Source: Nanobdellota archaeon | GTDB lineage: Archaea; Nanobdellota; Nanobdellia; Pacearchaeales; GW2011-AR1 | DNA: 64,000 bases | NCBI GenBank assembly: GCA_038044925.1 | Contig: JBBSZC010000004.1 | Coordinates: 11,166 to 75,165, forward strand | Direction of reading: 5' to 3' | Shown here: piece after piece, positions 1 through 64,000 of the stretch | How the letters are laid out: each line of letters begins with the position of its first letter | Position numbering within the stretch: position 1 is the stretch's first letter | Position numbers and translations under genes: made by a program | The notes under the pieces: generated by a model | Seen by the model: the letters and a program-made list of their open reading frames with translations, nothing else | Told to the model about the DNA's origin: nothing | Database searches by the model: none

Positions 1-77
1 TACACCACTTAAGCGATATTTTCTCGAGGAGGAATTATAATTTAGTTTTTTCACAATTTTAGACTAGATAATAAGAA

Positions 78-539
78 TTATTCTCTAAACACATATCTTC
101 CTCTATCTTTGTAAACGACTTCTCCTCTAAATTGTTCTCCCTTTTGATATAATTGAGATTGATAAGCTTGATTTAGAACTGATGCTACTTCATCAGCAGT
201 TTGATGATTAGTCGCATTTGGATAAGTTGCTTCCATCACATACCTTATTCCTGCATCTTTAGCTTCTCTTGCAATTTGAAGTAATTGAGGATCTCCTGTT
301 AAAGTATCTGTTCCTTCTATTAAAGAAAGTTCTAGTGGATTTGGAGTTTTAACACATTTTCTAATAAAAGGAAGTTCTTTTTCTATATCTCCTTTTATTG
401 CTTCACAATTAAAAAATGCGTATGCTTTCCCCACCTTTGTAGATTTCCTTGAATTATAGTCTTCTCTACTAGGATGAACTACAATACCTTGTCTATCAAC
501 AAAGGACATCTCTCTTGGAAATTCTATTTTGTTTGCCAT
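78..539 (-). CDS. hypothetical protein
   Basis: 153-aa ORF; no family motif recognised by eye. Confidence 0.3.
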   Translation of the reverse strand: MANKIEFPREMSFVDRQGIVVHPSREDYNSRKSTKVGKAYAFFNCEAIKGDIEKELPFIRKCVKTPNPLELSLIEGTDTLTGDPQLLQIAREAKDAGIRYVMEATYPNATNHQTADEVASVLNQAYQSQLYQKGEQFRGEVVYKDRGRYVFRE

Positions 540-656
540 AGATTATATAGTCATATCTACTATTTAAATCTTACTATTGTTGTTACTTAATAATTACATT
601 CTATACCTTATAATTTTATTACATATAATACAAATATTTATAAACTATATTGTAAT

Positions 657-1916
657 ATGATTATTATGTTGCAAGAAATAAAGGAGATAATAACATTACA
701 GAAACGGGAAATTGAAATAAAACTCAAAGAAAAGTATATTGAAAGAAATCAGAATTTGAAACTGAATAATGATTTGATAAAAGTGATAATTGGGCCTAGA
801 AGAGCTGGAAAATCATTTTTTGCAATACACTTTTTAAACAATCAAGGGAAATTTGGCTATGTGAATTTTGACGATGAAAAATTAACAGATGTAGATAATT
901 ATGATGAAATAATTACTGCTATGAACTCTGTTTACGATAATCCTAAATTTGTTCTTTTTGACGAGATTCAAAATCTGCCTAAATGGGAGCTATTTGCCAA
1001 TAGACTGCAAAGGCAAGGATATAATTTAGTTATTACTGGAAGCAACTCAAATCTTTTAAGCAGAGAATTAGCAACACATCTTACTGGAAGACATTTATTA
1101 ACCAACATCTTTCCATTTTCTTTTAAAGAATATCTCAAATTTGAAAATAAAGAATTAATAACTGCTGAAATAAAAGAAAAGTTATCACAATACTTACTTA
1201 ATGGGGGTTATCCAGAAATATTGTCAAAAAAAGTTGAATTAAAAGAATATCTATCCAATTTGTTTAATTCAATATTATACAAAGACATAGTAAAAAGATA
1301 TAAAATAAGAAATCCTAAACAGATTGAGGATTTAGCGCTTTATCTTATTTCAAATATTGCAAAGGAATATTCTTATAATTCCTTAACAAATATTGGGAAA
1401 ATTAAAAGTTCGCATACAACAGAAAAATACATTGGTTATTTAGAAGAATCTTTTATTTTGTTTAGTCTAAGTAGATTTTCATATAAAGTTAAAGAGCAAT
1501 TATCTTCAAACAAAAAAATTTATTGTATAGATAATGGATTTATTCAAGCAAAGGCATTTAAAATAAGCCCGGATATAGGGAAACTTTATGAAAATATAGT
1601 TGCCTGTAAATTAAAAAAAGAAGAAATAGATGTAAAATCAAATTTTTATTATTGGAAAAACCAACAGCAAGAAGAAGTTGATTTTGTTATAAAAGAAGGA
1701 ATAAAAATTAAACAATTAATTCAAGTTTGCTTTAATATAAAAGATTTAGAAACTAAAAATAGAGAAATAAGAGCTTTAATTAAAGCAAGTAAAGAACTTA
1801 AATGCAATAATCTTTTGATAATAACCGAAGATACAGAAAGTGAAGAAAAAACAGAATGGTTTGGAGATAAGGCAGTTATAAAATTTATTCCATTATGGAA
1901 GTGGCTTTTAGATTAA
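657..1916 (+). CDS. AAA+ ATPase of the AAA_14/DUF4143 family
   Basis: Walker A IIGPRRAGKS and Walker B LFDEIQ; C-terminal DUF4143-like region typical of archaeal COG1373 ATPases. Confidence 0.8.
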   Translation: MIIMLQEIKEIITLQKREIEIKLKEKYIERNQNLKLNNDLIKVIIGPRRAGKSFFAIHFLNNQGKFGYVNFDDEKLTDVDNYDEIITAMNSVYDNPKFVLFDEIQNLPKWELFANRLQRQGYNLVITGSNSNLLSRELATHLTGRHLLTNIFPFSFKEYLKFENKELITAEIKEKLSQYLLNGGYPEILSKKVELKEYLSNLFNSILYKDIVKRYKIRNPKQIEDLALYLISNIAKEYSYNSLTNIGKIKSSHTTEKYIGYLEESFILFSLSRFSYKVKEQLSSNKKIYCIDNGFIQAKAFKISPDIGKLYENIVACKLKKEEIDVKSNFYYWKNQQQEEVDFVIKEGIKIKQLIQVCFNIKDLETKNREIRALIKASKELKCNNLLIITEDTESEEKTEWFGDKAVIKFIPLWKWLLD

Positions 1917-1930
1917 TTATATATCACGAG

Positions 1931-1970
1931 GAAAAATGTCAGGAAGTTAATCCTTAGGATTAAGTAATTC
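1931..1970 (+). repeat. direct repeat copy 1 flanking the TA cassette; 22-bp core TTAATCCTTAGGATTAAGTAAT (7-bp stem, 3-nt loop hairpin)
   Basis: Core identical to 2667-2688; the upstream gaaaa(a)tgt also matches. Confidence 0.8.
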
Positions 1971-2049
1971 ATTGAGTAAATTGTTGGTTCTTTAATCCTA
2001 TTCTCTCATAAAACAAAAAATATATAAACTATAGTCATTCTATAGAACT

Positions 2050-2289
2050 ATGGTAACAACAATTCAATTAAATGAGAATGTAAAAAATGCTCTAGATAGA
2101 TTAAAATCTAATAAAGAAACCTATGAAGACATAATTGTTAAGATGATTAATCAAATAGATGAACAGAAAAGAAAGCATATTGAACTGATGATCGAAGGGG
2201 CTAAGGAAACTGCTGAAGAAAGTTTAAAGATTACAAAAGAATTTGAGGCAATTGAAGAAGATTTTGATTGGGAATGGAAAGATAACTAA
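2050..2289 (+). CDS. putative antitoxin (RHH-like) of the MazF-family toxin
   Basis: 79-aa ORF ending 2 nt before the toxin start; N-terminal TTIQLNENVKNALDRLK resembles a ribbon-helix-helix strand-helix. Confidence 0.5.
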   Translation: MVTTIQLNENVKNALDRLKSNKETYEDIIVKMINQIDEQKRKHIELMIEGAKETAEESLKITKEFEAIEEDFDWEWKDN

Positions 2290-2290
2290 A

Positions 2291-2635
2291 ATGGAAATCA
2301 AGAAAGGGGATGTTGTTCTGGTAAATTTTGAACCTGTCAGGGGAAGTGAGCAGAGAGGGATTAGACCTTCACTAATTATACAAAATGATATTTTTAATAA
2401 GTACTCGCCAACTACAATTGTTGCCCCAATAACTTCAAAATTATTCAAAAAAGAATATCCTACTAATGTTTTTATAAAAAAAGAGGATTCAAAACTCAAT
2501 AGGGATTCAACTATTTTGTTAAATCAAATTAAAACCATTGATAAATCAAGAATCATAAAAAAGATAAGTTTGGTAGATATTTTTACTATGAACAAAGTGG
2601 ATAGAGCAATTAAGGTTAGTCTGGCAATTGATTAA
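2291..2635 (+). CDS. mazF: MazF/PemK-family endoribonuclease toxin
   Basis: KGDVVLVNFEPVRGSEQRGIRPSLIIQ and later IVAPITS match the MazF/PemK signature; start taken at the internal ATG at 2291 just after the antitoxin stop. Confidence 0.8.
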   Translation: MEIKKGDVVLVNFEPVRGSEQRGIRPSLIIQNDIFNKYSPTTIVAPITSKLFKKEYPTNVFIKKEDSKLNRDSTILLNQIKTIDKSRIIKKISLVDIFTMNKVDRAIKVSLAID

Positions 2636-2650
2636 TTCTAGATAATTAAG

Positions 2651-2690
2651 GAAAATGTTGCTATCTTAATCCTTAGGATTAAGTAATCGT
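2651..2690 (+). repeat. direct repeat copy 2 flanking the TA cassette
   Basis: 22/22 core identity with 1947-1968. Confidence 0.8.
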
Positions 2691-2703
2691 GTAGGTATGT
2701 TAC

Positions 2704-3357
2704 CTAAATTTCCATTAAAACCTCTCCTATGTTAACAACTCTCGCATCAGCGTCCATATCTAATCTTGGACAAGCAGTATTTATCCATGAGCCAATATGC
2801 GGGAAATTATCGAGATCTTTAAAATTTATATCGCTGGTGAGGAATAAATATGGAATCTTATTATTTTTTTCAAGCTTGTTCTTTATTTCTATTGCTTTTT
2901 TAAAATTCTCTTGTCCTGGTTTTAGAGAAACTATAATTCCAATGCTTTTTGAATGAAGGTATTTAATATAAGATGCTTGTTTTTTTCTTTTGAATAAATC
3001 TATTTCATTATTGTTAATTTTGTAAAAAGAATTTCCTTCTAATATATAAACAGGAATTTTACTTTCTAATTGAAATGCTATATTTATTGCGTGAAATTTT
3101 CCAGAGCCTATTAATATAACTGCATTTTCTTCCCTTAGATTTATTTTTGAACAGCCTAAAACCTGAGAGAATTGCCTTATTTTATGTTTTTTATTAAGAA
3201 TATTTTTTATTTCAAGTGCCTCATCTTGGAATTGTATAGAATAATAAATAGCTATATTTTTTGGCAGTTTTAATTTTTTTAAATTTGAAATTAATATGTT
3301 TCTGTCTAAATGAGATATTCTCTTTGCAGATATTAATATAGTTTTCATGAAAAACAT
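2704..3357 (-). CDS. Dph2-like (diphthamide synthesis radical-SAM) domain protein, apparently shortened
   Basis: C-terminal SWINTACPRLDMDAD resembles the conserved Cys region of Dph1/Dph2; only 217 aa. Confidence 0.35.
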   Translation of the reverse strand: MFFMKTILISAKRISHLDRNILISNLKKLKLPKNIAIYYSIQFQDEALEIKNILNKKHKIRQFSQVLGCSKINLREENAVILIGSGKFHAINIAFQLESKIPVYILEGNSFYKINNNEIDLFKRKKQASYIKYLHSKSIGIIVSLKPGQENFKKAIEIKNKLEKNNKIPYLFLTSDINFKDLDNFPHIGSWINTACPRLDMDADARVVNIGEVLMEI

Positions 3358-3539
3358 TAAGAAACAGGGGTTTTAAAGTTTTTGAATTAAGGATAATTCA
3401 CCCCGCATCAGGCTTATAGCCATGATGCTACGCTAAGAAATAAATTAATGTAGAAAACTTCAACTAATATGATTGCATATTTATAAATAACACCTAATTA
3501 ATTTGTGAATGTAATGAACAGAAATTAAGAGTAGACGAT

Positions 3540-3780
3540 GGCTGAATGTCAAGAACTATACACTAAAGCTTCAGGAATGTAAATTCCTGACAGTCATCAA
3601 AAATCTTTGATTTTTGAGATGTATAGCGTGTTCTTCTAGTTCTTGAGCACACTCAAGACATCAAGATTTGCTTTAAGTTCTTGCAAATCTTGTGGCCGTC
3701 AAGATGCTTTGCATCTTGAGGTTTGCTTTTCCTTTCTCACGAACTAAAATAAGGAGTTTACATAAAATGCAAATCTTGAT
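3540..3780. other. array of imperfect palindromes (CAAGAT...ATCTTG arms); candidate structured ncRNA or operator array in a 420-bp intergenic region
   Basis: Hairpins at 3572-3589, 3597-3617, 3642-3657, 3662-3692 (10-bp stem) and 3700-3718; unusually long intergenic gap. Confidence 0.25.
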
Positions 3781-3783
3781 GTA

Positions 3784-4182
3784 TTAATATTCAAATTTGT
3801 TTGTTTTTTTGTCTTCTTTTGGGACTATAGTTTCTTTGTGGATCTTTGCGAATGAAGGAGTTACAATAACTATATTTTCTCCGAAACCTGCAATGCTTCC
3901 TTCAAGAGCTTCTGTTGTTTTTTTTATTTTTGATACTGCCCTCTTTAATTCAATAGAATCCTTTTGTCTAAGAGTTTTAATATCTATTACTGCAATTGTG
4001 TAGCCTTCCCTCAAAGAAGTTAAAATTTCATTGACATCTTCATAATTTTTTAAGAAAAATAATTTTACAAGAACCTTGCTGTCTTTTTCTTTTGCACCTA
4101 AATCCAATTCAAGATACTCGTCGCCTGAATATTCGTCGTTGAGAGAACCTCTCAACCTCTTTCTTAATCTATCAAACACCAT
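3784..4182 (-). CDS. sepF: cell division protein SepF (DUF552)
   Basis: YEDVNEILTSLREGYTIAVIDIKTL...GENIVIVTP matches the SepF family; FtsZ is 3 kb away. Confidence 0.75.
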   Translation of the reverse strand: MVFDRLRKRLRGSLNDEYSGDEYLELDLGAKEKDSKVLVKLFFLKNYEDVNEILTSLREGYTIAVIDIKTLRQKDSIELKRAVSKIKKTTEALEGSIAGFGENIVIVTPSFAKIHKETIVPKEDKKTNKFEY

Positions 4183-4247
4183 GATTTAATGAATTTATAT
4201 CAATTTATAAATATTTCGTAACTATTTTGTATATTTTAGAGATTTAA

Positions 4248-4577
4248 TCACTTTTTTTTAGAATTATCCCTCAAAATCTCTTCTCTAAGTTGAATTAGCC
4301 CTTCTTTTAAAGAATTCTCTTGTTTTTCCAGTGAATTTAAACGCAAATCAAGAAGCTTTTCTTTACTCTTTAACTCTTCAGTGATCTTTTCTTTGTCAGT
4401 TTTAAACATTATCTGCCCTACAACCTTAAAAATCTCGTCTGAAGATTTTCCTAACTCCTCTAAAGAAGATTGTGTTTCAGAAATCTCTAGTTGAAATGCT
4501 TGTTTTTGAATAAGTATGGCTTGCAGATTTTGCTCTATTATCTGAAGCTCTTGAATCTTTTCTTGTTTTTCAGCCAT
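4248..4577 (-). CDS. pfdB: prefoldin beta subunit
   Basis: 109-aa coiled-coil/beta-hairpin/coiled-coil layout with FKVVGQIMFKTDKEK in the middle; conserved archaeal L37ae-RpoP-prefoldin neighbourhood. Confidence 0.75.
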   Translation of the reverse strand: MAEKQEKIQELQIIEQNLQAILIQKQAFQLEISETQSSLEELGKSSDEIFKVVGQIMFKTDKEKITEELKSKEKLLDLRLNSLEKQENSLKEGLIQLREEILRDNSKKK

Positions 4578-4721
4578 TTTTGTTTATACAGCTTTTATCT
4601 TTCTATTAAAAGTTCGAGGCTTGTAGAAGATTTTACTTCCGCAGTAAGGACAGAGGAATCTTTTTTCAAGATTCGTGTTTGTTATCTTCTTTTCACACTT
4701 GAAACATTTATATTGTGCCAT
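4578..4721 (-). CDS. rpoP: DNA-directed RNA polymerase subunit P (Rpo12/RpoP)
   Basis: 47-aa ORF not in the track: MAQYKCFKCEKKITNTNLEKRFLCPYCGSKIFYKPR, a CxxC...CPYCG zinc ribbon. Confidence 0.7.
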
Positions 4722-4736
4722 TTTTAGTTTTTTATT

Positions 4737-4955
4737 CTAATCTAAGTAAAAAGTATTTGAAGCAAATTTTTTTCTGCATTTTTTACATTGCCAAATTCCT
4801 TTTGAAACTCTTTTTACTCCAAATCTATTGCAAAAGGTACATTTTTGTTTTTGTCTTTGTTTTGATTCAACTTTTACTAACTTGTCTTTTACTTTCTTTC
4901 CGTATCTTGCTCCAAACCTTCCTGCTGATTTTGCTTTTTTTAGTTTTGTTGCCAT
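4737..4955 (-). CDS. rpl37ae: ribosomal protein L37Ae (eL43)
   Basis: GRFGARYG...CTFCNRFGVKRVSKGIWQCKKC zinc ribbon. Confidence 0.85.
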   Translation of the reverse strand: MATKLKKAKSAGRFGARYGKKVKDKLVKVESKQRQKQKCTFCNRFGVKRVSKGIWQCKKCRKKFASNTFYLD

Positions 4956-4968
4956 ATTAAGTATAAAA

Positions 4969-5083
4969 TGGGGATACGCGGATTTGAACCGCGGTCGCGA
5001 GGTGTTTAGGAAGCGTCTTAAGATATCCTCCTCGAGACTTCTTCACCCAAACCTCGAAGGCTACCAGACTACCCCATATCCCC
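4969..5083 (-). tRNA. tRNA-Pro (anticodon TGG) with an intron of about 42 nt after position 37
   Basis: Reverse complement gives GGGGATA acceptor, D loop AGTCTGGTAG, anticodon stem CGAGG/CCTCG, loop TTTGGG with a spliced-in A at position 38, T arm CGCGGTTCAAATCCGCG, 3' TATCCCC-A. Confidence 0.7.
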
Positions 5084-5115
5084 TTAAATTAAGAGAGCTG
5101 GGAGATATTTATAAA

Positions 5116-5850
5116 TTATTTCTTTTCTGGCTTTGCTAAAGGCTTTTCTTCTTTAGCCTTTTCTGGTTCTTTCTTAATTTCTGTAGTTCCAGTAGCTGCT
5201 ACAGGTGTTCCGGCTAGAGCTTTTTTAGCTTCTGCTTCTGCAGCTGCAGCTTCAGCAGCAGCTTTTTCCTGCTGTAATAATTTCTCTTGAGCTTCTTTAA
5301 CTTCCTTAAAATATTTATCCAATTCTATTTTCTTATCAGAAGAGGTTTGAGTTCTTTCTTCTTTAATTTCTCTATCATATTTTCCTTTTTCAATTTCCCT
5401 AATTGCTTCAACTGCAGGTTTATTTTCTATTAAAATTCCTAAGGAAACACATGTTCCGGCAATTGTTTTTACTGCAGATTTTAAATCCCTGCAAAGCATA
5501 TTTGGAAGTTTTTGTTTTGCAACTGAGATTATTTGTTCAATAGAAGCATTAGCAATGTTCATTTTTTTCTGGATTCCTGAACCTTTTTCAATTCCTAACT
5601 CTCTTTTCAATAAACCTGAAGCAGGCGGAGAAAAAACTTCTATACTGAATGTTTTTGATGATGTGTCTACATCTAATTCTGCAGGGACTTTTAATCCCTT
5701 GAAACTTGAAGTTGCTTCATTTATTTTTTGTATTACTTGCCCAATATTAATTCCTGCAGGGCCAAGCTTCTGGCTAAGAGCAGGACCTGGTTTCATTTCT
5801 CCACCCTCAACTAAAAGTTTAATTTTCATTAGTATTTCCTCCTTCTTCAC
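5116..5850 (-). CDS. rpl11: ribosomal protein L11 (uL11) with an Ala/Glu/Lys-rich C-terminal extension of about 80 aa
   Basis: MKPGPALSQKLGPAGINIGQ N-terminal motif; low-complexity tail EKAAAEAAAAEAEAKK... Confidence 0.85.
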   Translation of the reverse strand: MKKEEILMKIKLLVEGGEMKPGPALSQKLGPAGINIGQVIQKINEATSSFKGLKVPAELDVDTSSKTFSIEVFSPPASGLLKRELGIEKGSGIQKKMNIANASIEQIISVAKQKLPNMLCRDLKSAVKTIAGTCVSLGILIENKPAVEAIREIEKGKYDREIKEERTQTSSDKKIELDKYFKEVKEAQEKLLQQEKAAAEAAAAEAEAKKALAGTPVAATGTTEIKKEPEKAKEEKPLAKPEKK

Positions 5851-6280
5851 GTCTTACGACACGAATATTATCGAGCTTAATTGTTACTGGCAATGGAACA
5901 ACTGCCCCAAGCAGACTAACAACTACCTCTTCTTTTTGTTTGTCTATTCTTAAAACTTTTGCTTTTTCTTTCTTGAATGGTTCTGCAATTATTTCAACGA
6001 TGTCTCCTTCTTTTATTGAAATTGATTCTGGAGAAGGCTCTACCATATTTTTTATTTCCTCGTAAGTTATTGTTTTTCCTACAATACCTTTAACATAAGG
6101 AAGATTAAATGCGGCCTCTTCTGCTGTTTCTCTATCTTCTGTTTCTAAAAGAATATATCCTCTTAAACCATGGGGCCTTGAAACAGAAAAAACATTTAGC
6201 TGTTTTTTTTCTGCTCTTTCTGCGATTAAATCAACAGCACTTTCTTCTTTGTTTGTTGTAACTTTTATTATGAAAATCAT
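5819..6280 (-). CDS. spt5: transcription elongation factor Spt5 (NusG)
   Basis: NGN domain then KOW (KEGDIVEIIAEPFKKEKAKV); directly upstream of L11 as in archaea. Confidence 0.8.
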   Translation of the reverse strand: MIFIIKVTTNKEESAVDLIAERAEKKQLNVFSVSRPHGLRGYILLETEDRETAEEAAFNLPYVKGIVGKTITYEEIKNMVEPSPESISIKEGDIVEIIAEPFKKEKAKVLRIDKQKEEVVVSLLGAVVPLPVTIKLDNIRVVRREEGGNTNEN

Positions 6281-6390
6281 TTGTTAAAATATTATTTTTT
6301 ATTTTTATTAGTTCTAACTATCTTCTTAATTGCTAAGAAGCAGTAATAGTATTTAAAAATAGTGCTTTATAAATTTTTTGTAGGAGGTTT

Positions 6391-6774
6391 TTAAGAAGGA
6401 CTACCAAGTCTATTTCTTCCTAAATACTTTTCAAGTTTTTGGCTTAATTTCCTCCTAATAAAATCGGAATTAAGATTATATAATTTTGTTCTTAAATCTT
6501 CAACTTGCCGTCGATATTCTTGGTTATCTGGATTAGCTATGTGGTTTCTTATCATTTCCCTTTGTTCATATTCTCTTGGAAGTTCGTCTTGTTGTTTTTT
6601 ATATTCTTTTTGAACTGCTTTTTCTAATATAATAGAGTAGTCAAGAGTATATTTCCCCCGTTGTTTAATAGTTCCATGTGTAATTGTTTGAGAACCGGCA
6701 ATACCCCCCACACTCACCTCTTCAATTGAGAGAAAAACACCTTCACTTAAAATCTTTTTAGCAACAAAAAACAT
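6391..6774 (-). CDS. hypothetical protein
   Basis: 127-aa ORF between Spt5 and SecE. Confidence 0.3.
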   Translation of the reverse strand: MFFVAKKILSEGVFLSIEEVSVGGIAGSQTITHGTIKQRGKYTLDYSIILEKAVQKEYKKQQDELPREYEQREMIRNHIANPDNQEYRRQVEDLRTKLYNLNSDFIRRKLSQKLEKYLGRNRLGSPS

Positions 6775-6967
6775 ATATCTAAAATCATTTTCATTAGTTC
6801 TCCAATCGGGATGTTCCCTAAATGCTCTATCATCATTTAAATATATCTGAGGTAATAATTATTCAATTATTTTTATCCTTCTATCTATCTGTTTAATGCC
6901 CATATTGATGAGGATTAAATATGCTTTAAAAATTTATATGTTTTATTTATAAATTTTTGCTTGGTTT

Positions 6968-7153
6968 TTATTTTACGAAAAAAGAAACTAATATAGAAAC
7001 AAGAAAGCCCAATGCTCCAATTATTGCTATTCCAACTGCAGAAACTTTTGCAATCATCTCAAATTCTTTTCTTGTTGGTTTTTTAAGAACATGCCAAACT
7101 CTGATACATTTTTTTGTGAATTCTTTAAGATTATTTAAAAAAGCATTAGTCAT
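6968..7153 (-). CDS. secE: preprotein translocase SecE (Sec61 gamma)
   Basis: 61 aa; single C-terminal TM AVGIAIIGALGFLVSILVSFFV; upstream of Spt5. Confidence 0.7.
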   Translation of the reverse strand: MTNAFLNNLKEFTKKCIRVWHVLKKPTRKEFEMIAKVSAVGIAIIGALGFLVSILVSFFVK

Positions 7154-7206
7154 AATAAGATATTATAATAGGGGTTTTTAAGTTTTGCGGGAAAAAAGAA
7201 AAAACC

Positions 7207-8304
7207 TTACTCCAAAAATTCAATCCCTAACTCTTCTTCAATCTCTTTGTGCCTTCTATCCTCAAGACTATCTCCTTGTCCGACGATCTGAGAGCTCTTT
7301 ACGCCTGTGACAATCAATAAAACCCTGATAGATTTTTCCATATCTTCTGAAATCTGCGCACCCCAAATCATTTTTGCATCAGGAGATAATTTATTTCCAA
7401 CTGTTTCAATTATTGATTTGCATTCATCTAAGCTCATATCAGATCCTCCAATTATATTTATTAGAGCGCCTGTTGCATCTGAAATATCCACATCCAGCAA
7501 AGGATTTTGAATTGCCTTTTCAACAGCTTCTGTTGCCCTATTTTGAGAATCTGATTCTCCCATGCCTATTAAAGAAACTCCTCCATCTATCATTATTGCT
7601 TTTATGTCTGCAAAATCCAGATTTACAAGACCTGATTTTGTTACCAATTCTGTTGTACCTTTTACGGCATTTGTTAGAATTTCGTCTGCAATTTTAAATG
7701 CAGTATGTAACGGCAGTTCAGGAGCTAATTCCAGCAGTTTATCATTAGGAATTACTATTAATGTATCAACACTATCCTGCATTCTCTCTAAACCATTCAT
7801 TGCATTTTCGATTCTTTTTCTTCCTTCTATTGAAAATGGAAGCGTAACAATTCCAATTACTAGAGCTCCTTGTTTTTTTGCTATTTCAGCGATTATTGGA
7901 GCAGCGCCTGTTCCTGTTCCCCCCCCTAATCCGCAGGTAATAAATATCATGTCGCTTCCTAAAAGTTTTTTCTTTATTTCTGACTCTGATTCTTTTGCTG
8001 CTTCTGCCCCTATCTTTGGATTGCTTCCTGCTCCTAAACCCTGAGTTAATTCTCTTCCAATTAAAATTTTTTGGTCTGCATTAGCGTATAATAGATCCTG
8101 GGCATCTGTGTTCACTGCTATAAGTTCCCCTCCTTTAATCCCTATTTCCCTCATTCTGGAAAGAGAATTATTCCCTCCGCCTCCAACACCTATAACTTTT
8201 ATTTTTGCGTTTTGTTTTTTTAGTAATTCTTCTAATTCCTTATCTATTTCACTGACATTTGAAGAAATATCTATTCTGTGTTCATCCCTTTGTACAACTG
8301 CCAT
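7207..8304 (-). CDS. ftsZ: cell division GTPase FtsZ
   Basis: IGVGGGGNN, tubulin signature GGGTGTGAAPIIAEIAK. Confidence 0.9.
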   Translation of the reverse strand: MAVVQRDEHRIDISSNVSEIDKELEELLKKQNAKIKVIGVGGGGNNSLSRMREIGIKGGELIAVNTDAQDLLYANADQKILIGRELTQGLGAGSNPKIGAEAAKESESEIKKKLLGSDMIFITCGLGGGTGTGAAPIIAEIAKKQGALVIGIVTLPFSIEGRKRIENAMNGLERMQDSVDTLIVIPNDKLLELAPELPLHTAFKIADEILTNAVKGTTELVTKSGLVNLDFADIKAIMIDGGVSLIGMGESDSQNRATEAVEKAIQNPLLDVDISDATGALINIIGGSDMSLDECKSIIETVGNKLSPDAKMIWGAQISEDMEKSIRVLLIVTGVKSSQIVGQGDSLEDRRHKEIEEELGIEFLE

Positions 8305-8335
8305 ATTATCAAAAGAAACTTAGAGTTTATAAAAA

Positions 8336-9046
8336 TTATTGTGCACTATTTTTTGTATTTTTTGGCTTTTTTGGTTTAGGTTTCTCTGGAAGAATTTCCT
8401 CACTTACCTCTTTAATTTCCATATTTAATCCTAAAATATCCTTAAATTTATCTTTGAATAACTCTATAAATTTGGTGAATTTCTTGTCAGACTTTATTAT
8501 GATCTTATTATCTTTATCTATCTCAAAATCTAAACTTTTTCCAAAGAAAAACTCCATTAAAGAATGTACTTTTTCATTTAAATCATTGATTTTCCTTAAA
8601 ACATTAATTTCGTAGCTGACTGTTTTACCTGCTAAAGGATTATTAAAATCTGCCATTACTCTTCCGCCTGAAACAGAAATTATTTTTGCTATATTGCTGT
8701 CAAAATTAAAAATCATCCCTGGTTCTGGATTTATTTTTTGCTCTATAAATGCTTTTAATGGAATTAGTTTTATCAAAGCAGGATTTCTTTTTCCAAAAGC
8801 TTGTTCTGGCTGAAGAGTTATATTATAAGTTTTTCCTATTTCTTTATCTATTAAAAATTCATCAATTTTTTCCAAAAACATTCCATGGCCTATTGAAAAA
8901 ATAAGGGGCCTTGTTTTTTCTGCTTGAGTTGGATTTAATTTTTCCAGTTCTTTTTTTATGTTAGAATCAAATACTTCTCCTGTTTCAAATCTTCCTATAA
9001 ATTCAACTTCTATAAAGTCGTTTTTGTTTATCTTATTGTCTGCCAT
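8336..9046 (-). CDS. FKBP-type peptidyl-prolyl cis-trans isomerase (SlyD-like, with IF insert)
   Basis: NPLAGKTVSYEINVLRK FKBP C-terminal strand; domain layout of archaeal long FKBPs. Confidence 0.8.
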   Translation of the reverse strand: MADNKINKNDFIEVEFIGRFETGEVFDSNIKKELEKLNPTQAEKTRPLIFSIGHGMFLEKIDEFLIDKEIGKTYNITLQPEQAFGKRNPALIKLIPLKAFIEQKINPEPGMIFNFDSNIAKIISVSGGRVMADFNNPLAGKTVSYEINVLRKINDLNEKVHSLMEFFFGKSLDFEIDKDNKIIIKSDKKFTKFIELFKDKFKDILGLNMEIKEVSEEILPEKPKPKKPKNTKNSAQ

Positions 9047-9105
9047 TAAAAGAAAAAAAAATGGATATTTATAAATTCGAGCCCAAAAATGTATTGTAAT
9101 TTAGA

Positions 9106-9594
9106 TCAGCAAGCTTTTGATAATTCTTCAGGGAAGAAATAGGTTTCTGAAAAAACACGACCATCTCGAGTCACTGCTGGGGGCAATATCTCACCAATAA
9201 AAGAAAAACCTTGAATCTTTTCTAGTAATGTTCCGATAGATTCTGAATGTTCCAAACCTTCTAGAAAAGAACTAACTGAATCGCATTCTTTTGGTTTAAG
9301 TCTCATCATAGGATCATCACACTCAACTATAGCTCTTTTTCCTACGTAAAATCCTTGGGGTGCATAAATTCTTCCAATAGGAGTCTGTTGCCAATCAGCT
9401 CCATCAATATCTCCAGCACCACATTCTCTTCCAGTACTCCAACCCCTAATCCATACGCTGGTTTCATCTCTTTGAATAATTTTATATTTATAAATAGCTC
9501 CAAGTCCATCTTCTGTAGGAATCTTAGTTAATTTATGATCAAGAATTTCCATCCGATGGATTGTTAGTCTTTCTGTCGGTCTATTTATAATCAT
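9106..9594 (-). CDS. hypothetical protein (visibly higher GC than its neighbours)
   Basis: 162-aa ORF; GWSTGRECGAGDIDGADWQ; no family assigned. Confidence 0.3.
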   Translation of the reverse strand: MIINRPTERLTIHRMEILDHKLTKIPTEDGLGAIYKYKIIQRDETSVWIRGWSTGRECGAGDIDGADWQQTPIGRIYAPQGFYVGKRAIVECDDPMMRLKPKECDSVSSFLEGLEHSESIGTLLEKIQGFSFIGEILPPAVTRDGRVFSETYFFPEELSKAC

Positions 9595-9684
9595 ATCTTA
9601 ACTTCTGATTGATATTATTTAAAAGAATTATTGTCTTTCAAGATATATAAAAACGTTTATAAACGTATTTTTTTTGATGTTAGT

Positions 9685-10074
9685 ATGGTCTTTAAAATTA
9701 TTAATGCGACTGAAGTAAAAGTAGGTACTAATATTATTGTTGATGGAATTCCTTGTATTGTTAAGAAAATAGATATTTCTAAAACAGGAAAGCATGGACA
9801 TGCTAAATGCAGAATAGAAGCTATTGGAATAATTACTGGAGTGAAAAAGGTTTTTGTAATCCCGGGGCATAATAGACTAGAAGTTCCCAATGTTGATAAA
9901 AGAAAGGGGCAGGTTTTATCGACTGGGAATAATATTAGTATAATGGACTTAGAAAGTTTTGAAACTTTAGAAGTTCCTTGCCCAGATGAAGAAGTTAAAA
10001 ATGAAATTAACGAAGGAGATAATGTAGAGTATTGGGATATTGAAGGAGAAAAAATAATCAAAAGGAAGGTATAA
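9685..10074 (+). CDS. eif5a: translation initiation factor 5A (aIF5A), with the hypusine site
   Basis: SKTGKHGHAK hypusine loop; start taken at the internal MVFKI. Confidence 0.85.
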   Translation: MVFKIINATEVKVGTNIIVDGIPCIVKKIDISKTGKHGHAKCRIEAIGIITGVKKVFVIPGHNRLEVPNVDKRKGQVLSTGNNISIMDLESFETLEVPCPDEEVKNEINEGDNVEYWDIEGEKIIKRKV

Positions 10075-10083
10075 ATAAAAAAT

Positions 10084-10245
10084 ATGGCAAAAATAATAGA
10101 GGCATCAAATAGAATTTTTAAGAATGTTTTTGTCTGTAAAAAATGCAGCTCCAAACAAAGGGCAGACCCTTTAAAAATCTTTAATGGAAAGATAAAGTGC
10201 AGGAAATGCCACGGAAAAGCATTCCGCCCATTAAAGAGGAAATAG
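10084..10245 (+). CDS. rpl40e: ribosomal protein L40e (eL40)
   Basis: 53-aa ORF not in the track: VCKKCSSKQRADPLKIFNGKIKCRKCHGKAFRPLKRK, a C4 zinc ribbon like L40e. Confidence 0.7.
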   Translation: MAKIIEASNRIFKNVFVCKKCSSKQRADPLKIFNGKIKCRKCHGKAFRPLKRK

Positions 10246-10256
10246 AGGTAGGATAA

Positions 10257-11711
10257 ATGATAACTAATTATGAAATATTTGATATATCTGCATTAATAAT
10301 CCTTGTTGCAATATTATCTTTTTACTTGTATAAGAATAAATCAAAATTAAAAACAGAAGGAGCTTTATTATTATATAAAACTTCATGGGGGGTAAAACTT
10401 ATCGATTATATTGGGAAGAGATATAAAAATAGCTTGAAAGTTCTTAGTTATGTTTCTATATTTTTTGGATATATATTAATGATTAGCATATCTTATTTAT
10501 TTGCAAATACTTTTTGGAGTTATTTAACTAAGCCGGAGCTTGCAGAAACAATTAAAGCTCCTCCAATTGCTCCATTGATCCCTTATTTTCCGCAATTATT
10601 CGGATTGAGCAATTATTTTCCTGTTTTCTACGGACTTTATTTTATAGTTGCTATTCTTATTGTCGCTACAGTTCATGAATTTTCTCATGGAATTTTTGCT
10701 AGAAGATATGGAGTTAAAATCAAATCAACTGGATTTGCATTCTTAAAATATTTTCCCGCTATATTCGGTGCTTTTGTAGAGCAGGATGATAAAGACATGA
10801 ATAAAAAAACCAAGTTCCAGCAAATGTCAATTTTATCTGCAGGGGTCTTTGCAAATTTGATTATTACAGTGCTGTTCTTTTTCTTTGTAATTATATATTT
10901 TAATTTGATGTTCATTCCTTCTGGAGTTATTTTCAGTGGTTATAGTTATTCTCCTGTAAGTATAAATGAAATAACTTCTGTGAATGGTGTTATGATAGAA
11001 AATTCAAATTATAATAAAATACTAAATATAACTGAAAATTTTAATGAAACGGTTTTGTTTAAAGTAACTGCCGGAGATAAAAGTTATCTAGCGAATGGAC
11101 AATTTTTAAAAGCTCAAGAAAATAGCAGCTATATATATTTATTCGAAGACGCACCTGCAATAAATGTAAAGCTTAATGGGATAATTGTTAAATTAAATGA
11201 AGAAAATGTTAAAAATTTCAATGATTTTGAGAAAAAATTCTCCAAGCTTTCTCCTGGAGAAAAGATAATCATAACAACAAAAATTCCTAATGGATATAAA
11301 GAGAATGAAATTCTTTTAGGAGAAAATCCAAGAATAAACGGCAAGGCATATTTAGGAGTTATGTTTGTTAATGGAAAAAATTACTTTTATGGCGAGTTTA
11401 TACATTTTTTCACTTCACTTAAACAGGAGAATCTTTACTTTAAAGGAAATACTTTTTATGAGTCTAGGTATTTGAAATTTTCTGAATTTTTTTACTATCT
11501 GCTATGGTGGATAGTTTTCATAAACTTGCTAGTTGCATTATTTAATATGCTTCCATTAGGAATTCTCGACGGAGGAAGGTTCTTTTATTTGACTATTTTA
11601 GGAATTACAAACTCTAAAAAAATCGCAGAATTTTCATTTAAAGGAATAACTTATCTAATATTATTACTTCTTGCTTTAATCATGGTTAGATGGGTTTTTG
11701 CAATAATTTAA
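10257..11711 (+). CDS. site-2 protease (M50 family) membrane metalloprotease with PDZ-like insert
   Basis: HEFSHGIFARRYG (HExxH) in a TM helix; NMLPLGILDGG (LDG motif). Confidence 0.75.
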   Translation: MITNYEIFDISALIILVAILSFYLYKNKSKLKTEGALLLYKTSWGVKLIDYIGKRYKNSLKVLSYVSIFFGYILMISISYLFANTFWSYLTKPELAETIKAPPIAPLIPYFPQLFGLSNYFPVFYGLYFIVAILIVATVHEFSHGIFARRYGVKIKSTGFAFLKYFPAIFGAFVEQDDKDMNKKTKFQQMSILSAGVFANLIITVLFFFFVIIYFNLMFIPSGVIFSGYSYSPVSINEITSVNGVMIENSNYNKILNITENFNETVLFKVTAGDKSYLANGQFLKAQENSSYIYLFEDAPAINVKLNGIIVKLNEENVKNFNDFEKKFSKLSPGEKIIITTKIPNGYKENEILLGENPRINGKAYLGVMFVNGKNYFYGEFIHFFTSLKQENLYFKGNTFYESRYLKFSEFFYYLLWWIVFINLLVALFNMLPLGILDGGRFFYLTILGITNSKKIAEFSFKGITYLILLLLALIMVRWVFAII

Positions 11712-11885
11712 TAAAAGAAAAAGATATATAAATGAGATAATATTAAATATATTATAAAAGAGGTAAGTTAATAAAAAATGGCTAAGAAAAGAAAAGCAGC
11801 AAAGAAGAAAAGAAGATAGTTGGCCTCTTATTTTTGACTTTTTATAGTCAAAAAGATTTAAATCCTCATTCTTTATTTATTTTTT

Positions 11886-12899
11886 ATGATTACAAGCAAC
11901 TTAAAGAAAATTCTTCAAAAACAACATTATGAACTTATTGGAAAGAACGAACATTCTGCTGTTCAAATATGCAGATGGACGAAGAAATCTATAAAAAATC
12001 AGGGGGCTTGTTATAAAGAAAAATTTTATGGTATTGAAAGCCATAGATGTTGCCAGATGAGTCCTGCTGTTGTTTGGTGTGATAATAAATGTCTGCATTG
12101 CTGGAGAGCTATTGAATTAACTCTTGGAAATAATATAAAGAGTATTAACGGAAAAATAGATTCTCCTTCAGAAATTATTGATGGATGTATAAAAGCTCAG
12201 AGAAAATTATTATCCGGGTTTAAAGTAGACGAGAAATCATGGAAAAAACAACTGAGCAAAGCAGATATGAAAAAATATCAAGAATCTCAAGAGCCAATGC
12301 AGTTCGCAATTTCTCTTTCAGGAGAGCCAACATTGTATGAAAAAATTGGAGATTTGATTGAGGAGTTGAGAAAAAAAGGAAAGACTAGTTTTCTTGTTAC
12401 GAATGGATTGCATCCTGAAAAAATAATAGAACTCGAGGGGAAAAAACAATTGCCAACGCAGTTATATATTTCTGTAAATGCTCCAAATGAAGAATTATAC
12501 AAAAAAATCCATAGAAGTTCTATGAAAAATGCATGGAAAAAGTTAAACGAAACTTTAGAATTGCTTGCAAAGTTGAGAGAAAAAACAAGAACAATTTTCA
12601 GAATGAATTTGATTAGAGAATTAAATATGTACGATGAAAACATTAAAGAATATGCAGAGCTGATAAAAAAGGCAAACCCCTTATTTGTTGAATTAAAGGG
12701 ATATATGGCGGTTGGTTTTGCAAGAAAAAGGCTTGGATATGAAAAAATGCCTTCTGATAGAGAAATGAAAACTTTTGCAGAAAAATTAGCAAAAGAAATA
12801 AAATTAAAAATTCTTGACAGCCATGAATATTCTAGGGCTTATGTTTTAGGCAGAGAAGAAGATGGGGAAAGATTGAAAATTAAGGAGAGGGAGATTTGA
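11886..12899 (+). CDS. taw1: tRNA wybutosine/4-demethylwyosine synthase (Tyw1/Taw1), radical SAM
   Basis: HYELIGKNEHSAVQICRWTKKS N-terminus and CDNKCLHCW radical-SAM Cys cluster. Confidence 0.75.
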   Translation: MITSNLKKILQKQHYELIGKNEHSAVQICRWTKKSIKNQGACYKEKFYGIESHRCCQMSPAVVWCDNKCLHCWRAIELTLGNNIKSINGKIDSPSEIIDGCIKAQRKLLSGFKVDEKSWKKQLSKADMKKYQESQEPMQFAISLSGEPTLYEKIGDLIEELRKKGKTSFLVTNGLHPEKIIELEGKKQLPTQLYISVNAPNEELYKKIHRSSMKNAWKKLNETLELLAKLREKTRTIFRMNLIRELNMYDENIKEYAELIKKANPLFVELKGYMAVGFARKRLGYEKMPSDREMKTFAEKLAKEIKLKILDSHEYSRAYVLGREEDGERLKIKEREI

Positions 12900-12906
12900 T
12901 TAAATC

Positions 12907-13413
12907 TTATTTATCTCCTAAATTAAAATTTTTATATTCTCCTGTTTTTAAATCAATATAAATTCCTTCGGTATAATCAAATTTTCCTGAAAAATCCTTT
13001 TGAAAAAATTCTCTTAAAAACCATTTAGGAAAATAGTGCATAAATTCTAGATGAGTTACTGCTAAACAATTTTTAGTTGATTTGTTCTTATTTGCGAAAT
13101 TTATAAAATTTTCAAGAGCAGTTATTCCTTCTCCATATAAAGACGAATGAGTCCAAAGAGATTCCAAACATGCAGGCCACTCTCTACCATCCCGAAGGTA
13201 TTTTAGTCCATCCATTAAAACTAAAGCTGTTTCAATTGCCCTTCTTTCAGTAGAAGAAAATGGCGTGATCTTAGCGACAATATTGGGATTGACTAAACCA
13301 ATAAGTTCTTTAACTTGGGTTTTTCCTCTCTCGCTTAGTCTTCTATCTTTTGCTTCTCCGTGCCTAATTAAAAATAATCCTTCATAATTTAACTTTTCCA
13401 TCTTACAAATCAA
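12907..13413 (-). CDS. histidine phosphatase family protein (phosphoglycerate mutase-like)
   Basis: LIRHGEA RHG catalytic motif near the N-terminus. Confidence 0.7.
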   Translation of the reverse strand: MICKMEKLNYEGLFLIRHGEAKDRRLSERGKTQVKELIGLVNPNIVAKITPFSSTERRAIETALVLMDGLKYLRDGREWPACLESLWTHSSLYGEGITALENFINFANKNKSTKNCLAVTHLEFMHYFPKWFLREFFQKDFSGKFDYTEGIYIDLKTGEYKNFNLGDK

Positions 13414-13753
13414 TTACCCCGTCTCTAGTTAATGCGGCGAATCTTACTCCTACTGGGATTGATAATAATGCGGAAATCAGGGCCATGTGTTCTTTTCCAT
13501 CGCCAGATGCGATACTTAAAGCAACCTCTGTTCCATTGATTTTTCCTTTTAATTTGTCTCTAATTTCGTCTCTGAGTTCTTTAATTTTTTTCCCTGTATT
13601 TATTTCAATAAATTCTATAGGCTTTTCAATTTTAAATTCGCTTGCAAATTTATCCCCTAAAACTATAATGTTTTCCCATTCTCCATATTTAATAAGTCCT
13701 GCGACTTGCGCCCATGTTCCTTTTCCTGAAGACAATAAAGCTACTAATTCCAT
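13403..13753 (-). CDS. hypothetical protein
   Basis: 116-aa ORF; no motif recognised. Confidence 0.3.
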   Translation of the reverse strand: MELVALLSSGKGTWAQVAGLIKYGEWENIIVLGDKFASEFKIEKPIEFIEINTGKKIKELRDEIRDKLKGKINGTEVALSIASGDGKEHMALISALLSIPVGVRFAALTRDGVIDL

Positions 13754-13931
13754 GATTAAATAAAAAAACCTGTGTTTTTAAGAATTGTTAGCATAGAAAA
13801 TATTTATAAGTTATCAATAAAACTATAGAAAACCTTATAAACTAAAAATTTCTGGGAGTTTTGCATTAAATAAACCACACTACATCATTGAGAGAGATAT
13901 TCTATACTCTCGGTGCATAGGTAGTAGGTAT

Positions 13932-14570
13932 TTGACAATGGCATTAAAAGAAGAATTAGAGAAAGCTTTAGCTGAATTGAGAAAGAACAATGAAGAAAGA
14001 AAATTCAAGCAGTCAGTAGACTTAATCATAAATTTGCAAAAATTTGACGCCAAAAAGACTCCTTTAAATTTATTTGTTCAGGTTCCAAATCAAATCAAAG
14101 AGAAAAAAATTGCTGGTTTTTTAGAGATTAAACATAAAAAAATAGATATTTTTACAGATGCTGAATTTAGAAAATATTCTGATAAAAAAGAAATAAAAAA
14201 ACTTGTGAATAAATATGATTTCTTTATTGCTCAGGCTAGCCTCATGCCTAAGGTTGCATCAACTTTTGGCAGAATTTTAGGGCCTGCAGGAAAAATGCCT
14301 TCACCCCAGCTTGGAATATTAATAAATGTCGACGAAAAAAATGTAAATGAACTTCTAGAAAAAATAAATAGAAGTGTCAAGATAAGGGTAAAAGAGCCAA
14401 GCATTAAAGTTGCTATAGGAAAAGAAAACATGAAAGATGAAGAAATTATTGAAAATATATTGGCTGTTTATAATTTCGTTTTAAAAAATCTTCCAAAAGA
14501 AAAAGAGAATCTGAAAAATCTTGAAATTAAATTTACTATGAGCAAGCCTCAAAAGATAAAATTATCTTAA
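13932..14570 (+). CDS. rpl1: ribosomal protein L1 (uL1)
   Basis: L1 family sequence; L1-L10-L12 order. Confidence 0.9.
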   Translation: MTMALKEELEKALAELRKNNEERKFKQSVDLIINLQKFDAKKTPLNLFVQVPNQIKEKKIAGFLEIKHKKIDIFTDAEFRKYSDKKEIKKLVNKYDFFIAQASLMPKVASTFGRILGPAGKMPSPQLGILINVDEKNVNELLEKINRSVKIRVKEPSIKVAIGKENMKDEEIIENILAVYNFVLKNLPKEKENLKNLEIKFTMSKPQKIKLS

Positions 14571-14578
14571 GAATAAAA

Positions 14579-15376
14579 ATGAAAATTAATAGAGAAAAAC
14601 CAATACCAAAAAGAAAGATTCGGGAGGTAAAAGAATTAAAAGAGCTAGCTGGAACTAAAAGGACTATTTTAATCGCATCTATAAAAAATCTTCCAGACTC
14701 GCAATTCCAAGCAATAAAAAAGAAATTAAGAGGAAAAGCTGAAATAAAAGTTCCTAAAAAAAACATAATACTCAGGGCATTGAACTCTGTTGGAAAAGAA
14801 AATATCAATAAGCTTAGTAAAAAAATTGATGCAGATTGTGCTATAATTTTCTCTGATTTAGAAGCATATGAATTAGCAGGAGAGCTATTAAAAAATAAAA
14901 GCTCTATCAAAGCTAAGTCAGGGCAAGAATCTCCTGAAGATATAGAAATTTCAGAAGGGCCAACTGAGTTAGTCCCAGGACCTGCAATAAGCGAATTAGG
15001 AGCTTTAGGAATTCAGATAAAAATAGAAGGTGGAAAAATAATAATAAAGACTCCAAAAATAATTGCAAAAAAAGGAGAAAAAATCTCACAAGGAGCTGCA
15101 GACATAATGAATAAATTGGGCATAAAACCATTTTCAATTGGATTTGTACCTCTGGTTGCAATTGACAACAAAGAAGAAAAAATTTATACTAACATAAAAA
15201 TAGACAGAGAAGCAACATTAAAAGAATTAAAGAAAGCATTTGGAAGAGCTCTGCCTTTTGCAGTCAATTCAGGCTATGTTTCAGAAGACACAATTAAATT
15301 TTTAATAACTAAAGCGGGAAGACATGAAAAGGCCTTGTCAAAATTAATGATTAAGGAGGGAATTAATAATGAGTGA
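14579..15376 (+). CDS. rpl10: ribosomal protein L10 (uL10/P0)
   Basis: P0 N-terminal domain KREVKELKELAGTKRTILIASIKNLP. Confidence 0.85.
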   Translation: MKINREKPIPKRKIREVKELKELAGTKRTILIASIKNLPDSQFQAIKKKLRGKAEIKVPKKNIILRALNSVGKENINKLSKKIDADCAIIFSDLEAYELAGELLKNKSSIKAKSGQESPEDIEISEGPTELVPGPAISELGALGIQIKIEGGKIIIKTPKIIAKKGEKISQGAADIMNKLGIKPFSIGFVPLVAIDNKEEKIYTNIKIDREATLKELKKAFGRALPFAVNSGYVSEDTIKFLITKAGRHEKALSKLMIKEGINNE

Positions 15377-15665
15377 AGGTACAACGAGAGTTTACAGGAA
15401 AGAAGATTTTGATGAAGAGATTAAATTCGTTAATAAATTATTGAGTGATTTGGATAAACTAGATAGAGAGTGGAAAATAAGGAATGAGGCTAGAAAATAT
15501 ATGTTAATAGGAGAAATTACTGATAAAAAGTTAAATAAAGAACCTAGAAAGTTTTATGAAAATGAAAGAGAGGGTATATTAAATCATATAAGAGTTATAC
15601 AATCTAATATTATTGCATATTATGTCTTTAATACTCCTCAAGAAAATCGTAAAGGGGATAGATAA
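15369..15665 (+). CDS. hypothetical protein inserted between L10 and L12
   Basis: 98-aa ORF overlapping the L10 stop by 8 nt. Confidence 0.35.
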   Translation: MSEGTTRVYRKEDFDEEIKFVNKLLSDLDKLDREWKIRNEARKYMLIGEITDKKLNKEPRKFYENEREGILNHIRVIQSNIIAYYVFNTPQENRKGDR

Positions 15666-15733
15666 ACAAAAATGGAATACATAAAAAAACAGGAATTTTT
15701 TTAGCATCCCATTTTTAACGAAATAAATAAAAA

Positions 15734-16024
15734 ATGGAATACATATACAGTGCACTTTTGTTGCACAAACTTGGAAAAGAAATAAACGAAGAAAATATCC
15801 GAAAGCTTGTAGAAGCAGCTGGAGCAAGTGCTGATGATTCAAAAATCAAGTCAGTAGTTGCTAGTTTAAAGGGTGTTGATATAGTAGCTGAACTTGCAAA
15901 TGCAAGTATGGCTGTTGCTGCGCCTGCACAATCTGGAGCAGTCGCTGAAGCAAAAAAAGAAGAAAAGCCAAAAGAAGAGAAAAGAGAAGCTGCAGCAGAA
16001 GGATTAAGCGCACTCTTCGGATAA
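15734..16024 (+). CDS. rpl12: ribosomal stalk protein L12 (P1)
   Basis: N-terminal dimerisation helix, Ala-rich hinge, acidic EEKREAAAEGLSALFG tail. Confidence 0.85.
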   Translation: MEYIYSALLLHKLGKEINEENIRKLVEAAGASADDSKIKSVVASLKGVDIVAELANASMAVAAPAQSGAVAEAKKEEKPKEEKREAAAEGLSALFG

Positions 16025-16181
16025 TTTTACTTTTAATTTTGCATGTCCGAAGAGCCTCATATTCATAGTTTGACTTTTTTTAATAGCCCTCAAAAGGTGG
16101 AAAAATATGTCATTAACTTTGCAATGTTTTCATAAAAATAATTCAAGATAGTTTTTTAAATATCTTTTTCTTATTTTCCTA

Positions 16182-17372
16182 ATGAAGGTTGTGATTTTGG
16201 GTTATGGTTCTGTGGGATCTGTATTGTCTAAGATGCTTTCAAAAGAAAAAAGAGTAAAGGAAATTATATGCTGCGGTATAAATTTTAAGAGAAAGCAAGA
16301 AGATGAAAGAGTTATCCATAAAATAATTGATTTAACTGATGAAAAAAAGCTCGTAGAATTTCTTAACAAAGAAAAGCCAGATGCTGTTGTTAATGCTACC
16401 CATCCGAAATTTAATTTGAATATAATGAAGGCTTGCATCAAAGCGAAAGTTAATTACATTGATACAGCTTCTTTTTGGGATTTTGACCCTAATCCAAAAG
16501 CTAAAATTCCATATAAGATGGAACAAACAGACCACAATAAGGATTTCCTTAAGAATAACAAGATTGGTTTAATCGAAGCAGGGGTTGCTCCAGGAATGGA
16601 TAATTTAATGGCTGCAGAATGCGCTTCTGAATTAGATGAAGTTGATTATATTAAAATTAGGATGGTTGAAGACACTGGAAGCAACGAGATTTATTTTCCG
16701 TGGAATAAAGAATGGTTGCTTGATGAACTTAGCACTAAACCAATAGTTTACGAAAATGGAGTTTTCAAATTAGTTGACAGTTTTGGAGCCGAAGAAGAAT
16801 ACACTTTCCCTGAACCGATTGGAAAAAGAAAAACCTACTACTTTGCGCAGGATGAGGTTGGTTCAATTCCGTTGCATATAAAAACCAAAAAACTAGATGT
16901 AAAAATTCATGACAATAATATTAGTGTTTTCAAAACCTTACTTGCTTTAGGATTGCTTTCTGAGAAAAAAATTTCAGTTGATGGAGTTAAAGTTAAACCA
17001 TTAAGCGTTTTAACAAAACTTTTGCCAAATCCTATTCCCGGAGAAGAGAAGAAATTTCCTGAAGCAAGGTTTGCTATGTCTGTTGAAGCCATTGGAAAAA
17101 TAAACAAAAAGAAAAAGATAGTCAAATGTTCAATAGTTTTTCCAGCCCAAAAAGATATCAACAAGTTAGGACTTGATGCCAATTTTATTTCTTATCCAAC
17201 AGCGCTATCTATAAAGCTCTTTCTTATGGAAATACCAAACATAACAAAAAGAGGAGTCTTTCCTCCAGAAATTCTCGAGAAAGTTATCAGAAAAAGAATA
17301 TTAAATGAATTGAAAAAAATCAAACAAATAAATTTTACAAAGAAAATGGTAGCATGTTTTAGCCAGATATAG
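16182..17372 (+). CDS. saccharopine dehydrogenase-like NAD(P)-binding oxidoreductase (homospermidine/carboxynorspermidine synthase-like)
   Basis: MKVVILGYGSVGS Rossmann start; family-typical length and layout. Confidence 0.65.
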   Translation: MKVVILGYGSVGSVLSKMLSKEKRVKEIICCGINFKRKQEDERVIHKIIDLTDEKKLVEFLNKEKPDAVVNATHPKFNLNIMKACIKAKVNYIDTASFWDFDPNPKAKIPYKMEQTDHNKDFLKNNKIGLIEAGVAPGMDNLMAAECASELDEVDYIKIRMVEDTGSNEIYFPWNKEWLLDELSTKPIVYENGVFKLVDSFGAEEEYTFPEPIGKRKTYYFAQDEVGSIPLHIKTKKLDVKIHDNNISVFKTLLALGLLSEKKISVDGVKVKPLSVLTKLLPNPIPGEEKKFPEARFAMSVEAIGKINKKKKIVKCSIVFPAQKDINKLGLDANFISYPTALSIKLFLMEIPNITKRGVFPPEILEKVIRKRILNELKKIKQINFTKKMVACFSQI

Positions 17373-17490
17373 TAGATAAAACAGGGATGCATAAAGTGAA
17401 GTTACACGTATTCTAGATAATTTAGAAGGAAGGGGTTTGATAGAGAGAAAGAGAAGGGGGATGTCAAGCATTATTATTTTGAATAGAACT

Positions 17491-17578
17491 AATTGAAACT
17501 AGTTACTTACAAACCTATATAAGCAGTTTCAATTTCACTTTTTTATATTTTCAGCATAAACAGAAAATAATTGAAACT
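17491..17578. promoter_or_regulatory. three copies of AATTGAAACT (two direct at 17491 and 17569, one inverted at 17525) upstream of the metal gene cluster; candidate operator
   Basis: 10-mer repeated three times within 90 bp just upstream of ATG 17583; an ArsR-family regulator is encoded in the cluster. Confidence 0.3.
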
Positions 17579-17582
17579 AACA

Positions 17583-19325
17583 ATGAAAAAAACAATCAAA
17601 CTCAAGGGAATGAGCTGCAACTCGTGTTCAATGCTTATAGAGAAATCACTTAAGGACAAAGTTAATAATGTATCTGCAAGTTTCTCAAAAGAAGAAGTAG
17701 AAGTAGATTTTGATGAAAATAAGATATCTGAAAAAGAGATTATTGAAGAAATTGAAAAAATAGGTTATGAATGCGAGAATTGTGAAATAATTGATTCCGA
17801 AGAGGATATTGAGAATTTAACTAAACAAAGAAAAGACCTAAAAGATCTATTTTTGAATGAGGAGATTTCTTCCGAACAATATGAGAATTTAAAAAAAGAA
17901 GTAGATGTGAAGATTTCAAAATTAGAAGAAAAAAAAAGAAAACAAGTTAAAAAATCAAATGATGGACATAACAAAGATGATTTAATAAAAAATTCTAAAG
18001 TAAACTATTCAGAAAGCCATAAAAAATCAAAGAAACATAATGAAGAGATAGAATCTTCAGAAGAGACTGCTTCAAAAAAGAATTTCTTTTCAAACTATAG
18101 CACTTCTGATAAAATAGGATTTGTTTTTGCTATTCTTTCTTTTCTTTTACTAGTATTCGTATTGTATCATTTCTTTTTAGGGCATATTAAAATTCCAGAA
18201 GTTGCGCTACCGCAAGTTGGAGACAAAGTCGGATTAGGATTATTATTTCTTGTAGGAATCTTAACTGGATTTCATTGCGTATCAATGTGCGGAGGCTTTG
18301 TTGTTTCATATACTGCTAAAAATGCATTAAATGGACATAAGAGCTATGGACAGCATCTTGCTTATGGCGGTGCAAAAGTTATTTCTTATACAATAATTGG
18401 AGGAGTGTTTGGGTTAATTGGTGGAATATTCGCATTTAGCATTGGACTTCGGGCAGGAGTTGCAATATTTGCAGGAATATTTATGGTATTTTATTCTTTA
18501 AGCATGTTTGGATTCAAGTTTTTTAGAAGATTTCAATTAAATCCAAAATTTTTGACAAAGTATACAATGAAAGCATCAGCTAATGCTAAAGGTCCGTATA
18601 AAGGTCCTATTGTTACAGGATTGTTAAATGGTCTATTTATTGCATGCGGTCCGCTTCAAGCAATGTATCTTTATGCTGCAGGAACCGGAAGCTTTGCAGG
18701 TGGAGCAACTGCCATGGCAGTTTTCGGATTAGGAACACTTCCTGTAATGATTAGTTTTGGAGCTTTTGCTTCTGTAATTAGCCATAAAACAACTCAGAAA
18801 ATATTGAAAATTTCAGCTGTGATTGTATTAATATTAGGATTAATAATGTTAAATAGAGGATTGTCTATGATTGGAAGCCCGTATAGTTTTTCATCAATTC
18901 AATCAAAGCTGGCTGGAAACTCTGCAGTGGCAGGAGGAACATCGGCGGTTTTAACAGATGGAGGAGTTCAGGAAGTTAATATGGATGTTTCTGGATCAGG
19001 ATATTCACCAAATTCTTTTGTATTAAAAAAAGGCGTTCCTGTTAAATGGAATGTTAATGTAAAACAATTAACAGGTTGTAATCAAGAATTAGTATTAAAT
19101 CAGTATGGCATTGATAAAAATTTGAAGGATGGTTTGAATGTTATTGAATTCACACCAGATAAAGTAGGAACAATTACATTTAGCTGTGGAATGGGAATGC
19201 TTAAAGGAAGTTTTATTGTAACTGAAACAGGAACCGCAAACCAAGAACAAGTTAAAGCTGCAACACCGCCAAAGGGAATGCAATGCGGAGGAGCTAGTGG
19301 TGGAGGATGCGGTTGTGGAGGTTAA
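17583..19325 (+). CDS. multidomain metal-handling membrane protein: N-terminal HMA domain, charged linker, polytopic DsbD_2/UreH-like TM domain (HCVSMCGG), C-terminal cupredoxin-like domain, Gly/Cys tail
   Basis: LKGMSCNSCS (MxCxxC); TM block with GFHCVSMCGGF; C-terminal domain alignable to the COX II-like ORF at 20338; tail CGGASGGGCGCGG; canonical ATG at 17583 (track used TTG 17571). Confidence 0.55.
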   Translation: MKKTIKLKGMSCNSCSMLIEKSLKDKVNNVSASFSKEEVEVDFDENKISEKEIIEEIEKIGYECENCEIIDSEEDIENLTKQRKDLKDLFLNEEISSEQYENLKKEVDVKISKLEEKKRKQVKKSNDGHNKDDLIKNSKVNYSESHKKSKKHNEEIESSEETASKKNFFSNYSTSDKIGFVFAILSFLLLVFVLYHFFLGHIKIPEVALPQVGDKVGLGLLFLVGILTGFHCVSMCGGFVVSYTAKNALNGHKSYGQHLAYGGAKVISYTIIGGVFGLIGGIFAFSIGLRAGVAIFAGIFMVFYSLSMFGFKFFRRFQLNPKFLTKYTMKASANAKGPYKGPIVTGLLNGLFIACGPLQAMYLYAAGTGSFAGGATAMAVFGLGTLPVMISFGAFASVISHKTTQKILKISAVIVLILGLIMLNRGLSMIGSPYSFSSIQSKLAGNSAVAGGTSAVLTDGGVQEVNMDVSGSGYSPNSFVLKKGVPVKWNVNVKQLTGCNQELVLNQYGIDKNLKDGLNVIEFTPDKVGTITFSCGMGMLKGSFIVTETGTANQEQVKAATPPKGMQCGGASGGGCGCGG

Positions 19326-19326
19326 T

Positions 19327-19581
19327 ATGAAAAAAATCAATCTTGTTATTCTTTTTGCATTTTTAATTAGTCTAAGCTTAATTGCAAATATTTCCGCTCT
19401 TGAAAATAATGCTAATAGTTGTCTGATGGGAGGAGTAATGTATGGATTTAATGGGAGTTATGGTTCAGGAACAATGATCTTGAGCTGGACTGTCTCTATA
19501 CTACTGATTGTGCTAATTATTGCTGGAATTTATTGGTTTATAAAATCTGCAAATAATAAAACTTCCGGAGGTAAAAAATGA
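19327..19581 (+). CDS. small secreted/membrane protein
   Basis: Signal-like N-terminus MKKINLVILFAFLISLSLIA plus a C-terminal TM. Confidence 0.35.
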   Translation: MKKINLVILFAFLISLSLIANISALENNANSCLMGGVMYGFNGSYGSGTMILSWTVSILLIVLIIAGIYWFIKSANNKTSGGKK

Positions 19582-19769
19582 AAGCAAATTTAAATATCAA
19601 AGGAATGCACTGCAAAAGTTGCGTTAAATTAATTGAAAGCGAGTTTCAAGATAAAGTTAATAGAATAAAGGTTGAAGAAAATGGCAAAGCTACTATTGAC
19701 TTTGACGAGAAAAAGATAAGTCTTCAGAATATCAAAGACACTATAAAAGAACTGGGCTATCAAGCTTAA
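19578..19769 (+). CDS. copZ: heavy-metal-associated (HMA) copper chaperone, CopZ-like
   Basis: IKGMHCKSCV MxCxxC motif; 63 aa. Confidence 0.75.
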   Translation: MKANLNIKGMHCKSCVKLIESEFQDKVNRIKVEENGKATIDFDEKKISLQNIKDTIKELGYQA

Positions 19770-19781
19770 TTATAAATCAAA

Positions 19782-20312
19782 ATGGCAGAAAAAACAAGAT
19801 GTGAAGAATGTGATAGAAATTTTCCAAGTTTGGATGCGTTATCAATGCATAACACCGCTAAACATAGTTCTACAATCGTAGAGAAAAAGAGATTATCAAA
19901 AAAATCAATTATGACCCTAGTGATTATAGCAATAATTTTGATTAGTGGTTTTTGGTTTGTTTATAATTCTTCAGGAAGAAATACTACTGGCAATGTAGTT
20001 AATGAAAATACTCTCAAAGATAATAAGGATAGCTCTAATCCATCAACAAATAACGAAATACAAAAAATAACATTAAGCATGAAGAACAATTATTATCCAA
20101 ATACTATTACTGTAAAATCCGGAGTTCCAGTTGAAATAACTTTAGATAGCAGTGTTGGAGGTTGTTATAGATCATTTAGTATACCTAAATTGGGTGTTTC
20201 TAAACGTTCGTCTAACCCTTCAGATACAATAAAGTTTACTCCAAGTCAAAAAGGAACTTTTAGATATCAATGCAGTATGGGCATGGGAACTGGAACTATA
20301 ATTGTAGAGTAA
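19782..20312 (+). CDS. membrane protein with N-terminal C2H2 zinc finger, one TM and a C-terminal cupredoxin-like domain
   Basis: CEECDRNFPSLDALSMHNTAKH fits C-x2-C-x12-H-x4-H; TM LVIIAIILISGFWFV; C-terminal domain homologous to 18.99-19.3 kb and 20.34-20.69 kb. Confidence 0.5.
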   Translation: MAEKTRCEECDRNFPSLDALSMHNTAKHSSTIVEKKRLSKKSIMTLVIIAIILISGFWFVYNSSGRNTTGNVVNENTLKDNKDSSNPSTNNEIQKITLSMKNNYYPNTITVKSGVPVEITLDSSVGGCYRSFSIPKLGVSKRSSNPSDTIKFTPSQKGTFRYQCSMGMGTGTIIVE

Positions 20313-20337
20313 AAAAGAAAGGAGGTTAAAAAACAAA

Positions 20338-20694
20338 ATGAATAAAACAGCAGTTATTATTGGGGTTGTGGCGATACTTTTAGTAAGCAGTATTTTTGTG
20401 TTGAAATCCTTTACAGGAAATTCTATTCAAGAAAAGGATGTAAAAGAATTTACAATTAAAGCATTTAGATTTGGCTACGCTCCCGGCACAATAACAGTAA
20501 ATCAAGGAGACAAAGTTAAACTAATAATAAATAATACAGATACTCTTCATGGAATAAGAATACCTGACTTAGCCGTTAGGGGAGATGAAATTTTAGAGTT
20601 TACAGCAGATAAACAAGGAGAATTTACTTGGTATTGCGCTAATATGTGTGGAAAAGACCATATGCAAATGCAAGGTAAATTATTAGTGAAATAA
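20338..20694 (+). CDS. cytochrome oxidase subunit II-like cupredoxin (CuA-type motif) with N-terminal TM
   Basis: HGIRIPDL and YCANMCGKDHMQM match the COX II H...CxxxCxxxHxxM CuA ligand pattern. Confidence 0.6.
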   Translation: MNKTAVIIGVVAILLVSSIFVLKSFTGNSIQEKDVKEFTIKAFRFGYAPGTITVNQGDKVKLIINNTDTLHGIRIPDLAVRGDEILEFTADKQGEFTWYCANMCGKDHMQMQGKLLVK

Positions 20695-20695
20695 G

Positions 20696-20920
20696 ATGAT
20701 ATTGATAATAGGGCAAACACTTATTTATTGGACAGGAATACTAACCGGGATTTTCTTTATTTTTTCTTTTTTAGGGTGTTGTTGTCATACTAAACTTTGC
20801 AAATATTCTATTTTCGGAAAAGTAGGAAAGTATCATAAATTTTTTATTTATCTTGCTTTATTATTTTTTATCATACATGCATCTCTTGCAATAATGACTA
20901 AATTTGGAGTAATCATTTAG
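20696..20920 (+). CDS. small Cys-rich membrane protein
   Basis: Two TM helices flanking GCCCHTKLCKY. Confidence 0.3.
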   Translation: MILIIGQTLIYWTGILTGIFFIFSFLGCCCHTKLCKYSIFGKVGKYHKFFIYLALLFFIIHASLAIMTKFGVII

Positions 20921-20939
20921 AACCGAAAGGTTTAAATAC

Positions 20940-21344
20940 TTGAACAATTGTTCAATTAATACAATGAAACAAACACAAGAAACAAAACAACCAGCAGACA
21001 AGAAGGTCATTCAGTTTTTTTCTAGCCTTGCCGACGAAACAAGACTAAAAATATTGTTAAGCCTGACAAAGGGTCCAAAAACTGTTAATGGGATATATGA
21101 TTATGTTGGAAGAGAAAAAGTATCATTATCTGCTATTTCACATCAATTAAAATTTTTAAGCGATATAGACATGGTCCAACATAAAAGAAATGGTCAGGAA
21201 AAGAATTTCGAGTTATCAAATGATTTCTGTTGGTGTATAATAAGAGATGTTTTCAAACACTTTGATGGAAATTCAAAAAAATTCAATGAGTGCTGCGGAT
21301 GTTCAGATAAAAAATCAGAGAAAAGAGGGGGAGGACAAGATTAA
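20940..21344 (+). CDS. ArsR/SmtB-family metal-responsive transcriptional regulator with a Cys-rich C-terminus
   Basis: HTH LADETRLKILLSLTKGPKTVNGIYDYV; C-terminal CWC...CCGCSD. Confidence 0.75.
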   Translation: MNNCSINTMKQTQETKQPADKKVIQFFSSLADETRLKILLSLTKGPKTVNGIYDYVGREKVSLSAISHQLKFLSDIDMVQHKRNGQEKNFELSNDFCWCIIRDVFKHFDGNSKKFNECCGCSDKKSEKRGGGQD

Positions 21345-21963
21345 AAAGACAAATGTTTCAACAAACCCCATTAGCGGAAAAATAATTGCGATTGTATTGA
21401 CAGTTGCAATATTGATCATAGGAACTTTCTTTTATTTTATTGCTAGTGGCAATTCTAGCGGGGCTGTTGTAAGTAATTCTGGAGAAATGAATTCAAATGT
21501 TCCTCAAGAACAGATGAAAACTAATGATAATTCTAATACTATCGGAAGCAATCTAGAAGAACCAATGAATGGTAAGGGTTCTAGTGAAGAAGAAACGCAA
21601 AATTCTAATTCTCTATTCAATCATATTTTGCAGGAAAATAAAATTTATATTAAAATAAATTCTGAAGGAATGCAAAAGTTGTTTTATTATTCTCCAGTCA
21701 ATGAACCAATTAATGTTCCATTATCAGAAGGAAATATCGGAGAATATCAAATTCATTCTATTGGCGGGCAAAAATATTATCCTTTAATTGTGGGCTATGA
21801 AGAAGCCAAAATAATGAGACAAGAGGGTCTTTTTTCTAATATTGGAGACCCAATTAAAAATTTCTTTGGAAAAAATGTTGTAATAGTCGGAGTAATGCAA
21901 AGAACAGGCGGAATGATGGATATGGTTCATTTAATACCTTTAAGTGAAGGAGAGTGGAATTAA
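21286..21963 (+). CDS. membrane-anchored extracytoplasmic protein with a Met-rich motif (putative copper binding)
   Basis: TM IIAIVLTVAILIIGTFFYFIA; C-terminal MQRTGGMMDMVH; start uncertain (overlaps the ArsR 3' end). Confidence 0.4.
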   Translation: MSAADVQIKNQRKEGEDKIKKTNVSTNPISGKIIAIVLTVAILIIGTFFYFIASGNSSGAVVSNSGEMNSNVPQEQMKTNDNSNTIGSNLEEPMNGKGSSEEETQNSNSLFNHILQENKIYIKINSEGMQKLFYYSPVNEPINVPLSEGNIGEYQIHSIGGQKYYPLIVGYEEAKIMRQEGLFSNIGDPIKNFFGKNVVIVGVMQRTGGMMDMVHLIPLSEGEWN

Positions 21964-21964
21964 A

Positions 21965-24157
21965 ATGGTTCAAAAACTTAACCTTAGCATTACTGGAATG
22001 CATTGTCAAAGTTGCGTAACTTTATTGACAAAGGGGATTCAAAGAGACCCGGGAGTAAAGTATGTAAATGTTAATTATGCAACTGAAAAAGCCGCTGTGG
22101 AATTTGATGAGTCTAAAACAAATCATGATAAGATAATTCAAATTATTTCAGGATTAGGATACAGCGCAAGACCCATTACAGGAGAAACTAATCCAGAATA
22201 TGAAAATCAAAAGAAACAGGCCGAAATAAAGAAACTAAAAAATACTTTTATATTCAGCTTAATATTTGCATTTCCTGCGTTGATGATAGGTATGGTTTTA
22301 ATGTGGTTTGGAATAGATGTTCCTTATAAAAATTTTATTTTATTTTTGCTTGCAACGCCTGTCCAATTTATTGTAGGATGGGATATTTACAAAAGTGCAT
22401 TTGGAGCATTAAAAAATAAGTCTGCTAATATGGATAGTTTGATCGCTATTGGAACAAGTGCGGCTTATTTCTATAGTCTTTATGTTATTATGTTTAGTCC
22501 AATGGGCGATCAATATTTTGAAGCAGCAGCTGTCCTAATCACATTTGTAATCTTGGGGAGATATTTAGAAGCTGTTGCAAAAGGAAAAACAAGCGAAGCA
22601 ATAAAAAAACTAATGAATCTATCTCCAAAAATAGCAACAGTTATAAGAAATGGGCAAGAAGTCAAGATTCCTGTTGATGAAGTAGTTGTTAATGATGTTG
22701 TAATTGTTAAACCTGGTGAAAAAGTTCCAGTTGATGGCGTAATTATTGAAGGAGAAAGTGCTATTGATGAATCTATGATTACCGGAGAATCAATGCCAAT
22801 TGAAAAAAATAAAGGAGATACTGTTATTGGAGCAACAATCAATAAACATGGTTCGTTTAAATTCAAAGCAACAAAAGTTGGGGCAAATTCTACTTTAGCA
22901 CAAATCATAAAACTAATAGAAGATGCACAGGGAAAGAAAGCTCCAATTCAAAGATTTGCAGATAAAATTTCGGCTTATTTTGTTCCCGCAGTAATCTTAA
23001 TAGCTATCTTATCATTTGTAGTATGGTATTTTGTTGTTGGTCAAACATTTGAATTTTCTTTAATAATTGCAGTTTCTGTTCTAGTTATAGCATGTCCTTG
23101 CGCTTTGGGATTAGCAACTCCAACTGCTATAATGGTTGGAACAGGAAAAGGAGCTGAAAAAGGTATTTTAATCAAAGGCGGAGACGCTCTTGAAACAGCC
23201 CATAAACTTTATGCAGTAGTATTTGATAAAACAGGAACCTTAACTCAAGGAAAACCAGAAGTTACTGATGTTGTATCTGTAAAAAATATGGATGAAGATG
23301 AAGTTTTGAAATTTGCAGCAAGTGTTGAACAATTTAGCGAACATCCATTAGCTCAGGCTATTGTAAACAAGACAAAAGAGAAAAATATCAAATTAGAAGA
23401 CATAAAGAACTTTAAAGCAATCCCAGGACATGGTGTTGAAGGGATGTTAAAAAGAAAGAAAATAATTGTAGGAAAGCCCGAATATATTAGAAAACTTGCA
23501 GGTCTTGGATCATTTGAAAATAAAATTGCAGAACTAGAAGGAAATGGAAAGACTGTTGTTGTTCTTTGCATTGATAAAAAGGTAGAAGGATTCATAGGAA
23601 TTGCAGATACTCCTAGACAAGATTCAATAGAAGCAGTTAAGGAATTGCAAAAACAAAAAATCTATGTTTATATGATTACTGGAGATAATAAAAGAACTGC
23701 TAATGCTATTGCTAAACAATTGGGAATTACGCATGTTATATCTGAAGTTCTTCCTGAAGACAAAGCTAAACATGTTAAAGAATTGCAGAAAAAAGGAAAA
23801 GTTGCAATGGTTGGAGATGGAATTAATGATGCTCCTGCGCTAGCTCGAGCAGATATCGGTATTGCAATTGGTTCTGGAACTGATGTTGCAATGGAAACAG
23901 GCAATGTTGTTTTAATGAATAATAAAACAACAGATGTTGCAAAAGCGATTAAATTAAGCAAGGTTACAATCAGAAAAATAAAACAGAATATGTTCTGGGC
24001 ATTATTCTATAATGCTCTTGGAATACCTATTGCAGCAGGAGCATTATATTCCTCAACAGGCTGGTTATTATCACCAATAATTGCAGGAGGAGCAATGGCT
24101 TTGTCATCAGTTAGTGTTGTTCTAAATACATTAATGATGAAGAGGACTAAAATTTAA
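21965..24157 (+). CDS. copA: copper-translocating P1B-type ATPase CopA
   Basis: HMA ITGMHCQSCV; TGES; CPC in ACPCALGLATP; DKTGTLT; GDGINDAP. Confidence 0.9.
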   Translation: MVQKLNLSITGMHCQSCVTLLTKGIQRDPGVKYVNVNYATEKAAVEFDESKTNHDKIIQIISGLGYSARPITGETNPEYENQKKQAEIKKLKNTFIFSLIFAFPALMIGMVLMWFGIDVPYKNFILFLLATPVQFIVGWDIYKSAFGALKNKSANMDSLIAIGTSAAYFYSLYVIMFSPMGDQYFEAAAVLITFVILGRYLEAVAKGKTSEAIKKLMNLSPKIATVIRNGQEVKIPVDEVVVNDVVIVKPGEKVPVDGVIIEGESAIDESMITGESMPIEKNKGDTVIGATINKHGSFKFKATKVGANSTLAQIIKLIEDAQGKKAPIQRFADKISAYFVPAVILIAILSFVVWYFVVGQTFEFSLIIAVSVLVIACPCALGLATPTAIMVGTGKGAEKGILIKGGDALETAHKLYAVVFDKTGTLTQGKPEVTDVVSVKNMDEDEVLKFAASVEQFSEHPLAQAIVNKTKEKNIKLEDIKNFKAIPGHGVEGMLKRKKIIVGKPEYIRKLAGLGSFENKIAELEGNGKTVVVLCIDKKVEGFIGIADTPRQDSIEAVKELQKQKIYVYMITGDNKRTANAIAKQLGITHVISEVLPEDKAKHVKELQKKGKVAMVGDGINDAPALARADIGIAIGSGTDVAMETGNVVLMNNKTTDVAKAIKLSKVTIRKIKQNMFWALFYNALGIPIAAGALYSSTGWLLSPIIAGGAMALSSVSVVLNTLMMKRTKI

Positions 24158-24158
24158 A

Positions 24159-24293
24159 ATGGATTGCTGCAGTTCTACTAAATCAGAAGATTGTTGCGAA
24201 GATAAAACTTTTGCAGTTGCAATGACAATACTAATTTTATTAATTTTGGGCTTGCTTTCATATATTTTCTTTTTTAATGGAGGATTAAGATGA
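24159..24293 (+). CDS. 44-aa Cys-rich micro-protein with one TM
   Basis: ORF not in the track: MDCCSSTKSEDCCEDK then hydrophobic helix; starts 2 nt after the CopA stop. Confidence 0.35.
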   Translation: MDCCSSTKSEDCCEDKTFAVAMTILILLILGLLSYIFFFNGGLR

Positions 24294-24335
24294 ATAAAAA
24301 TCATAACTGCAAAAAAAGTAAAAGTAAAAAAAGAT

Positions 24336-24602
24336 TTATTTGGAGTATTTATTATAAATAATAGCAAATACCCATCCTGCAACAAATCCAATTACTGTAA
24401 TGACGACAGTTCCGATCAAACCTTGCATTATATTAGGAGTTGTTTTAATCGCGTTTAAATCAATTCCATGAAAAAATAAATTAAAAAATTTTGTAGAAGA
24501 ATCTCCCAAAAATAAAACTGCTAGCAAACAAAGAATCGATAGAATAAATGTTATTGATGCAAGAGCTATTCCAGTTCCTTTAGGACTAATTTTTTGTGCC
24601 AC
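24336..24602 (-). CDS. small two-TM membrane protein
   Basis: 88-aa ORF with two hydrophobic helices. Confidence 0.35.
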   Translation of the reverse strand: MAQKISPKGTGIALASITFILSILCLLAVLFLGDSSTKFFNLFFHGIDLNAIKTTPNIMQGLIGTVVITVIGFVAGWVFAIIYNKYSK

Positions 24603-24827
24603 TTTTACCTCCTTATGACTTCAAAGAAATTAACAATTTTAAACCTTTCTGTCTTTTAAAGTTAAACTCTGCAAAATTGGGCAGCAGGGGTACTTAAGAA
24701 TTTTAAATCAGATGTAATCAAAGAAATAATTTTAGTTCTGTTTGATTAGGAAGATTATAATGTTTATAAAAAAGTGCTAGGTTTTTAGAATGAAAACAGA
24801 TTTAAATGAGATTATAATTGATTAACC

Positions 24828-26390
24828 ATGATTGAGTTATTAAAAAAATATTTTGGTTATAATGAATTTAGGCCCATGCAATTAGATATTATAGACCATG
24901 TTCTAAAAAATAAAGATTCTCTTGTGATTATGCCAACAGGCGGTGGAAAGTCTATTTGTTACCAGCTTCCCACATTAAAGTTGGAAGGGCTTACTCTAGT
25001 TATTTCGCCTCTTATCTCTTTAATGAAAGACCAAGTAGATAGTTTAAGAGCGAATGGCATTAATGCAGAGTACATTAATTCAACTCTCTTTCCTGAGGAG
25101 ATTAGTTTAATTCAAGATAAAATTCAAAAAAAAGAAATAAAACTTCTTTATATTGCTCCTGAAAGATTAGCATTAGAAGAGTTTAAAGTATTTTTGAGTA
25201 CATTGCAGATTAGTTTAATTGCTATAGATGAAGCCCATTGTATTTCTGAATGGGGTCATGATTTTCGACCAGAATATAGAAATTTAAAATCTTTAAGAAT
25301 ACTTTTTCCAGACGCCCCCATAATCGCTTTAACCGCAACAGCTACAGAAAGAGTAAGAATAGACATATTAAAACAATTATCCTTAAGAGAGCCTAAACTA
25401 TTCATCTCGAGTTTTAATAGAAAAAATCTAAATTTAATGGTTGTAGAAAAAAAGAAAACTGTGGAAAGGATTATAAAAATGCTTGAAGAATATGCAGATG
25501 AATCAGTTATTATCTACTGTTTTTCTCGTAAGGATTCTGAAAACATTGGTGAAAGATTAAGAAATCATGGATTTGATGCTCTTCCCTATCATGCAGGACT
25601 TGATAATGAAACAAGAAAAAAGAATCAGGACATGTTTATTAAAGATAAAGTTAATATTATTGTAGCAACAATTGCATTTGGAATGGGCATTAATAAACCA
25701 GATGTTAGATTAATTATTCATCATACTTTTCCAAAAACACTTGAAGGTTATTATCAGGAAATAGGAAGGGCAGGAAGGGATGGGCTTTCAAGTGATTGTG
25801 TGCTTTTTTATTCAAGAGGAGATAGAAGAAAGCATGAATTTTTTATTGATAAAATAGAAGATGAAACGACAAAGAACAATGCAAGAACTAAATTAAATCA
25901 GGTCATGAATTATTGTGAAGATCTTTCTTGCAGAAGAAAACAAATACTCAAATATTTTGGAGAGGATTTTTTAGAGGCTAACTGCGGAGCCTGTGATTCC
26001 TGCATGGATTTATCAAAACCTGGGAAAACAGAGCAGAAAGTCTTAATTTCAAAAGAAAAAGGGAAAGTTATAGAATATAACCATGAATTATTTGAGAAAT
26101 TGAGAATTCTAAGAAAGAAGATTGCTACTCAAAGAAATGTTCCTCCTTTTATAATATTCGGAGATGTTTCATTAAGAGAAATGGCTAGCCATCTTCCAAG
26201 TAATAATGAAGAATTCTTAAATATTAAAGGAGTTGGACAGCAAAAATTAAAAGATTTTGGAGACTTGTTTCTAGATGCCATTAAAAACTACCTAAAAGAA
26301 AAAAGAGATGGAGATAATGGGGATATCTTAGATTATGCTCAAGATGAAAATAACTCCGGAACAGATTATCATGAAAGATTAAAAAAATAA
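24828..26390 (+). CDS. recQ: RecQ-family ATP-dependent DNA helicase with HRDC-like C-terminus
   Basis: FRPMQLDII, MPTGGGKSICYQLP, DEAHCISEWGHDFR, zinc-binding Cys cluster; C-terminal region HRDC-like. Confidence 0.85.
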   Translation: MIELLKKYFGYNEFRPMQLDIIDHVLKNKDSLVIMPTGGGKSICYQLPTLKLEGLTLVISPLISLMKDQVDSLRANGINAEYINSTLFPEEISLIQDKIQKKEIKLLYIAPERLALEEFKVFLSTLQISLIAIDEAHCISEWGHDFRPEYRNLKSLRILFPDAPIIALTATATERVRIDILKQLSLREPKLFISSFNRKNLNLMVVEKKKTVERIIKMLEEYADESVIIYCFSRKDSENIGERLRNHGFDALPYHAGLDNETRKKNQDMFIKDKVNIIVATIAFGMGINKPDVRLIIHHTFPKTLEGYYQEIGRAGRDGLSSDCVLFYSRGDRRKHEFFIDKIEDETTKNNARTKLNQVMNYCEDLSCRRKQILKYFGEDFLEANCGACDSCMDLSKPGKTEQKVLISKEKGKVIEYNHELFEKLRILRKKIATQRNVPPFIIFGDVSLREMASHLPSNNEEFLNIKGVGQQKLKDFGDLFLDAIKNYLKEKRDGDNGDILDYAQDENNSGTDYHERLKK

Positions 26391-26554
26391 GAGAAAGTTA
26401 TGCTAATGCTTATGAACCCTGGAAACAAGAAGAAGATGAAAAATTAAAAATATTAAATTATGAAAATAAAACTATTTCTGAAATTGCACAAATTCTAATG
26501 CGACAGCCTAGTGCGATTAGGTCAAGATTAAGGAAATTTGGTTTAGCAAAGTGA
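26375..26554 (+). other. ORF without a start codon in the -1 frame directly after RecQ, encoding a Myb/SANT-like HTH; possible frameshift-fused RecQ extension
   Basis: EPWKQEEDEKLKILNYENKTISEIAQILMRQPSAIRSRLRKFG; entered from the RecQ frame by a -1 slip in A7 at 26381-26387. Confidence 0.3.
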
Positions 26555-26686
26555 TTATGGCAGTAATTTTACACTAAAAGAATAAAAACTTCATGATACA
26601 TAATTTGTAACACATTTTGTAACACTTTTTATATCATTTTACCGACGGTACGCAAAATTTATATAGTTTGAAGTACTAATTATTTT

Positions 26687-26884
26687 ATGAATAAATACTA
26701 CCAAAAGATGATTTATTTTCCTGAAATATTTGGAAATGTAATTGATGAATTTGATAAACTTATTGTAAAAGATCTTAGATACGCAGAACCTAAGATAAAA
26801 GGCAAAGGGTCTTTCAGTAAATTTGTAAGAGTTCGTATGCTTGTCTATATTAAAAGAAGAAACGAGGAATTGATACAGGAGTAG
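26687..26884 (+). CDS. hypothetical small protein
   Basis: 65-aa ORF. Confidence 0.25.
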   Translation: MNKYYQKMIYFPEIFGNVIDEFDKLIVKDLRYAEPKIKGKGSFSKFVRVRMLVYIKRRNEELIQE

Positions 26885-26982
26885 AAGGAGAAAGAAAGCA
26901 ATTACCTTCTAATAAAAGGTCTTCTGAGATTCATATTATTTTGTAAAGGTTTTTTGAAACATTTTTGTTTGTGTATTAAAAA

Positions 26983-27273
26983 TTACCATTCAACTTTTAG
27001 ACAAGCAGGAAGTTTCCCTTTCAATCTTTTTTGTTCTGCAAAATAATGTTTTCTACATAAATAACTCCATCCTTTCTTTTTGCTATTTTTCATTGCACAT
27101 GGATAAACTTCTGCATAAGCTATATTTGTGCATTTTCCTTTAAAGTCACAGCATGGAAATTTTTTTCTATTTTTCAATATTTTAAATCTTATTATAGAAT
27201 CTGCTTTTTCATTCTTATTTTTGAGAATTCTTAATTTTCCCTGTTTATCATAATATTTTTTTATAATTTTCAT
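26983..27273 (-). CDS. small Cys/His-rich (zinc-ribbon-like) protein
   Basis: PCCDFKGKC...YPC...LCRKHYF; start set at the ATG 2 nt after the upstream gene stop. Confidence 0.3.
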   Translation of the reverse strand: MKIIKKYYDKQGKLRILKNKNEKADSIIRFKILKNRKKFPCCDFKGKCTNIAYAEVYPCAMKNSKKKGWSYLCRKHYFAEQKRLKGKLPACLKVEW

Positions 27274-27274
27274 T

Positions 27275-27607
27275 TCAGTAGTGAAACCTTCTTCCATAAT
27301 CTTTATGATTAAACCACTCAAGGATAACTGCTAATATCTGAACTTTATTTGGAGTTTTAATAGTATAAATCAGTCTCCATCTATCTGGCAAATCATATTT
27401 CCAAAGATTATTTATTTGGTATTTTTGTATATATTCTTTTGGAAAAAGTCTTTTTGGAATGGGAATTCCACAAAAAGCATTTTGTTTTATATCCCCTATT
27501 GCTCTCTTAATATACTCTTTAATTTCATCGCTTTCTTCTAATTCAACAAATTCTTTTTCAATCTTATCTTCAGCAAAAACAACTTCAGAGGGTTTTAAAA
27601 ATCTCAT
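27275..27607 (-). CDS. RelE/ParE-superfamily toxin-like protein
   Basis: C-terminal WKYDLPDRWRLIYTIKTPNKVQILAVILEWFNHKDY resembles the RelE/YoeB core strands and a Tyr near the C-terminus. Confidence 0.45.
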   Translation of the reverse strand: MRFLKPSEVVFAEDKIEKEFVELEESDEIKEYIKRAIGDIKQNAFCGIPIPKRLFPKEYIQKYQINNLWKYDLPDRWRLIYTIKTPNKVQILAVILEWFNHKDYGRRFHY

Positions 27608-27608
27608 A

Positions 27609-27878
27609 TTAGTATCTTTTTCTATTCATAAATTTTTTTGCAGATTCTGGGCTCCAAATATAGACTAAGATTCCTTCTTTGCTTACTGCTATCTTGTTTA
27701 TGCTTTGTAAATAATTCAAGATAACTAAATAAGTCTGCCACATAACTTTTTTAGGTAATTTTTTCCATAATTCTGTTCTATTAAATTCTCCACTATATTC
27801 TTCAATAGTTCTCTCTACCATTAAAACTGTTTCTAAAGTCGGGCTTCTTGCTATTGGATTTATTCTTTCTGTTTCCAT
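27609..27878 (-). CDS. hypothetical small protein (candidate partner of the RelE-like ORF)
   Basis: 89-aa ORF ending 1 nt before the RelE-like start. Confidence 0.3.
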   Translation of the reverse strand: METERINPIARSPTLETVLMVERTIEEYSGEFNRTELWKKLPKKVMWQTYLVILNYLQSINKIAVSKEGILVYIWSPESAKKFMNRKRY

Positions 27879-27925
27879 AATATATTATATATCAATTGAT
27901 ATATAAATCTTTCGTTTTATGTAGC

Positions 27926-27946
27926 TAACTTAATCCTAAGGATAAA
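27926..27946 (-). repeat. inverted copy of the palindromic repeat core (ATCCTTAGGATTAAGT) directly abutting the 3' end of tRNA-Arg
   Basis: Reverse complement TTTATCCTTAGGATTAAGTTAG shares a 16-nt core with the TA-flanking repeats. Confidence 0.6.
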
Positions 27947-28082
27947 CGCCCCCACGAGGATTTGAACCTCGGTCTCAACCTTCTTACTTTATCTCCTTGA
28001 AATCTAGGAGAGGTAGTGTCAGGAGAACCTTGGTTCTCCCACATCCGCAAGGTCGTGTTCTATCCAACTGAACTATAGGGGC
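27947..28082 (-). tRNA. tRNA-Arg (anticodon GCG) with an intron of about 63 nt
   Basis: Reverse complement: acceptor GCCCCTA/TGGGGGC, D arm GTTC-AGTTGGATA-GAAC, anticodon stem CGACC/GGTTG, loop TTGCGG plus spliced-in A, T arm CGAGGTTCAAATCCTCG, discriminator G. Confidence 0.6.
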
Positions 28083-28141
28083 TGAAAAATTAAATAAAAG
28101 ATAGGATTTAAAGTTTTATAAATTAAGCAAAAATTAAAAAA

Positions 28142-30178
28142 TTACTTTTTTAAAAATTCCTTTATCAATCTATAAACTTCAGGATATTTTTCAGTATTTG
28201 ATAAATCTCTATGGAAATATGAGAAAGTGCTATCTCCACATCCTCCATGAATAATACGATTTTCATAACCCTCTAAAAATGCGCTTGATTCTGTTACAAT
28301 TCCATCTCCTTGTTCTCCAGACATATCACAGCCAGTACCAAATATATTATATACAGGAACTTTTATTTTTTCGCTGTTTTTTAATTTATTAATAAACAAA
28401 CTATCTGCTGCAAGGTCGTTGCATTCTGCTTTTGAACCAAAGACATAACAATAAGTCTTAACTGTCCCTGTTATTCCACTATTTGGGGTGCCTAGAAGGA
28501 TTATTTTATCTATACTATCTTCTCCAAAAATCTGTGCATACCTCCTTGCTACTAAACCTCCCATACTATAACCTACTAAAACAACTTTGCCTCTGTTTGT
28601 TTTGAATTTTACTTCTTCAACAAGCTCCCTCAATCTTATTGCATAAGTATCTATATTATCTGTTTTTGTCTGAACTAAGATTGTCTCTTCTGTATTTTTA
28701 TATAAATCAAAATAATAGCTGCCAGAAAATGTAATTGGTTCTCTTATTAATCCAGACAACCCAAAGAGTTTCTCGTCTTTATCACTTAGCCAGATTATCC
28801 CCCCATTTAAAAAACCCTCTTGTTCTAATTTTTGCTGAATGCCAATAAAAGAATCTAAACTATGTTCTGAAGAAGTTTTTCTATTGAAATCATGTCCGTG
28901 TAAAAATATTACGGGATATAATTGCCTATTATTTTCGCAGGTTTTATCACAACACGCGGAGCAATTTCCTTGAATACAGCATTCTGGATCCGGTTCTTTG
29001 AGTGATGTAAATATATCGATATTTTCTTTTTGAGGAAGCTGTATCTTAATTAAAGTTGAATCATTTATAATTTCTTTTGCAGAACAACATGTATCTGAAA
29101 TAGTTTTTATTTTTTCTTTAATTTCATTTATATCCAAATAAATACTATTCATTCCGTTTATTTTATTCTGAAAAAGTAAAGAAGAATTTTGAATAGAATT
29201 AAATTGTTTTATCAGGGCATCTATATTATTAGAAATTTCTGCTGAAGTTTTTATTTTATTTAAATCTTTTAATTCCTGTTTTATTGACGTTAGATTATCA
29301 ATAAAAAGATTATACTTGTATATTTCACCAATAGTTTTATTAAAATTTATTTTTAAATCGTCTACTGATTTACTAAGAATTAATATGTTTTGGGAGAGAG
29401 CATCACTATATTTCTGCATTTCCCATTGTGATTTCAAACCATTTGCAGTTTTATTAATTTCAAACAAAGAATTGCTTATATTTCCTATTTGTAATTTAAA
29501 ATTTATTATATCTAAAGAATTTATGTTTTTATTTAATTCTAAAATTAGCTTTTCTGATTTTAAGTTTATATTTTCTATGTCGTTAATTAAAGAAGAAAGT
29601 TTTATTTTGGAAGAATCCTTGATTAACTTCTCTTTTTCATTTAAATCGTAGTTTAAAGTTACAATAGTTCTTCTAATAGTGTTCTGCTCTTTTGTATGGC
29701 ATAGTTCTGTCTTTACGCTCCTGCATTTAATATCAAAAGCATATATCTCTTGCCCTTTTCCGTATTTGTCTGTAGTTAGGGAATATTCTTTTGAGACTGG
29801 AATTATTGATTTAGTTTCAAAGCTCCCTAAGTCTATCTGCTCGCCTGTAGCTAAATTATTAAATTCGTAAGAACATACTGAAGTACAAAATGGATTAATA
29901 ATTACATAAGTCTTAAAGTTTATGTTTTGTTTTTCACCATAAGAAAGAAATAAGTTTTCATTATCTACGTTTAATTTTACTACAGTATCTGTTCCCAAAA
30001 GCAGATCTAGATATAAATATAGTTTAGCTCCAAATAAAAAGAGAATTATAACTATAAAAAGAATTATCATAAATATAAAAAAACTCTTCAAAAAGCCCTT
30101 TTTATCTACGTCTCTTTTACTTTTCATAAAGATAGTAAATATCAAGAATATAAAAAGGTATTGAGAACGCTCCTGCAA
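28142..30178 (-). CDS. membrane-anchored extracellular protein: N-terminal TM, long coiled-coil/Asn-rich stalk, Cys-rich linker, C-terminal alpha/beta-hydrolase (lipase-like) domain
   Basis: GxSxG nucleophile elbow VLVGYSMGGLVARRY; CCIQGNCSACCDKTCE Cys cluster; heptad-like Leu/Ile/Asn repeats. Confidence 0.55.
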   Translation of the reverse strand: MQERSQYLFIFLIFTIFMKSKRDVDKKGFLKSFFIFMIILFIVIILFLFGAKLYLYLDLLLGTDTVVKLNVDNENLFLSYGEKQNINFKTYVIINPFCTSVCSYEFNNLATGEQIDLGSFETKSIIPVSKEYSLTTDKYGKGQEIYAFDIKCRSVKTELCHTKEQNTIRRTIVTLNYDLNEKEKLIKDSSKIKLSSLINDIENINLKSEKLILELNKNINSLDIINFKLQIGNISNSLFEINKTANGLKSQWEMQKYSDALSQNILILSKSVDDLKINFNKTIGEIYKYNLFIDNLTSIKQELKDLNKIKTSAEISNNIDALIKQFNSIQNSSLLFQNKINGMNSIYLDINEIKEKIKTISDTCCSAKEIINDSTLIKIQLPQKENIDIFTSLKEPDPECCIQGNCSACCDKTCENNRQLYPVIFLHGHDFNRKTSSEHSLDSFIGIQQKLEQEGFLNGGIIWLSDKDEKLFGLSGLIREPITFSGSYYFDLYKNTEETILVQTKTDNIDTYAIRLRELVEEVKFKTNRGKVVLVGYSMGGLVARRYAQIFGEDSIDKIILLGTPNSGITGTVKTYCYVFGSKAECNDLAADSLFINKLKNSEKIKVPVYNIFGTGCDMSGEQGDGIVTESSAFLEGYENRIIHGGCGDSTFSYFHRDLSNTEKYPEVYRLIKEFLKK

Positions 30179-30291
30179 AATTCAGTAATTAAAATTCCTG
30201 AAACACAAAATGCGAAGCATTTTGTTGCAATCGAACCTGGAACACTAGTTCAATTCCAGAAAAGTATAATTTCGGTTTGCTCAATTATAAA

Positions 30292-30303
30292 ACGCCCCCG
30301 CCA
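30292..30303. repeat. partial duplicate of the tRNA-Ser 3' end (ACGCCCCCGCCA), putative att-like site
   Basis: 12/12 identity with 31676-31687, a GC-rich 12-mer in a roughly 29% GC genome. Confidence 0.5.
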
Positions 30304-30382
30304 TAAGTTAACAGGGTATAACAACGCCTTCTTTTAATTATTCATTTTGTCGAGGAGAATAGAGTTTTTAAATCTTGTCGAG

Positions 30383-31282
30383 CTAAAACCTAATTCTCTC
30401 TTCTTTCATTAGTTCAATTAAAAATTTAACAAGTGGTCTTAAATCTCCTTTTAATTGTGAAGTTTCAAGAGCATTATAATATTCGTGTTTTCTTTTATTG
30501 GGGATATTTATCATAGGATACCCCTTTTTATGAAGTATAAAATTCATTAATAATCTTCCAACTCTTCCATTTCCATCAACGAAAGGGTGAATTGTTTCAA
30601 AAGCTGAATGAAAATAAGCAGATAAAACCAATGGATGAATCTTATTCTTATTTTTAGTATACCAAGAAAGCAAAGAAGCCATTTCTTTTGAAACTTCCTC
30701 TGGTTTTGGTGGCAACCATTCAGTTCCCCTAATATAAACTTGCAGAGTTCTATATTTTCCTATCTGATTATTTAATTCTGGTTTTAATATATTCTTGACT
30801 ACAATCTCATGTAATTCTAAAATTAAATCCTTAGTAATTTCTTGCCTCGTTTTAAGGATATAATCAAAAGCCTCTTTATGATTAACAATTTCATTTATCT
30901 CTCTCAGAGATTTTCTTGGAGTTATATTTTCAAATAAAAGCTGAGAAGTTTCTTGAAGTGTTAATGTGTTTCCCTCAATATTAGTAGAATCGTAAGTGAA
31001 TAAAGAAACAAAAGATTCATATCTATTTTCCAAATTTGCTTTTGGTTGCTTTGCATATTCTTTTTTTATTTTTTCAATTTCTTCTTTCTCTTTATCTGTT
31101 AATAGAGTATTAAGCAAGTTAAGTTCTCTATCTGCTTTCTTCTCTTCTTCAATTAATTTCTTCTTATCTAAATTTAACCCCAGATAAATTCTTTTTTTTA
31201 TTATATCCTTTCCCTTTCTTATAGAAATAACTCTATAATAATACTTTTTCCCATTTCTTTCTTTTATCTCTGTATAAACCAT
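30383..31282 (-). CDS. Fic/Doc-family (Fido) protein
   Basis: Canonical Fic motif HPFVDGNGRVGRLL. Confidence 0.8.
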   Translation of the reverse strand: MVYTEIKERNGKKYYYRVISIRKGKDIIKKRIYLGLNLDKKKLIEEEKKADRELNLLNTLLTDKEKEEIEKIKKEYAKQPKANLENRYESFVSLFTYDSTNIEGNTLTLQETSQLLFENITPRKSLREINEIVNHKEAFDYILKTRQEITKDLILELHEIVVKNILKPELNNQIGKYRTLQVYIRGTEWLPPKPEEVSKEMASLLSWYTKNKNKIHPLVLSAYFHSAFETIHPFVDGNGRVGRLLMNFILHKKGYPMINIPNKRKHEYYNALETSQLKGDLRPLVKFLIELMKEERIRF

Positions 31283-31400
31283 AATATTCTATACGTCTAC
31301 GTCATTTAAATATCTTTTGGTGTAGTAGACGTACATGTTCTTAATTGACAAAGATTAAAAGAAGGTCAATATAAATCAATACTAACAGAAAAAGAAATAA

Positions 31401-31634
31401 TTAAAAATCTTCGGCCATGTCTTCATATTCACTTAAGTCTAATTTTCCACTATCAACTTTCTCTCTTAATTTTTTCACCTTTTCAGTTGATTCTTCAATC
31501 TTGTCTTTTCCAATAGAAGAAACAAAAAGATTTAATTCTATTAAATTAAATTCATTATCAACTGCCTTAATTCTTACATCAAGGTTTCTATGATGTATTG
31601 GAATTTTAAGATTAACCATAGAATACAGAAGCAA
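31401..31634 (-). CDS. hypothetical small acidic protein
   Basis: 77-aa ORF between Fic and tRNA-Ser. Confidence 0.25.
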   Translation of the reverse strand: MLLYSMVNLKIPIHHRNLDVRIKAVDNEFNLIELNLFVSSIGKDKIEESTEKVKKLREKVDSGKLDLSEYEDMAEDF

Positions 31635-31676
31635 CCCCCTTATTTAAGAGTTGCTAACTGTAATGAAAACATTACA

Positions 31677-31756
31677 CGCCCCCGCCAGGAATCGAACCTG
31701 GGAGCCCAAAGGGCATGGTTCTCAAGACCATTGCTCTACCACTGAGCGACAGAGGC
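31677..31756 (-). tRNA. tRNA-Ser (anticodon TGA), no intron
   Basis: Reverse complement: GCCTCTG acceptor, D arm GCTC-AGTGGTA-GAGC, anticodon stem ATGGT/ACCAT, loop CTTGAGA, long variable arm, T arm CCAGGTTCGATTCCTGG. Confidence 0.7.
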
Positions 31757-31835
31757 TTAAAAATAATAAGAGAATTCAGTTTTAAAGGTTTGCCTTTGTA
31801 AAGAATATTAAAATCAAAAAAACCCTCTCGTCTTA

Positions 31836-31950
31836 CCACACACTAAAGTGTGTGGTTTGTTCGTTGGGTTTTTAGGATACAGAAAACAACAGATAGTTGC
31901 AAAGCAACTATCTACTGCCTAAAGGCAGTAGTTTAATTTGTTTTCTGTAT
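31836..31950. other. highly structured element: hairpin CCACACAC-TAAA-GTGTGTGG, then a 13-bp closing stem (ATACAGAAAACAA/TTGTTTTCTGTAT) enclosing two hairpins with AAA/TAAA loops
   Basis: Perfect complementarity read from the sequence; lies between the PH-domain gene and tRNA-Ser. Confidence 0.3.
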
Positions 31951-31970
31951 TATATGATTTAGAAAAAAAA

Positions 31971-32501
31971 TTATAATCCGTCTGAAAAATTCTTGTGAGT
32001 CTTTTTTATTACAAATTCCCTTATCCTTTCTGCATCTTCTATTGAAACTGCTGGAATATATCCTTCTGTAGTCCCTCCAAGTCCCCTAGCAGGCATAGAA
32101 TATCCTGCTGTTTGAATATTTATAGATGAAAATCCAAATATCCTTGCTATTACTCCTCTTTGAATATCTACATTTTGGACTCTTTCATAAGGAATATTAG
32201 AATATCTTTTCCAGATTATCCCTCTTTCTAATTTTAAATTAGTATTAGTGAATTCGTAAAACCACCTATTATAAGACATTCTTGCATAAATCTCTCCAAT
32301 AATTATTACTAACAATAAACCGGCTATAGCTAATAAAATAATAAAGATAAAAATAGAGCTCAAATTAGCACTAGTTCTTGTTGCGTTGAAAAACATACTA
32401 ACTCCAAAAAATAATAATAGGATAATTGCAATTATAAATGTAGAATAAAAACTAACTCTGAATAACCATCTTGCTCCTGGATGTAACCTTGTTTTTACCA
32501 T
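31971..32501 (-). CDS. bacterial-PH (YdbS/DUF304-like) domain membrane protein
   Basis: Two N-terminal TM helices then a PH-like region. Confidence 0.55.
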   Translation of the reverse strand: MVKTRLHPGARWLFRVSFYSTFIIAIILLLFFGVSMFFNATRTSANLSSIFIFIILLAIAGLLLVIIIGEIYARMSYNRWFYEFTNTNLKLERGIIWKRYSNIPYERVQNVDIQRGVIARIFGFSSINIQTAGYSMPARGLGGTTEGYIPAVSIEDAERIREFVIKKTHKNFSDGL

Positions 32502-32556
32502 ATCTATAACTCTAATATATGCTTTAAAAAACTATCTTTTTAATTGAGTTGCAAAA

Positions 32557-32856
32557 TTATAATCCAAAAAGCCTTTTCCACCAAGGTTTTTGGTAGTCAA
32601 TTGTTTTATAGAGATGCCCATTTTCCTCAAAATTATCATAAGTTATCTTAGGTTTTTCCATTTCCTTTTGTCTTTCCTGCTCTTCTTTTCTCTCTTGTTC
32701 AATGATTTCTAAGGCTTTTGAAATTTCAAATCTAGAATAACCCTCGCTTACTAAAGCCCATCTAAGGGTCTCTACAGAATAACCTTTAGCGAGGTTTTTA
32801 TTAATATGCCTTGCTAATTCATTTATCTTATTGGTCCCACGCGGCCTATAATCCAT
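32557..32856 (-). CDS. hypothetical protein
   Basis: 99-aa ORF. Confidence 0.3.
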   Translation of the reverse strand: MDYRPRGTNKINELARHINKNLAKGYSVETLRWALVSEGYSRFEISKALEIIEQERKEEQERQKEMEKPKITYDNFEENGHLYKTIDYQKPWWKRLFGL

Positions 32857-32895
32857 ATTAAAAACTGTTTTTAGGAGTTTATAAAAATTTATATC

Positions 32896-34377
32896 TTAGG
32901 ATATTTTAATTGGTTTTTCTATTTTATAGAACTTTATTGCCTCTTTTATCCTTGATTTAGATTCTGCATAAATAGTAAGAATTTTGTCAGATTTTAAGAT
33001 TTTTTCTCCAAGATGATGGTATAAATAAAGCCCTGCTTTTTTATCTACAGGACAGCCTGCAACTAATGCTAAAGAATTTATTTTTTTATTATTTATCTCT
33101 ATTATTTTCCCTGTTTTTTTGGAAAAAATATCTTTAAAATAATTTGATTTTTTTAAGCGTAATAATTTCTCTGGTTTGCCTTCTTGTGCTTTAATTATAT
33201 CTTTAAATTTTTCAAATGCCCTGCCTGAACAGAGAATTTCCTTAGCTAAAATATATCCCTGGCCTTTTTTGGCTTTGCCTGTCATTTCTAAAAGTTGTCC
33301 AGAAAGAAAAAGAGATTTTTCTTCTAAATCTCTAGGGGATTCTTGTTTATTATCTAAAACTCTTACTATATCTATTAATTCCATTATAGGGCCTATACCG
33401 TTTCCTATAGGCTCGTCTCCTTTTGTCAAAACAGCCTTAACATGCTTGTGAAAATATTTTCCTATTTTTTCGAATTTACCCTTAATTTTAAGCGCATTCT
33501 CTTTTGAAACTTTTGCAAATTTGCCATAAGGAATATCAATGAGGATGTAATTGCTGTTTACTGCGAGTTTTTTTGCGAATATGGACGCAATCATCTGGGC
33601 TTCTGGATCTATCTTTAATTGTTTTTCTATCTGAATAATTTTTGAGTCTGCTGGAACTAATTCTAAAGCTCCTCCCCAGACAATACATGCATTTGTTTTT
33701 TTGACTATCTTTTTTATTTGAATTGGAGTGAATTCTACTTTAGCTATTGCTTCTATTACATCTGCTGTTCCTGCTGCAGAAGTTATTGCTCTAGAAGAGT
33801 TTTTAGGCATTGTCAAACCAGCAGAAGCGCAAATAGAAACAATAATGGGAGTTGTTCTATTTCCAGGAATTCCCCCTATGCAATGTTTATCTGCGATTAA
33901 TTTTGATTTAAAATTAAGCTTACTTCCAGAATTAACTATAGCGTTTATCAGGCTTATTGTTTCTGAAAAGTTCATTTTATTTTTATACATTCCTGAAACA
34001 AACAGGGCTATCTCTGATTCAGAAAGAGAATTATCGGCTATATCTTTTATAATTGCATCAATTTGTTTTCTAGAAAGTCTTTTTCCATTTAGCTTATCTT
34101 TTATGAAGTTTAAACTTTCCGGATAGTTTGCAAGATTAACATCTACTTTTTGCCCTTGATAAAGATTTAATCTTTCTTTTATTTCCGAAGAAACTGCTAT
34201 TTCATTTTCTTTTACAAGTTTTCCTACGGTGTCTACAATTGTAAATAGTTCATGAGAATTAATTTTTATTGAAATCCTGTCCCTCAAATGAACTCCTAAT
34301 TTTTCTGCTGTTCCTTCATTAAGCATTGCTACAGGTACTCCTGCAGACCATTTTAAAATTCTTATTTTAAGCTCCAT
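32896..34377 (-). CDS. deoA: AMP phosphorylase / thymidine phosphorylase family (archaeal DeoA-like)
   Basis: Family layout with DKHCIGGIPGNRTT in place of the DKHSTGGVGD phosphate-binding motif. Confidence 0.8.
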   Translation of the reverse strand: MELKIRILKWSAGVPVAMLNEGTAEKLGVHLRDRISIKINSHELFTIVDTVGKLVKENEIAVSSEIKERLNLYQGQKVDVNLANYPESLNFIKDKLNGKRLSRKQIDAIIKDIADNSLSESEIALFVSGMYKNKMNFSETISLINAIVNSGSKLNFKSKLIADKHCIGGIPGNRTTPIIVSICASAGLTMPKNSSRAITSAAGTADVIEAIAKVEFTPIQIKKIVKKTNACIVWGGALELVPADSKIIQIEKQLKIDPEAQMIASIFAKKLAVNSNYILIDIPYGKFAKVSKENALKIKGKFEKIGKYFHKHVKAVLTKGDEPIGNGIGPIMELIDIVRVLDNKQESPRDLEEKSLFLSGQLLEMTGKAKKGQGYILAKEILCSGRAFEKFKDIIKAQEGKPEKLLRLKKSNYFKDIFSKKTGKIIEINNKKINSLALVAGCPVDKKAGLYLYHHLGEKILKSDKILTIYAESKSRIKEAIKFYKIEKPIKIS

Positions 34378-34397
34378 CCTATTTAAAAATGAAATTA

Positions 34398-35447
34398 TTA
34401 TTTATTTTCTGGTTCTTGTAAAAGTCCAGGAATTCTTTTTTTCCTGTAAATCTCTAAAACAATTAGAAGATAGGCTAAAATTAATGGTCCTAAAAGAAAT
34501 CCTAATATCCCAAATATAAATAATCCCCCAATCATACCTATTAAGATTATGGAAGAGTGCAGTTTAGTCATTCTAGAAATAAATATTGGCCTTATAAAAT
34601 TATCAATTAAAGAGGCCAAACTTCCAAAGATTAAAACTCCTATTGCTGGAACAAAATTTCCTGCTGCCAGCAAATAAATAAAAACAGGCACCCAAATGAT
34701 AAAAGGCCCTATCATTGGAAGTATTGCTGTACCTATAGTTACTAGTGTAAGCAATAAAGCATTAGGAACTCCAAATGCAAAATACCCTATACCTGCTACA
34801 ATGCCTTGTAGAATTCCAATAATTACTTGCCCATATAGAATTGATTTTGTTATTGCGTTTGTTTGTTCGAAAAATCTCTTTTCTACATCTTTTGAAAATG
34901 GAAGCAAGCTTCTCACATAATCACTGAAATATTCTCCATCCCGTAAAACATAGAACATAACAAAAAAAACTACTAAAACTTGAAGAGAAAGTATAGGTAA
35001 ATTGATTAAAGTATCTGAAAGATATCCTGTAAAACTACTTAGAGTTTTAGAAGCCATTGCAGTAATTACTGAGTTTATCTCTGATGAAACTAAATCTGAT
35101 TCGGCAAGAGAGGGAAATATTTTTATTAATGGGGAAAATAAATCCATTTCTTTTACAGAATTGTATACTGTAAAAACCTGTTTTAAAATTACTGGAAGAA
35201 AAAAGGCAATTGGAATAGTTATTGTTGCTATAAAAATAAATGTAATTAAAAAAGCCGAGACATTTTTATTTTTAATATATTTATTGATGAAGTTTTGAAC
35301 AGGGCTGAAAATAAATGCCAGTAAAATTCCAAATATTATAGATAAAACTAGGGGTTTTATAATAAAAAAAGATAAGACTAATAAACTCCCCAAAATTACG
35401 ACTCCTATAATTCTCTTTAAATATTCTTCTTCCATTATAAGAGACAT
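34398..35447 (-). CDS. AI-2E family transporter (UPF0118/PerM-like)
   Basis: 8-TM topology and family-typical sequence. Confidence 0.75.
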   Translation of the reverse strand: MSLIMEEEYLKRIIGVVILGSLLVLSFFIIKPLVLSIIFGILLAFIFSPVQNFINKYIKNKNVSAFLITFIFIATITIPIAFFLPVILKQVFTVYNSVKEMDLFSPLIKIFPSLAESDLVSSEINSVITAMASKTLSSFTGYLSDTLINLPILSLQVLVVFFVMFYVLRDGEYFSDYVRSLLPFSKDVEKRFFEQTNAITKSILYGQVIIGILQGIVAGIGYFAFGVPNALLLTLVTIGTAILPMIGPFIIWVPVFIYLLAAGNFVPAIGVLIFGSLASLIDNFIRPIFISRMTKLHSSIILIGMIGGLFIFGILGFLLGPLILAYLLIVLEIYRKKRIPGLLQEPENK

Positions 35448-35655
35448 CCCCTGGTTTTCTTCTTAGAACTTAAAAATTTCTGGAACTCTAACTCTTGCGA
35501 GTTAAAGTTTATGAAACTTCCCTTGAATTTGTGCTCATGGCTGATTATCATTTTTCTTTATTTAAAGAAGGTTATCTCTATTTATAAAATTTTGTAAGTG
35601 TTAAAAAAATAAATTAAATGAAAAAGTTTATAAGTGAAATTTCAAGAATAGTAAT

Positions 35656-36378
35656 ATGAATTTTATAAAAAAGGTATTTGACAAGAAAGTTGATGAAATT
35701 GTACATATACAATTTAAAAAATTTAGCAGGGGGAAATTTATAGACAAGGCTGTTATAAAAGCAAAAAGAGATGGCAAAGGAAACTTTACTATAATTACGA
35801 CTTATGAGTTTGCTAATGATCTCGTTAGAGATGTTGCAGAAAAATTAGGAAATATTAAAACTAATGTTAAAGGGGTTCTTGTTTCCACAAATGATTTGAC
35901 AGGAGAGCTGGATTTTAATAGCAAGAAGCAATTCATAGGGGTTAAGCAATATAGAATAGATAAAGAAATGACTGGAAATGAAATAATTGGCATTTTAAAC
36001 AAATTTCCAAAAGCTTTTTTTGCCTTGAGTTTTAATGTTGATTCTGGAGGAAATTCAACTGAATTAAAAATAAAAGAAAAGGCTCCAAAGTCTGCTAAAC
36101 CCAGCAATAAGACAGATGAGAAACCTAATCCTGATTTTTGTAAACTTAAAACATCGGATAAAGAACTTGCAGAGAGTTTTGTTTTTGAAAAAATGGATTT
36201 TAAATTAGCAGAGATAAGCCATGATTTTATAATTAAAGAGATAGTAATTCCTGAAGAGCTGAAAAAAGAGAATGACTTTGCAAAGATAAGAGAGTTTTCA
36301 AGAAGAAGGGGGGTTGTGATAAGGAAAGCGATTATTGATGGCAGGGAAATAAGAAGAGAGATTGATTTTGAGGTGTGA
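35656..36378 (+). CDS. hypothetical protein
   Basis: 240-aa ORF convergent with the RT gene. Confidence 0.3.
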   Translation: MNFIKKVFDKKVDEIVHIQFKKFSRGKFIDKAVIKAKRDGKGNFTIITTYEFANDLVRDVAEKLGNIKTNVKGVLVSTNDLTGELDFNSKKQFIGVKQYRIDKEMTGNEIIGILNKFPKAFFALSFNVDSGGNSTELKIKEKAPKSAKPSNKTDEKPNPDFCKLKTSDKELAESFVFEKMDFKLAEISHDFIIKEIVIPEELKKENDFAKIREFSRRRGVVIRKAIIDGREIRREIDFEV

Positions 36379-36403
36379 AGGGGAAGAATGAAGAATTGTT
36401 AAG

Positions 36404-37455
36404 TTAAAGGGAGCTAGGGATGGGTGCATAAATAGCTTTTACAACATTCCTCCTTAACTTAAAGCTATTAGCCCACTTTGCATAGGCGTTCCAACCATTA
36501 AAACTTTCTAATAGTTTTTCCTTACTTAATTCTCCGCTTTTGTGTTGTCTTATTCTGAATATTATATTTCTTAAATTTTTCTTTCTTAACAAGTTATAGT
36601 GATAGAATTTTCTAAACCCTACAAAATCAATTCCTCTTGATAGAGGAATTATTTTAGATTTCTGAGAATGTAGTTCTAGCTTTAATTTTTCTTTCAATAA
36701 TCTGTTTATTTGCTCTTTCCACACTTCTAGTTGTTCCTTAGAATTATGAAGAATAACAAAATCATCTACATATCTAATATAATATCTAGCCCGTAACTTA
36801 TTCTTAACAAACCAATCCAATTCGTGAAGATAAACGTTGGCGAAGAATTGGGAGGTTAGATTGCCGAGAGGCATTCCTTTCTCGCAAAAACTCGTTCGCC
36901 CCCCCCCCCGAACGAGTTCGGGCTGTTATTAAGAATCTGACCAATCAACCAAATAACTTTTTTATCTTTAATCTTTCTGCTTAAAATTTCTATTAAAATC
37001 TTGTAATTAACTTCTTTAAAATAATGCTTTATGTCTGCTTTCAAACAAAAGGAAATTCTGCTATTGTTTTTAGTAACTTTTCTCTGAAATAATTCAAATC
37101 TTTTAAGTGCAAATAAATTCCCCTTTCCTACTCTGTTCGCACAAGAATCATAAATAAAAGATTTGTCAAAAAGTGGCTCAATTATTCTAACAACTGCATG
37201 ATGAACTATTCTATCGGGAAAGGCAGACTTTGAAATTTTGCGGGTTTTTGGGTCTCTTAACACAAAGTTCTTTAGAGGTTCTGGCTTATATGTCTGATTT
37301 TTTAGCTTATCTGACAAGCTGATTAGATTTTTAAATAAATTAGCTTCAAATTCAATAACATAGTTCTTTTTAGTCTTGCCTTTTCTTGCTTTTCTCCAAG
37401 CAAGAATTAAGTTAGACAAATTATAAATCTGCTCATATAAGTTATTAGTTTCCAT
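36404..37455 (-). CDS. DGR-type reverse transcriptase, split into two ORFs (37455-36856 and 36874-36404) by a frameshift inside a G11 homopolymer
   Basis: N-terminal LILAWRKARKGK; motif 3 ADIKHYFKEV; motif 4 KGMPLGNLTSQFFANVYLHELD; motif 5 YVDDFVI; adding one G (12 instead of 11) gives continuous ...NSFGGGGRTSFCEKGMPLGN... Confidence 0.8.
36891..36917. repeat. C11 (G11 on the coding strand) homopolymer flanked by a 10-bp inverted repeat, AACTCGTTCG-C(n)-CGAACGAGTT, inside the RT gene
   Basis: 11 consecutive C at 36899-36909 in a roughly 29% GC genome; flanking arms perfectly complementary. Confidence 0.85.
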
Positions 37456-37484
37456 AATAAGTATAAAGTCTTAGGAGTTAGAGC

Positions 37485-37576
37485 TATTCCAGACGCATAA
37501 CCATACTCGACATCAGCATGGTAGTTGCCATTGACATTCAACCTGTCACCATTCCAGTTCGAATTCACCGCGGATA
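37485..37576 (-). other. DGR template repeat (TR)
   Basis: About 89-nt repeat of the VR; at all 13 mismatches TR has A on the coding strand; TR codons AAT/AAC dominate. Confidence 0.85.
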
Positions 37577-37746
37577 GTTATGTAGCCAGTTTACCTTCCT
37601 ATCACTGAAATTCCTCGTAAGGAAAATCTGTATTTTATGACTTAAAATAAAATCAAATATGTCTTGATAAATTGGCATGTAGCCCTAGCTTATCGCTAAG
37701 ACAAAAATTAACTAAAATAAGAATTAATAAACCTTTACTTATTTTT

Positions 37747-38442
37747 TTACGAAGCGCCTTCGGCGCTTTTTGGCAATACCCCAGACGCAAAACCATACCC
37801 GACATCAGCATGGTAGTAGCCATGGACATACAACCTGACACCAAGCCAGTCCGAATCCACCGCGGTATATTTTTTCAAATCTCTATTTTGAGAGTCTAAA
37901 GCACCAACATAAGGTGCTTTTCTGCTTATTTTTTCAGCAACTCTTGCTACAACATCTTCAGCGAAATCTTTATCTGTAACTTGTCCAATTATATAAGAAT
38001 TTGCAACTAAATCTGAAACTGACTGGTTTCCTGTCTTAAATCCATATTTAACTAATCTTACTGCCTTATCTCCATCTTTCATTCTTTTTATTAAACTTGC
38101 CCTATCTGTTGGCATAGTTCCATCAATATTATCATAAAGAATAACATCTTCTTTTCCCCATAAATTCTCAGTAGTCGTCAATAGCCATTGGTTTTTTACT
38201 CTGGAAACTATATCCTTGCATTGTTTATTATCTGGATTGCTTAATGCAAAATCTATTAAAGAAAATGTCTGGGCAGTTGTAGGTCTTAGTAATTTTCCTT
38301 TTGTAATTGCACCCATAACTTTTTGGTGAGTTCCTGGTCCTTCAAGAGGATAAGCACTTGTTAAAATCCCATTTCCGTGCTTATAATCCATTTCGGTTCT
38401 AGCTATTCTTATTCTTCCACCATTTAGTTCTTTAGTTATCAT
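37747..38442 (-). CDS. DGR target (variable) protein with C-terminal VR; N-terminal domain of unknown family
   Basis: 231-aa ORF; the last roughly 40 aa are encoded by the VR; no obvious signal peptide. Confidence 0.75.
   Translation of the reverse strand: MITKELNGGRIRIARTEMDYKHGNGILTSAYPLEGPGTHQKVMGAITKGKLLRPTTAQTFSLIDFALSNPDNKQCKDIVSRVKNQWLLTTTENLWGKEDVILYDNIDGTMPTDRASLIKRMKDGDKAVRLVKYGFKTGNQSVSDLVANSYIIGQVTDKDFAEDVVARVAEKISRKAPYVGALDSQNRDLKKYTAVDSDWLGVRLYVHGYYHADVGYGFASGVLPKSAEGAS
37750..37773 (-). promoter_or_regulatory. GC-rich stem-loop (7-bp stem AAGCGCC/GGCGCTT, 4-nt loop) 8 nt downstream of the VR
   Basis: Perfect GC-rich hairpin in an AT-rich context, at the position of the homing-enhancing hairpin of characterised DGRs. 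Confidence 0.5.
37777..37868 (-). other. DGR variable repeat (VR) encoding the C-terminus of the target protein
   Basis: See TR; VR reads ...TAVDSDWLGVRLYVHGYYHADVGYGFASGV versus TR SAVNSNWNGDRLNVNGNYHADVEYGYASGI. Confidence 0.85.
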
Positions 38443-38463
38443 AGTTTTTATAGAAATATAAAC

Positions 38464-38473
38464 TTTATAAATC
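38464..38473 (-). promoter_or_regulatory. TATA-box-like TTTATAAA about 28 nt upstream of the DGR target ATG (leaderless-type promoter candidate)
   Basis: AT-rich box at the spacing expected for archaeal promoters. Confidence 0.25.
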
Positions 38474-38791
38474 TTTCGATTACGTTGTATCTATATAGTA
38501 GTTACTCTTACTTAGTATGACATCCTCCGAAAAGTTTATTTATGAGAAACCTCTAGCTACATTGTTGTGATTCAATGAGCTACAACTAGCTCATTTTTTA
38601 TAATCAGATTAGAAATAAATAATTATCGAGAATCAGACGCAATTCATCTGTCCGCTAAAGCAGACAGATTTCTTGCGAAGCTTTAACAATTCAGAAGAAT
38701 GAAAAGCCTTAAAAACCCACTTTTTCTATGTATTTTATTCCAGGTAAATTAAAATGTTATCCGCACAATTGATAAGTATCATAAATAAGAA

Positions 38792-39733
38792 ATGGCAGCA
38801 CCAAGAGCACCAAGAAAAGGAAGTTTACAAATCTGGCCTAGAAAAAGGGCTAGAAAGTTTTTACCTAGAGTAAACTGGAGTGGAATTAATTCTGGAAAAA
38901 ATCTTAAAGGTTTTATATGCTATAAAGCGGGAATGAGTTCTGCTTATGTAAAAGACAATACTCCTAATTCTATGACAAAAGACAGGACAAAAATAATTCC
39001 GGTAACAATTCTTGAGTGTCCTCCTATGAAGATACTCTCTATACGATTCTATAAATATGGAAAAGTTGCAAAAGAGGTTTTAAATGAAGGATTAGAAAAG
39101 GAATTAAAAAGAAAATTAAAACTTCCTAAAATCTATAAAAATAAATTAGAAAATATTAAATTAGAAGATTACGATGATGTTAAGGTTATTGTTTATTCTT
39201 TGGTTAAAAAAACAAACATAAAAAAAACTCCAGACTTATCAGAATTAGGATTGAATGGGCGTTTAGATGATAAAATGAATTTTATTAAAGATAACTTACA
39301 TAAGGAGATTTCTGTAACTCATATTTTTGGAAAAGGAAATCTTGTTGATTTAAGGGGTTTGACAAAGGGTAAGGGATTACAGGGGCCTGTAAAAAGATTT
39401 GGAATCACTCTCAAATCTCATAAGTCAGAAAAGGGTGTGAGAAGACCTGGAAGTTTGGGTCCATGGCATCCTGCAAGAGTAACTTTCAGAGCTCCTATGG
39501 CAGGGCAATTAGGGATGTTTTCAAGAGTAATTTATAATAACAAATTAGTGGATATTGGAAAAGCTGAAGAAAAATTTAAAGGGATTAAAAATTACGGAGA
39601 TATTAAAACAGATTACGTGGTAGTTTATGGCTCTGTACAAGGGCCAGCAAAAAGACAATTATTAATGACTTCTGCTCTTAGAGAAACAAGAAAACAAGCT
39701 AAAAAAAATTATGAGGTTATTGAGTTAAGATGA
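38792..39733 (+). CDS. rpl3: ribosomal protein L3 (uL3)
   Basis: Family similarity; first gene of the L3-L4-L23-L2 operon. Confidence 0.9.
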   Translation: MAAPRAPRKGSLQIWPRKRARKFLPRVNWSGINSGKNLKGFICYKAGMSSAYVKDNTPNSMTKDRTKIIPVTILECPPMKILSIRFYKYGKVAKEVLNEGLEKELKRKLKLPKIYKNKLENIKLEDYDDVKVIVYSLVKKTNIKKTPDLSELGLNGRLDDKMNFIKDNLHKEISVTHIFGKGNLVDLRGLTKGKGLQGPVKRFGITLKSHKSEKGVRRPGSLGPWHPARVTFRAPMAGQLGMFSRVIYNNKLVDIGKAEEKFKGIKNYGDIKTDYVVVYGSVQGPAKRQLLMTSALRETRKQAKKNYEVIELR

Positions 39734-40551
39734 ATGAAAAAATAAATGTTTTAGATATTCAAGGAAAGAAAATAAAAGAAATTGAGATGCCTGAATTTTT
39801 CAAGCAGAAAATAAGAGAAGATATAATCTCTAAAATAATAGAATCAAGAAAATCAAAACAGCCTTATGCTCCTTCACCTGTTGCAGGAAAACAGCACTCT
39901 GCTTCAGGACTAATAAGACACAGAAGACATGTCTGGAAAACTCATTATGGGCAGGGAAGGTCAAGAATTCCAAGAAAAATAATTTCTAAGAAAGGAAACA
40001 GAATAAACTGGATTGGGGCTGAAATTCCATCTACTAGGGGAGGTAGAAGAGCGCATCCTCCTAGAGTTGAAGGAACCATTAATGCTAATAAAATAAACAG
40101 AAAAGAATTGAGAATCGCCTTGCTGTCTGCTTTAAGTGCAAGTGCAAACCCAAAAGAAATAAAAAAGAAATATGAAAATTTAAGAGAAAAAAATATTAAT
40201 GCTCCGTTTGTTGTGGACGGAAAAATAACAGAATTGAAAACAAAGGAAGTTGTAGAAACCTTAGGAAAGGTTTTGGGGGAGGCTTTTGGTGCTGCTATTT
40301 CAAAAAAATCAATAAGAGCTGGAAAAGGAAAGCGAAGAGGGAGAAAATACAAAGAAACAGCAGGAGCCTTAATTGTTTTAGGAAACAGCGAAAAAATAAA
40401 AACAAATATTATTGAAAGCAAGAATGTTTCAAACCTTAATGTTATTGATTTATCTAATGGTGGACAAGGAAAATTAACAATTTATACTGAAAATGCAATT
40501 AAAGATTTAAATGAAAGGCTTAATAAAACTAAGGAGGAAAAAGAAAAATGA
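39730..40551 (+). CDS. rpl4: ribosomal protein L4 (uL4)
   Basis: Family similarity and position. Confidence 0.85.
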   Translation: MNEKINVLDIQGKKIKEIEMPEFFKQKIREDIISKIIESRKSKQPYAPSPVAGKQHSASGLIRHRRHVWKTHYGQGRSRIPRKIISKKGNRINWIGAEIPSTRGGRRAHPPRVEGTINANKINRKELRIALLSALSASANPKEIKKKYENLREKNINAPFVVDGKITELKTKEVVETLGKVLGEAFGAAISKKSIRAGKGKRRGRKYKETAGALIVLGNSEKIKTNIIESKNVSNLNVIDLSNGGQGKLTIYTENAIKDLNERLNKTKEEKEK

Positions 40552-41225
40552 TATCTTTAGATATAGAAACAAGTGGAATTGATATGTCTTGTTGTGGAAT
40601 TTGGCAGATTGGTGCACTAGAAATAGAAAATCCAGAAAATGTCTTTTTGCAGGAAGCACGAATTGATGCTTTAGATATTATTGAACCAGAAGCTCTAGTT
40701 GTTACAGAAAAAACCGAAGAAGAATTAAGAAGTAGGGGAAAACAATCTCAAAGAGGATTAATACAAAGTTTTCTAGAGTGGAGGGGGTTTTGTGAAGTAA
40801 AGACCGCATTATGCCACAATCCGCAATTTGATATTGGATTTATAACTCTTAAATCTTTAAAATATTTTAAAAAAGATCCATTTTGGCCAATCTATCATAG
40901 AGCATTTGATTTGCATACTCTCGCACAACAAAGATATTTTCAAGAAAATGGAAGATTTTTAATTGATGGGGATCATAGCGATATGGGTTTATCTAAAATA
41001 TTAAAATTTGTGGGAATAGAAGATAAAAGAAGAGCAATTAAAGATGGAAAAGTAGAAAGAGAAGGCAACCCCCATAACGCATTAGAAGATGCAAAATTAA
41101 CTGCAGAATGCTTTTCAAGATTAATTTATGGAAAAACCATTTTTCCAGAATATACTAAATTTAAAGTTCCAGAATATCTATTAAATCCAAGAATAAAGAA
41201 TAAAAATGAAACCAATTATTACTGA
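40548..41225 (+). CDS. DEDDh 3'-5' exonuclease (DnaQ/RNase T-like) embedded between L4 and L23
   Basis: Exo I LDIETSG, Exo II HNPQFDIGFI, Exo III HNALEDA; overlaps both neighbours. Confidence 0.75.
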   Translation: MISLDIETSGIDMSCCGIWQIGALEIENPENVFLQEARIDALDIIEPEALVVTEKTEEELRSRGKQSQRGLIQSFLEWRGFCEVKTALCHNPQFDIGFITLKSLKYFKKDPFWPIYHRAFDLHTLAQQRYFQENGRFLIDGDHSDMGLSKILKFVGIEDKRRAIKDGKVEREGNPHNALEDAKLTAECFSRLIYGKTIFPEYTKFKVPEYLLNPRIKNKNETNYY

Positions 41226-41442
41226 AAAAGCTGTAATGATGATTGAAGCTAAAAACACTTTAGTATTTGAAATGGGAATTAAAATAAAAAAACCAGAAAT
41301 TAAAAAAGAATTTGAAGAAGTTTTTAATGTTAAAATAAAAAGGATAAATACCCACATAAAAGACAATAAAAAATATGCTTATATTCAATTAAAGCCAGAA
41401 TTTCCTGCTATTGATATAGCAACGAAATTAGGATTGATGTAA
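41206..41442 (+). CDS. rpl23: ribosomal protein L23 (uL23)
   Basis: Family similarity. Confidence 0.8.
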   Translation: MKPIITEKAVMMIEAKNTLVFEMGIKIKKPEIKKEFEEVFNVKIKRINTHIKDNKKYAYIQLKPEFPAIDIATKLGLM

Positions 41443-41443
41443 A

Positions 41444-41818
41444 ATGGCAGAGAAAAATACTGAAATAATCCGAGCAATTAATAATCTAAATAGTAACGAA
41501 GCCTTAAAAATTGGTATCTGTAGAGAGTCTCATGGGACAGATGAGGGACCTTTATTTCATGCTTATATGGAAATAGAAGGGAAGGAAGTTTATTTAACTG
41601 CCCATTGCTGTGAATTAAGCTTTGCAGTAGATTTATCAGATAAATTAAATAAAATAGGCGTAGAAAGAGTGATTCTCTCTCCTCTTAATATTAAAAAACA
41701 TCAAAAAAATTATTCCGTCTCTAAAAGTGATTTAGATTTGTTGAGAGGATTATTATCAAGGAATGGGATTCAAACCGAGATAGATTTAGAACATTTAACT
41801 TTAAATAAATTTTATTAA
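41444..41818 (+). CDS. hypothetical protein inserted between L23 and L2
   Basis: 124-aa ORF; no ribosomal protein family recognised. Confidence 0.35.
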   Translation: MAEKNTEIIRAINNLNSNEALKIGICRESHGTDEGPLFHAYMEIEGKEVYLTAHCCELSFAVDLSDKLNKIGVERVILSPLNIKKHQKNYSVSKSDLDLLRGLLSRNGIQTEIDLEHLTLNKFY

Positions 41819-41819
41819 A

Positions 41820-42518
41820 ATGGGAAAGACAATAATTCAACAAGCGCGAGGGCATGGAAGCATGACTTATCAAGTCAGAAAAAAAGCTTATATTTACAGA
41901 ATTGGATATCCAAGGAATTTAACAGGAATTGGAGAAGTCGCAAGACTCTTCAATTCATCAGCACATTCAACACCTATGGCGGAAATAAGATGGCAGGGTA
42001 AAAAATTTTATATTCCTGCATTTAAAGGAATGTATGAAGGACAAGAAATAAATTTTAATGAAAAAACAATAATTGAAGGAAATATTTTGAAATTAAAAGA
42101 TATTCCAATTAATACAAATATTTATTGCATAGAATCAAGACCTAATGATGGGGGAGTTTTTGTAAGAACTAGCGGAAATAATGCAGTAGTTAATAGAGTT
42201 GTTGGAGAAAAAATTGAGATTTTAATGCCTTCAAAAAAAGGAAAAGAATTTAATGAAAATTGCAGAGCTGTTATTGGAGTTATTGCAGGAGCAGGAAGAT
42301 TAGATAAGCCATTTGTAAAAGCAGGAAGCAAATTTTTTAAGATGAAAGCGAGAAATAAATTTTGGCCGAGAACTTCAGCTGTGAAGTTTAATGCGATAGA
42401 TCACCCATTTGGAAGTGGTAGAGGTAAAAGAATTAAGAGTAAGATTGCTAAGAGAAACGCACCTCCTGGAGCCAAAGTAGGATTAATAAGACCAAAGAGA
42501 ACTGGTAGGAAAAGATAA
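41820..42518 (+). CDS. rpl2: ribosomal protein L2 (uL2)
   Basis: Family similarity. Confidence 0.85.
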
Positions 42519-42519
42519 A

Positions 42520-42924
42520 ATGACAGAAGAAAAAGAAACTAAAAAACAATTTACATATAGGGGAAAGACCCTTGAAGACTTGAAAAAGCTAGATGTAAGA
42601 GAATTTGCAAAGTTAGTAAAATCTAAAGATAGAAGATATATTTTAAGCCAATTTCAAGATATAGAGAAATTTATCCATAGAAGCAAAGAAAAATTAGGAA
42701 AAAAGAAACAAATAAAGACCCATAATAGAAGAATAGTAATTGTCCCAGAAATGGTTGGAATGAAAATCGGTGTGTATAACGGGAAACAATTCCTTCCGGT
42801 TGATATTACTGAAGATATGCTTGGTTATAAATTAGGAGAGTTTGCTCCAACAAGATCAAAGGTCAAACATGGAAGCGCAGGAATTGGTGCTACAAAGGGA
42901 TCAAAATCTAAAGCCAAGAAATAA
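42520..42924 (+). CDS. rps19: ribosomal protein S19 (uS19)
   Basis: [35 protein letters not shown]. Confidence 0.85.
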
Positions 42925-42926
42925 AA

Positions 42927-43472
42927 ATGGATAACAGAGAAACAATAAAACACAACGAGAAAGAAGAACATATTCATAAAGAACATAGTCACACTCAAAA
43001 ACATAATCATGCTCATGAAGAAAAAGCAGGAGGAAAAACTAAAAAGAAAGAGCCAGAACACAAAATCAAGAAAGAAGAAGCAGTAATTAATGCTAAAAGC
43101 CTTCCAATATCAACAAAAAAGGCAGGAGCGTTTTGTAATTTTGTCAAGAAAAAATCCATAGAAAAAGCATTAGATGATCTTCAAAAAGTAGTCCTTATGA
43201 AAAAGGCAGTTCCGAGTAAAGGAGAATTTGCGCATAGAAAAGGAAAAGGAATTGCCGGAGGAATATATGCAACAAATACAGCAAAGTGTTTTATAATGCT
43301 TGTGAGAAGTTTAAGCGCAAATGCAACATATAATGGACTTGAAGACCCAATAATTGTTGAAGCTTTTGCAAATAAAGCAATGATGCCTTATGGAAGATTT
43401 GGAAGAACTAGAAAAAAAAGAACTCATGTTACAATTATAGCAAGAGAGAGAAAAACTGGAAGGAAAAAATAA
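42927..43472 (+). CDS. rpl22: ribosomal protein L22 (uL22) with a His/Lys-rich N-terminal extension of about 45 aa
   Basis: L22 core from about residue 50; N-terminus HNEKEEHIHKEHSHTQKHNHAHEEK. Confidence 0.8.
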   Translation: MDNRETIKHNEKEEHIHKEHSHTQKHNHAHEEKAGGKTKKKEPEHKIKKEEAVINAKSLPISTKKAGAFCNFVKKKSIEKALDDLQKVVLMKKAVPSKGEFAHRKGKGIAGGIYATNTAKCFIMLVRSLSANATYNGLEDPIIVEAFANKAMMPYGRFGRTRKKRTHVTIIARERKTGRKK

Positions 43473-43474
43473 AC

Positions 43475-44182
43475 ATGGAAGAGAAAAAAATAGTTGAATT
43501 AAAAAAAGAAGAATTTGCTATTAGAGAAAATATTAAAAATATTCTTGGAAAAGGAAAAATAAGCAGAGTTGGAATAGAATACACGCCAATCGGAGAAAAA
43601 ATAATTGTTTCAACAAACAAACCAGGATTAGTAATAGGGAGAAAAGGAGAAAAAATAGAAGAGTTAACAAATGTTTTAAAGAAAAAATTCAAACTTGAAA
43701 ATCCACATATAGAAATTAATGAAATATTAAAGCCGGAATTTGATGCGCAATTGATTGCAGATGAAATAGCAATGAGTTTAGAGAGATTAGGGCCTATGAA
43801 ATTCAAAGTTATTGCATATAAAACTCTGCAGAAAGTTATGAATGCTGGAGCAATGGGATGTGAGCTGAGATTATCTGGAAAATTGCCTTCGAGCAGAGCA
43901 AAACAATGGAGATTCTCACAAGGATATTTGAAAAAAACAGGAGATACTGCTAAAGTTGTAGACAGGGCGCAAGCAGTTGCACAGACAAAGCCAGGAACAG
44001 TTGGAATAAAAGTAAGTATTTTGTCTCCTGATGCTCCATTGCATGATAAAATAGAGGTAAATGATGAGTTATTAAGAAGATTGAGAATGAATGTTTCTTC
44101 AGAAAAGGAAAAAATAGAAGAAAAACCAAAGAAAAAAACGAAAAAAACAACAAAGAAAACCAAAAAGGAAAAACTTGAATAA
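43475..44182 (+). CDS. rps3: ribosomal protein S3 (uS3) with Lys-rich tail
   Basis: KH domain and S3 C-terminal domain. Confidence 0.85.
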   Translation: MEEKKIVELKKEEFAIRENIKNILGKGKISRVGIEYTPIGEKIIVSTNKPGLVIGRKGEKIEELTNVLKKKFKLENPHIEINEILKPEFDAQLIADEIAMSLERLGPMKFKVIAYKTLQKVMNAGAMGCELRLSGKLPSSRAKQWRFSQGYLKKTGDTAKVVDRAQAVAQTKPGTVGIKVSILSPDAPLHDKIEVNDELLRRLRMNVSSEKEKIEEKPKKKTKKTTKKTKKEKLE

Positions 44183-44184
44183 AA

Positions 44185-44406
44185 ATGGCAGTATTAAAAA
44201 TTAAAGATATTAAAAACATGAGCAAGGAAGATATAGAGAAGAAATTAAAAGAATTAAAATTTGAATTAATTAAATCAAAGGCTAATGCGGCGAAATCCGG
44301 CAAATCGAATAAAAGAGAAATAAAAAAAATAATTGCTAGAATACTCACACTCAACAAAAGTTCTCCTTTAAATATGGAAACTTCAGAGAGAAAAACAACA
44401 AAATAA
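44185..44406 (+). CDS. rpl29: ribosomal protein L29 (uL29)
   Basis: Family similarity. Confidence 0.8.
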   Translation: MAVLKIKDIKNMSKEDIEKKLKELKFELIKSKANAAKSGKSNKREIKKIIARILTLNKSSPLNMETSERKTTK

Positions 44407-44410
44407 CAAT

Positions 44411-44710
44411 ATGGATATATGTCCAAAATGCGGCCTGCCAATGCAGGCATGTGTATGCGAACAAATCGTAAAGAGTTCGCAGAGAATAAAAATATCTCTT
44501 GAAAAAAAGAGATATGGTAAAATAGCTACGATAGTGACTGGATTTGACAAGGGATTTGACATGAAAAAAATCGCAAAAGCTCTAAAAAATGAGCTTGCTT
44601 GCGGAGGAACATACAGAGACGGCGAAGTCGAACTTCAAGGAGACCACAAGAAAAAAGTAAAACCAATCCTTATAAAGCTGGATTTTGAAGAAAGTTCAAT
44701 AGAAGAGTAA
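44411..44710 (+). CDS. sui1: translation initiation factor SUI1 (aIF1)
   Basis: N-terminal CPKCG...CVC zinc site; ACGGTYRDGEVELQGDHKKKVKPILIKLDF. Confidence 0.8.
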   Translation: MDICPKCGLPMQACVCEQIVKSSQRIKISLEKKRYGKIATIVTGFDKGFDMKKIAKALKNELACGGTYRDGEVELQGDHKKKVKPILIKLDFEESSIEE

Positions 44711-44789
44711 AACAAAAAACGCATACACAAAAAATTGAAGGTGAAAAAGAGCTCTCTTTTAAAAAGAGACTTCAGAGAGAAAAGAAAAA

Positions 44790-45176
44790 ATGGAAAAAGA
44801 AAAAACAATAAAACAAGAGAAAGGGAAAAAGATAGTCGAAACTCCAAACAACATTTGTAATGATGTAGACTGCCACATTCATGGAAATTTAAAGGCAAGG
44901 GGAAAGACTTTTGAAGGAACTGTTATCAAAAAATTCCCTAAGAGAATTGTAATAGAGTTTGAAAGAAGCATTTATGTAAAAAAATACGAGAGATATTCTA
45001 AATCAAGAACAAGAATTCATGCAAGACTCCCAAAATGCATGGAAGATTCGATGAAAATAGGAGATTATATTAAAGTTCAAGAATGCAGACCTTTAAGCAA
45101 GATAATCCATTTTGTAGCAATAGAAAAAATAAAAGATGCTCAAGATAAATTAAATTTAAGAGATAAAGGAAAATGA
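44790..45176 (+). CDS. rps17: ribosomal protein S17 (uS17)
   Basis: Family similarity. Confidence 0.8.
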   Translation: MEKEKTIKQEKGKKIVETPNNICNDVDCHIHGNLKARGKTFEGTVIKKFPKRIVIEFERSIYVKKYERYSKSRTRIHARLPKCMEDSMKIGDYIKVQECRPLSKIIHFVAIEKIKDAQDKLNLRDKGK

Positions 45177-45574
45177 AAGCTGTATCAGCAAGAACAACAG
45201 CAGGATTGAATTTAGGCTCGTTAATGGTAGCTGCAGATAATAGCGGAGCAAAAGTTGTTAAAATAACAGGAGTAAAAAAATCAAAGGCTAAAAAAGGAAA
45301 ACAGACTAATGCTAAAGTTGCTGACTGGATTAAAGTATCTATAAGAAAAGGAATTCCAGAAATGAAGGGAAAAGTGTTTGATGCTGTTATTGTAAGGCAG
45401 AAAAAATCTTATAGAAGATTAACAGGAGAAAGAGTTGCATTTGAAGATAATGCTGTCGCAATACTCAAGGATGAAAAAGGAAACCCAAAAGGAACGCAAA
45501 TAAAGGGCCCTATTGCAAGGGAGGTTTTAGAGCGATGGGCGCAAGTTGCTAAAATCGCCTCTATAATTTATTAA
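45173..45574 (+). CDS. rpl14: ribosomal protein L14 (uL14)
   Basis: Family similarity. Confidence 0.85.
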   Translation: MKAVSARTTAGLNLGSLMVAADNSGAKVVKITGVKKSKAKKGKQTNAKVADWIKVSIRKGIPEMKGKVFDAVIVRQKKSYRRLTGERVAFEDNAVAILKDEKGNPKGTQIKGPIAREVLERWAQVAKIASIIY

Positions 45575-45575
45575 A

Positions 45576-45794
45576 ATGAAAAAAGAACAAGAATATCTAC
45601 CAGAATATTATGAAGAGATACCATATAATGAAGTACTTAGGGAATTTCGAAAGGGACTCCTGGAAGATTTAGGACAATCAGAACCGAAATACCTGATAGG
45701 AGCACTCGTCGATTTAATTGGATCATTTTTAGGGCATGAAATAATGAGGGGTTTAAATAAACATTTTCCTAATCAATCAAGAGGTCAAAAATGA
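45576..45794 (+). CDS. hypothetical small protein inserted between L14 and L24
   Basis: 72-aa ORF tightly packed between the neighbours. Confidence 0.35.
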   Translation: MKKEQEYLPEYYEEIPYNEVLREFRKGLLEDLGQSEPKYLIGALVDLIGSFLGHEIMRGLNKHFPNQSRGQK

Positions 45795-46246
45795 AGAAAG
45801 ATTTTTCAAAATCGTGGAAATCAAGCAAACAACCGAGAAAACAGAGAAAATACCTGGCAAAAGCCCCGTTGCACTTAAGAAGAAAATTTTTGAGCGCTAA
45901 TCTCGCGAAAGATCTTAGAAAAAAACATGGAAGAAGAAACATAGAAATAAGAAAAAATGACAAAGTTAAGATTATGAGGGGAAAATTCAGGGGCAAACAA
46001 GGAAAAGTCTTAAAAGTTAATTCAAAAAAACAAAGAGCATATGTAGAAGGAATGCAAGTTAAGAAACACGACGGAAGCAAGGCTAATGTTTCTATTGCTA
46101 TTTCAAATTTGCAGATAATTGAATTAAACTTGGATGATAAAATGAGAATCAAACAGAGCTCTCTTTTGAAAAAAGAGGCTTCAGAGATGGAAAAGGAAAA
46201 CAGAAAAGAAAAATTAAAGGAAGAAAATAAGGGGAAAGATAAATAA
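45791..46246 (+). CDS. rpl24: ribosomal protein L24 (uL24) with Lys/Glu-rich tail
   Basis: KOW motif. Confidence 0.85.
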   Translation: MKKDFSKSWKSSKQPRKQRKYLAKAPLHLRRKFLSANLAKDLRKKHGRRNIEIRKNDKVKIMRGKFRGKQGKVLKVNSKKQRAYVEGMQVKKHDGSKANVSIAISNLQIIELNLDDKMRIKQSSLLKKEASEMEKENRKEKLKEENKGKDK

Positions 46247-46247
46247 A

Positions 46248-46898
46248 ATGTACTTAAAAAGACAAGCAACTCCAAGAAGCTGGCCAATACCAAGAAAGGG
46301 TACAGCCTATGTAGTAAGGCCTAAATCTGATTTAACAAATGGAATCCCTACATTAATAGTCCTGAGAGATATGTTGAAAATAACAAGAAATAGAAATGAA
46401 GCAAAGAAATCATTAAGATTAAAACAAATAAAAATAAATGGAAAAATTGTTTTTGATGATAGAAGACCATTAAAGCTTTTTGATATATTAACAATTATCC
46501 CTATTCAAAAAAATTATAGATTATCTTTGGATGAAAAAGGAAAATTCAAATTAGAAGAAGTAAAAGATAAAGAGGCTGAGAGGAAAATTGTGAAAGTAAT
46601 AAATAAGAAAACATTAAAAAATAAAAAAATACAATTGAATTTCAGCGACGGAACAAATAGCATTTCACATATAAAATGCAATGTAGGTGATTCCGTAATT
46701 GTTTATTTTAAAGATAATAAAATAGAGAAATGCTTGGAATTAAAAGAAAGGGTGGATGTTTTAGTTATAGGTGGAAAACATATAGGAGCTCATGGAAAAA
46801 TAGAAAAATTAGATAACAAGCAAAAAATGGTAGAGTTAAATACTAAAGAGGATAAGAAAATAAATGTGCTAATTAAACAAATAATAATTATCGAATAA
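46248..46898 (+). CDS. rps4e: ribosomal protein S4e (eS4)
   Basis: Family similarity. Confidence 0.85.
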   Translation: MYLKRQATPRSWPIPRKGTAYVVRPKSDLTNGIPTLIVLRDMLKITRNRNEAKKSLRLKQIKINGKIVFDDRRPLKLFDILTIIPIQKNYRLSLDEKGKFKLEEVKDKEAERKIVKVINKKTLKNKKIQLNFSDGTNSISHIKCNVGDSVIVYFKDNKIEKCLELKERVDVLVIGGKHIGAHGKIEKLDNKQKMVELNTKEDKKINVLIKQIIIIE

Positions 46899-46899
46899 T

Positions 46900-47403
46900 A
46901 TGGATAAACAAAACCCAATTTTAAAAGTAGAGATAGAGAAAGTTGTTCTAAGTTTAGGCGGAACTGCAGAAAATTTAGAGAAGGGGGTTAAATTGCTAAA
47001 AATTATTACTGGAAAAAAACCAGCAAAGATGAAATCCAAAAAAAGAATCCCTGCATTTGGAGTGAGGCCTGGTTTGGAAGTTGGGGCTGTTGTAACAATA
47101 AGAAAAAATTTTGAAGAATTGCTTAAAAGAATGCTGGCAGCAGAAGAGAATGAGATAAGAAGAAAACAAATAAGTGAAAATTCATTTTCCTTTGGAATTA
47201 AAGAGTATATAGAAATACCTGGAATTGAATATCAGAGAGATATTGGAATTATGGGGTTGGATGTAACTGTTGTTTTTAGGAGAATAGGGGGGAGGGTTAA
47301 ACTAAAAAAAATAAAGACTGGGAAGGTCTCTAAAAAACAAAATATTTCCAAAGAAAAAATAATTAAATTTATGGAAGACAATTTCCAGACAAAATTTGTA
47401 TAA
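46900..47403 (+). CDS. rpl5: ribosomal protein L5 (uL5)
   Basis: Family similarity. Confidence 0.85.
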   Translation: MDKQNPILKVEIEKVVLSLGGTAENLEKGVKLLKIITGKKPAKMKSKKRIPAFGVRPGLEVGAVVTIRKNFEELLKRMLAAEENEIRRKQISENSFSFGIKEYIEIPGIEYQRDIGIMGLDVTVVFRRIGGRVKLKKIKTGKVSKKQNISKEKIIKFMEDNFQTKFV

Positions 47404-47411
47404 AAATTAAA

Positions 47412-47642
47412 ATGACTGCAAGTGATTGGAAAAAAATATTGAAGCAATTGAAGAACAAACCTGCAGTTGCACAGAAATTCCTAAAACACAACAAGCCTAA
47501 AGAAAGAAAATATGGAATAAGTGTAAATAAATGCGAAAGATGCGGGAGATTTGGAGCACATATAGGAGCATATAATTTGAACCTATGCAGACACTGCTTC
47601 AGAGAAATAGCAAAGGAAATTGGATTTAAAAAATATTCATAA
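47412..47642 (+). CDS. rps14: ribosomal protein S14 (uS14, zinc type)
   Basis: CERCGRFGAHIGAYNLNLCRHCFRE. Confidence 0.8.
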   Translation: MTASDWKKILKQLKNKPAVAQKFLKHNKPKERKYGISVNKCERCGRFGAHIGAYNLNLCRHCFREIAKEIGFKKYS

Positions 47643-47659
47643 AATACAAGGAGAATAAG

Positions 47660-48040
47660 ATGTCACAAGATATAATTGCTGATGCATTAAACAAGATAAA
47701 AAACGCAAAGAATGCAAGAAAGGATAAGGTAAAAATAACCCATATCTCAAATTTCTTAATTGAAATTTTCAAAATAATGAAGCAGAGGGAAGCAATAAAA
47801 AATTATAAGATAAATGGAAAAGAAAAAAGCATAGAAATAACAATTGGAGATATTCTTGATTGCAGGGCTATAAAGCCGAGATTTACTATAAAGAAAGATC
47901 AGATTGAAAAATACATAAGAAGATATCTTCCAGCAAGAGGAATTGGAACAATAATAGTGTCTACAAATAAAGGATTAATAACCCATGAAGAGGCAATAGA
48001 ACAAAACATAGGAGGATGCTTGATAGCATATTTCTATTAA
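47660..48040 (+). CDS. rps8: ribosomal protein S8 (uS8)
   Basis: Family similarity. Confidence 0.85.
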   Translation: MSQDIIADALNKIKNAKNARKDKVKITHISNFLIEIFKIMKQREAIKNYKINGKEKSIEITIGDILDCRAIKPRFTIKKDQIEKYIRRYLPARGIGTIIVSTNKGLITHEEAIEQNIGGCLIAYFY

Positions 48041-48041
48041 A

Positions 48042-48584
48042 ATGAAAAAAGAATTATCGCAAGAAATTGAAATACCCTTGGGAGTTGAGGTTAGTATAGA
48101 TAAAAATGTCATAAAAGTAAAAGGGAAACTTGGAGAAAACAAAAAAGAATTTCAAATTGGCAAGGCAAAAATAGAGAAAAAAGACAATAAAATAATAATT
48201 GAATGCAAAAAATCTTCCAAAAAAGAAAAGAGACTTATGAATACAACAATAAAACACATAAAAAATATGATTCATGGAGTCCAGGAAAAATTTGAATACA
48301 CATTAAAAGTATGTTTCTCGCACTTCCCAATGGGTGTTGAAGTTAAAGAAAATGAAGCAATTGTCAAAAATTTCTTAGGAGAAAAAATATCAAGAAAAGT
48401 ACAAATACTTCCGGGAGCAGAAGTCGAAATTAAAAAAGACATTATAATTGTAAAATCAATAAACAAAGAAATAGCAGGACAAACTGCAGCTAATTTTGAA
48501 AAGGCTACTATTGTTCCCAGAAAAGACAGGAGAACTTTCCAAGATGGAATATTTATAACTAATAAAGCTGGGAGGGAAATGTAA
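48042..48584 (+). CDS. rpl6: ribosomal protein L6 (uL6)
   Basis: Family similarity. Confidence 0.85.
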   Translation: MKKELSQEIEIPLGVEVSIDKNVIKVKGKLGENKKEFQIGKAKIEKKDNKIIIECKKSSKKEKRLMNTTIKHIKNMIHGVQEKFEYTLKVCFSHFPMGVEVKENEAIVKNFLGEKISRKVQILPGAEVEIKKDIIIVKSINKEIAGQTAANFEKATIVPRKDRRTFQDGIFITNKAGREM

Positions 48585-49036
48585 TGAAATTTATAAGAAG
48601 AAACTATAAGAGACATCCTAGTATAGGAAAAGGTAGAAAGAAAAAGCATATCTGGAGAAAACCTAAAGGAAGGGACAATAAAATGAGAGAGAAAAGAAGA
48701 GGTTATCCTGCAACAGTCAGCATAGGATATGGAAATTCTAGAAAACTCAAAGGAAAGATCAATGAAAAAACACCTATAGTTGTAATTACCCTTAAAGATT
48801 TAGAGAAAATAGGAAAAGACTCAATAGCGATTTTAGGGAATATAGGAAATAAGAAAAAAATAGAAATTGTAAAAAAAGCAAATGAGAAGAAAATAGAAAT
48901 ATTTAATTTGAATATAAAAAAATTCCTGAAAAAAATTGAAAGGAAAATAAATCAAAAGAAAGAAGCAGAAAAAAATTCTGAAAAAAAGCCAGAACAAAAA
49001 GCAAAGAAAGATATTAAGGAGGATAAGAAAGAATGA
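48584..49036 (+). CDS. rpl32e: ribosomal protein L32e (eL32)
   Basis: Family similarity. Confidence 0.8.
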   Translation: MKFIRRNYKRHPSIGKGRKKKHIWRKPKGRDNKMREKRRGYPATVSIGYGNSRKLKGKINEKTPIVVITLKDLEKIGKDSIAILGNIGNKKKIEIVKKANEKKIEIFNLNIKKFLKKIERKINQKKEAEKNSEKKPEQKAKKDIKEDKKE

Positions 49037-49437
49037 ACCTGTCTAAGAAAAAGGCCCTGGCAGTTAGAACATTTGGGGTTGGAAAAGAAAGAATAATGTT
49101 TGTAAAATCAAGATTGGATGAGATAAAAGAAGCAATAACAAAGCAAGATATAAGGGATTTGGTTCGTGAAGGAGCAATAATAATAAAAAGAATAAAGGGA
49201 AGGAAAGGAGTAAATAAAAGAAAATCAAGAAGCCCTGGAAATATAAGAAAAATAGCGAGAAGCTCTAAAAGAGAATATATATTGAGCACAAGAAAGTTAA
49301 GAAGATTTGCAAATGAAATGAAAAAACAAGAAAAAATAACTAAAGATGAATCAAATGAAATAAGGAAAAAAATAAGAAATAGAATATTCAAAAGCAAAGC
49401 ACATTTAAAGGAATATATACAGGAGTTAACGAAGTAA
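49033..49437 (+). CDS. rpl19e: ribosomal protein L19e (eL19)
   Basis: Family similarity. Confidence 0.8.
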   Translation: MNLSKKKALAVRTFGVGKERIMFVKSRLDEIKEAITKQDIRDLVREGAIIIKRIKGRKGVNKRKSRSPGNIRKIARSSKREYILSTRKLRRFANEMKKQEKITKDESNEIRKKIRNRIFKSKAHLKEYIQELTK

Positions 49438-49453
49438 ATCGTGTTTAATTAAA

Positions 49454-49963
49454 ATGAAAAAAACATTTAAAAGAAGAAGAAAAGAAGAAAAAACAGATTA
49501 TGGAAAGAGATTAAAGCTATTGAAAGCCGGGGCTCCAAGATTAATATTTAGAAAGACAAATAGATATATTATAGCCCAGTATGTAGAAAGCAAGCAGGCC
49601 CAAGACAAAGTTGTTTTTGGATTAGATTCCAGGAAATTGCTTAACCATGGTTGGGCTGAAGAAATGAGTGGAAGTTTAAAATCTATAACTGCAGCATATT
49701 TAACTGGTTTGCTTGCAGGAAAAACTATTTTAAATGATAAATTGAAAACTCCTATACTTGACATTGGTATGATAAGAAGTACTCCTAAATCAAAAGTTTA
49801 TGGGTTTCTTAAAGGAGTTATAGATGCAGGAGTAAAAATGGAATTCAATAAAAACAAAGAAATTTTTCCAAGTGAAGACAGCATAAAAGGAAAAAATTTG
49901 AAAAATAAAATATACGGCCAGTTCGATAAAATTAAATCCAATATAGTTAAGGGAGAGAAATAA
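49454..49963 (+). CDS. rpl18: ribosomal protein L18 (uL18)
   Basis: Family similarity. Confidence 0.85.
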   Translation: MKKTFKRRRKEEKTDYGKRLKLLKAGAPRLIFRKTNRYIIAQYVESKQAQDKVVFGLDSRKLLNHGWAEEMSGSLKSITAAYLTGLLAGKTILNDKLKTPILDIGMIRSTPKSKVYGFLKGVIDAGVKMEFNKNKEIFPSEDSIKGKNLKNKIYGQFDKIKSNIVKGEK

Positions 49964-49965
49964 AA

Positions 49966-50712
49966 ATGTCAGAAAAAAATAATCTTGAAGAAATTGAAAT
50001 GATTAAAGAACCTATAGAGTTAATCGAAAAACAGTTAATTAAAGAAATACCTGTAAAAAAAGAAGTAGAAAAAATTGTTTCTTGGACTCCAAAAACAAAA
50101 CTTGGCAGAAGGGTAAGAGCTGGAGAAATAAAAAATATAAATGAAATTCTTGATAATGATATGAAAATACTTGAGGTAGAAATAGTTGATTCTTTATTAG
50201 ATTTAAAATCAGATTTAATATTAATTGGACAGTCAAAGGGAAAATTTGGAGGGGGAAAAAGAAGGGCTTGGAAACAAACTCAAAGAAAAACAAAAGAGGG
50301 GAATATTCCTACATTCTCTGCAATGGTAGTTGTTGGAGACGAAAACGGGCATGTTGGGGTTGGAAGCGGAAGAGCGAGTGAAACTCTTCCTGCAAGAGAT
50401 AAATCTTTAAGAAAAGCAAAATTAAATATCTTTAAAGTAAACAGGGCTTGTTCAAGTTTTGATTGTTCTTGCAGTGAAAAACACACTATTCCATTTAAAG
50501 TTACTGGAAAATCAGGAAGTGTTGAGGTTAATTTAATTCCTGCACCGCAAGGAACAGGATTAGTTGTCGCAAGAGAACTAAAAAAAGTATTAAGCCTTGC
50601 TGGAATTAAAGATTGTTATAGTAAAACTTTTGGAAGCAGAAGAACAACTGCTAATCTTGTTAAAGCTTGTGTGGATGCTCTTAAAAAAGCTTCAAGGAGA
50701 TCTAAAAAATGA
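49966..50712 (+). CDS. rps5: ribosomal protein S5 (uS5)
   Basis: Family similarity. Confidence 0.85.
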   Translation: MSEKNNLEEIEMIKEPIELIEKQLIKEIPVKKEVEKIVSWTPKTKLGRRVRAGEIKNINEILDNDMKILEVEIVDSLLDLKSDLILIGQSKGKFGGGKRRAWKQTQRKTKEGNIPTFSAMVVVGDENGHVGVGSGRASETLPARDKSLRKAKLNIFKVNRACSSFDCSCSEKHTIPFKVTGKSGSVEVNLIPAPQGTGLVVARELKKVLSLAGIKDCYSKTFGSRRTTANLVKACVDALKKASRRSKK

Positions 50713-50978
50713 AAACAGGAAAAATGGTTAAAATAGGGGAAGATGAATTTGAAGATGAACGAATTGTTTTTGATGTACTTAGAATCCCAGTTAATGCCTT
50801 AGAAACTAGTCTAAATAAGATCAGGAGTATAGATGAGAAAAAAAATTTCTTTGAATATGTAGAAGCAGCATTTGAATATATTAAAAAAAGAGATATTGTA
50901 AGGAAATTTAATTTATTATCAAAAGAAACTGTTCGCCAATATAATAAACAATATAGTGAGATAGTTTTTGGAGTTTAA
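50709..50978 (+). CDS. hypothetical small protein inserted between S5 and L30
   Basis: 89-aa ORF overlapping the S5 stop. Confidence 0.35.
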   Translation: MKTGKMVKIGEDEFEDERIVFDVLRIPVNALETSLNKIRSIDEKKNFFEYVEAAFEYIKKRDIVRKFNLLSKETVRQYNKQYSEIVFGV

Positions 50979-50979
50979 A

Positions 50980-51402
50980 ATGATAGCCATAATAAGAATA
51001 AGGGGGCAGGTGGGAGTTGATAGAAATATAAAAGAAACTCTCTCGAGATTAAGATTAAGAAGAAAATTTATATGTATTGTTCTAATCAAACCTGGAAAAG
51101 AAAAATTAGGCATGGTTAAAAAATTAAGAGATTTTGTTGCTTTTGGAGATATTAAAGAAGATACATTCCAAAAATTAATGGAAAAAAGAGGAAGATTAAT
51201 TGATAAAACTAAAAAAACTGATTTGAAAACTGCAACAAGAGAATTAATTGCTGGAAAAAAGGATTATGAAGAATTGAATATAAAGCCTTTTTTCAGGCTT
51301 CATCCACCAAGAGGAGGAATAGATTCAAAGATACATTTTCCTAAAGGAGTTTTGGGCGATAATGGAGAAGAAATAAATAAATTAATAGAGAGAATGCTGT
51401 AA
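50980..51402 (+). CDS. rpl30: ribosomal protein L30 (uL30)
   Basis: MIAIIRIRGQVGV start. Confidence 0.8.
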   Translation: MIAIIRIRGQVGVDRNIKETLSRLRLRRKFICIVLIKPGKEKLGMVKKLRDFVAFGDIKEDTFQKLMEKRGRLIDKTKKTDLKTATRELIAGKKDYEELNIKPFFRLHPPRGGIDSKIHFPKGVLGDNGEEINKLIERML

Positions 51403-51403
51403 A

Positions 51404-51898
51404 ATGACAATCAAAACACACAAAACAAGAAAGTCCAAAAAGATGCGTGGGAGAAAAGCAGGAACTCATGGATGGGGTGCTAGAAAGAAACATAAGAAAA
51501 AGGGGCATAGGGGCGGAAAAGGAATGGCTGGAACAGGAAAAAGAGCAGACCAAAAGAAAACATTAATAACTAAACTCTATGGAAATAATTATTTTGGAAA
51601 ACAAGGAATAACAAGCAGGGGAACAGAGAAAGATAAGAGAAAAAGAATAAACTTGCAGACTGTTGAAGACAATCTTGATAATTATGTTAGAAAAGGAATT
51701 GCTAAAAAAACAAAAGATGGATTTGAAATAAATCTTAAAGGATATAAAATTCTTGGAGATGGGGAAATAAGAAACAAATTAATTATAAAAGCAAAAGAAG
51801 CTTCAGAAAGTTCAATTGATAAAGTAAAAAAGGCTGGTGGAGAAATATATATTGATAAAAAAGTAGTGAAAGAAAAGATAGATTCATCTGCTGAATAG
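51404..51898 (+). CDS. rpl15: ribosomal protein L15 (uL15)
   Basis: Family similarity. Confidence 0.85.
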   Translation: MTIKTHKTRKSKKMRGRKAGTHGWGARKKHKKKGHRGGKGMAGTGKRADQKKTLITKLYGNNYFGKQGITSRGTEKDKRKRINLQTVEDNLDNYVRKGIAKKTKDGFEINLKGYKILGDGEIRNKLIIKAKEASESSIDKVKKAGGEIYIDKKVVKEKIDSSAE

Positions 51899-51900
51899 TT

Positions 51901-52077
51901 GATAAAAAATGGCGATAAAGAAAACAGGCAACACCAAAAACTATAAGTTTTTGGATGCCCCAAGAATTATAAATTCTTGCGGTTTTCTAATCAGCCATTT
52001 TAAAATAAAAAATATGATAAAAAATGGCGATAAAGAAAACAGGCAATTTTCTAATCAGCCATTTTAAAATAAAAAAT
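51901..52077 (+). repeat. two 31-nt units (U1 at 51901 and 52016; U2 at 51983 and 52047), each duplicated upstream of secY; the second U2 copy forms a 13-bp hairpin with the secY start
   Basis: Exact 31/31 duplicates; AATCAGCCATTTT...AAAATGGCTGATT spans the ATG at 52076. Confidence 0.7.
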
Positions 52078-53554
52078 GGCTGATTTAAGAAATATATTTA
52101 ACTTCATTCCAGAAGTTACAAAACCCGAGGAAAAAAAATTAAGTTTTAATACTAAACTTAAGTGGACTCTTGTGATATTAGTCGCTTTTTTTGTTCTTGC
52201 TAATGTTCCTCTTTATGGATTGTCAAATAATGCCCTCGAGAGATTTAAATACTTAGCTATAATCCTTGGAACAGATTTTGGAAGTATTATTTCTTTAGGT
52301 ATTGGCCCTATAGTTATGGCTTCTATTATACTGCAGTTATTAACTGGTGCAGAAATTTTAAAGATAGATACATCTTCAGAAGAAGGAAGAAAATTTTTCC
52401 AAGGAATTCAAAAATTATTAGTTTTATTTTTCATAATCTTTGAAGCATTGGTTTATGTATTAATGCAAGGACTTCAAGCAATGCCTGGATTAGCTCCTAT
52501 AGTTATAGCTCAATTAATTTTAGGAGGATTAGCAATCTTTTATATGGATGAAGTTACAACTAAATGGGGATTTGGTTCAGGAGTTAGTCTATTTATTGGA
52601 GCAGGAGTTTCATGGAGATTAATCACCTCAGCATTCCAGTTTATAAATCAGCAAGGAGAAAATTGCCTTTTGAATTTTTCTGGGACTGCTTGCAGCGGTA
52701 AGTTTTTTGTAATGATACAATCCATAATAAATAATGCTCCTACAGAATTTATATCTGCATTAGCTGCTGTTCTTGTAACAGCTATAATATTTTTAATTAT
52801 TGTATGGGTTCAGTCTTTAAAGGTTGAAATTCCTTTAAGTTTTGGAAGAATAAGGGGCTATTCTGTCAAGTGGCCTTTATCATTTTTTTATGCTTCTGTT
52901 ATTCCAGTAATATTAACTGCAGCATTAATTGCAAATTTGCAGTTGCTTGGAGGAATAGTAGAAAATGCTGCTTCCATCTGCATTAATCCAGAAATTGCAT
53001 CTAATATAACAAATGCAACAATTTCTGAAGGATGTACAGGAATAGCAAAGGTATCTTCGTATTTCACTTTTTTAGGGCATTTTATTAATGGGCAAGCAGT
53101 TTCAGGTTTTGCTTTCTGGTTAGGTTCCACTGATATTTTGCAATTGACTCTAAAGGGGGGGTTTTTGTGGATATATCTGCTTCAATCAATAACGCATATA
53201 TTCTTTTTTGTTTTGTTTTCAACAGTGTTTGCTATATTTTGGGTTAAAACATCTGGAATGGATTCAAAGGCGCAAGCAAATAAAATAGCTGCGTCTGGGC
53301 TGCAAATTGCTGGATTCAGACAAGATAATAGGGTTTTAGAAAGTATATTAGACAGGTACATCATGCCTTTAACAGTGATGGGAGGAATTGCCGTTGGTTT
53401 ATTGGCTGCTATTAGTGATTTATTAGGTGCTTTGGTTGGAGGAACTGCAATACTGCTAGTTATTATGATAATGTTCCAGTTCTACCAGAATATTGCTAAA
53501 GAGCACCAAGTAGATATGAATCCTTCTGTAAGAAAATTTATTAGCGGTGCATGA
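52076..53554 (+). CDS. secY: preprotein translocase SecY
   Basis: 10-TM SecY family; follows L15. Confidence 0.9.
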   Translation: MADLRNIFNFIPEVTKPEEKKLSFNTKLKWTLVILVAFFVLANVPLYGLSNNALERFKYLAIILGTDFGSIISLGIGPIVMASIILQLLTGAEILKIDTSSEEGRKFFQGIQKLLVLFFIIFEALVYVLMQGLQAMPGLAPIVIAQLILGGLAIFYMDEVTTKWGFGSGVSLFIGAGVSWRLITSAFQFINQQGENCLLNFSGTACSGKFFVMIQSIINNAPTEFISALAAVLVTAIIFLIIVWVQSLKVEIPLSFGRIRGYSVKWPLSFFYASVIPVILTAALIANLQLLGGIVENAASICINPEIASNITNATISEGCTGIAKVSSYFTFLGHFINGQAVSGFAFWLGSTDILQLTLKGGFLWIYLLQSITHIFFFVLFSTVFAIFWVKTSGMDSKAQANKIAASGLQIAGFRQDNRVLESILDRYIMPLTVMGGIAVGLLAAISDLLGALVGGTAILLVIMIMFQFYQNIAKEHQVDMNPSVRKFISGA

Positions 53555-53816
53555 GAATAAGAAAAAATATTGATCTTCGTAAAAATGAGCTAATATTAAA
53601 CACTCTATAAATTAATTATATAGTCAAGGACGCTGAAATTTATCTATTTGCGCCTTGACTATTGAGGGAAAGTCATACAATTTTGGTCAATTATTTACGA
53701 CTTTCACTATATTTCAAAATTAATTAATCTGCGAACTAAGTGAGCAAAAATAATGATAAAGTGTTTTAGCTGTAAGTATATATAACATTTAAAAATGCCT
53801 GTTCGCTATTTTAAAG

Positions 53817-54353
53817 ATGGATAAAAAAGGAAGTTTCAAGCTTATATTTTTAGTAATGATTCTTTCAATAGTAATTGCAGGTTTATGGAATTCTATTCCC
53901 GCAATAAAAAATTCTGTGCATGCAATTTTAGATCCTAGTGCTGGAAAATTATTAAATTGGAATGTTACCTATGGGATGTTAATAGCAGTTTTTATTATAA
54001 CTTTAATCTCTACATTAGTGCAAAAGTATGGAACTAATCAAGCAGAAATAAGAAGACTGAAAAAAGAACAGAAAGATATTAATGAAAGGGCAAAACAATT
54101 AAAAGATAATCCTGAAAAAATGATGGAAGTGCAGAAGGAATTAATGCCTTTAACAGGAGAATTGATGAAACACAGCATGAGGCCTTTAATTTTTACAGCT
54201 GTGCCGTTTGTCTTGTTCTTTAGATGGTTTGCAGATTATTTTGCTATTATGCCTGACTTTAAGTTTTTTGGATTTTTTTCTTGGTTTTGGTTTTACCTTT
54301 TATCTGCAATAATTATCAGCATGATTCTAAGAAAATTTTTAAAAGTAGAATAA
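53817..54353 (+). CDS. DUF106 (EMC3/TMCO1-like; archaeal YidC/Oxa1-type insertase homolog)
   Basis: Three-TM topology with an intervening coiled coil; typical position downstream of secY. Confidence 0.6.
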   Translation: MDKKGSFKLIFLVMILSIVIAGLWNSIPAIKNSVHAILDPSAGKLLNWNVTYGMLIAVFIITLISTLVQKYGTNQAEIRRLKKEQKDINERAKQLKDNPEKMMEVQKELMPLTGELMKHSMRPLIFTAVPFVLFFRWFADYFAIMPDFKFFGFFSWFWFYLLSAIIISMILRKFLKVE

Positions 54354-54404
54354 GGAAAAATTCCTATACACAAGCTTTTTAACCCCTAATTTTTTTAGTT
54401 CTGA

Positions 54405-54815
54405 ATGAATAAAGAAGAATTAATTTATAAGATAGGGATTTTAGAACAGCAATCAGAGCAATTGCAAAGGCAACTGCAAATGATAGAACAAAGCTTTAAT
54501 GAACTATCCAAATTAAAAATAGATTTAGAAGATTTAAAAAATTCTAAGGGCAAAGAAATAATGGCTCCTATTGGGAGAGGAATATTCATAAAATCTAAAA
54601 TAATAGAAGAGAATCTTTTAGTAGATATAGGAAGCAAAAATCTTGTTGTAAAAAGCATTGCTGAAACCCAAGAACTCATTCAAGAGCAAATAAAAAAACT
54701 CCATGAAGTCCAAGAATTTATGAATTCTTCATTGCATGAACTGGGGCATGAAATGGAAAAGGCGGTTGAAGAAATCCAAAAAGAAATTGAAGGAAAAAGA
54801 GAAAAAAGTGAATAA
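54405..54815 (+). CDS. pfdA: prefoldin alpha subunit
   Basis: Coiled coil, two beta hairpins (MAPIGRGIFIKSKI...DIGSKNLVVKS), coiled coil. Confidence 0.7.
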   Translation: MNKEELIYKIGILEQQSEQLQRQLQMIEQSFNELSKLKIDLEDLKNSKGKEIMAPIGRGIFIKSKIIEENLLVDIGSKNLVVKSIAETQELIQEQIKKLHEVQEFMNSSLHELGHEMEKAVEEIQKEIEGKREKSE

Positions 54816-54937
54816 ATATAGAAAAAATAGTTATCGCCTTTTTTATTATAGAATAGTTATAATGTGCTTATTATATCCAAAAATTATTTATATATTTTTA
54901 TTAAAATGCTTAACCTAAAAACATAAAAACCAATAAA

Positions 54938-55756
54938 CTAATTATATTTCTCTGCGATTTTTACAAAATTAGAATATCTTTTAATTCCAAATTCTGTTAT
55001 TATCGCTTTGATATATTTCTTTTCTACAAATTCAAATGCCGGGTTTTTTATCTTAATTCCTTTTGGAGCTCTATCCCATATTTCATTTAATTTTCTCTGT
55101 TCTATAGGGATTTTCTTTTTTGTGAATTTCCAGGAATCAGCTATAATATAAACAGGGATTTTATGTTCTTTTGCAATATCAGCGATTAAACCGCTTCCAA
55201 TCTTATTAATAATTCCTTTTTTTGTCAAGGCATCTGCTCCAAGGAAAATTTTATTAATTTTCTCTAAGCCTTTTTGTGACAATATGATGTTTAAAGCAGA
55301 ATCAACAAACATTGTTACTTTTATTTTTGCATTTCTCAATTCTAATGCTGTTTTTCTTCCTTGAAATAAAGGGCGTGTTTCTGTATTATATATTTGAAAT
55401 TTTTTTCCTTTTTTCTTTGCATAAATTAAAGCATTTACAACATTTGTAGAATGGCAATGAGTAAGGATAGTATTGTTATTTTTTATAATTCTTAAAACAC
55501 TTTTGTTTATTTTTTCTTGAGAATCCTTGAAATGAACGATAATTTTATTTTTTGGGTAGCCTTTCTCTGCTAAATCTAAAACATTTTCCATCATTGGTTC
55601 TGTTGGTCTTGATAAAAGGAGTTGTTTTTTAGATTTTTTTCCAGGAGCTAAAAGATATGCGTTTAAAGCTCCTTTTGCAATGTTTCTTGCTCCCTGAATT
55701 CTAACAGATTTTATATCCTTCAGTATTTTATTAAACCTCTTTTGATTTTTTGACAT
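54938..55756 (-). CDS. eIF-2B alpha/beta/delta-family protein, likely ribose-1,5-bisphosphate isomerase
   Basis: Family layout with LTHCHS motif; AMP phosphorylase is also in the window. Confidence 0.65.
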   Translation of the reverse strand: MSKNQKRFNKILKDIKSVRIQGARNIAKGALNAYLLAPGKKSKKQLLLSRPTEPMMENVLDLAEKGYPKNKIIVHFKDSQEKINKSVLRIIKNNNTILTHCHSTNVVNALIYAKKKGKKFQIYNTETRPLFQGRKTALELRNAKIKVTMFVDSALNIILSQKGLEKINKIFLGADALTKKGIINKIGSGLIADIAKEHKIPVYIIADSWKFTKKKIPIEQRKLNEIWDRAPKGIKIKNPAFEFVEKKYIKAIITEFGIKRYSNFVKIAEKYN

Positions 55757-55921
55757 TATGTATATTTTGTAAAAACGTTAAATATATATATATTTCTATT
55801 AAAGTTTGCGTCTTACTTAAGTGAGATTAAATAAAAGTAAAGAAAATATGAAGTTTTCTAATTCCCCATTTTGAGGGAATTAGTTAACAAAATAGAGAAT
55901 GATGAAAGGAGGTGAGTAAAA

Positions 55922-56467
55922 ATGGTGAATAATAATGGAATTTCAGTCTGGGGAGTGATTATAATTTCTCTAGTAGTTGCTGTTATTGCGAGTGTAATAA
56001 CAACACAAGTGACTGGGAATCCTGTTAAAGTTGAAACGACTACAGGAGCTTTTGCCGATGTTTATACAAAATCTGAAATTGATACTCTGTCAAAGAATAT
56101 TAATGCTGCTGCTTGCAATAAAGATACTTTTTGTGAAACAAACTATATATACACAGATAAAATTTTAAGCTACTATAGAGATTCTTTTGGGAAGATGCGT
56201 TCAACAAATCTAAGTTTTATTGATGGAAACTTAATAACTCAAGGGCCGGGTAGAGGAGGTATACAATTTTATAATGAATATATAAAAGCTCCTCTTGGGA
56301 GTGGCAGTAATATAAAAATAAGTAACCTTGAAGTTGTTGGAACTGAAATACCTAATTTTCCTGGATCATTTAATAAACCTGGATATATAATCATGTATGA
56401 CTCAACAGGAACTAGTTGGAAATGCGGTGTGAGTACAACTGGACAATTTAGTTGTATTAGATATTAG
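55922..56467 (+). CDS. secreted/membrane-anchored hypothetical protein
   Basis: N-terminal hydrophobic helix, then Cys-containing Gly/Ser/Thr-rich domain. Confidence 0.35.
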   Translation: MVNNNGISVWGVIIISLVVAVIASVITTQVTGNPVKVETTTGAFADVYTKSEIDTLSKNINAAACNKDTFCETNYIYTDKILSYYRDSFGKMRSTNLSFIDGNLITQGPGRGGIQFYNEYIKAPLGSGSNIKISNLEVVGTEIPNFPGSFNKPGYIIMYDSTGTSWKCGVSTTGQFSCIRY

Positions 56468-56565
56468 ATTATAGATAGAAGTTAATTTTTTATTTTTTTC
56501 TTTTTATTTTTTTTATATTTCTCTTCTTCGCGAACATTTTTAAATTCTATTTTTCTTACTAAATC

Positions 56566-57426
56566 ATGATTGAGATAATTCTTGGGGAGGTAGATGCAGA
56601 AAAGAATTCTTGGAAGATGTTTTTTATTGGATTAGTCTTTGCATCTCTATCTATATTATTAGTTCATTGGTTTTTTTCAGCAGATATAGTTTTGTCACAA
56701 TATTCTGGAATGATTGTTGTTACTTTTTGTGTGATGTTTTCCTTGCCTTTCATGTATAAAATGATTAAAAGAGAAGAGGAGGAGGATGAAGAAGTTGAGG
56801 GTTTTTTTAGTGTGTGGAAAATGCACAAAGATGCTTTGTATGCTTTTATGTGGCTGTTTTTGGGGTTTATTGTTGCTTTTTCTTTTTGGTTTATATTATT
56901 GCAAAATTCTAGTCTTTTAAATGCGCAGATACAAACTTATTGCATGATTAATAGCCCTGGAAATATAGATAATTGCGTGGCTCAATATGATTTTACAAGG
57001 CAGATAAGTTCAACAGGAGCTATAACAAAAGAGTTGAGATTTTTGTCAATTTTAGAAAATAATGTTTATGTTATGATATTTACTCTTGTATTCTCTCTAA
57101 TCTTTGGAGCAGGAGCAATATTTGTCCTTGCTTGGAATGCAAGTGTAATATCTGGAGCTGTTGGGATTTTTACTAAATACAAAATTTCAGAAATCCCTTT
57201 AGGAGTTGTTAGATATATGATTCATGGTTTTCCTGAAATTGCAGCATATTTCATAACTGCTTTAGCCGGAGGGATTGTAGGGGTTGGAGTTATAAGAAAC
57301 GGAATTAGAAATAGAAAATTCTTAAGAATACTTGAAAATTCAATAATCTTATTATTTATAGCAATACTAATTCTTATAGTAGCTGCTGCGATTGAAGTAT
57401 ATATAACTCCTTTATTTTTAAGTTAA
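56566..57426 (+). CDS. SpoIIM-like (DUF95) membrane protein
   Basis: Multi-TM with an acidic loop EEEEDEEVEG. Confidence 0.5.
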   Translation: MIEIILGEVDAEKNSWKMFFIGLVFASLSILLVHWFFSADIVLSQYSGMIVVTFCVMFSLPFMYKMIKREEEEDEEVEGFFSVWKMHKDALYAFMWLFLGFIVAFSFWFILLQNSSLLNAQIQTYCMINSPGNIDNCVAQYDFTRQISSTGAITKELRFLSILENNVYVMIFTLVFSLIFGAGAIFVLAWNASVISGAVGIFTKYKISEIPLGVVRYMIHGFPEIAAYFITALAGGIVGVGVIRNGIRNRKFLRILENSIILLFIAILILIVAAAIEVYITPLFLS

Positions 57427-57492
57427 ATTTCAAGAACAAATATAATTTCTATTAAGCAAAATACTTAAATATAGTCAATTTCTCAAACTGCT

Positions 57493-57633
57493 ATGAGATA
57501 CATATGTAAAAGTTGCCGTTATCGGTTTAATTCAGAAAAAGAACAAAAAGGGAAAAAATGCCCTTATTGTGGAGGCAAAAATTTAGTAGAAGAACCGCTT
57601 GCACAAGAGCTTTTAAATGATACAGAAGAATAA
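57493..57633 (+). CDS. 46-aa zinc-ribbon protein
   Basis: ORF not in the track: CKSCRY...CPYCGG. Confidence 0.4.
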   Translation: MRYICKSCRYRFNSEKEQKGKKCPYCGGKNLVEEPLAQELLNDTEE

Positions 57634-57634
57634 A

Positions 57635-60391
57635 ATGGACATTGAAAGCCTTTCTGAAAAAGAAGTAATAGAACAAAGAAAAAAGAGTATAAACGAGTTT
57701 CTAACTAAAAAAAAGCAATGGATTTATTATCTAATTCTTTCCTTAATTATATTTTTGGGGGTGTATATAAGAACTCTAAATATTTCAAAATTAAAAGATA
57801 TAACAACAGGAACCTGGACATTAGGACCTGATTTAGATCCTTTTCTTTTTTTAAGGTGGGCAAAAGAAATAGTAGAAAATGGAAGCTTAATGACTCATGA
57901 TATAATGAGATATGTTCCTTTAGGATATGATACTGCTGGAGAGATGAAATTGCTAGCTTATATGATAGCGTGGTTTCATAATATACTTTCATTCTTCCCT
58001 CTTACAGATAATGTTACTTATTCTGCAATAATATTTCCTGTAGCAATGTTTGCTTTAACCACAATTGCTTTCTTTTTATTTGCTAGGAAAATATTCTTTA
58101 AAGAATCAGATTTGATAAAAAATTCAATCGCTTTAATAGCAACATTATTATTCGTTTTAGTTCCTTCTTTACTTCCTAGGACAATTGCTGGAATTCCTGA
58201 AAAAGAATCTGTCGCTTTTTTCTTTATGTTTATGGCTTTTTATTTCTTTATTAGTGCTTTCACAAGTGAAAAAAGAAATAAATCATTTATATTATCTGTA
58301 CTTGCTGGAATTTCGACAGGACTAATGGCTTTGGTTTGGGGGGGAGTTATATTTATTTTCTTTACAATACCTGGAGCTGTTTTCTTATCCTTTATTTTAG
58401 GAAAAGTTGGGAAAAAAGAATTAATATGCTATGGTATGTGGGTTTTTTCATCCTTTGCTATAATGATGCCTTTTTCCACAAGATATACTTTATGGAATTT
58501 AGCAATATCTACCTCTACTGGTTTTGGATTAGGAATATTAATAATACTTTTATTCAGCTTACTTTTCTATAAAGATAAAAAAATAGAAAAATTAGAAGAA
58601 AAAACCAAAATTCCTAGAGAAATCTTACTTGCCCTAATCTTTTCATTGATTATGCTTATAGTAATATCAATAATTTTGGGTCCTGGGTTTATCTTAGGGC
58701 AAATAAATGAAATTCAAAATAATTTAATAGAGCCATCTTCAACAAGGTTTAGTTTTACTGTAGCTGAAAACAAACAACCCTACTTTAATAATGATTGGAA
58801 AGATAATTTCGGGCCAATTTTGTATAATATTCCTATTTATTTTTGGCTTTTCTTTTTTGGCTCAGTTCTTTTATTTTTTAATATGATCTCTGCATTAGGC
58901 AAAAAAGAGAAATTAAAATTAACTATCGGATATATATTATTTTTAATATGCTTAATATTCAGCAGATATTCAGCATCTAGTATATTTAATGGGGTAAATG
59001 GGACAAGCATTGTTACTTATTTTGCCGGGTGGATAATCTTAATATATTTATCAGCAGAGACTTATTATAAAAATTTTAAAAAAGAAAAATTAGAAGTTTT
59101 TAAGAAATTTAATTTTGCATATATATTATATTTTATAATATTAACTTTAGGAATTATTGGGGCTAGGGGAGGTATAAGGCTTATTATGGTGCTTGGATCA
59201 ATAAGCCCCATAGCAGTTTCTTTTTTAATAGTCAAGACAATAAACAAGTCATTTAAAGAAAAAAAAGAAAGCAGTGAAGAAGCTAAAAATGAAGATAGTA
59301 AAATTTTAATGAAATTTATAGCAGTAGTTTTTATATTACTTTCTGCTTTTATAGTATATAATTATTATATTTTAGATAAATCCAATGCTGAAAACTTTGC
59401 CCCCGGAGCATATCAATGGCAATGGCAAGAAGCAATGTCTTGGGTTAGAAGCAACACATCTCAAAATGCTGTTTTTGCACACTGGTGGGATTATGGCTAT
59501 TGGGTTCAGTCTATTGGAGAAAGAGCAACAATATTAGACGGGGGAAATGCAATAGTATACTGGGATTATTTAATGGGAAGATATGTATTAACAGAGCCAG
59601 ATGATTCTAAAACTTTAGAATTTTTATATACCCATAATGCGACTCATCTATTAATTGATTCAACTGAAATTGGAAAATATACTGCATTTTCAAGCATAGG
59701 CTCTGATGAAAATTATGATAGATTTTCATGGATATCAATATTTTTGTTAGAGGAGGGAAAAATAACAGAAACTGGCAATAAAACTATTTATCTATATTCT
59801 GGAGGAAGTGCGACTGATGAAGATATTGTGTGGAAAGAAAATAATAATGAAATTTTCCTTCCTGCAAAAAAAACAATTGTGGGCGGGGTAATATTACAAT
59901 TAGATCAAAAAGGAAAATTTTCTCAGCCACAAGCAGCATATTTCTATCAAAACAAGCAATATAATATTCCTCTAAAATATCTTTATGTTGAAAAAGACCA
60001 AAAAATAACTACTTTTGATTCTGGTTTAGAGGCAGGAATATTTTTATTCCCAAAAATTAATGTTGATGCTGATAATAAAGCTGGAATTAATTATTATGGC
60101 GCTTCTTTATATTTAAGCAGGCGTACAATAAACTCTAAGATAGCACAATTATACTTATTCGATAAAAAAACAGATTCTTTTAAAATAACCCATATTGAAA
60201 GCAATCAGATAATAAACTCATTAAAGGGGCAGGGTACAGATTTAAAAGAATTTATATATTATAGTGGATTTCAAGGTCCGATTAAAATTTGGGAAATAAA
60301 TTACCCCAGCACAATTAAAGCAAACCCTGAATACTTAAAAACAGATTATCCAAATAAGTCCATAGAGATAGCTAAACCTGGAGAATATTAA
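57635..60391 (+). CDS. aglB: oligosaccharyltransferase AglB (STT3)
   Basis: WWDYGYWV motif, 13 N-terminal TMs; start taken at ATG 57635. Confidence 0.85.
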   Translation: MDIESLSEKEVIEQRKKSINEFLTKKKQWIYYLILSLIIFLGVYIRTLNISKLKDITTGTWTLGPDLDPFLFLRWAKEIVENGSLMTHDIMRYVPLGYDTAGEMKLLAYMIAWFHNILSFFPLTDNVTYSAIIFPVAMFALTTIAFFLFARKIFFKESDLIKNSIALIATLLFVLVPSLLPRTIAGIPEKESVAFFFMFMAFYFFISAFTSEKRNKSFILSVLAGISTGLMALVWGGVIFIFFTIPGAVFLSFILGKVGKKELICYGMWVFSSFAIMMPFSTRYTLWNLAISTSTGFGLGILIILLFSLLFYKDKKIEKLEEKTKIPREILLALIFSLIMLIVISIILGPGFILGQINEIQNNLIEPSSTRFSFTVAENKQPYFNNDWKDNFGPILYNIPIYFWLFFFGSVLLFFNMISALGKKEKLKLTIGYILFLICLIFSRYSASSIFNGVNGTSIVTYFAGWIILIYLSAETYYKNFKKEKLEVFKKFNFAYILYFIILTLGIIGARGGIRLIMVLGSISPIAVSFLIVKTINKSFKEKKESSEEAKNEDSKILMKFIAVVFILLSAFIVYNYYILDKSNAENFAPGAYQWQWQEAMSWVRSNTSQNAVFAHWWDYGYWVQSIGERATILDGGNAIVYWDYLMGRYVLTEPDDSKTLEFLYTHNATHLLIDSTEIGKYTAFSSIGSDENYDRFSWISIFLLEEGKITETGNKTIYLYSGGSATDEDIVWKENNNEIFLPAKKTIVGGVILQLDQKGKFSQPQAAYFYQNKQYNIPLKYLYVEKDQKITTFDSGLEAGIFLFPKINVDADNKAGINYYGASLYLSRRTINSKIAQLYLFDKKTDSFKITHIESNQIINSLKGQGTDLKEFIYYSGFQGPIKIWEINYPSTIKANPEYLKTDYPNKSIEIAKPGEY

Positions 60392-60392
60392 A

Positions 60393-61391
60393 ATGGAACC
60401 TATCCTTATACTCCCATTACTTATGGGGTTTTTTGCATGCTTTTTTCTTGTTCCTATCTGGATTAAAAAAGCCAAAAATATTGGGTTAATTTGGGAGGAT
60501 ATGAATAAGCCAGGACACCCAAAAAATGTTGCTGGATCTGGAGGAATAGTTGTAATAATGGCTTTTATCTTAGGAATTTTAAGCTATATCGCAATAATCA
60601 CTTTTTATTTTAAAGATAATAATTTGATAAATATATTTGCGCTCTTAACTACAATTATAATTGCTTCTATGATTGGATTTGTGGATGATTTATTTGGGTG
60701 GGTTCATGGAGGGCTATCAGCAAAGTTTAGAATTTTTTTATTGATTTTTGCCGCTATTCCTCTATCTGTTATAAATGCAGGAAATTCTACAATGATTGGA
60801 ATACAATTAGGATTGTTATATCCTTTAGTGCTTATCCCATTAGGAATAATTGGTGCAGCAGCAACTTTTAATTTTTTAGCGGGATATAATGGATTAGAAG
60901 CAAGCCAAGGCATTATTATTCTTAGTGCACTGGCTTTTGTATGCTGGGTAATTGGAGAGAGCTGGCTGGCATTAATAGCATTAATAATGGTTTTTTGTCT
61001 TTTTGCATTTTATATTTTTAATAAATATCCTGCAAAAATATTTCCTGGAGATGTTTTAACTTACGGAGTTGGAGCAATGATTGCAATCATCGCCATACTT
61101 GGAAATATTGAAAAAATAGCTGTTTTCTTTTTCATTCCTTATATAATTGAAACCTGTCTTAAAATTAGAGGGAAATTAAAAAAACAAAGCCTAGCTAAAG
61201 TAAATAAAGATGGAGATTTAGAAATGCCTTATGAAAAAATATACGGGTTGGAACATTTAGCAATCTATTTATTAAAAAAGATGAAAAAAAACGGAAAAGT
61301 TAAGGAAAGAGAGGTTGTTTATTTTATAAATTTATTTCAAATACTGGTAATTTTAATTGGGTTGGCATTATTTAAAAATTCTATTTTTTAA
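60393..61391 (+). CDS. glycosyltransferase family 4 (MraY/WecA-like UDP-HexNAc:dolichol-P HexNAc-1-P transferase)
   Basis: Polytopic; VGFVDDLFG DDxxD-like loop. Confidence 0.7.
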   Translation: MEPILILPLLMGFFACFFLVPIWIKKAKNIGLIWEDMNKPGHPKNVAGSGGIVVIMAFILGILSYIAIITFYFKDNNLINIFALLTTIIIASMIGFVDDLFGWVHGGLSAKFRIFLLIFAAIPLSVINAGNSTMIGIQLGLLYPLVLIPLGIIGAAATFNFLAGYNGLEASQGIIILSALAFVCWVIGESWLALIALIMVFCLFAFYIFNKYPAKIFPGDVLTYGVGAMIAIIAILGNIEKIAVFFFIPYIIETCLKIRGKLKKQSLAKVNKDGDLEMPYEKIYGLEHLAIYLLKKMKKNGKVKEREVVYFINLFQILVILIGLALFKNSIF

Positions 61392-61399
61392 ATGTAATA

Positions 61400-62632
61400 A
61401 TGATAAAAAAATTTCTTTCAAGCGAGCTTAGTAAAGGCATAGTAATACTATTTTTTTCTATGTTAGTTTATAATTTTATAAATTTTATTTTCCATTTTTT
61501 TATGGGAAGGGTTTTAGGGCCAAATGATTATGGAACTTTGGCTGTTTTGATGTCTATGATATACCTCTTTGGTATACCTGTGGAAGCAATACAAAATATG
61601 ATTACTAAATATACTTCTAAATTTAATATAAATAATGAAAATGGAAAAATTAAATTTTTAATGAAAAGGGCCCTTGGAAAGGGATTTTATATCTCTATTT
61701 TTTTATTTGGAATATTAATTATATTTTCTATTTTTCTATCTTTCTTTCTAAAAGTAAGTTTTTGGCTACTTTTAATAACTGACTTGGCGATATTTTCTTC
61801 TTTTTCATTGCCTGTTATTAGGGGGGTTCTTCAAGGACGAAAAAAATTCTTCAAATTAGGGAACAGTATGATAATTGAAACCTCTTTTAAATTAATATCC
61901 TCTTTATCTTTAGTAATCCTTGGATTAAAGGTATTTGGAGCAATAATAGGGGTTATATTTGGACTTCTTGCAAGTTTAATTTTTAGTTTATACTTTAATA
62001 AAGATATATTGCAAGAAAGAGAAGAAAAAATATCTTTTAAGTATATTTACTCTGAAAGTGTGCCTTATCTTATTGTTGTTGTAACAATACTTACTTTTTT
62101 CAGTTTAGACATTATCCTAGCTAAAAGATTTTTTTCTCCTGAGTTAGCAGGACAATATTCTGTTCTATCTATGCTTGGAAAAATGATTTTCCTTGGAACT
62201 TTTGCAATAAGCAAAGCAATGTTCCCTATCGCCTCTGAGAGATTTGAAAAAAAAGAAAATTCATCACAGCTTTTTAAAAAATCTTTAATATTAATAAGTA
62301 TATTATGCTTAATTGGCATAGCAATATATTATCTTTTTCCTGAAGAAATAGTTTGGTTGCTTTATGGTGAAAAATACTTAGAAATTTCCCATTTATTGGT
62401 TTATTCAGCAATATCTTTAAGTTTTTTATCCTTGAGCAATATCATACTATTATATTCTCTGTCTATTAATAGGATAAAAAAAGGGTATTTGTTGATTGGA
62501 TTTATAATTATTGAAATAGTTTTATTATTTGCTTTGGATAGTAGCATTGAAAGATATATAATGGGGTTTATGATTTCTAATATAGTAATGTTTATAGGAA
62601 GCCTTTTTTCTCTAGTAGAATGGAAAATATAG
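61400..62632 (+). CDS. oligosaccharide/polysaccharide flippase (Wzx/MOP superfamily)
   Basis: 12-TM layout. Confidence 0.6.
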   Translation: MIKKFLSSELSKGIVILFFSMLVYNFINFIFHFFMGRVLGPNDYGTLAVLMSMIYLFGIPVEAIQNMITKYTSKFNINNENGKIKFLMKRALGKGFYISIFLFGILIIFSIFLSFFLKVSFWLLLITDLAIFSSFSLPVIRGVLQGRKKFFKLGNSMIIETSFKLISSLSLVILGLKVFGAIIGVIFGLLASLIFSLYFNKDILQEREEKISFKYIYSESVPYLIVVVTILTFFSLDIILAKRFFSPELAGQYSVLSMLGKMIFLGTFAISKAMFPIASERFEKKENSSQLFKKSLILISILCLIGIAIYYLFPEEIVWLLYGEKYLEISHLLVYSAISLSFLSLSNIILLYSLSINRIKKGYLLIGFIIIEIVLLFALDSSIERYIMGFMISNIVMFIGSLFSLVEWKI

Positions 62633-62678
62633 AAATCAATAAAATTTCTAATTTCCCATTTTAAAAAAACAACAAAAA

Positions 62679-63467
62679 ATGGAAAAAGTCAGTATAATAA
62701 TCCCCGCTTATAATGAAGGGGGTAGAATAAGAAAAACCTTAAAAGAATACGCTTTTTTTTTCTCAAAAATAAAAAAAGAAAAGGCGGTGGATTTTGAAAT
62801 ATTAGTAGTTTTAAATAATTGCAAGGACAATACTCTTGAAGTTGTTGAAGAATTTATTAAAAAAAATAAAGAAATATTATATTTAAACCTTAATCGTAAA
62901 GGAAAAGGATTGGCGATAACTGAAGGATTTAAAAATGCTTTAACCAGAAAAAATGATTTAATTGGTTTTGTGGATGCTGATATGGCAACTTCTCCAGAAG
63001 AATTTTATCGTCTTATTCAAAAAATTGGAAAATATGATGGGGCTATTGCAAGCAGGTGGAAGGGGGAGAGTATAATTAAAACAAAACAGCCGTTGCTTAG
63101 AAGAGTTTTATCAAGGGGTTTTAATTTTATTGTTAGAATCTTCTTTTTATTCCCTTATACAGATACCCAATGTGGCGCAAAAATATTCAAAAGAGAAGTT
63201 ATTAAAAATGTAGTAAATGAACTGAATATTACTCATTGGGCATTTGATATAAATTTGCTGTATTTATGCAAAATTAAAAAATTTATAATTAAAGAGATTT
63301 CTACAGTGTGGGAAGATAAAAAAGAATCCAAAATAAATATAAAAAAGGCCCCAATACAGATGTTTTTTGGGATAGTGAGGCTGCGAATATTATACTCCCC
63401 GCTAAGATCATTAATAAAAATATATGATAGATTCCCTAAAAAAATTAAATTTCATAAAAATGATTAA
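62679..63467 (+). CDS. glycosyltransferase family 2 (dolichyl-phosphate sugar transferase-like)
   Basis: SIIIPAYNE start; DAD motif VDADMA. Confidence 0.75.
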   Translation: MEKVSIIIPAYNEGGRIRKTLKEYAFFFSKIKKEKAVDFEILVVLNNCKDNTLEVVEEFIKKNKEILYLNLNRKGKGLAITEGFKNALTRKNDLIGFVDADMATSPEEFYRLIQKIGKYDGAIASRWKGESIIKTKQPLLRRVLSRGFNFIVRIFFLFPYTDTQCGAKIFKREVIKNVVNELNITHWAFDINLLYLCKIKKFIIKEISTVWEDKKESKINIKKAPIQMFFGIVRLRILYSPLRSLIKIYDRFPKKIKFHKND

Positions 63468-64000
63468 AAAATGCCCTGTTTGCGGGAAAGATAAAATAAT
63501 TGTTTTATATAAGAATTTAAAGGACAAGGATTTTTTTATAGATGGAATCTTTAGATTATTAAAATGCAAATGCTGCGGGTTGGAATTTTTAGAACCAAGA
63601 TTAAATGAAAAAGAATTATCTAAATATTATCCGAAAAATTATTACTCTTTTTATAATTACAATAAGCTGGCACTTTTGTATCATAAAATATCTGCATATT
63701 ATTACTCAAGAAAAGGTGGGGTGATTAAATTTTTATTAGAACCATTTAGACCTTTATTTTATACATATTATATTAAATGGGGTAAATCTGTACTAGAAAT
63801 TGGCTGTGGAAATGGAATGAAATTGCATATTTACCAAAAATATGGAATGAAAACCGCAGGGATAGAACCATATATAGAAAAAATAACTGAAGCAGAGAAA
63901 AAAATCGGAGTTATAAAAACTACAATAGAAAAAGCCCCTTATAAAAAAAACAGTTTTGATTATATAATCCTTAAAGAAGTATTAGAACATATTCCTGATC
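63460..64000 (+). CDS. class I SAM-dependent methyltransferase with N-terminal zinc ribbon (partial; runs off the window)
   Basis: CPVCG...CKCCG; motif I LEIGCGNG. Confidence 0.55.
   Translation, partial: MIKKCPVCGKDKIIVLYKNLKDKDFFIDGIFRLLKCKCCGLEFLEPRLNEKELSKYYPKNYYSFYNYNKLALLYHKISAYYYSRKGGVIKFLLEPFRPLFYTYYIKWGKSVLEIGCGNGMKLHIYQKYGMKTAGIEPYIEKITEAEKKIGVIKTTIEKAPYKKNSFDYIILKEVLEHIPD

What the first reader, a model, noticed from the sequence alone, without database searches (positions are those of the whole stretch)
37485..37868. TR/VR pair differs at 13 positions, all of them adenines of the TR coding strand
On the plus strand every mismatch is T in copy 37485-37576 and A/C/G in copy 37777-37868 (T>C,C,A,C,A,G,A,A,A,G,C,C and so on). 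On the coding (minus) strand the TR therefore has A wherever the VR varies. Translation gives TR ...NSNWNGDRLNVNGNY.. versus VR ...DSDWLGVRLYVHGYY... This matches the AAY-codon design of DGR templates and argues against an ordinary duplication.
Basis: seen in the sequence. Interest (0 to 1): 0.8.

Follow-up and report, generated by a model that had tools for sequence, protein, structure and literature searches.

The report
Archaeal DGR with frameshifted reverse transcriptase
The repeat pair is a genuine diversity-generating retroelement of a tiny groundwater (DPANN) archaeon that rewrites the tip of a lectin-like binding protein; it is an ordinary member of a known family, except that its reverse transcriptase gene is broken at a run of eleven G's, a kind of break that recurs in its relatives.

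Summary
Largely confirmed. An ungapped repeat, 37485-37573 (TR) against 37777-37865 (VR), has 12 mismatches, all at TR adenines on the minus strand (P=5.7e-9). Ten differences look mutagenic. The two at 37487-37488 (AA>GG) are fixed across the clade and resemble an IMH/IMH* difference.

The cassette is a canonical accessory-free DGR on the minus strand:
- a C-terminal VR, then a GC hairpin with a GAA loop;
- a TATA-like box, the Rfam RT-16 RNA, the TR, and a DGR-type RT (LGNLTSQ, YVDD).

About 60 of 80 related DPANN loci show an adenine-biased TR/VR pair, mostly in this order.

The RT is split by a -1 frameshift in a G11 tract. The tract is identical in three assemblies, and the VR is identical in five. 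One variant also carries K29stop. Split RTs starting at MPLGNLTSQ are common among relatives (about 105 of the 120 best hits). G/C and (AG)n tracts are concentrated in these RT genes (P=6e-6).

Verdict: a new member of a known kind, probably switched off at present. Whether the tract is a reversible switch is open.

The parts
37747..38442 (-). Target (variable-protein) gene. It encodes 231 aa with no Pfam or NCBIfam hit. The predicted fold is an AvpA-like C-type-lectin fold.
37777..37865 (-). Variable repeat (VR). It encodes residues about 193-222 of the target protein.
   Evidence: It has 10 mutagenic-type differences from the TR plus 2 clade-fixed differences at its 3' end (VR 37779-37780).
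37752..37768 (-). GC-rich hairpin or cruciform just 3' of the VR: AAGCGCC-GAA-GGCGCTT. It lies inside the coding sequence and encodes the conserved peptide SAEGA.
   Evidence: Sequence. Hairpin scan: a GC stem, most often with a GAA loop, follows 55 of 79 VRs in relatives but only 3 of 79 TRs. The conserved SAEGA peptide is seen in alignment A2.
37724..37731 (-). TATA-like box (TTTATTAA) centred about 27 nt upstream of the 5' end of the RT-16 RNA. It is the inferred promoter of the DGR RNA.
   Evidence: By my reading of the printed upstream sequences, a TTTAWAWA-like element sits at a similar distance in most of the 17 relatives. No score or count was computed. The genome is AT-rich, so this is only suggestive.
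37577..37701 (-). Structured RNA of Rfam family RF03019 (RT-16), ending 3 nt before the 5' end of the TR.
   Evidence: 62.7 bits against a gathering score of 50, full model length 1-158. The same family was found directly 5' of the TR in 17 of 17 related loci tested (55-113 bits).
37485..37573 (-). Template repeat (TR). It is non-coding, with 23 adenines and six AAY codons in the VR frame.
   Evidence: There are 16 A-containing codons and none can mutate to a stop. The repertoire is about 2.8e12 protein variants.
37485..37488 (-). 3' end of the TR (minus-strand AATA against VR GGTA at 37777-37780). This is a clade-fixed TR/VR difference, analogous to IMH*/IMH.
   Evidence: AATA/GGTA or AATG/GGTG is found at the repeat end in 25 related pairs, and the same gaat>gggt change lies inside the alignments of many more. 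V222 and G217 are conserved in the target family.
36404..37455 (-). DGR reverse transcriptase gene, split into ORF1 (36856-37455, 199 aa) and ORF2 (36404-36874, 156 aa, starting MPLGNLTSQ) by a -1 frameshift.
   Evidence: With one G added, the 350-aa product matches RVT_1 over positions 8-203 of 205 (72 bits). It aligns over 98% of its length with intact archaeal RTs of 64-74% identity. It also aligns with the solved RT 8ub7.
36899..36909 (-). G11 homopolymer (C11 on the plus strand) in the Gly-rich loop just before motif 4. This is the site of the frameshift.
   Evidence: identical G11 in L001/L004, L002 and L003. It is the longest G/C run in the 64-kb window; the next is C8. G12 or G9 restores the frame.
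36889..36918 (-). Palindrome around the tract: AACTCGTTC(G)...(C)GAACGAGTT, a 9-10 bp stem with the G run as its loop.
   Evidence: The same arms occur in relatives L091 (loop TGGGGG, 3' arm read in another frame) and L092 (8-bp stem). Some homologues have poly-Pro (C-tract) loops instead.

Best explanation
This is a diversity-generating retroelement (DGR) in the chromosome of a DPANN archaeon (Nanoarchaeota/Woesearchaeota-like) from Hainich groundwater.

The cassette lies on the minus strand, in this order:
- a 231-aa AvpA-like C-type-lectin-fold gene carrying the VR at its C-terminus;
- a GC hairpin;
- a TATA-like promoter;
- the structured RT-16 RNA;
- the TR;
- the reverse transcriptase.

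There is no Avd or other accessory gene. This corresponds to architecture A1 of Wu et al. 2018.

Inferred mechanism, by homology with the Bordetella phage DGR:
1. An RNA starting at RT-16 and running through the TR is bound by the RT.
2. The RT reverse-transcribes it, misincorporating opposite adenines.
3. The cDNA replaces the VR up to a fixed 3' boundary. That boundary is marked by the GGGGTA (VR) versus GGAATA (TR) difference and the downstream hairpin.

This can rewrite 16 codons, giving up to about 3e12 protein variants and never a stop codon.

Shown here: the anatomy, the adenine-only differences, the RT family, the target fold, and conservation of the layout in relatives.

Inferred only: transcription start, priming, retrohoming, and any present activity.

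In every available assembly the RT reading frame is interrupted by a -1 frameshift inside a G11 tract. The element therefore diversified its VR in the past but is most likely switched off in the sampled population.
For: - Repeat and statistics: (12 of 12 mismatches at TR adenines, P=5.7e-9; 6 of 6 AAY codons changed).
- No stop codon is reachable, and the repertoire is 2.8e12 variants.
- RT: LGNLTSQ and YVDD motifs, RVT_1 at 72 bits once repaired, 64-74% identity to more than 7000 archaeal RTs, best solved relative the 328-aa RT 8ub7 at E=1.8e-38.
- RT-16 RNA: and 17 of 17 relatives.
- Hairpin after the VR but not after the TR.
- Fixed 3' difference between TR and VR.
- Adenine-biased TR/VR pairs in about 60 of 80 related DPANN loci, most in the same layout.
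- No conserved accessory gene.
- Archaeal host: archaeal-type L3/L4 operon next door and an intron-sized tRNA hit; record titles of relatives; source records.
- Frameshift.
- No intact near-identical RT exists among 5.8e9 proteins (best hit 74%), while both fragments are on record.
Against: - No direct evidence of current activity. The VR is identical in five assemblies. The RT ORF is broken. One variant contig (L002) carries an extra nonsense mutation, K29stop.
- The hairpin loop is 3 nt (GAA), not the 4-nt GRNA of phage DGRs (against PMC3240598).
- No Avd. The priming RNA elements known from the Bordetella element lie downstream of its TR. Here only 29 nt separate the TR from the RT start codon, so the RNA mechanics may differ.
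- The G11 length could be a sequencing or assembly error. In that case the RT would be intact and the 'switched off' part of the statement would be wrong.
Confidence: 0.9

Rival explanations
1. Phase-variable DGR. The G11 tract, and the equivalent G/C or (AG)n tracts in relatives, is a hypermutable simple-sequence repeat. Slipped-strand mispairing toggles the RT between in-frame (G9/G12, ON) and out-of-frame (G11, OFF) states. Populations could then freeze a useful VR and later resume diversification.
For: - G11 is the only long G/C run in 64 kb of 30% GC DNA.
- About 105 of the 120 best matches to ORF2 are separate ORFs starting at MPLGNLTSQ or a one-residue variant of it; about 10 more start just upstream inside the loop. 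Roughly 37 of the 120 lie on contigs of 10 kb or more.
- Four further split lineages were fetched. In three of them (L296, L297, L294/L295) the only lesion lies at a long tract in this loop (G11, G11, (AG)11/12). Both RT halves are otherwise intact in all four. A TR/VR pair was detected in three: adenine-only in L296 (12/12) and L297 (19/20), 16 of 19-20 at A in L294/L295.
- Two assemblies of one organism differ by one AG unit, (AG)11 against (AG)12.
- In 80 species-level loci, 11 of 18 such tracts lie inside the RT gene, which is 14% of the DNA (P=5.8e-6). Three more lie within 60 nt of its start.
- Among homologues, the sequence after the tract is read in all three frames, which implies repeated indels followed by compensation.
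Against: - No length polymorphism is seen in the window's own population: G11 in all three assemblies.
- Both alleles in the (AG)n case are out of frame.
- All three G-tract cases are exactly G11, and all five split lineages are in the -1 state in at least one assembly (L295 is +1). Free switching would not obviously produce this.
- The extra K29stop in L002 and a non-A VR mutation in L294 look like decay.
- The search with ORF2 is biased towards fragments, so the frequency of split RTs is unknown.
- No paper in the searched library links DGR RTs with phase variation. That search was narrow, and absence of a hit is neither support nor refutation.
Confidence: 0.27
2. Plain pseudogene. The DGR is dead or dying. 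A slippage-prone tract in a tolerant loop is simply where the first inactivating mutation tends to land, with no adaptive or reversible role.
For: - The frameshift is fixed in all assemblies.
- A second lesion, K29stop, is present in variant L002.
- The VR is identical in five assemblies.
- The VR of relative L294 carries an ordinary C>T change at a non-A position, which suggests no recent homing.
- Most of the 80 best relatives have single-frame RTs (79 of 80).
Against: - Apart from the tract, both RT halves are full length with every catalytic motif.
- TR and VR show no non-A mismatch.
- The RT-16 RNA and the hairpin are intact.
- Tracts are strongly enriched in RT genes across the clade, including in-frame ones in intact RTs. 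Neutral decay does not predict this.
Confidence: 0.33
3. Sequencing or assembly artefact. The true tract is G12 (or G9). Slippage in library PCR, or a k-mer path choice, dropped one G. The RT would then be intact and the DGR active.
For: - Long G runs flanked by a 10-bp palindrome are hard to sequence. The related contig L088 ends just before the expected tract position. L087 turns into a fold-back chimera straight after a G14 run.
- All three independent G-tract cases read G11 and L087 reads G14, each one short of a multiple of three. A systematic -1 error would produce this.
- Coverage of the small contigs is only about 4-6x (record names).
Against: - The same G11 appears in three assemblies from different replicate read sets, and one of them is a distinguishable strain with 2 SNPs.
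- Split RTs also occur at (AG)n and (AG)5(CG)3 sequences, where homopolymer error does not apply.
- Several intact homologues encode runs of four or five glycines in this loop. These may be G11-G15 tracts assembled in frame, but their DNA was not read.
Confidence: 0.15
4. Recoding. The full-length RT is made from the G11 allele by programmed -1 ribosomal frameshifting on G GGG GGG, or by transcriptional slippage that adds a G. This would keep RT levels low, as in many retroelements.
For: - The ORF1/ORF2 overlap has the right geometry. The -1 frame is open from 7 codons before the tract, and the ORF1 stop lies 14 codons after it.
- G GGG GGG fits the X XXY YYZ slippery pattern.
- All five split lineages examined are in the -1 configuration in at least one assembly.
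Against: - The (AG)n and (AG)5(CG)3 cases have no slippery heptamer, and one of them (L295) is in the +1 state.
- 79 of the 80 best relatives encode the RT in a single frame.
- The tract sits in the loop of the palindrome, not upstream of a stimulatory structure.
- There is no experimental precedent that I know of for poly-G frameshifting in archaea (my own knowledge).
Confidence: 0.07
5. Ordinary tandem-like duplication of a gene end followed by drift or gene conversion, unrelated to reverse transcription.
For: None beyond the existence of two similar copies 292 nt apart.
Against: - All mismatches fall on one base of one strand of one copy (P about 6e-9).
- 7 of the 12 are transversions.
- An RT, a DGR-associated RNA motif and an AvpA-like target flank the copies.
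- Adenine-biased TR/VR pairs recur in about 60 related loci.
Confidence: 0.01

Closest known systems
Nanoarchaeota / DPANN DGRs with AvpA-type variable proteins (Paul et al. 2015; Handa et al. 2016, PMC5006420; Paul et al. 2017 as cited in PMC6349945)
   Same: - Archaeal host.
- A single-domain variable protein of about 230-256 aa with a CLec fold and a short VR (about 27-30 residues).
- The hairpin lies within the coding sequence after the VR.
- AAY-rich TR and a groundwater origin.
- One related locus, L079, comes from Nanoarchaeota SCGC AAA011-G17.
   Different: - No detectable sequence similarity to AvpA (phmmer E>10; 14% identity in the structural alignment).
- The VR is closer to the C-terminus: 9 residues follow it here, against 46 in AvpA.
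- The RT is frameshifted here.
Bordetella phage BPP-1 DGR (mtd-avd-TR-brt)
   Same: - Adenine-specific TR to VR information transfer.
- The VR lies at the 3' end of a CLec-fold gene.
- The RT has an (I/L)GxxxSQ motif.
- A GC-rich hairpin follows the VR (PMC3240598).
- TR and VR carry a 3'-end difference that sets directionality (IMH/IMH*).
- The RT aligns over its full length with the solved 328-aa RT 8ub7. I believe this is bRT, but I could not verify that from the entry name.
   Different: - No avd gene.
- The conserved structured RNA (RT-16) lies 5' of the TR, not in a 140-nt spacer 3' of it (bioRxiv 10.1101/2023.10.23.563531).
- The hairpin loop is GAA (3 nt), not GRNA (4 nt).
- The VR is 85-89 nt, against 134 nt.
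- The element is chromosomal in an archaeon, not in a phage.
Accessory-free DGR architecture A1 (Wu et al. 2018, PMC5758913); that paper separately notes an RT lineage (Lineage 3) lacking avd
   Same: The core is TR-RT with the target gene upstream and no avd, HRDC, MSL or CH1 gene. That paper reports this architecture for 29% of its catalogued DGRs.
   Different: That survey rests on GenBank data from 2017. I did not place this RT in its tree. In the passages I read, the paper does not mention the RT-16 RNA or tracts inside RT genes.
Rfam RF03019, the RT-16 motif (Weinberg et al. 2017, PMC5737381)
   Same: The spacer 37577-37701 scores above the family's gathering threshold over the whole model.
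   Different: The paper only says that the RT-1 to RT-19 motifs lie near RT genes and may act in retrons or DGRs. It ties only RT-10 to a DGR. Here RT-16 abuts the 5' end of the TR in 18 of 18 loci. The window's copy has shortened hairpins and a low score (62.7 bits, against 55-113 in relatives).
Poly-G/C contingency loci (phase-variable genes) of Campylobacter, Neisseria and Haemophilus (e.g. PMC8355987, PMC5084427)
   Same: An intragenic G/C homopolymer of 9-14 nt in an AT-rich genome, whose length decides the reading frame. Tracts are concentrated in one gene class.
   Different: Switching is not demonstrated here. The tract is in mid-gene rather than near the 5' end. The host is an archaeon, and the gene is a mutagenic RT rather than a surface or restriction-modification gene.

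Membership tests
Diversity-generating retroelement (DGR) | A near-identical TR/VR pair whose differences are confined to adenines of the TR | tested here: met
   10 of 10 (85-nt core) or 12 of 12 (89 nt) at TR adenines; P=5.9e-8 and 5.7e-9.
Diversity-generating retroelement (DGR) | An adjacent reverse transcriptase of the DGR type (motif 4 [ILV]GxxxSQ, YxDD catalytic box) | tested here: met
   LGNLTSQ and YVDD are present. RVT_1 at 72 bits. Best solved relative 8ub7 at E=1.8e-38, with IGSLTSQ aligned. The group II intron RT model scores only 154 bits, below its cut-off of 300.
Diversity-generating retroelement (DGR) | The RT gene is an intact open reading frame, as a functional element requires | tested here: not met
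   A -1 frameshift in a G11 tract splits it into 199-aa and 156-aa ORFs. The tract is the same in three assemblies. This bears on present activity, not on what the element is.
Diversity-generating retroelement (DGR) | The VR lies at the 3' end of a protein-coding target gene and the TR is non-coding | tested here: met
   The VR encodes residues about 193-222 of a 231-aa ORF. The TR lies between the RT-16 RNA and the RT and overlaps only a spurious 53-aa ORF.
Diversity-generating retroelement (DGR) | TR adenines are placed so that mutagenesis diversifies codons without creating stops (AAY design) | tested here: met
   Six AAY codons. None of the 16 A-containing codons can reach a stop. 2.8e12 protein variants.
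Diversity-generating retroelement (DGR) | Target-site elements: an IMH-like 3' end that differs from the TR, followed by a GC-rich hairpin or cruciform 4-34 bp downstream of the VR | tested here: met
   VR GGGGTA against TR GGAATA, fixed across relatives. A 7-bp stem, AAGCGCC-GAA-GGCGCTT, begins 8 nt after the 89-nt VR (12 nt after the 85-nt core) and is absent after the TR. A GC hairpin follows 55 of 79 VRs in relatives against 3 of 79 TRs; 28 of the 55 have a GAA loop. The loop is 3 nt, not the 4-nt GRNA of phage DGRs (PMC3240598).
Diversity-generating retroelement (DGR) | An accessory protein (Avd, HRDC, MSL or CH1). This is common but not universal. | tested here: not met
   Only the RT is shared among the 81 loci compared. 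The neighbouring 240-aa ORF has no family hit. I ran no Avd-specific profile search over the whole window. Absence is compatible with architecture A1 (PMC5758913).
Diversity-generating retroelement (DGR) | Observed VR heterogeneity at A positions within a population (ongoing activity) | tested here: inconclusive
   Five assemblies give an identical VR. These are consensus sequences, and reads were not available.
AvpA-like CLec-fold DGR variable proteins | A C-type-lectin fold of the AvpA subclass | tested here: met
AvpA-like CLec-fold DGR variable proteins | Detectable sequence homology to AvpA | tested here: not met
   phmmer against all PDB sequences found no hit at E<=10. Identity in the structural alignments is 12-14%. 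The protein is a structural relative and forms a separate sequence family of at least 38 members.
Rfam RF03019 (RT-16 RNA) | A covariance-model score at or above the curated gathering score | tested here: met
   62.7 bits against 50, model positions 1-158 of 158, E=2.8e-7 for the whole window.
Phase-variable (contingency) locus | A simple-sequence repeat inside the ORF whose length sets the frame | tested here: met
   A G11 tract at 36899-36909. G12 or G9 restores the frame.
Phase-variable (contingency) locus | Tract-length polymorphism among otherwise near-identical genomes | tested here: inconclusive
   Not seen for the window's own tract: G11 in three assemblies. Seen in one relative, (AG)11 against (AG)12 with 6 SNPs in 6.4 kb.
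Phase-variable (contingency) locus | Reversible, high-frequency ON/OFF switching | not testable with these tools
   This needs read-level or culture data.

The most novel reading that the evidence does not exclude
In this large clade of DPANN DGRs, the reverse transcriptase gene itself may carry hypermutable simple-sequence tracts. These are G or C runs of 9-14 nt and (AG)n, located in three surface loops and just upstream of the start codon. The tracts would act as a reversible ON/OFF switch for targeted hypermutation. The window's G11 allele would be the OFF state. A cell could then lock in a useful variant of its binding protein and later re-open diversification.
Probability: 0.27. Interest if true: 0.7.

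Novelty: new member of a known kind. Interest (0 to 1): 0.4.

Why it matters
As a DGR, this adds nothing new in kind. DGRs with AvpA-like targets are already known to be abundant in DPANN archaea, and this MAG is already public.

Its value is as a clean, fully dissected example of the accessory-free archaeal architecture. Two useful details come out of the comparison:
- The Rfam RT-16 RNA is the structured 5' flank of the TR in every locus tested.
- The last two 'adenine' differences are a fixed, IMH-like marker of directionality, not mutagenesis.

The part that could matter more is the state of the RT. Simple-sequence tracts are concentrated in these RT genes, and they frequently break them at one loop. 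If that is reversible, it would be a regulatory layer not previously described for DGRs: a mutator that can be switched on and off by slippage. It would also change how 'inactive' DGRs are counted in metagenomic surveys. If it is a sequencing artefact, surveys are undercounting intact archaeal DGR RTs for a technical reason. Either way, the question can be tested directly with the existing reads.

Tried and rejected
1. Positions 37574-37576 are three straight mismatches including non-A sites, so the repeat ends at 37573.
2. A second VR elsewhere in the 64-kb window. None found; the next best TR match is 31 nt at E=0.1.
3. An Avd or other accessory gene. ORF clustering over 81 loci found only the RT to be shared. 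The 240-aa neighbour has no Pfam or NCBIfam hit.
4. Sequence-level membership of the target in a known family. No hit in Pfam, NCBIfam or PDB sequence searches. Only the fold search worked.
5. A scan of metagenome contigs with the palindrome pattern AACTCGTTCN{1,25}GAACGAGTT, meant to collect tract-length variants. The 120 stretches returned were unrelated chance palindromes and none encoded an RT.
6. A scan of viral contigs with the ORF2 alignment. It returned only distant relatives (55% identity or less), which I did not analyse further.
7. DNA for the closest intact RT (P0001) was not retrievable because the sample file is too large.
8. A conserved programmed frameshift. Rejected as a general explanation: 79 of the 80 best relatives are single-frame, and the (AG)n cases lack a slippery site.
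9. VR differences between the two assemblies L294 and L295 as evidence of ongoing homing. The differing sites are not TR adenines, so they are ordinary SNPs.
10. Supplementary description of RT-16 in Weinberg et al. 2017. It is not held in the library.
11. Confirming that PDB entry 8ub7 is bRT. No paper in the library cites that code.
Full report
**Observation.** Window positions 37489-37573 and 37781-37865 form an ungapped 85-nt direct repeat 292 nt apart. It can be extended by four bases to 37485 and 37777.
- A per-position count gives 10 mismatches in the core and 12 in the 89-nt version. Every one is a plus-strand T in the first copy, which is an A on the minus (coding) strand.
Those bases are three consecutive mismatches, and two of them fall on a minus-strand T. 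The repeat therefore ends at 37573, and the count is 12, not 13.
- The 89-nt copy has 23 adenines. The chance that all 12 mismatches fall on A is 5.7e-9; for the core it is 5.9e-8.
All six AAY codons are altered. Eleven changes are non-synonymous and one is silent. The spectrum is 5 A>G, 5 A>T and 2 A>C.

**Anatomy.** All parts lie on the minus strand.
- The variable copy is the C-terminal end of a 231-aa ORF (37747-38442).
- The template copy is non-coding and ends 29 nt before a reverse-transcriptase gene.
- Rfam places its RT-16 family (RF03019) on the spacer at 37577-37701. The match covers the full model at 62.7 bits against a threshold of 50 and ends 3 nt before the template.
- A TATA-like TTTATTAA sits about 27 nt upstream of that RNA's 5' end. 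By eye, a similar box lies at a similar distance in most of the 17 relatives examined. In an AT-rich genome this is only suggestive.
- Just after the variable copy, still inside the gene, is a GC-rich hairpin, AAGCGCC-GAA-GGCGCTT (37752-37768). It encodes the peptide SAEGA.
- The neighbours are an archaeal-type ribosomal protein operon (L3, L4, L23, L2 and onward) on one side and an AI-2E transporter on the other.
- The window corresponds to a 122-kb contig of MAG GCA_964363295.1 from Hainich groundwater, well H43.

**The reverse transcriptase.** The gene is in two pieces: a 199-aa ORF (36856-37455) and a 156-aa ORF (36404-36874) that starts MPLGNLTSQ.
- The break lies in a run of eleven G's (plus-strand C11, 36899-36909). 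The run is flanked by the inverted repeat AACTCGTTC/GAACGAGTT.
- Adding one G, or removing two, gives a 350-aa protein. That protein covers the whole RVT_1 profile.
- It aligns over 98% of its length with thousands of intact 335-390-aa RTs from Pacearchaeota, Woesearchaeota and Nanoarchaeota at 64-74% identity.
- Its best solved relative is a 328-aa RT (8ub7, E=1.8e-38) with the same (I/L)GxLTSQ motif.
- The tract lies in a length-variable, glycine-rich loop just before motif 4. That loop is an insertion relative to 8ub7.

**The target protein.** It has no Pfam, NCBIfam or PDB sequence match.
- Its 38 homologues share a conserved scaffold of about 190 aa. This is followed by a hypervariable stretch with fixed S, W, R, L, G and GYASGV positions, as expected if each homologue is diversified by its own DGR.
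- An AlphaFold model built on that alignment is confident (pLDDT 91.9, pTM 0.91).
- Next come the Thermus DGR variable protein TaqVP and then many C-type lectins.
- AvpA was described as a CLec-fold protein of about 256 aa with a short 27-residue VR and the hairpin inside the coding sequence (PMC5006420). The same features are seen here.

**Relatives.** Eighty species-level genome loci encoding related RTs were fetched. Nearly all are DPANN archaea.
- About 60 show a TR/VR pair with at least 80% of mismatches on one base (A, or T on the opposite strand). Most have the order VR, 300-600 nt, TR, 30-50 nt, RT. Some have the pair downstream of the RT or carry two or three VRs.
- RT-16 was found directly 5' of the TR in all 17 loci tested.
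- A GC hairpin follows 55 of 79 VRs but only 3 of 79 TRs, and 28 of the 55 have a GAA loop.
- No accessory gene is shared. This corresponds to the accessory-free architecture A1 of Wu et al. (PMC5758913).
- At the 3' end of the repeat, most relatives have AAT(A/G) in the TR against GGT(A/G) in the VR. The window's two differences at 37487-37488 are therefore a clade-fixed distinction, analogous to IMH*/IMH, and not the result of random misincorporation.
- None of the 16 A-containing TR codons can mutate to a stop. The theoretical repertoire is about 2.8e12 proteins.

**Mechanism.** By homology with the Bordetella phage element (PMC3240598; bioRxiv 10.1101/2023.10.23.563531), the following steps are likely.
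1. An RNA beginning at RT-16 and containing the TR is bound by the RT.
2. It is copied into cDNA with misincorporation opposite adenines.
3. The cDNA replaces the VR up to a boundary defined by the GGGGTA element and the hairpin.

The anatomy, the RT family, the target fold and the conservation are shown here. Transcription, priming and homing are inferred. The differences from the phage paradigm are the absence of Avd, a structured RNA 5' rather than 3' of the TR, and a 3-nt hairpin loop.

**Is it active?**
- The G11 tract is identical in three assemblies made from different replicate read sets. One of those is a distinguishable strain with two SNPs.
- That strain also carries K29stop in the RT.
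- The VR is identical in five assemblies.
- No intact near-identical RT exists in a 5.8-billion-protein collection (best hit 74%).

The simplest reading is that the element diversified its VR in the past and is now off in this population. A homopolymer miscall cannot be excluded without reads. A related contig ends just before the expected tract position, and another becomes a fold-back chimera after a G14 run.

**An unexpected pattern.** Searching with the 156-aa C-terminal ORF returned 1855 proteins at E<=1e-20.
- Of the best 120, which are distinct clusters at 67-77% identity, about 105 are ORFs of 148-170 aa starting at MPLGNLTSQ or a one-residue variant of it. About 10 more start just upstream inside the loop. 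Roughly 37 of the 120 lie on contigs of 10 kb or more. The search appears biased towards proteins of similar length, so no frequency can be derived from it.
- Four further split lineages were fetched. Two have G11 again (L296, L297). One has (AG)11 in one assembly and (AG)12 in another (L294, L295). One has (AG)5(CG)3 (L299).
- Both RT halves are otherwise intact in all four. A TR/VR pair was detected in three: L296 12 of 12 at A, L297 19 of 20, and L294/L295 16 of 19-20. None was detected in L299.
- In the 80 species-level loci, 11 of 18 G/C runs of 8 nt or more, or AG/CT repeats of five units or more, lie inside the RT gene, which is 14% of the DNA (binomial P=5.8e-6). Three more lie within 60 nt of its start.
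- Among intact homologues the loop encodes poly-Gly or poly-Pro. The segment after the tract is read in all three frames in different lineages.

These facts fit a hypermutable tract that repeatedly breaks the RT and perhaps restores it. They do not prove reversibility. The uniform G11 and -1 state, the second lesion in L002 and an ordinary VR mutation in L294 all caution against that reading. I found no paper linking DGR RTs with phase variation, but that search was narrow.

**Verdict.** This is a new member of a known kind: the archaeal, accessory-free, AvpA-type DGR. Its interest is moderate. It rests mainly on the recurrent, tract-associated splitting of the RT, which existing reads could resolve.

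Noticed in passing
window 36856-36924 (minus strand); also L296:2975-2985, L297:2963-2973, L294:2955-2976, L295:2953-2976, L299:2973-2982: The RT gene is split at a simple-sequence tract in the loop before motif 4. The tracts are G11 in the window, L296 and L297, (AG)11/(AG)12 in L294/L295, and (AG)5(CG)3 in L299. About 105 of the 120 best matches to the C-terminal ORF are separate ORFs starting at MPLGNLTSQ or a one-residue variant of it.
   Followed up: partly
L007-L086 (80 related loci, 571 kb): G/C runs of 8 nt or more and AG/CT repeats of five units or more are concentrated in the RT genes. 11 of 18 lie inside the RT, at about aa 134, 175-194, 240-245 and 341. Three more lie within 60 nt 5' of the RT start. 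Binomial P=5.8e-6.
   Followed up: partly
window 36889-36918; L091 and L092 RT loops: A 9-10-bp palindrome (AACTCGTTC(G)/(C)GAACGAGTT) brackets the G tract. The arms are kept in two relatives with other loops. In L091 the 3' arm is read in a different frame (ANEF instead of RTSF). Some homologues have poly-Pro (C-tract) loops, as if the hairpin loop had been inverted.
   Followed up: partly
window 37485-37488 against 37777-37780: TR AATA against VR GGTA at the 3' end of the repeat is the same in most related loci (AAT(A/G) against GGT(A/G)). It is a fixed, IMH-like TR/VR difference and not a product of adenine mutagenesis.
   Followed up: yes
window 37724-37731: A TATA-like box lies about 27 nt upstream of the RT-16 RNA 5' end. 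By eye, a similar box lies at a similar distance in most of the 17 relatives. This suggests the DGR RNA starts at RT-16.
   Followed up: partly
L002 (ERZ1292632 contig), equivalent to window 37371 and 36875: A strain variant differs from the window by only two SNPs in 2.5 kb, and both are in the RT. One makes K29stop (AAA>TAA). The other is synonymous in the true RT frame.
   Followed up: yes
L087:2733-2790 and the end of L088: In a related Hainich H51 population (target protein 81% identical), one contig ends just before the expected RT tract position. The other continues past a G14 run into the reverse complement of a different RT variant. That is a fold-back assembly chimera. An IS240-family transposase gene lies directly upstream of the target gene there.
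   Followed up: partly
L294 against L295, positions 1878, 1983, 2009: Three of the six SNPs between two assemblies of one organism lie in or beside the VR, but not at TR adenines. L294 therefore carries an ordinary C>T mutation in its VR.
   Followed up: yes
window 27947-28082 (minus strand): Rfam reports a tRNA match spanning 136 nt (49.8 bits). This is presumably an intron-containing archaeal tRNA. ARAGORN did not call it.
   Followed up: no
window 40548-41225 and 41444-41818: Two extra ORFs sit inside the ribosomal-protein operon. A 225-aa ORF with a weak RNase_T hit lies between L4 and L23. A 124-aa ORF without any family lies between L23 and L2.
   Followed up: no
window 35656-36378 (plus strand): A 240-aa ORF converges on the RT gene. 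It has no Pfam or NCBIfam hit and was not found next to the RT in any of the 80 related genome loci.
   Followed up: partly
window 7919-7926: The second-longest G/C homopolymer of the window (C8). Its coding context was not examined.
   Followed up: no
L037:4546-4556: A G11 run at the RT loop position is followed directly by a masked run of N in the genome collection, so the frame state cannot be read there.
   Followed up: no

What the first reader, a model, noticed from the sequence alone, without database searches (positions are those of the whole stretch)
40548..41225. DEDDh 3'-5' exonuclease gene embedded inside the L3-L4-L23-L2 ribosomal operon
A complete DnaQ-like exonuclease (DIETSG / HNPQFD / HNALEDA) overlaps the L4 stop and the L23 start. 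It must be co-transcribed and co-regulated with ribosomal proteins. In lineages that lack the exosome or RNase PH, such an enzyme could be the rRNA/tRNA 3'-trimming activity.
Basis: partly seen in the sequence, partly recalled or inferred. Interest (0 to 1): 0.55.

Follow-up and report, generated by a model that had tools for sequence, protein, structure and literature searches.

The report
Exonuclease gene fixed inside ribosomal operon
A small DNA/RNA-trimming enzyme gene sits between two ribosomal protein genes in this tiny-genome archaeon and in dozens of related species, so it is an old, selected arrangement, but whether it trims RNA or DNA is still unknown.

Summary
ORF 40548-41225 (+) encodes a 225-aa DEDDh 3'-5' exonuclease with all five catalytic residues. 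It overlaps the uL4 stop by 4 nt (ATGA) and the uL23 start by 20 nt.

The host is a DPANN archaeon of the Pacearchaeota/Woesearchaeota group. The insertion is not a one-off. In 52 of 81 species-level loci the single-copy ortholog lies in the L3-L4-[exo]-L23-L2 cluster, and most have 4-nt overlaps on both sides. The protein is about as conserved as the flanking ribosomal proteins.

In 18 loci it instead heads a coupled exo-Gins51 pair, and in 3 it sits between S27e and eIF2alpha. Both are parts of the known archaeal replication/translation supercluster.

Fold and profile comparisons place it only in the generic DnaQ-like group. PolC/DnaQ domains match slightly better than RNase T, and no curated subfamily threshold is met.

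My best reading is a housekeeping exonuclease co-expressed with ribosomal proteins that probably trims RNA 3' ends. A DNA or replication role remains a serious rival. I found no publication describing the arrangement.

The parts
38792..39733 (+). uL3 gene, first gene of the cluster
   Evidence: Pfam Ribosomal_L3, 1.5e-54
39730..40551 (+). uL4 gene; its stop codon is inside the ATGA shared with the exonuclease start
   Evidence: Pfam Ribosomal_L4, 9.8e-20; coordinates
40534..40538 (+). Shine-Dalgarno-like GGAGG inside the uL4 3' end, 9 nt upstream of the exonuclease ATG
   Evidence: Sequence. A GGAG-type motif at the same distance occurs in most L4-exo loci, and across all contexts in 47 of 81 loci. 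Function is inferred, not shown.
40548..41225 (+). DEDDh (DnaQ-like) 3'-5' exonuclease, 225 aa, single domain plus a disordered 13-aa C-terminal extension
40560..40577 (+). Exo I motif DIETSG (catalytic D5, E7)
   Evidence: Invariant in alignment A1
40815..40832 (+). Exo II motif HNPQFD (catalytic D95)
   Evidence: D95 invariant in A1
41073..41093 (+). Exo III motif HNALEDA (catalytic H176, D181; the 'h' of DEDDh)
   Evidence: H176, N177, A178 and D181 invariant in A1
41206..41225 (+). 20-nt overlap between the exonuclease 3' end and the uL23 start. Relatives usually overlap by 4 nt; here a 13-aa tail has extended the exonuclease ORF.
   Evidence: residues 217-225 have pLDDT below 50
41206..41442 (+). 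uL23 gene
   Evidence: Pfam Ribosomal_L23, 8e-13
41444..41818 (+). Orphan 124-aa ORF packed between uL23 and uL2. It belongs to the operon but not to the exonuclease family.
   Evidence: No Pfam or NCBIfam hit; the only match among 5.8 billion proteins is itself
41820..42518 (+). uL2 gene; the operon continues with S19, L22, S3, L29, SUI1, S17, L14 and onward to SecY

Best explanation
This is a lineage-specific, single-copy housekeeping DEDDh 3'-5' exonuclease of Pacearchaeota/Woesearchaeota-type DPANN archaea. Its gene was fixed long ago inside the S10-type ribosomal protein operon, between uL4 and uL23.

It has no intergenic space on either side. I therefore infer that it is transcribed on the ribosomal-protein mRNA and translated by termination-reinitiation (ATGA overlap), helped by an SD-like GGAGG embedded in the uL4 3' end. 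Its output would then track ribosomal protein synthesis.

The enzyme uses the canonical two-metal DEDDh mechanism (D5, E7, D95, D181 with H176 as general base) to remove nucleotides one at a time from a free 3' end. This chemistry follows from established knowledge of the superfamily and was not tested here.

I infer, without direct evidence, that the substrate is RNA. The most likely role is final 3' trimming or turnover of stable RNAs made together with ribosomes, as RNase T does for bacterial 23S/5S rRNA and the Rex/REXO enzymes do in eukaryotes. On this view it acts alongside the exosome, not as a replacement for a missing one.
For: Gene and fold.

Conserved position: 42 loci have L4-exo-L23 directly and 10 more have one small ORF intervening, giving 52 of 81 distinct loci. 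The two closest metagenomic relatives also lie in L3-L4-exo-L23-L2.

Coupling: 47 of 52 overlap the upstream gene by 4 nt and 40 of 52 overlap the downstream gene by 4 nt. Published work links such overlaps to translational coupling (PMC6728339, PMC10666635; abstracts listed).

Selection: mean identity to the window protein is 51.6%, compared with uL4 54.9%, uL22 49.9% and uL23 58.8%.

Native, ribosomal-protein-like codon usage: CAI 0.725 against a ribosomal-protein mean of 0.71 and a non-ribosomal mean of 0.67; only 4 of 63 non-ribosomal genes score higher.

One copy per genome among the 80 loci, judged from distinct assembly accession prefixes. No core-family member was found in viral contigs.

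Hints toward RNA: all 18 family members tested hit the Rv2179c-like exoribonuclease Pfam family, best 4.6e-11. A distant member is fused to a MazF/PemK RNA-endonuclease domain. Another distant member lies among aminoacyl-tRNA synthetase, MiaA and 2'-5' RNA ligase genes, and another lies near RtcB in a phage-like contig. Tandem exo-exo fusions with one dead copy suggest a dimeric enzyme like RNase T or Orn. The third recurrent context, S27e-exo-eIF2alpha, is also translational.
Against: There is no direct evidence for the substrate.

Sequence affinities are marginally better to DNA proofreading domains: PolC exo 42.9 bits, DnaQ domain 37.9, Cas2-DEDDh 35.6, against RNase T 25.8 and Orn 14.6. 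NCBIfam top hits are PolC and epsilon. PHROG 192 is named 'DNA polymerase exonuclease subunit'.

Eighteen species have a coupled exo-Gins51 bicistron instead.

The DPANN cluster I assign this lineage to reportedly keeps the exosome core, so there is no obvious vacancy to fill. tRNA genes in the window lack encoded CCA, so tRNA trimming is not specifically indicated.

Archaeal operons can contain internal terminators, so co-transcription need not mean equal expression (PMC10450193, abstract listed). The RNA-linked fusions and contexts come from distant, at least partly bacterial or phage, family members.
Confidence: 0.42

Rival explanations
1. It is a DNA-directed 3'-5' exonuclease of the replication or repair apparatus, acting as a trans-acting DnaQ-like proofreader or 3'-end processor with the CMG/GINS replisome. 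On this view the ribosomal-operon position only supplies constitutive, growth-coupled expression.
For: The best sequence matches are PolC-type and DnaQ domains and PHROG 192, 'DNA polymerase exonuclease subunit', at 70 bits. In 18 of 81 species the exo is the first gene of an exo-Gins51 pair, 12 of them with 4- or 14-nt overlaps. In Pace33H it lies two genes from a RecJ/Cdc45-like DHH protein.
Against: Gins15/51 is itself normally embedded in the PPsG-LSIN supercluster with S27e, L44e, aIF2alpha and Nop10 (Berthon 2008, PMC2643942). Adjacency to GINS is therefore not specific evidence for a DNA role. The similarity to proofreaders is about 25% identity over the N-terminal ~105 residues and far below every curated cut-off (28 bits against 196-873). 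The majority context (52 of 81) is purely ribosomal with coupling on both sides. Ribosomal-protein-level synthesis of a DNA exonuclease seems unnecessary and risky, which is inference.
Confidence: 0.27
2. It is a general RNA-turnover enzyme or nanoRNase (Orn-like). It would finish mRNA decay by degrading short oligoribonucleotides left by the exosome or aRNase J, with no specific link to rRNA or tRNA maturation.
For: It is a small single-domain DEDDh enzyme, single-copy and strongly conserved in reduced genomes. The tandem pseudo-dimer fusions fit Orn/RNase T-type dimers. High, growth-coupled expression suits a bulk scavenging role in nucleotide-auxotrophic symbionts; that last point is inference.
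Against: Similarity to Orn/REXO2 is the weakest among the DEDDh groups (E 0.19, 14.6 bits). Nothing in the genomic context points to nucleotide salvage. DHH-family candidates for nanoRNase activity exist in the same lineage.
Confidence: 0.17
3. It is a passenger insertion. The junctions of ribosomal operons in these archaea are permissive landing sites, and the exonuclease is one cargo that happened to be retained. Its position would then say nothing about its function.
For: The neighbouring junctions L3/L4 and L23/L2 carry highly variable, mostly singleton small ORFs in many species. The window has orphan ORFs at L23/L2, L14/L24, S5/L30 and L10/L12. A Nudix-like ORF sits between L4 and the exo in two loci. 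The exo occupies at least three different operons across the clade.
Against: Unlike those ORFs, the exo is one orthologous family kept at the same junction across lineages only 47-59% identical to the window protein. Its conservation equals that of ribosomal proteins and its overlaps are preserved. All three recurrent contexts are core information-processing operons rather than random sites.
Confidence: 0.12

Closest known systems
RNase T (E. coli rnt; TIGR01298) and eukaryotic Rex1-4/REXO DEDDh RNA exonucleases
   Same: It has the DEDDh catalytic set, is a ~200-aa single domain, and is a structural match (Foldseek E about 2.5e-7, TMq 0.51-0.58). The proposed job, 3'-end trimming of stable RNAs, is what these enzymes do. 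Tandem fusions hint at a dimer like RNase T.
   Different: Only 18-22% identity. It scores 18 bits against the 246-bit TIGR01298 cut-off. No RNase T-type basic nucleotide-binding segments were identified. It is archaeal and encoded inside a ribosomal protein operon, which rnt is not.
DnaQ / Pol III epsilon and the PolC exonuclease domain
   Same: These are the best sequence-level matches (2p1j 42.9 bits, 8h18 37.9 bits). The Exo I/II/III motifs and fold are the same (1j53 TMt 0.79).
   Different: It scores far below the equivalog cut-offs (28 bits against 196-873). No epsilon-type C-terminal polymerase-binding extension was detected (only the N-terminal ~105 residues align to epsilon; not examined directly). 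As far as I know archaea have no Pol III alpha partner. It is a stand-alone protein.
Rv2179c-like 3'-5' exoribonucleases (Pfam PF16473)
   Same: All 18 family members tested hit this model across nearly its full length, best 4.6e-11.
   Different: The window protein is below the gathering cut-off (22.8 against 27). No Rv2179c chain appears among the PDB sequence hits at E<=1.
Stand-alone defence or accessory DEDDh exonucleases (CBASS Cap18, Cas2-DEDDh)
   Same: Cap18 is the top structural hit (7t2s, E 3.7e-8). Cas2-DEDDh scores 35.6 bits in the PDB profile search.
   Different: There are no defence genes nearby and the gene is a single-copy core gene in housekeeping operons. I did not run a PADLOC scan.
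Non-ribosomal genes resident in archaeal ribosomal operons (Rpp29/RNase P subunit between L29 and S17, SUI1, SecY, adenylate kinase), and the PPsG-LSIN supercluster
   Same: These are precedents for RNA-processing and replication genes co-encoded with ribosomal proteins. Two of the exo's three contexts (S27e-exo-eIF2alpha and exo-Gins51) fall in the PPsG-LSIN gene set (PMC2643942).
   Different: As far as I know the L3-L4-L23-L2 core is normally uninterrupted in bacteria and archaea, and I found no report of a conserved enzyme gene between L4 and L23. The Rpp29 position is recalled from my own knowledge. In this window SUI1 occupies the L29-S17 slot and no Rpp29 is present.

Membership tests
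DEDDh (DnaQ-like) 3'-5' exonuclease superfamily (Pfam PF00929) | Exo I D-x-E, Exo II D and Exo III H-x4-D catalytic residues | tested here: met
   D5, E7, D95, H176 and D181 are present and invariant in 18 relatives
DEDDh (DnaQ-like) 3'-5' exonuclease superfamily (Pfam PF00929) | Score above the curated Pfam cut-off over the whole domain | tested here: met
   29.1 bits against 24, profile positions 2-164 of 164; 18 of 18 relatives match, best 3.6e-13
DEDDh (DnaQ-like) 3'-5' exonuclease superfamily (Pfam PF00929) | RNase-H-like alpha/beta fold | tested here: met
   AF2 model pLDDT 90.8; Foldseek probability 1.00 to Cap18, DnaQ, RNase T, epsilon and ExoI
DEDDh (DnaQ-like) 3'-5' exonuclease superfamily (Pfam PF00929) | Metal-dependent 3'-5' exonuclease activity | not testable with these tools
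   Requires a biochemical assay
RNase T (TIGR01298) | Equivalog HMM score at or above the cut-off | tested here: not met
   18.2 bits against 246.2
RNase T (TIGR01298) | Homodimer with basic nucleotide-binding segments acting across subunits | tested here: inconclusive
   The only support is indirect: tandem exo-exo fusions with one inactive copy, P0121 and P0147. No multimer model was possible.
DNA polymerase III epsilon / PolC proofreading exonuclease (NF004316, TIGR01406, NF001688) | Equivalog HMM score at or above the cut-off | tested here: not met
   28.5 against 196, 21.9 against 222.7, and 28.2 against 873
DNA polymerase III epsilon / PolC proofreading exonuclease (NF004316, TIGR01406, NF001688) | Association with a C-family polymerase, by C-terminal alpha-binding tail or fusion in PolC | tested here: inconclusive
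   The protein is a stand-alone 225 aa, and only its N-terminal ~105 residues align to epsilon or PolC. The conserved tail FPEYxKFKIPxYL was not compared with the epsilon tail. No polymerase gene lies in the operon. That archaea lack Pol III alpha is my own knowledge, not tested here.
Rv2179c-like exoribonuclease (PF16473) | Score above the Pfam gathering cut-off | tested here: inconclusive
   The window protein scores 22.8 against 27. Family members reach 4.6e-11, and many homologs carry PF16473 in the precomputed annotations.
Oligoribonuclease (Orn/REXO2) | Significant sequence similarity to Orn | tested here: not met
   Profile against PDB Orn: E 0.19, 14.6 bits
Archaeal S10/spc ribosomal protein operon | Co-directional order L3-L4-L23-L2-S19-L22-S3-L29...S17-L14-L24...SecY with minimal spacers | tested here: met
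   Extra ORFs lie at L4/L23 (the exo), L23/L2, L14/L24 and S5/L30.
Archaeal S10/spc ribosomal protein operon | Single transcript covering the exo and its neighbours | not testable with these tools
   Inferred from the 4-nt and 20-nt overlaps. Confirmation needs metatranscriptome or Term-seq data.

The most novel reading that the evidence does not exclude
The exonuclease is made in near-stoichiometric amounts with ribosomal proteins and is a lineage-specific ribosome-associated factor of Pace/Woesearchaeota. It could be the long-sought archaeal enzyme that finishes 23S/5S rRNA 3' ends during large-subunit assembly, or a ribosome-bound co-translational 3'-5' mRNA decay activity. It may compensate for the Csl4-less exosome of Cluster 2 DPANN.
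Probability: 0.12. Interest if true: 0.75.

Novelty: new variant of a known kind. Interest (0 to 1): 0.45.

Why it matters
The L3-L4-L23-L2 block is, to my knowledge, one of the most invariant gene orders in cellular life. A catalytic, non-ribosomal gene held in that block by overlapping codons across a large archaeal radiation, and as conserved as its ribosomal neighbours, marks an enzyme whose dosage is tied to ribosome production.

As far as I know, the exonucleases that finish rRNA 3' ends in archaea have not been identified. This family is a concrete candidate that can be expressed and assayed. If it instead acts on DNA, it would be a DnaQ-type exonuclease coupled to GINS in archaea, which to my knowledge has not been described and would also be noteworthy.

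Either way it is a clean marker gene and synteny character for Pacearchaeota/Woesearchaeota. It also adds a case to the replication-translation gene linkage described by Berthon et al. (2008).

Tried and rejected
- An NJ tree of 81 orthologs intermixes ribosomal-operon and GINS contexts outside one large ribosomal-operon clade. With about 210 columns and about 50% identity it cannot resolve which context is ancestral, and I draw no conclusion from it.
- I looked for exosome genes. None are in the annotated window. L37ae-prefoldin beta is present without the Rrp4/41/42 genes that, as I recall from Koonin et al. 2001, usually precede it. A regex scan for RNase PH motifs in all held loci found nothing. 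This does not show absence from the genome, which I could not search.
- I considered a PIP-box reading of the conserved C-terminal GKNLFPEF motif and rejected it, because it lacks the Q and the aromatic pair of the canonical motif as I recall it (read from A1).
- Viral origin or mobility of the core family: no relatives in IMG/VR. More distant members do occur in a phage-like contig and in bacterial contigs.
- Literature searches found no description of this gene arrangement. One search failed on syntax, as did another.
- The sigma-70 promoter and terminator scanner was not used because it does not apply to archaea.
- ORF 41444-41818 was tested as a possible partner gene. It is an orphan and is not conserved at that junction.
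Full report
**1. The observation**

ORF 40548-41225 on the + strand encodes 225 aa. Pfam's generic DEDDh model (RNase_T, PF00929) matches end to end at 29.1 bits against a cut-off of 24. The Rv2179c-like exoribonuclease model falls just below its cut-off at 22.8 against 27.

The gene's ATG forms ATGA with the uL4 stop (40548-40551). Its last 20 nt overlap the uL23 start at 41206. An SD-like GGAGG lies 9 nt upstream of the start, inside the uL4 3' end. Pfam confirms uL3, uL4, uL23 and uL2 as the flanking genes. The operon then runs through S19, L22, S3, L29, SUI1, S17, L14, L24 and onward to L30, L15 and SecY.

One correction: uL23 and uL2 are separated by a 124-aa ORF (41444-41818).

**2. A real, conserved protein**

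A search of 5.8 billion proteins returned 909 homologs at E<=1e-3. The best 120 are 50-64% identical, about 210 aa long, and where named come from Pacearchaeota, Woesearchaeota or 'Nanoarchaeota' MAGs. The window's own protein is NCBI 'MAG: 3'-5' exonuclease [Nanoarchaeota archaeon]'. Its contig is CAYIHG010000001.1 of GCA_964363295.1.

In an 18-sequence alignment the five catalytic residues D5, E7, D95, H176 and D181 are invariant. So are family-specific positions such as G17, W19, Q20 and I21 of the GIWQIGA motif, F189, S190 and R191 of ECFSR, and parts of a C-terminal FPEYxKFKIPxYL tail. The AlphaFold2 model is confident, with mean pLDDT 90.8 and pTM 0.88. Only the window-specific 13-residue C-terminal extension is disordered.

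**3. Which DEDDh family?**

None of the curated subfamilies fits.

- NCBIfam equivalogs for PolC, epsilon, RNase T and others score 13-28 bits against cut-offs of 71-1043.
- A family profile against PDB sequences ranks the PolC exonuclease domain (2p1j) first at 42.9 bits. Next come a Streptococcus DnaQ domain at 37.9, Cas2-DEDDh at 35.6, Cap18 at 28.7, RNase T at 25.8, Pol III epsilon at 20.7 and Orn at 14.6.
- Foldseek against PDB gives Cap18, DnaQ domains, RNase T, epsilon and ExoI at E 1e-8 to 1e-6, 18-25% identity and TMq 0.5-0.62.
- The viral library gives only generic DEDDh/DnaQ-like proteins.
- PHROG 192 ('DNA polymerase exonuclease subunit') matches at 70 bits.

This is therefore a distinct subfamily of the DnaQ-like group, marginally nearer to bacterial DnaQ/PolC-type domains than to RNase T. 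At about 25% identity over roughly 105 residues, that ranking does not decide between RNA and DNA substrates.

A profile search of 1.84 billion cluster representatives found only 119 at E<=1e-30 and 1215 at E<=1e-3, so the profile is specific. More distant members (110-160 bits) occur elsewhere:

- in a contig with MiaA, a 2'-5' RNA ligase-like gene and three aminoacyl-tRNA synthetase genes;
- in a phage-like contig with YopX and RtcB;
- fused to a MazF/PemK domain in a bacterial contig carrying GyrA and L27.

Two proteins are tandem exo-exo fusions in which one copy has lost its catalytic residues. That pattern is expected if the family works as a dimer.

**4. Synteny: the key result**

I scanned one genome per GTDB species and retrieved 80 loci. 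I called ORFs in each and labelled neighbours by BLAST to the window's ribosomal proteins and to reference neighbours. Of 81 distinct loci, including the window and L004:

- **Ribosomal operon: 52 loci.** The exo lies in the L3-L4-[exo]-L23-L2 cluster. In 42 it is directly between uL4 and uL23, and in 10 a single small ORF intervenes.
- **Gins51: 18 loci.** The exo is immediately followed by Gins51 (Pfam Gins51_C in 18 neighbours).
- **S27e-exo-eIF2alpha: 3 loci.**
- **Other: 8 loci.**

The two closest metagenomic relatives of the window protein are also in L3-L4-exo-L23-L2.

In the ribosomal-operon class, 47 of 52 overlap the upstream gene by exactly 4 nt and 40 of 52 overlap the downstream gene by 4 nt. 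A GGAG-type motif 9-12 nt upstream is common. In the Gins51 class the exo is the first gene, with AT-rich upstream spacers, and Gins51 overlaps it by 4 or 14 nt in 12 of 18 loci.

Each locus comes from a different assembly, so the gene appears to be single-copy.

Across ribosomal-operon loci the exo is 47-59% identical to the window protein, mean 51.6%. That is the same range as uL4 (54.9%), uL22 (49.9%) and uL23 (58.8%). Its codon usage resembles that of ribosomal proteins: CAI is 0.725 and only 4 of 63 non-ribosomal genes score higher. No core-family member was found in viral contigs.

The insertion is old and under selection.

**5. What the alternative contexts mean**

Berthon et al. (2008, PMC2643942) showed that archaeal Gins15 (the same protein as Gins51), PCNA and PriS are 'almost systematically' contiguous with S27E, L44E, aIF-2alpha and Nop10. 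They named this the PPsG-LSIN supercluster. The exo's two minority contexts, exo-Gins51 and S27e-exo-eIF2alpha, both fall within that gene set.

All three recurrent homes of the gene are thus core operons rich in ribosomal or translation genes. This weakens the GINS adjacency as specific evidence for a DNA role but does not remove it. The exo-Gins51 pair is itself conserved and coupled, while the genes flanking the pair vary.

**6. The exosome premise**

Dombrowski et al. (2020, PMC7414124) report that Undinarchaeota and Cluster 2 DPANN encode Rrp4, Rrp41 and Rrp42 and lack only Csl4. I take the Pace/Woese lineage to belong to Cluster 2, which is my placement and not something I tested. On that reading the lineage is not exosome-free.

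The window shows L37ae-prefoldin beta without the Rrp4/41/42 genes that, as I recall from Koonin et al. 2001, usually precede L37ae. No RNase PH-like motif was found in any held locus. Neither result tests the whole genome, which I could not search.

The two tRNA genes in the window do not encode CCA. Nothing here points specifically to an exonucleolytic tRNA 3' pathway.

**7. Mechanism**

Shown:
- an intact DEDDh active site and fold;
- an operon position with codon overlaps, conserved in dozens of species;
- conservation and codon usage at the level of ribosomal proteins.

Inferred from established knowledge:
- Two-metal 3'-5' exonucleolysis, from the DEDDh superfamily.
- Co-transcription.
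- Termination-reinitiation coupling at ATGA overlaps (PMC6728339 and PMC10666635, abstracts listed).
- Internal terminators can still modulate expression within archaeal ribosomal operons (PMC10450193, abstract listed).

Inferred with moderate confidence: the substrate is RNA and the role is linked to ribosome production, most plausibly 3' trimming of large-subunit rRNAs or other stable RNAs, by analogy with RNase T and the Rex/REXO enzymes.

My estimates are about 0.42 for that reading, 0.27 for a DNA or replication exonuclease, 0.17 for a general RNA-decay or nanoRNase role, and 0.12 for a passenger gene whose position carries no functional information.

**8. Novelty**

The protein is already annotated generically as '3'-5' exonuclease' or 'DNA polymerase III epsilon subunit-like'. 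Seven completed literature searches of the held library found no description of a conserved exonuclease between uL4 and uL23, nor of an exo-Gins51 operon, in DPANN archaea.

I rate it a new variant of a known kind: a new DEDDh subfamily and an unusual, conserved variant of the S10 operon. Interest is moderate at 0.45. The arrangement is striking and the enzyme can be tested. However, the function is unresolved, the organisms are uncultivated, and the fold itself is ordinary.

Noticed in passing
window 36404-38442 (- strand): A diversity-generating retroelement lies just upstream of the ribosomal operon. The template repeat (37489-37573) and variable repeat (37781-37865) are 85 nt long and 88% identical. 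All 10 mismatches fall at T on the + strand, which is A on the coding strand of the template. The variable repeat is the 3' end of a 231-aa ORF (37747-38442). The reverse transcriptase is split into two overlapping ORFs (36856-37455 and 36404-36874; Pfam RVT_1). Rfam RT-16 RNA matches 37577-37701 at 62.7 bits.
   Followed up: partly
window 41444-41818, 45576-45794, 50709-50978, 15369-15665; loci L005-L084: Tightly packed small ORFs of unknown function are wedged into ribosomal operons, at the L23/L2, L14/L24, S5/L30 and L10/L12 junctions. The 124-aa L23/L2 ORF matches nothing but itself among 5.8 billion proteins. In relatives, the ORFs at the L3/L4 junction (19 loci) and the L23/L2 junction (16 loci) are mostly unrelated singletons. 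These junctions look like hotspots for fast-evolving or de novo small genes.
   Followed up: partly
L016:456-842, L048:3618-4004: In two species a 128-aa ORF with what looks like a Nudix box (judged by eye, not scanned against Pfam) sits between uL4 and the exonuclease, overlapping the exonuclease by 4 nt.
   Followed up: no
P0121, P0147 (tandem); P0188/P0272, L095:5001-6035: Distant family members include tandem exo-exo fusions with one catalytically dead copy. There is also an exo-MazF/PemK fusion in a bacterial contig next to GyrA. In P0147 and P0188 the final Asp of the H-x4-D motif is replaced by Gly.
   Followed up: partly
window 44185-45176: No RNase P subunit Rpp29 gene lies between L29 and S17, where I recall many archaea carry one. 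SUI1/aIF1 (44411-44710) occupies that slot.
   Followed up: no
window ~4248-5850 (- strand): L11, L37ae and prefoldin beta are adjacent, without the exosome genes Rrp4/41/42 that, as I recall, usually precede L37ae in archaeal genomes. Whether the genome encodes them elsewhere could not be checked.
   Followed up: no
window 27947-28082 (-) and 31677-31756 (-): There are two tRNA genes. One is 136 nt long and presumably carries an intron; ARAGORN missed it but Rfam found it. Neither encodes a 3' CCA.
   Followed up: partly
window 17571-24157: A copper and heavy-metal handling cluster sits between ribosomal-protein clusters. It includes HMA domains, cupredoxin-like proteins, DsbD-like proteins and a P-type ATPase.
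   Followed up: no
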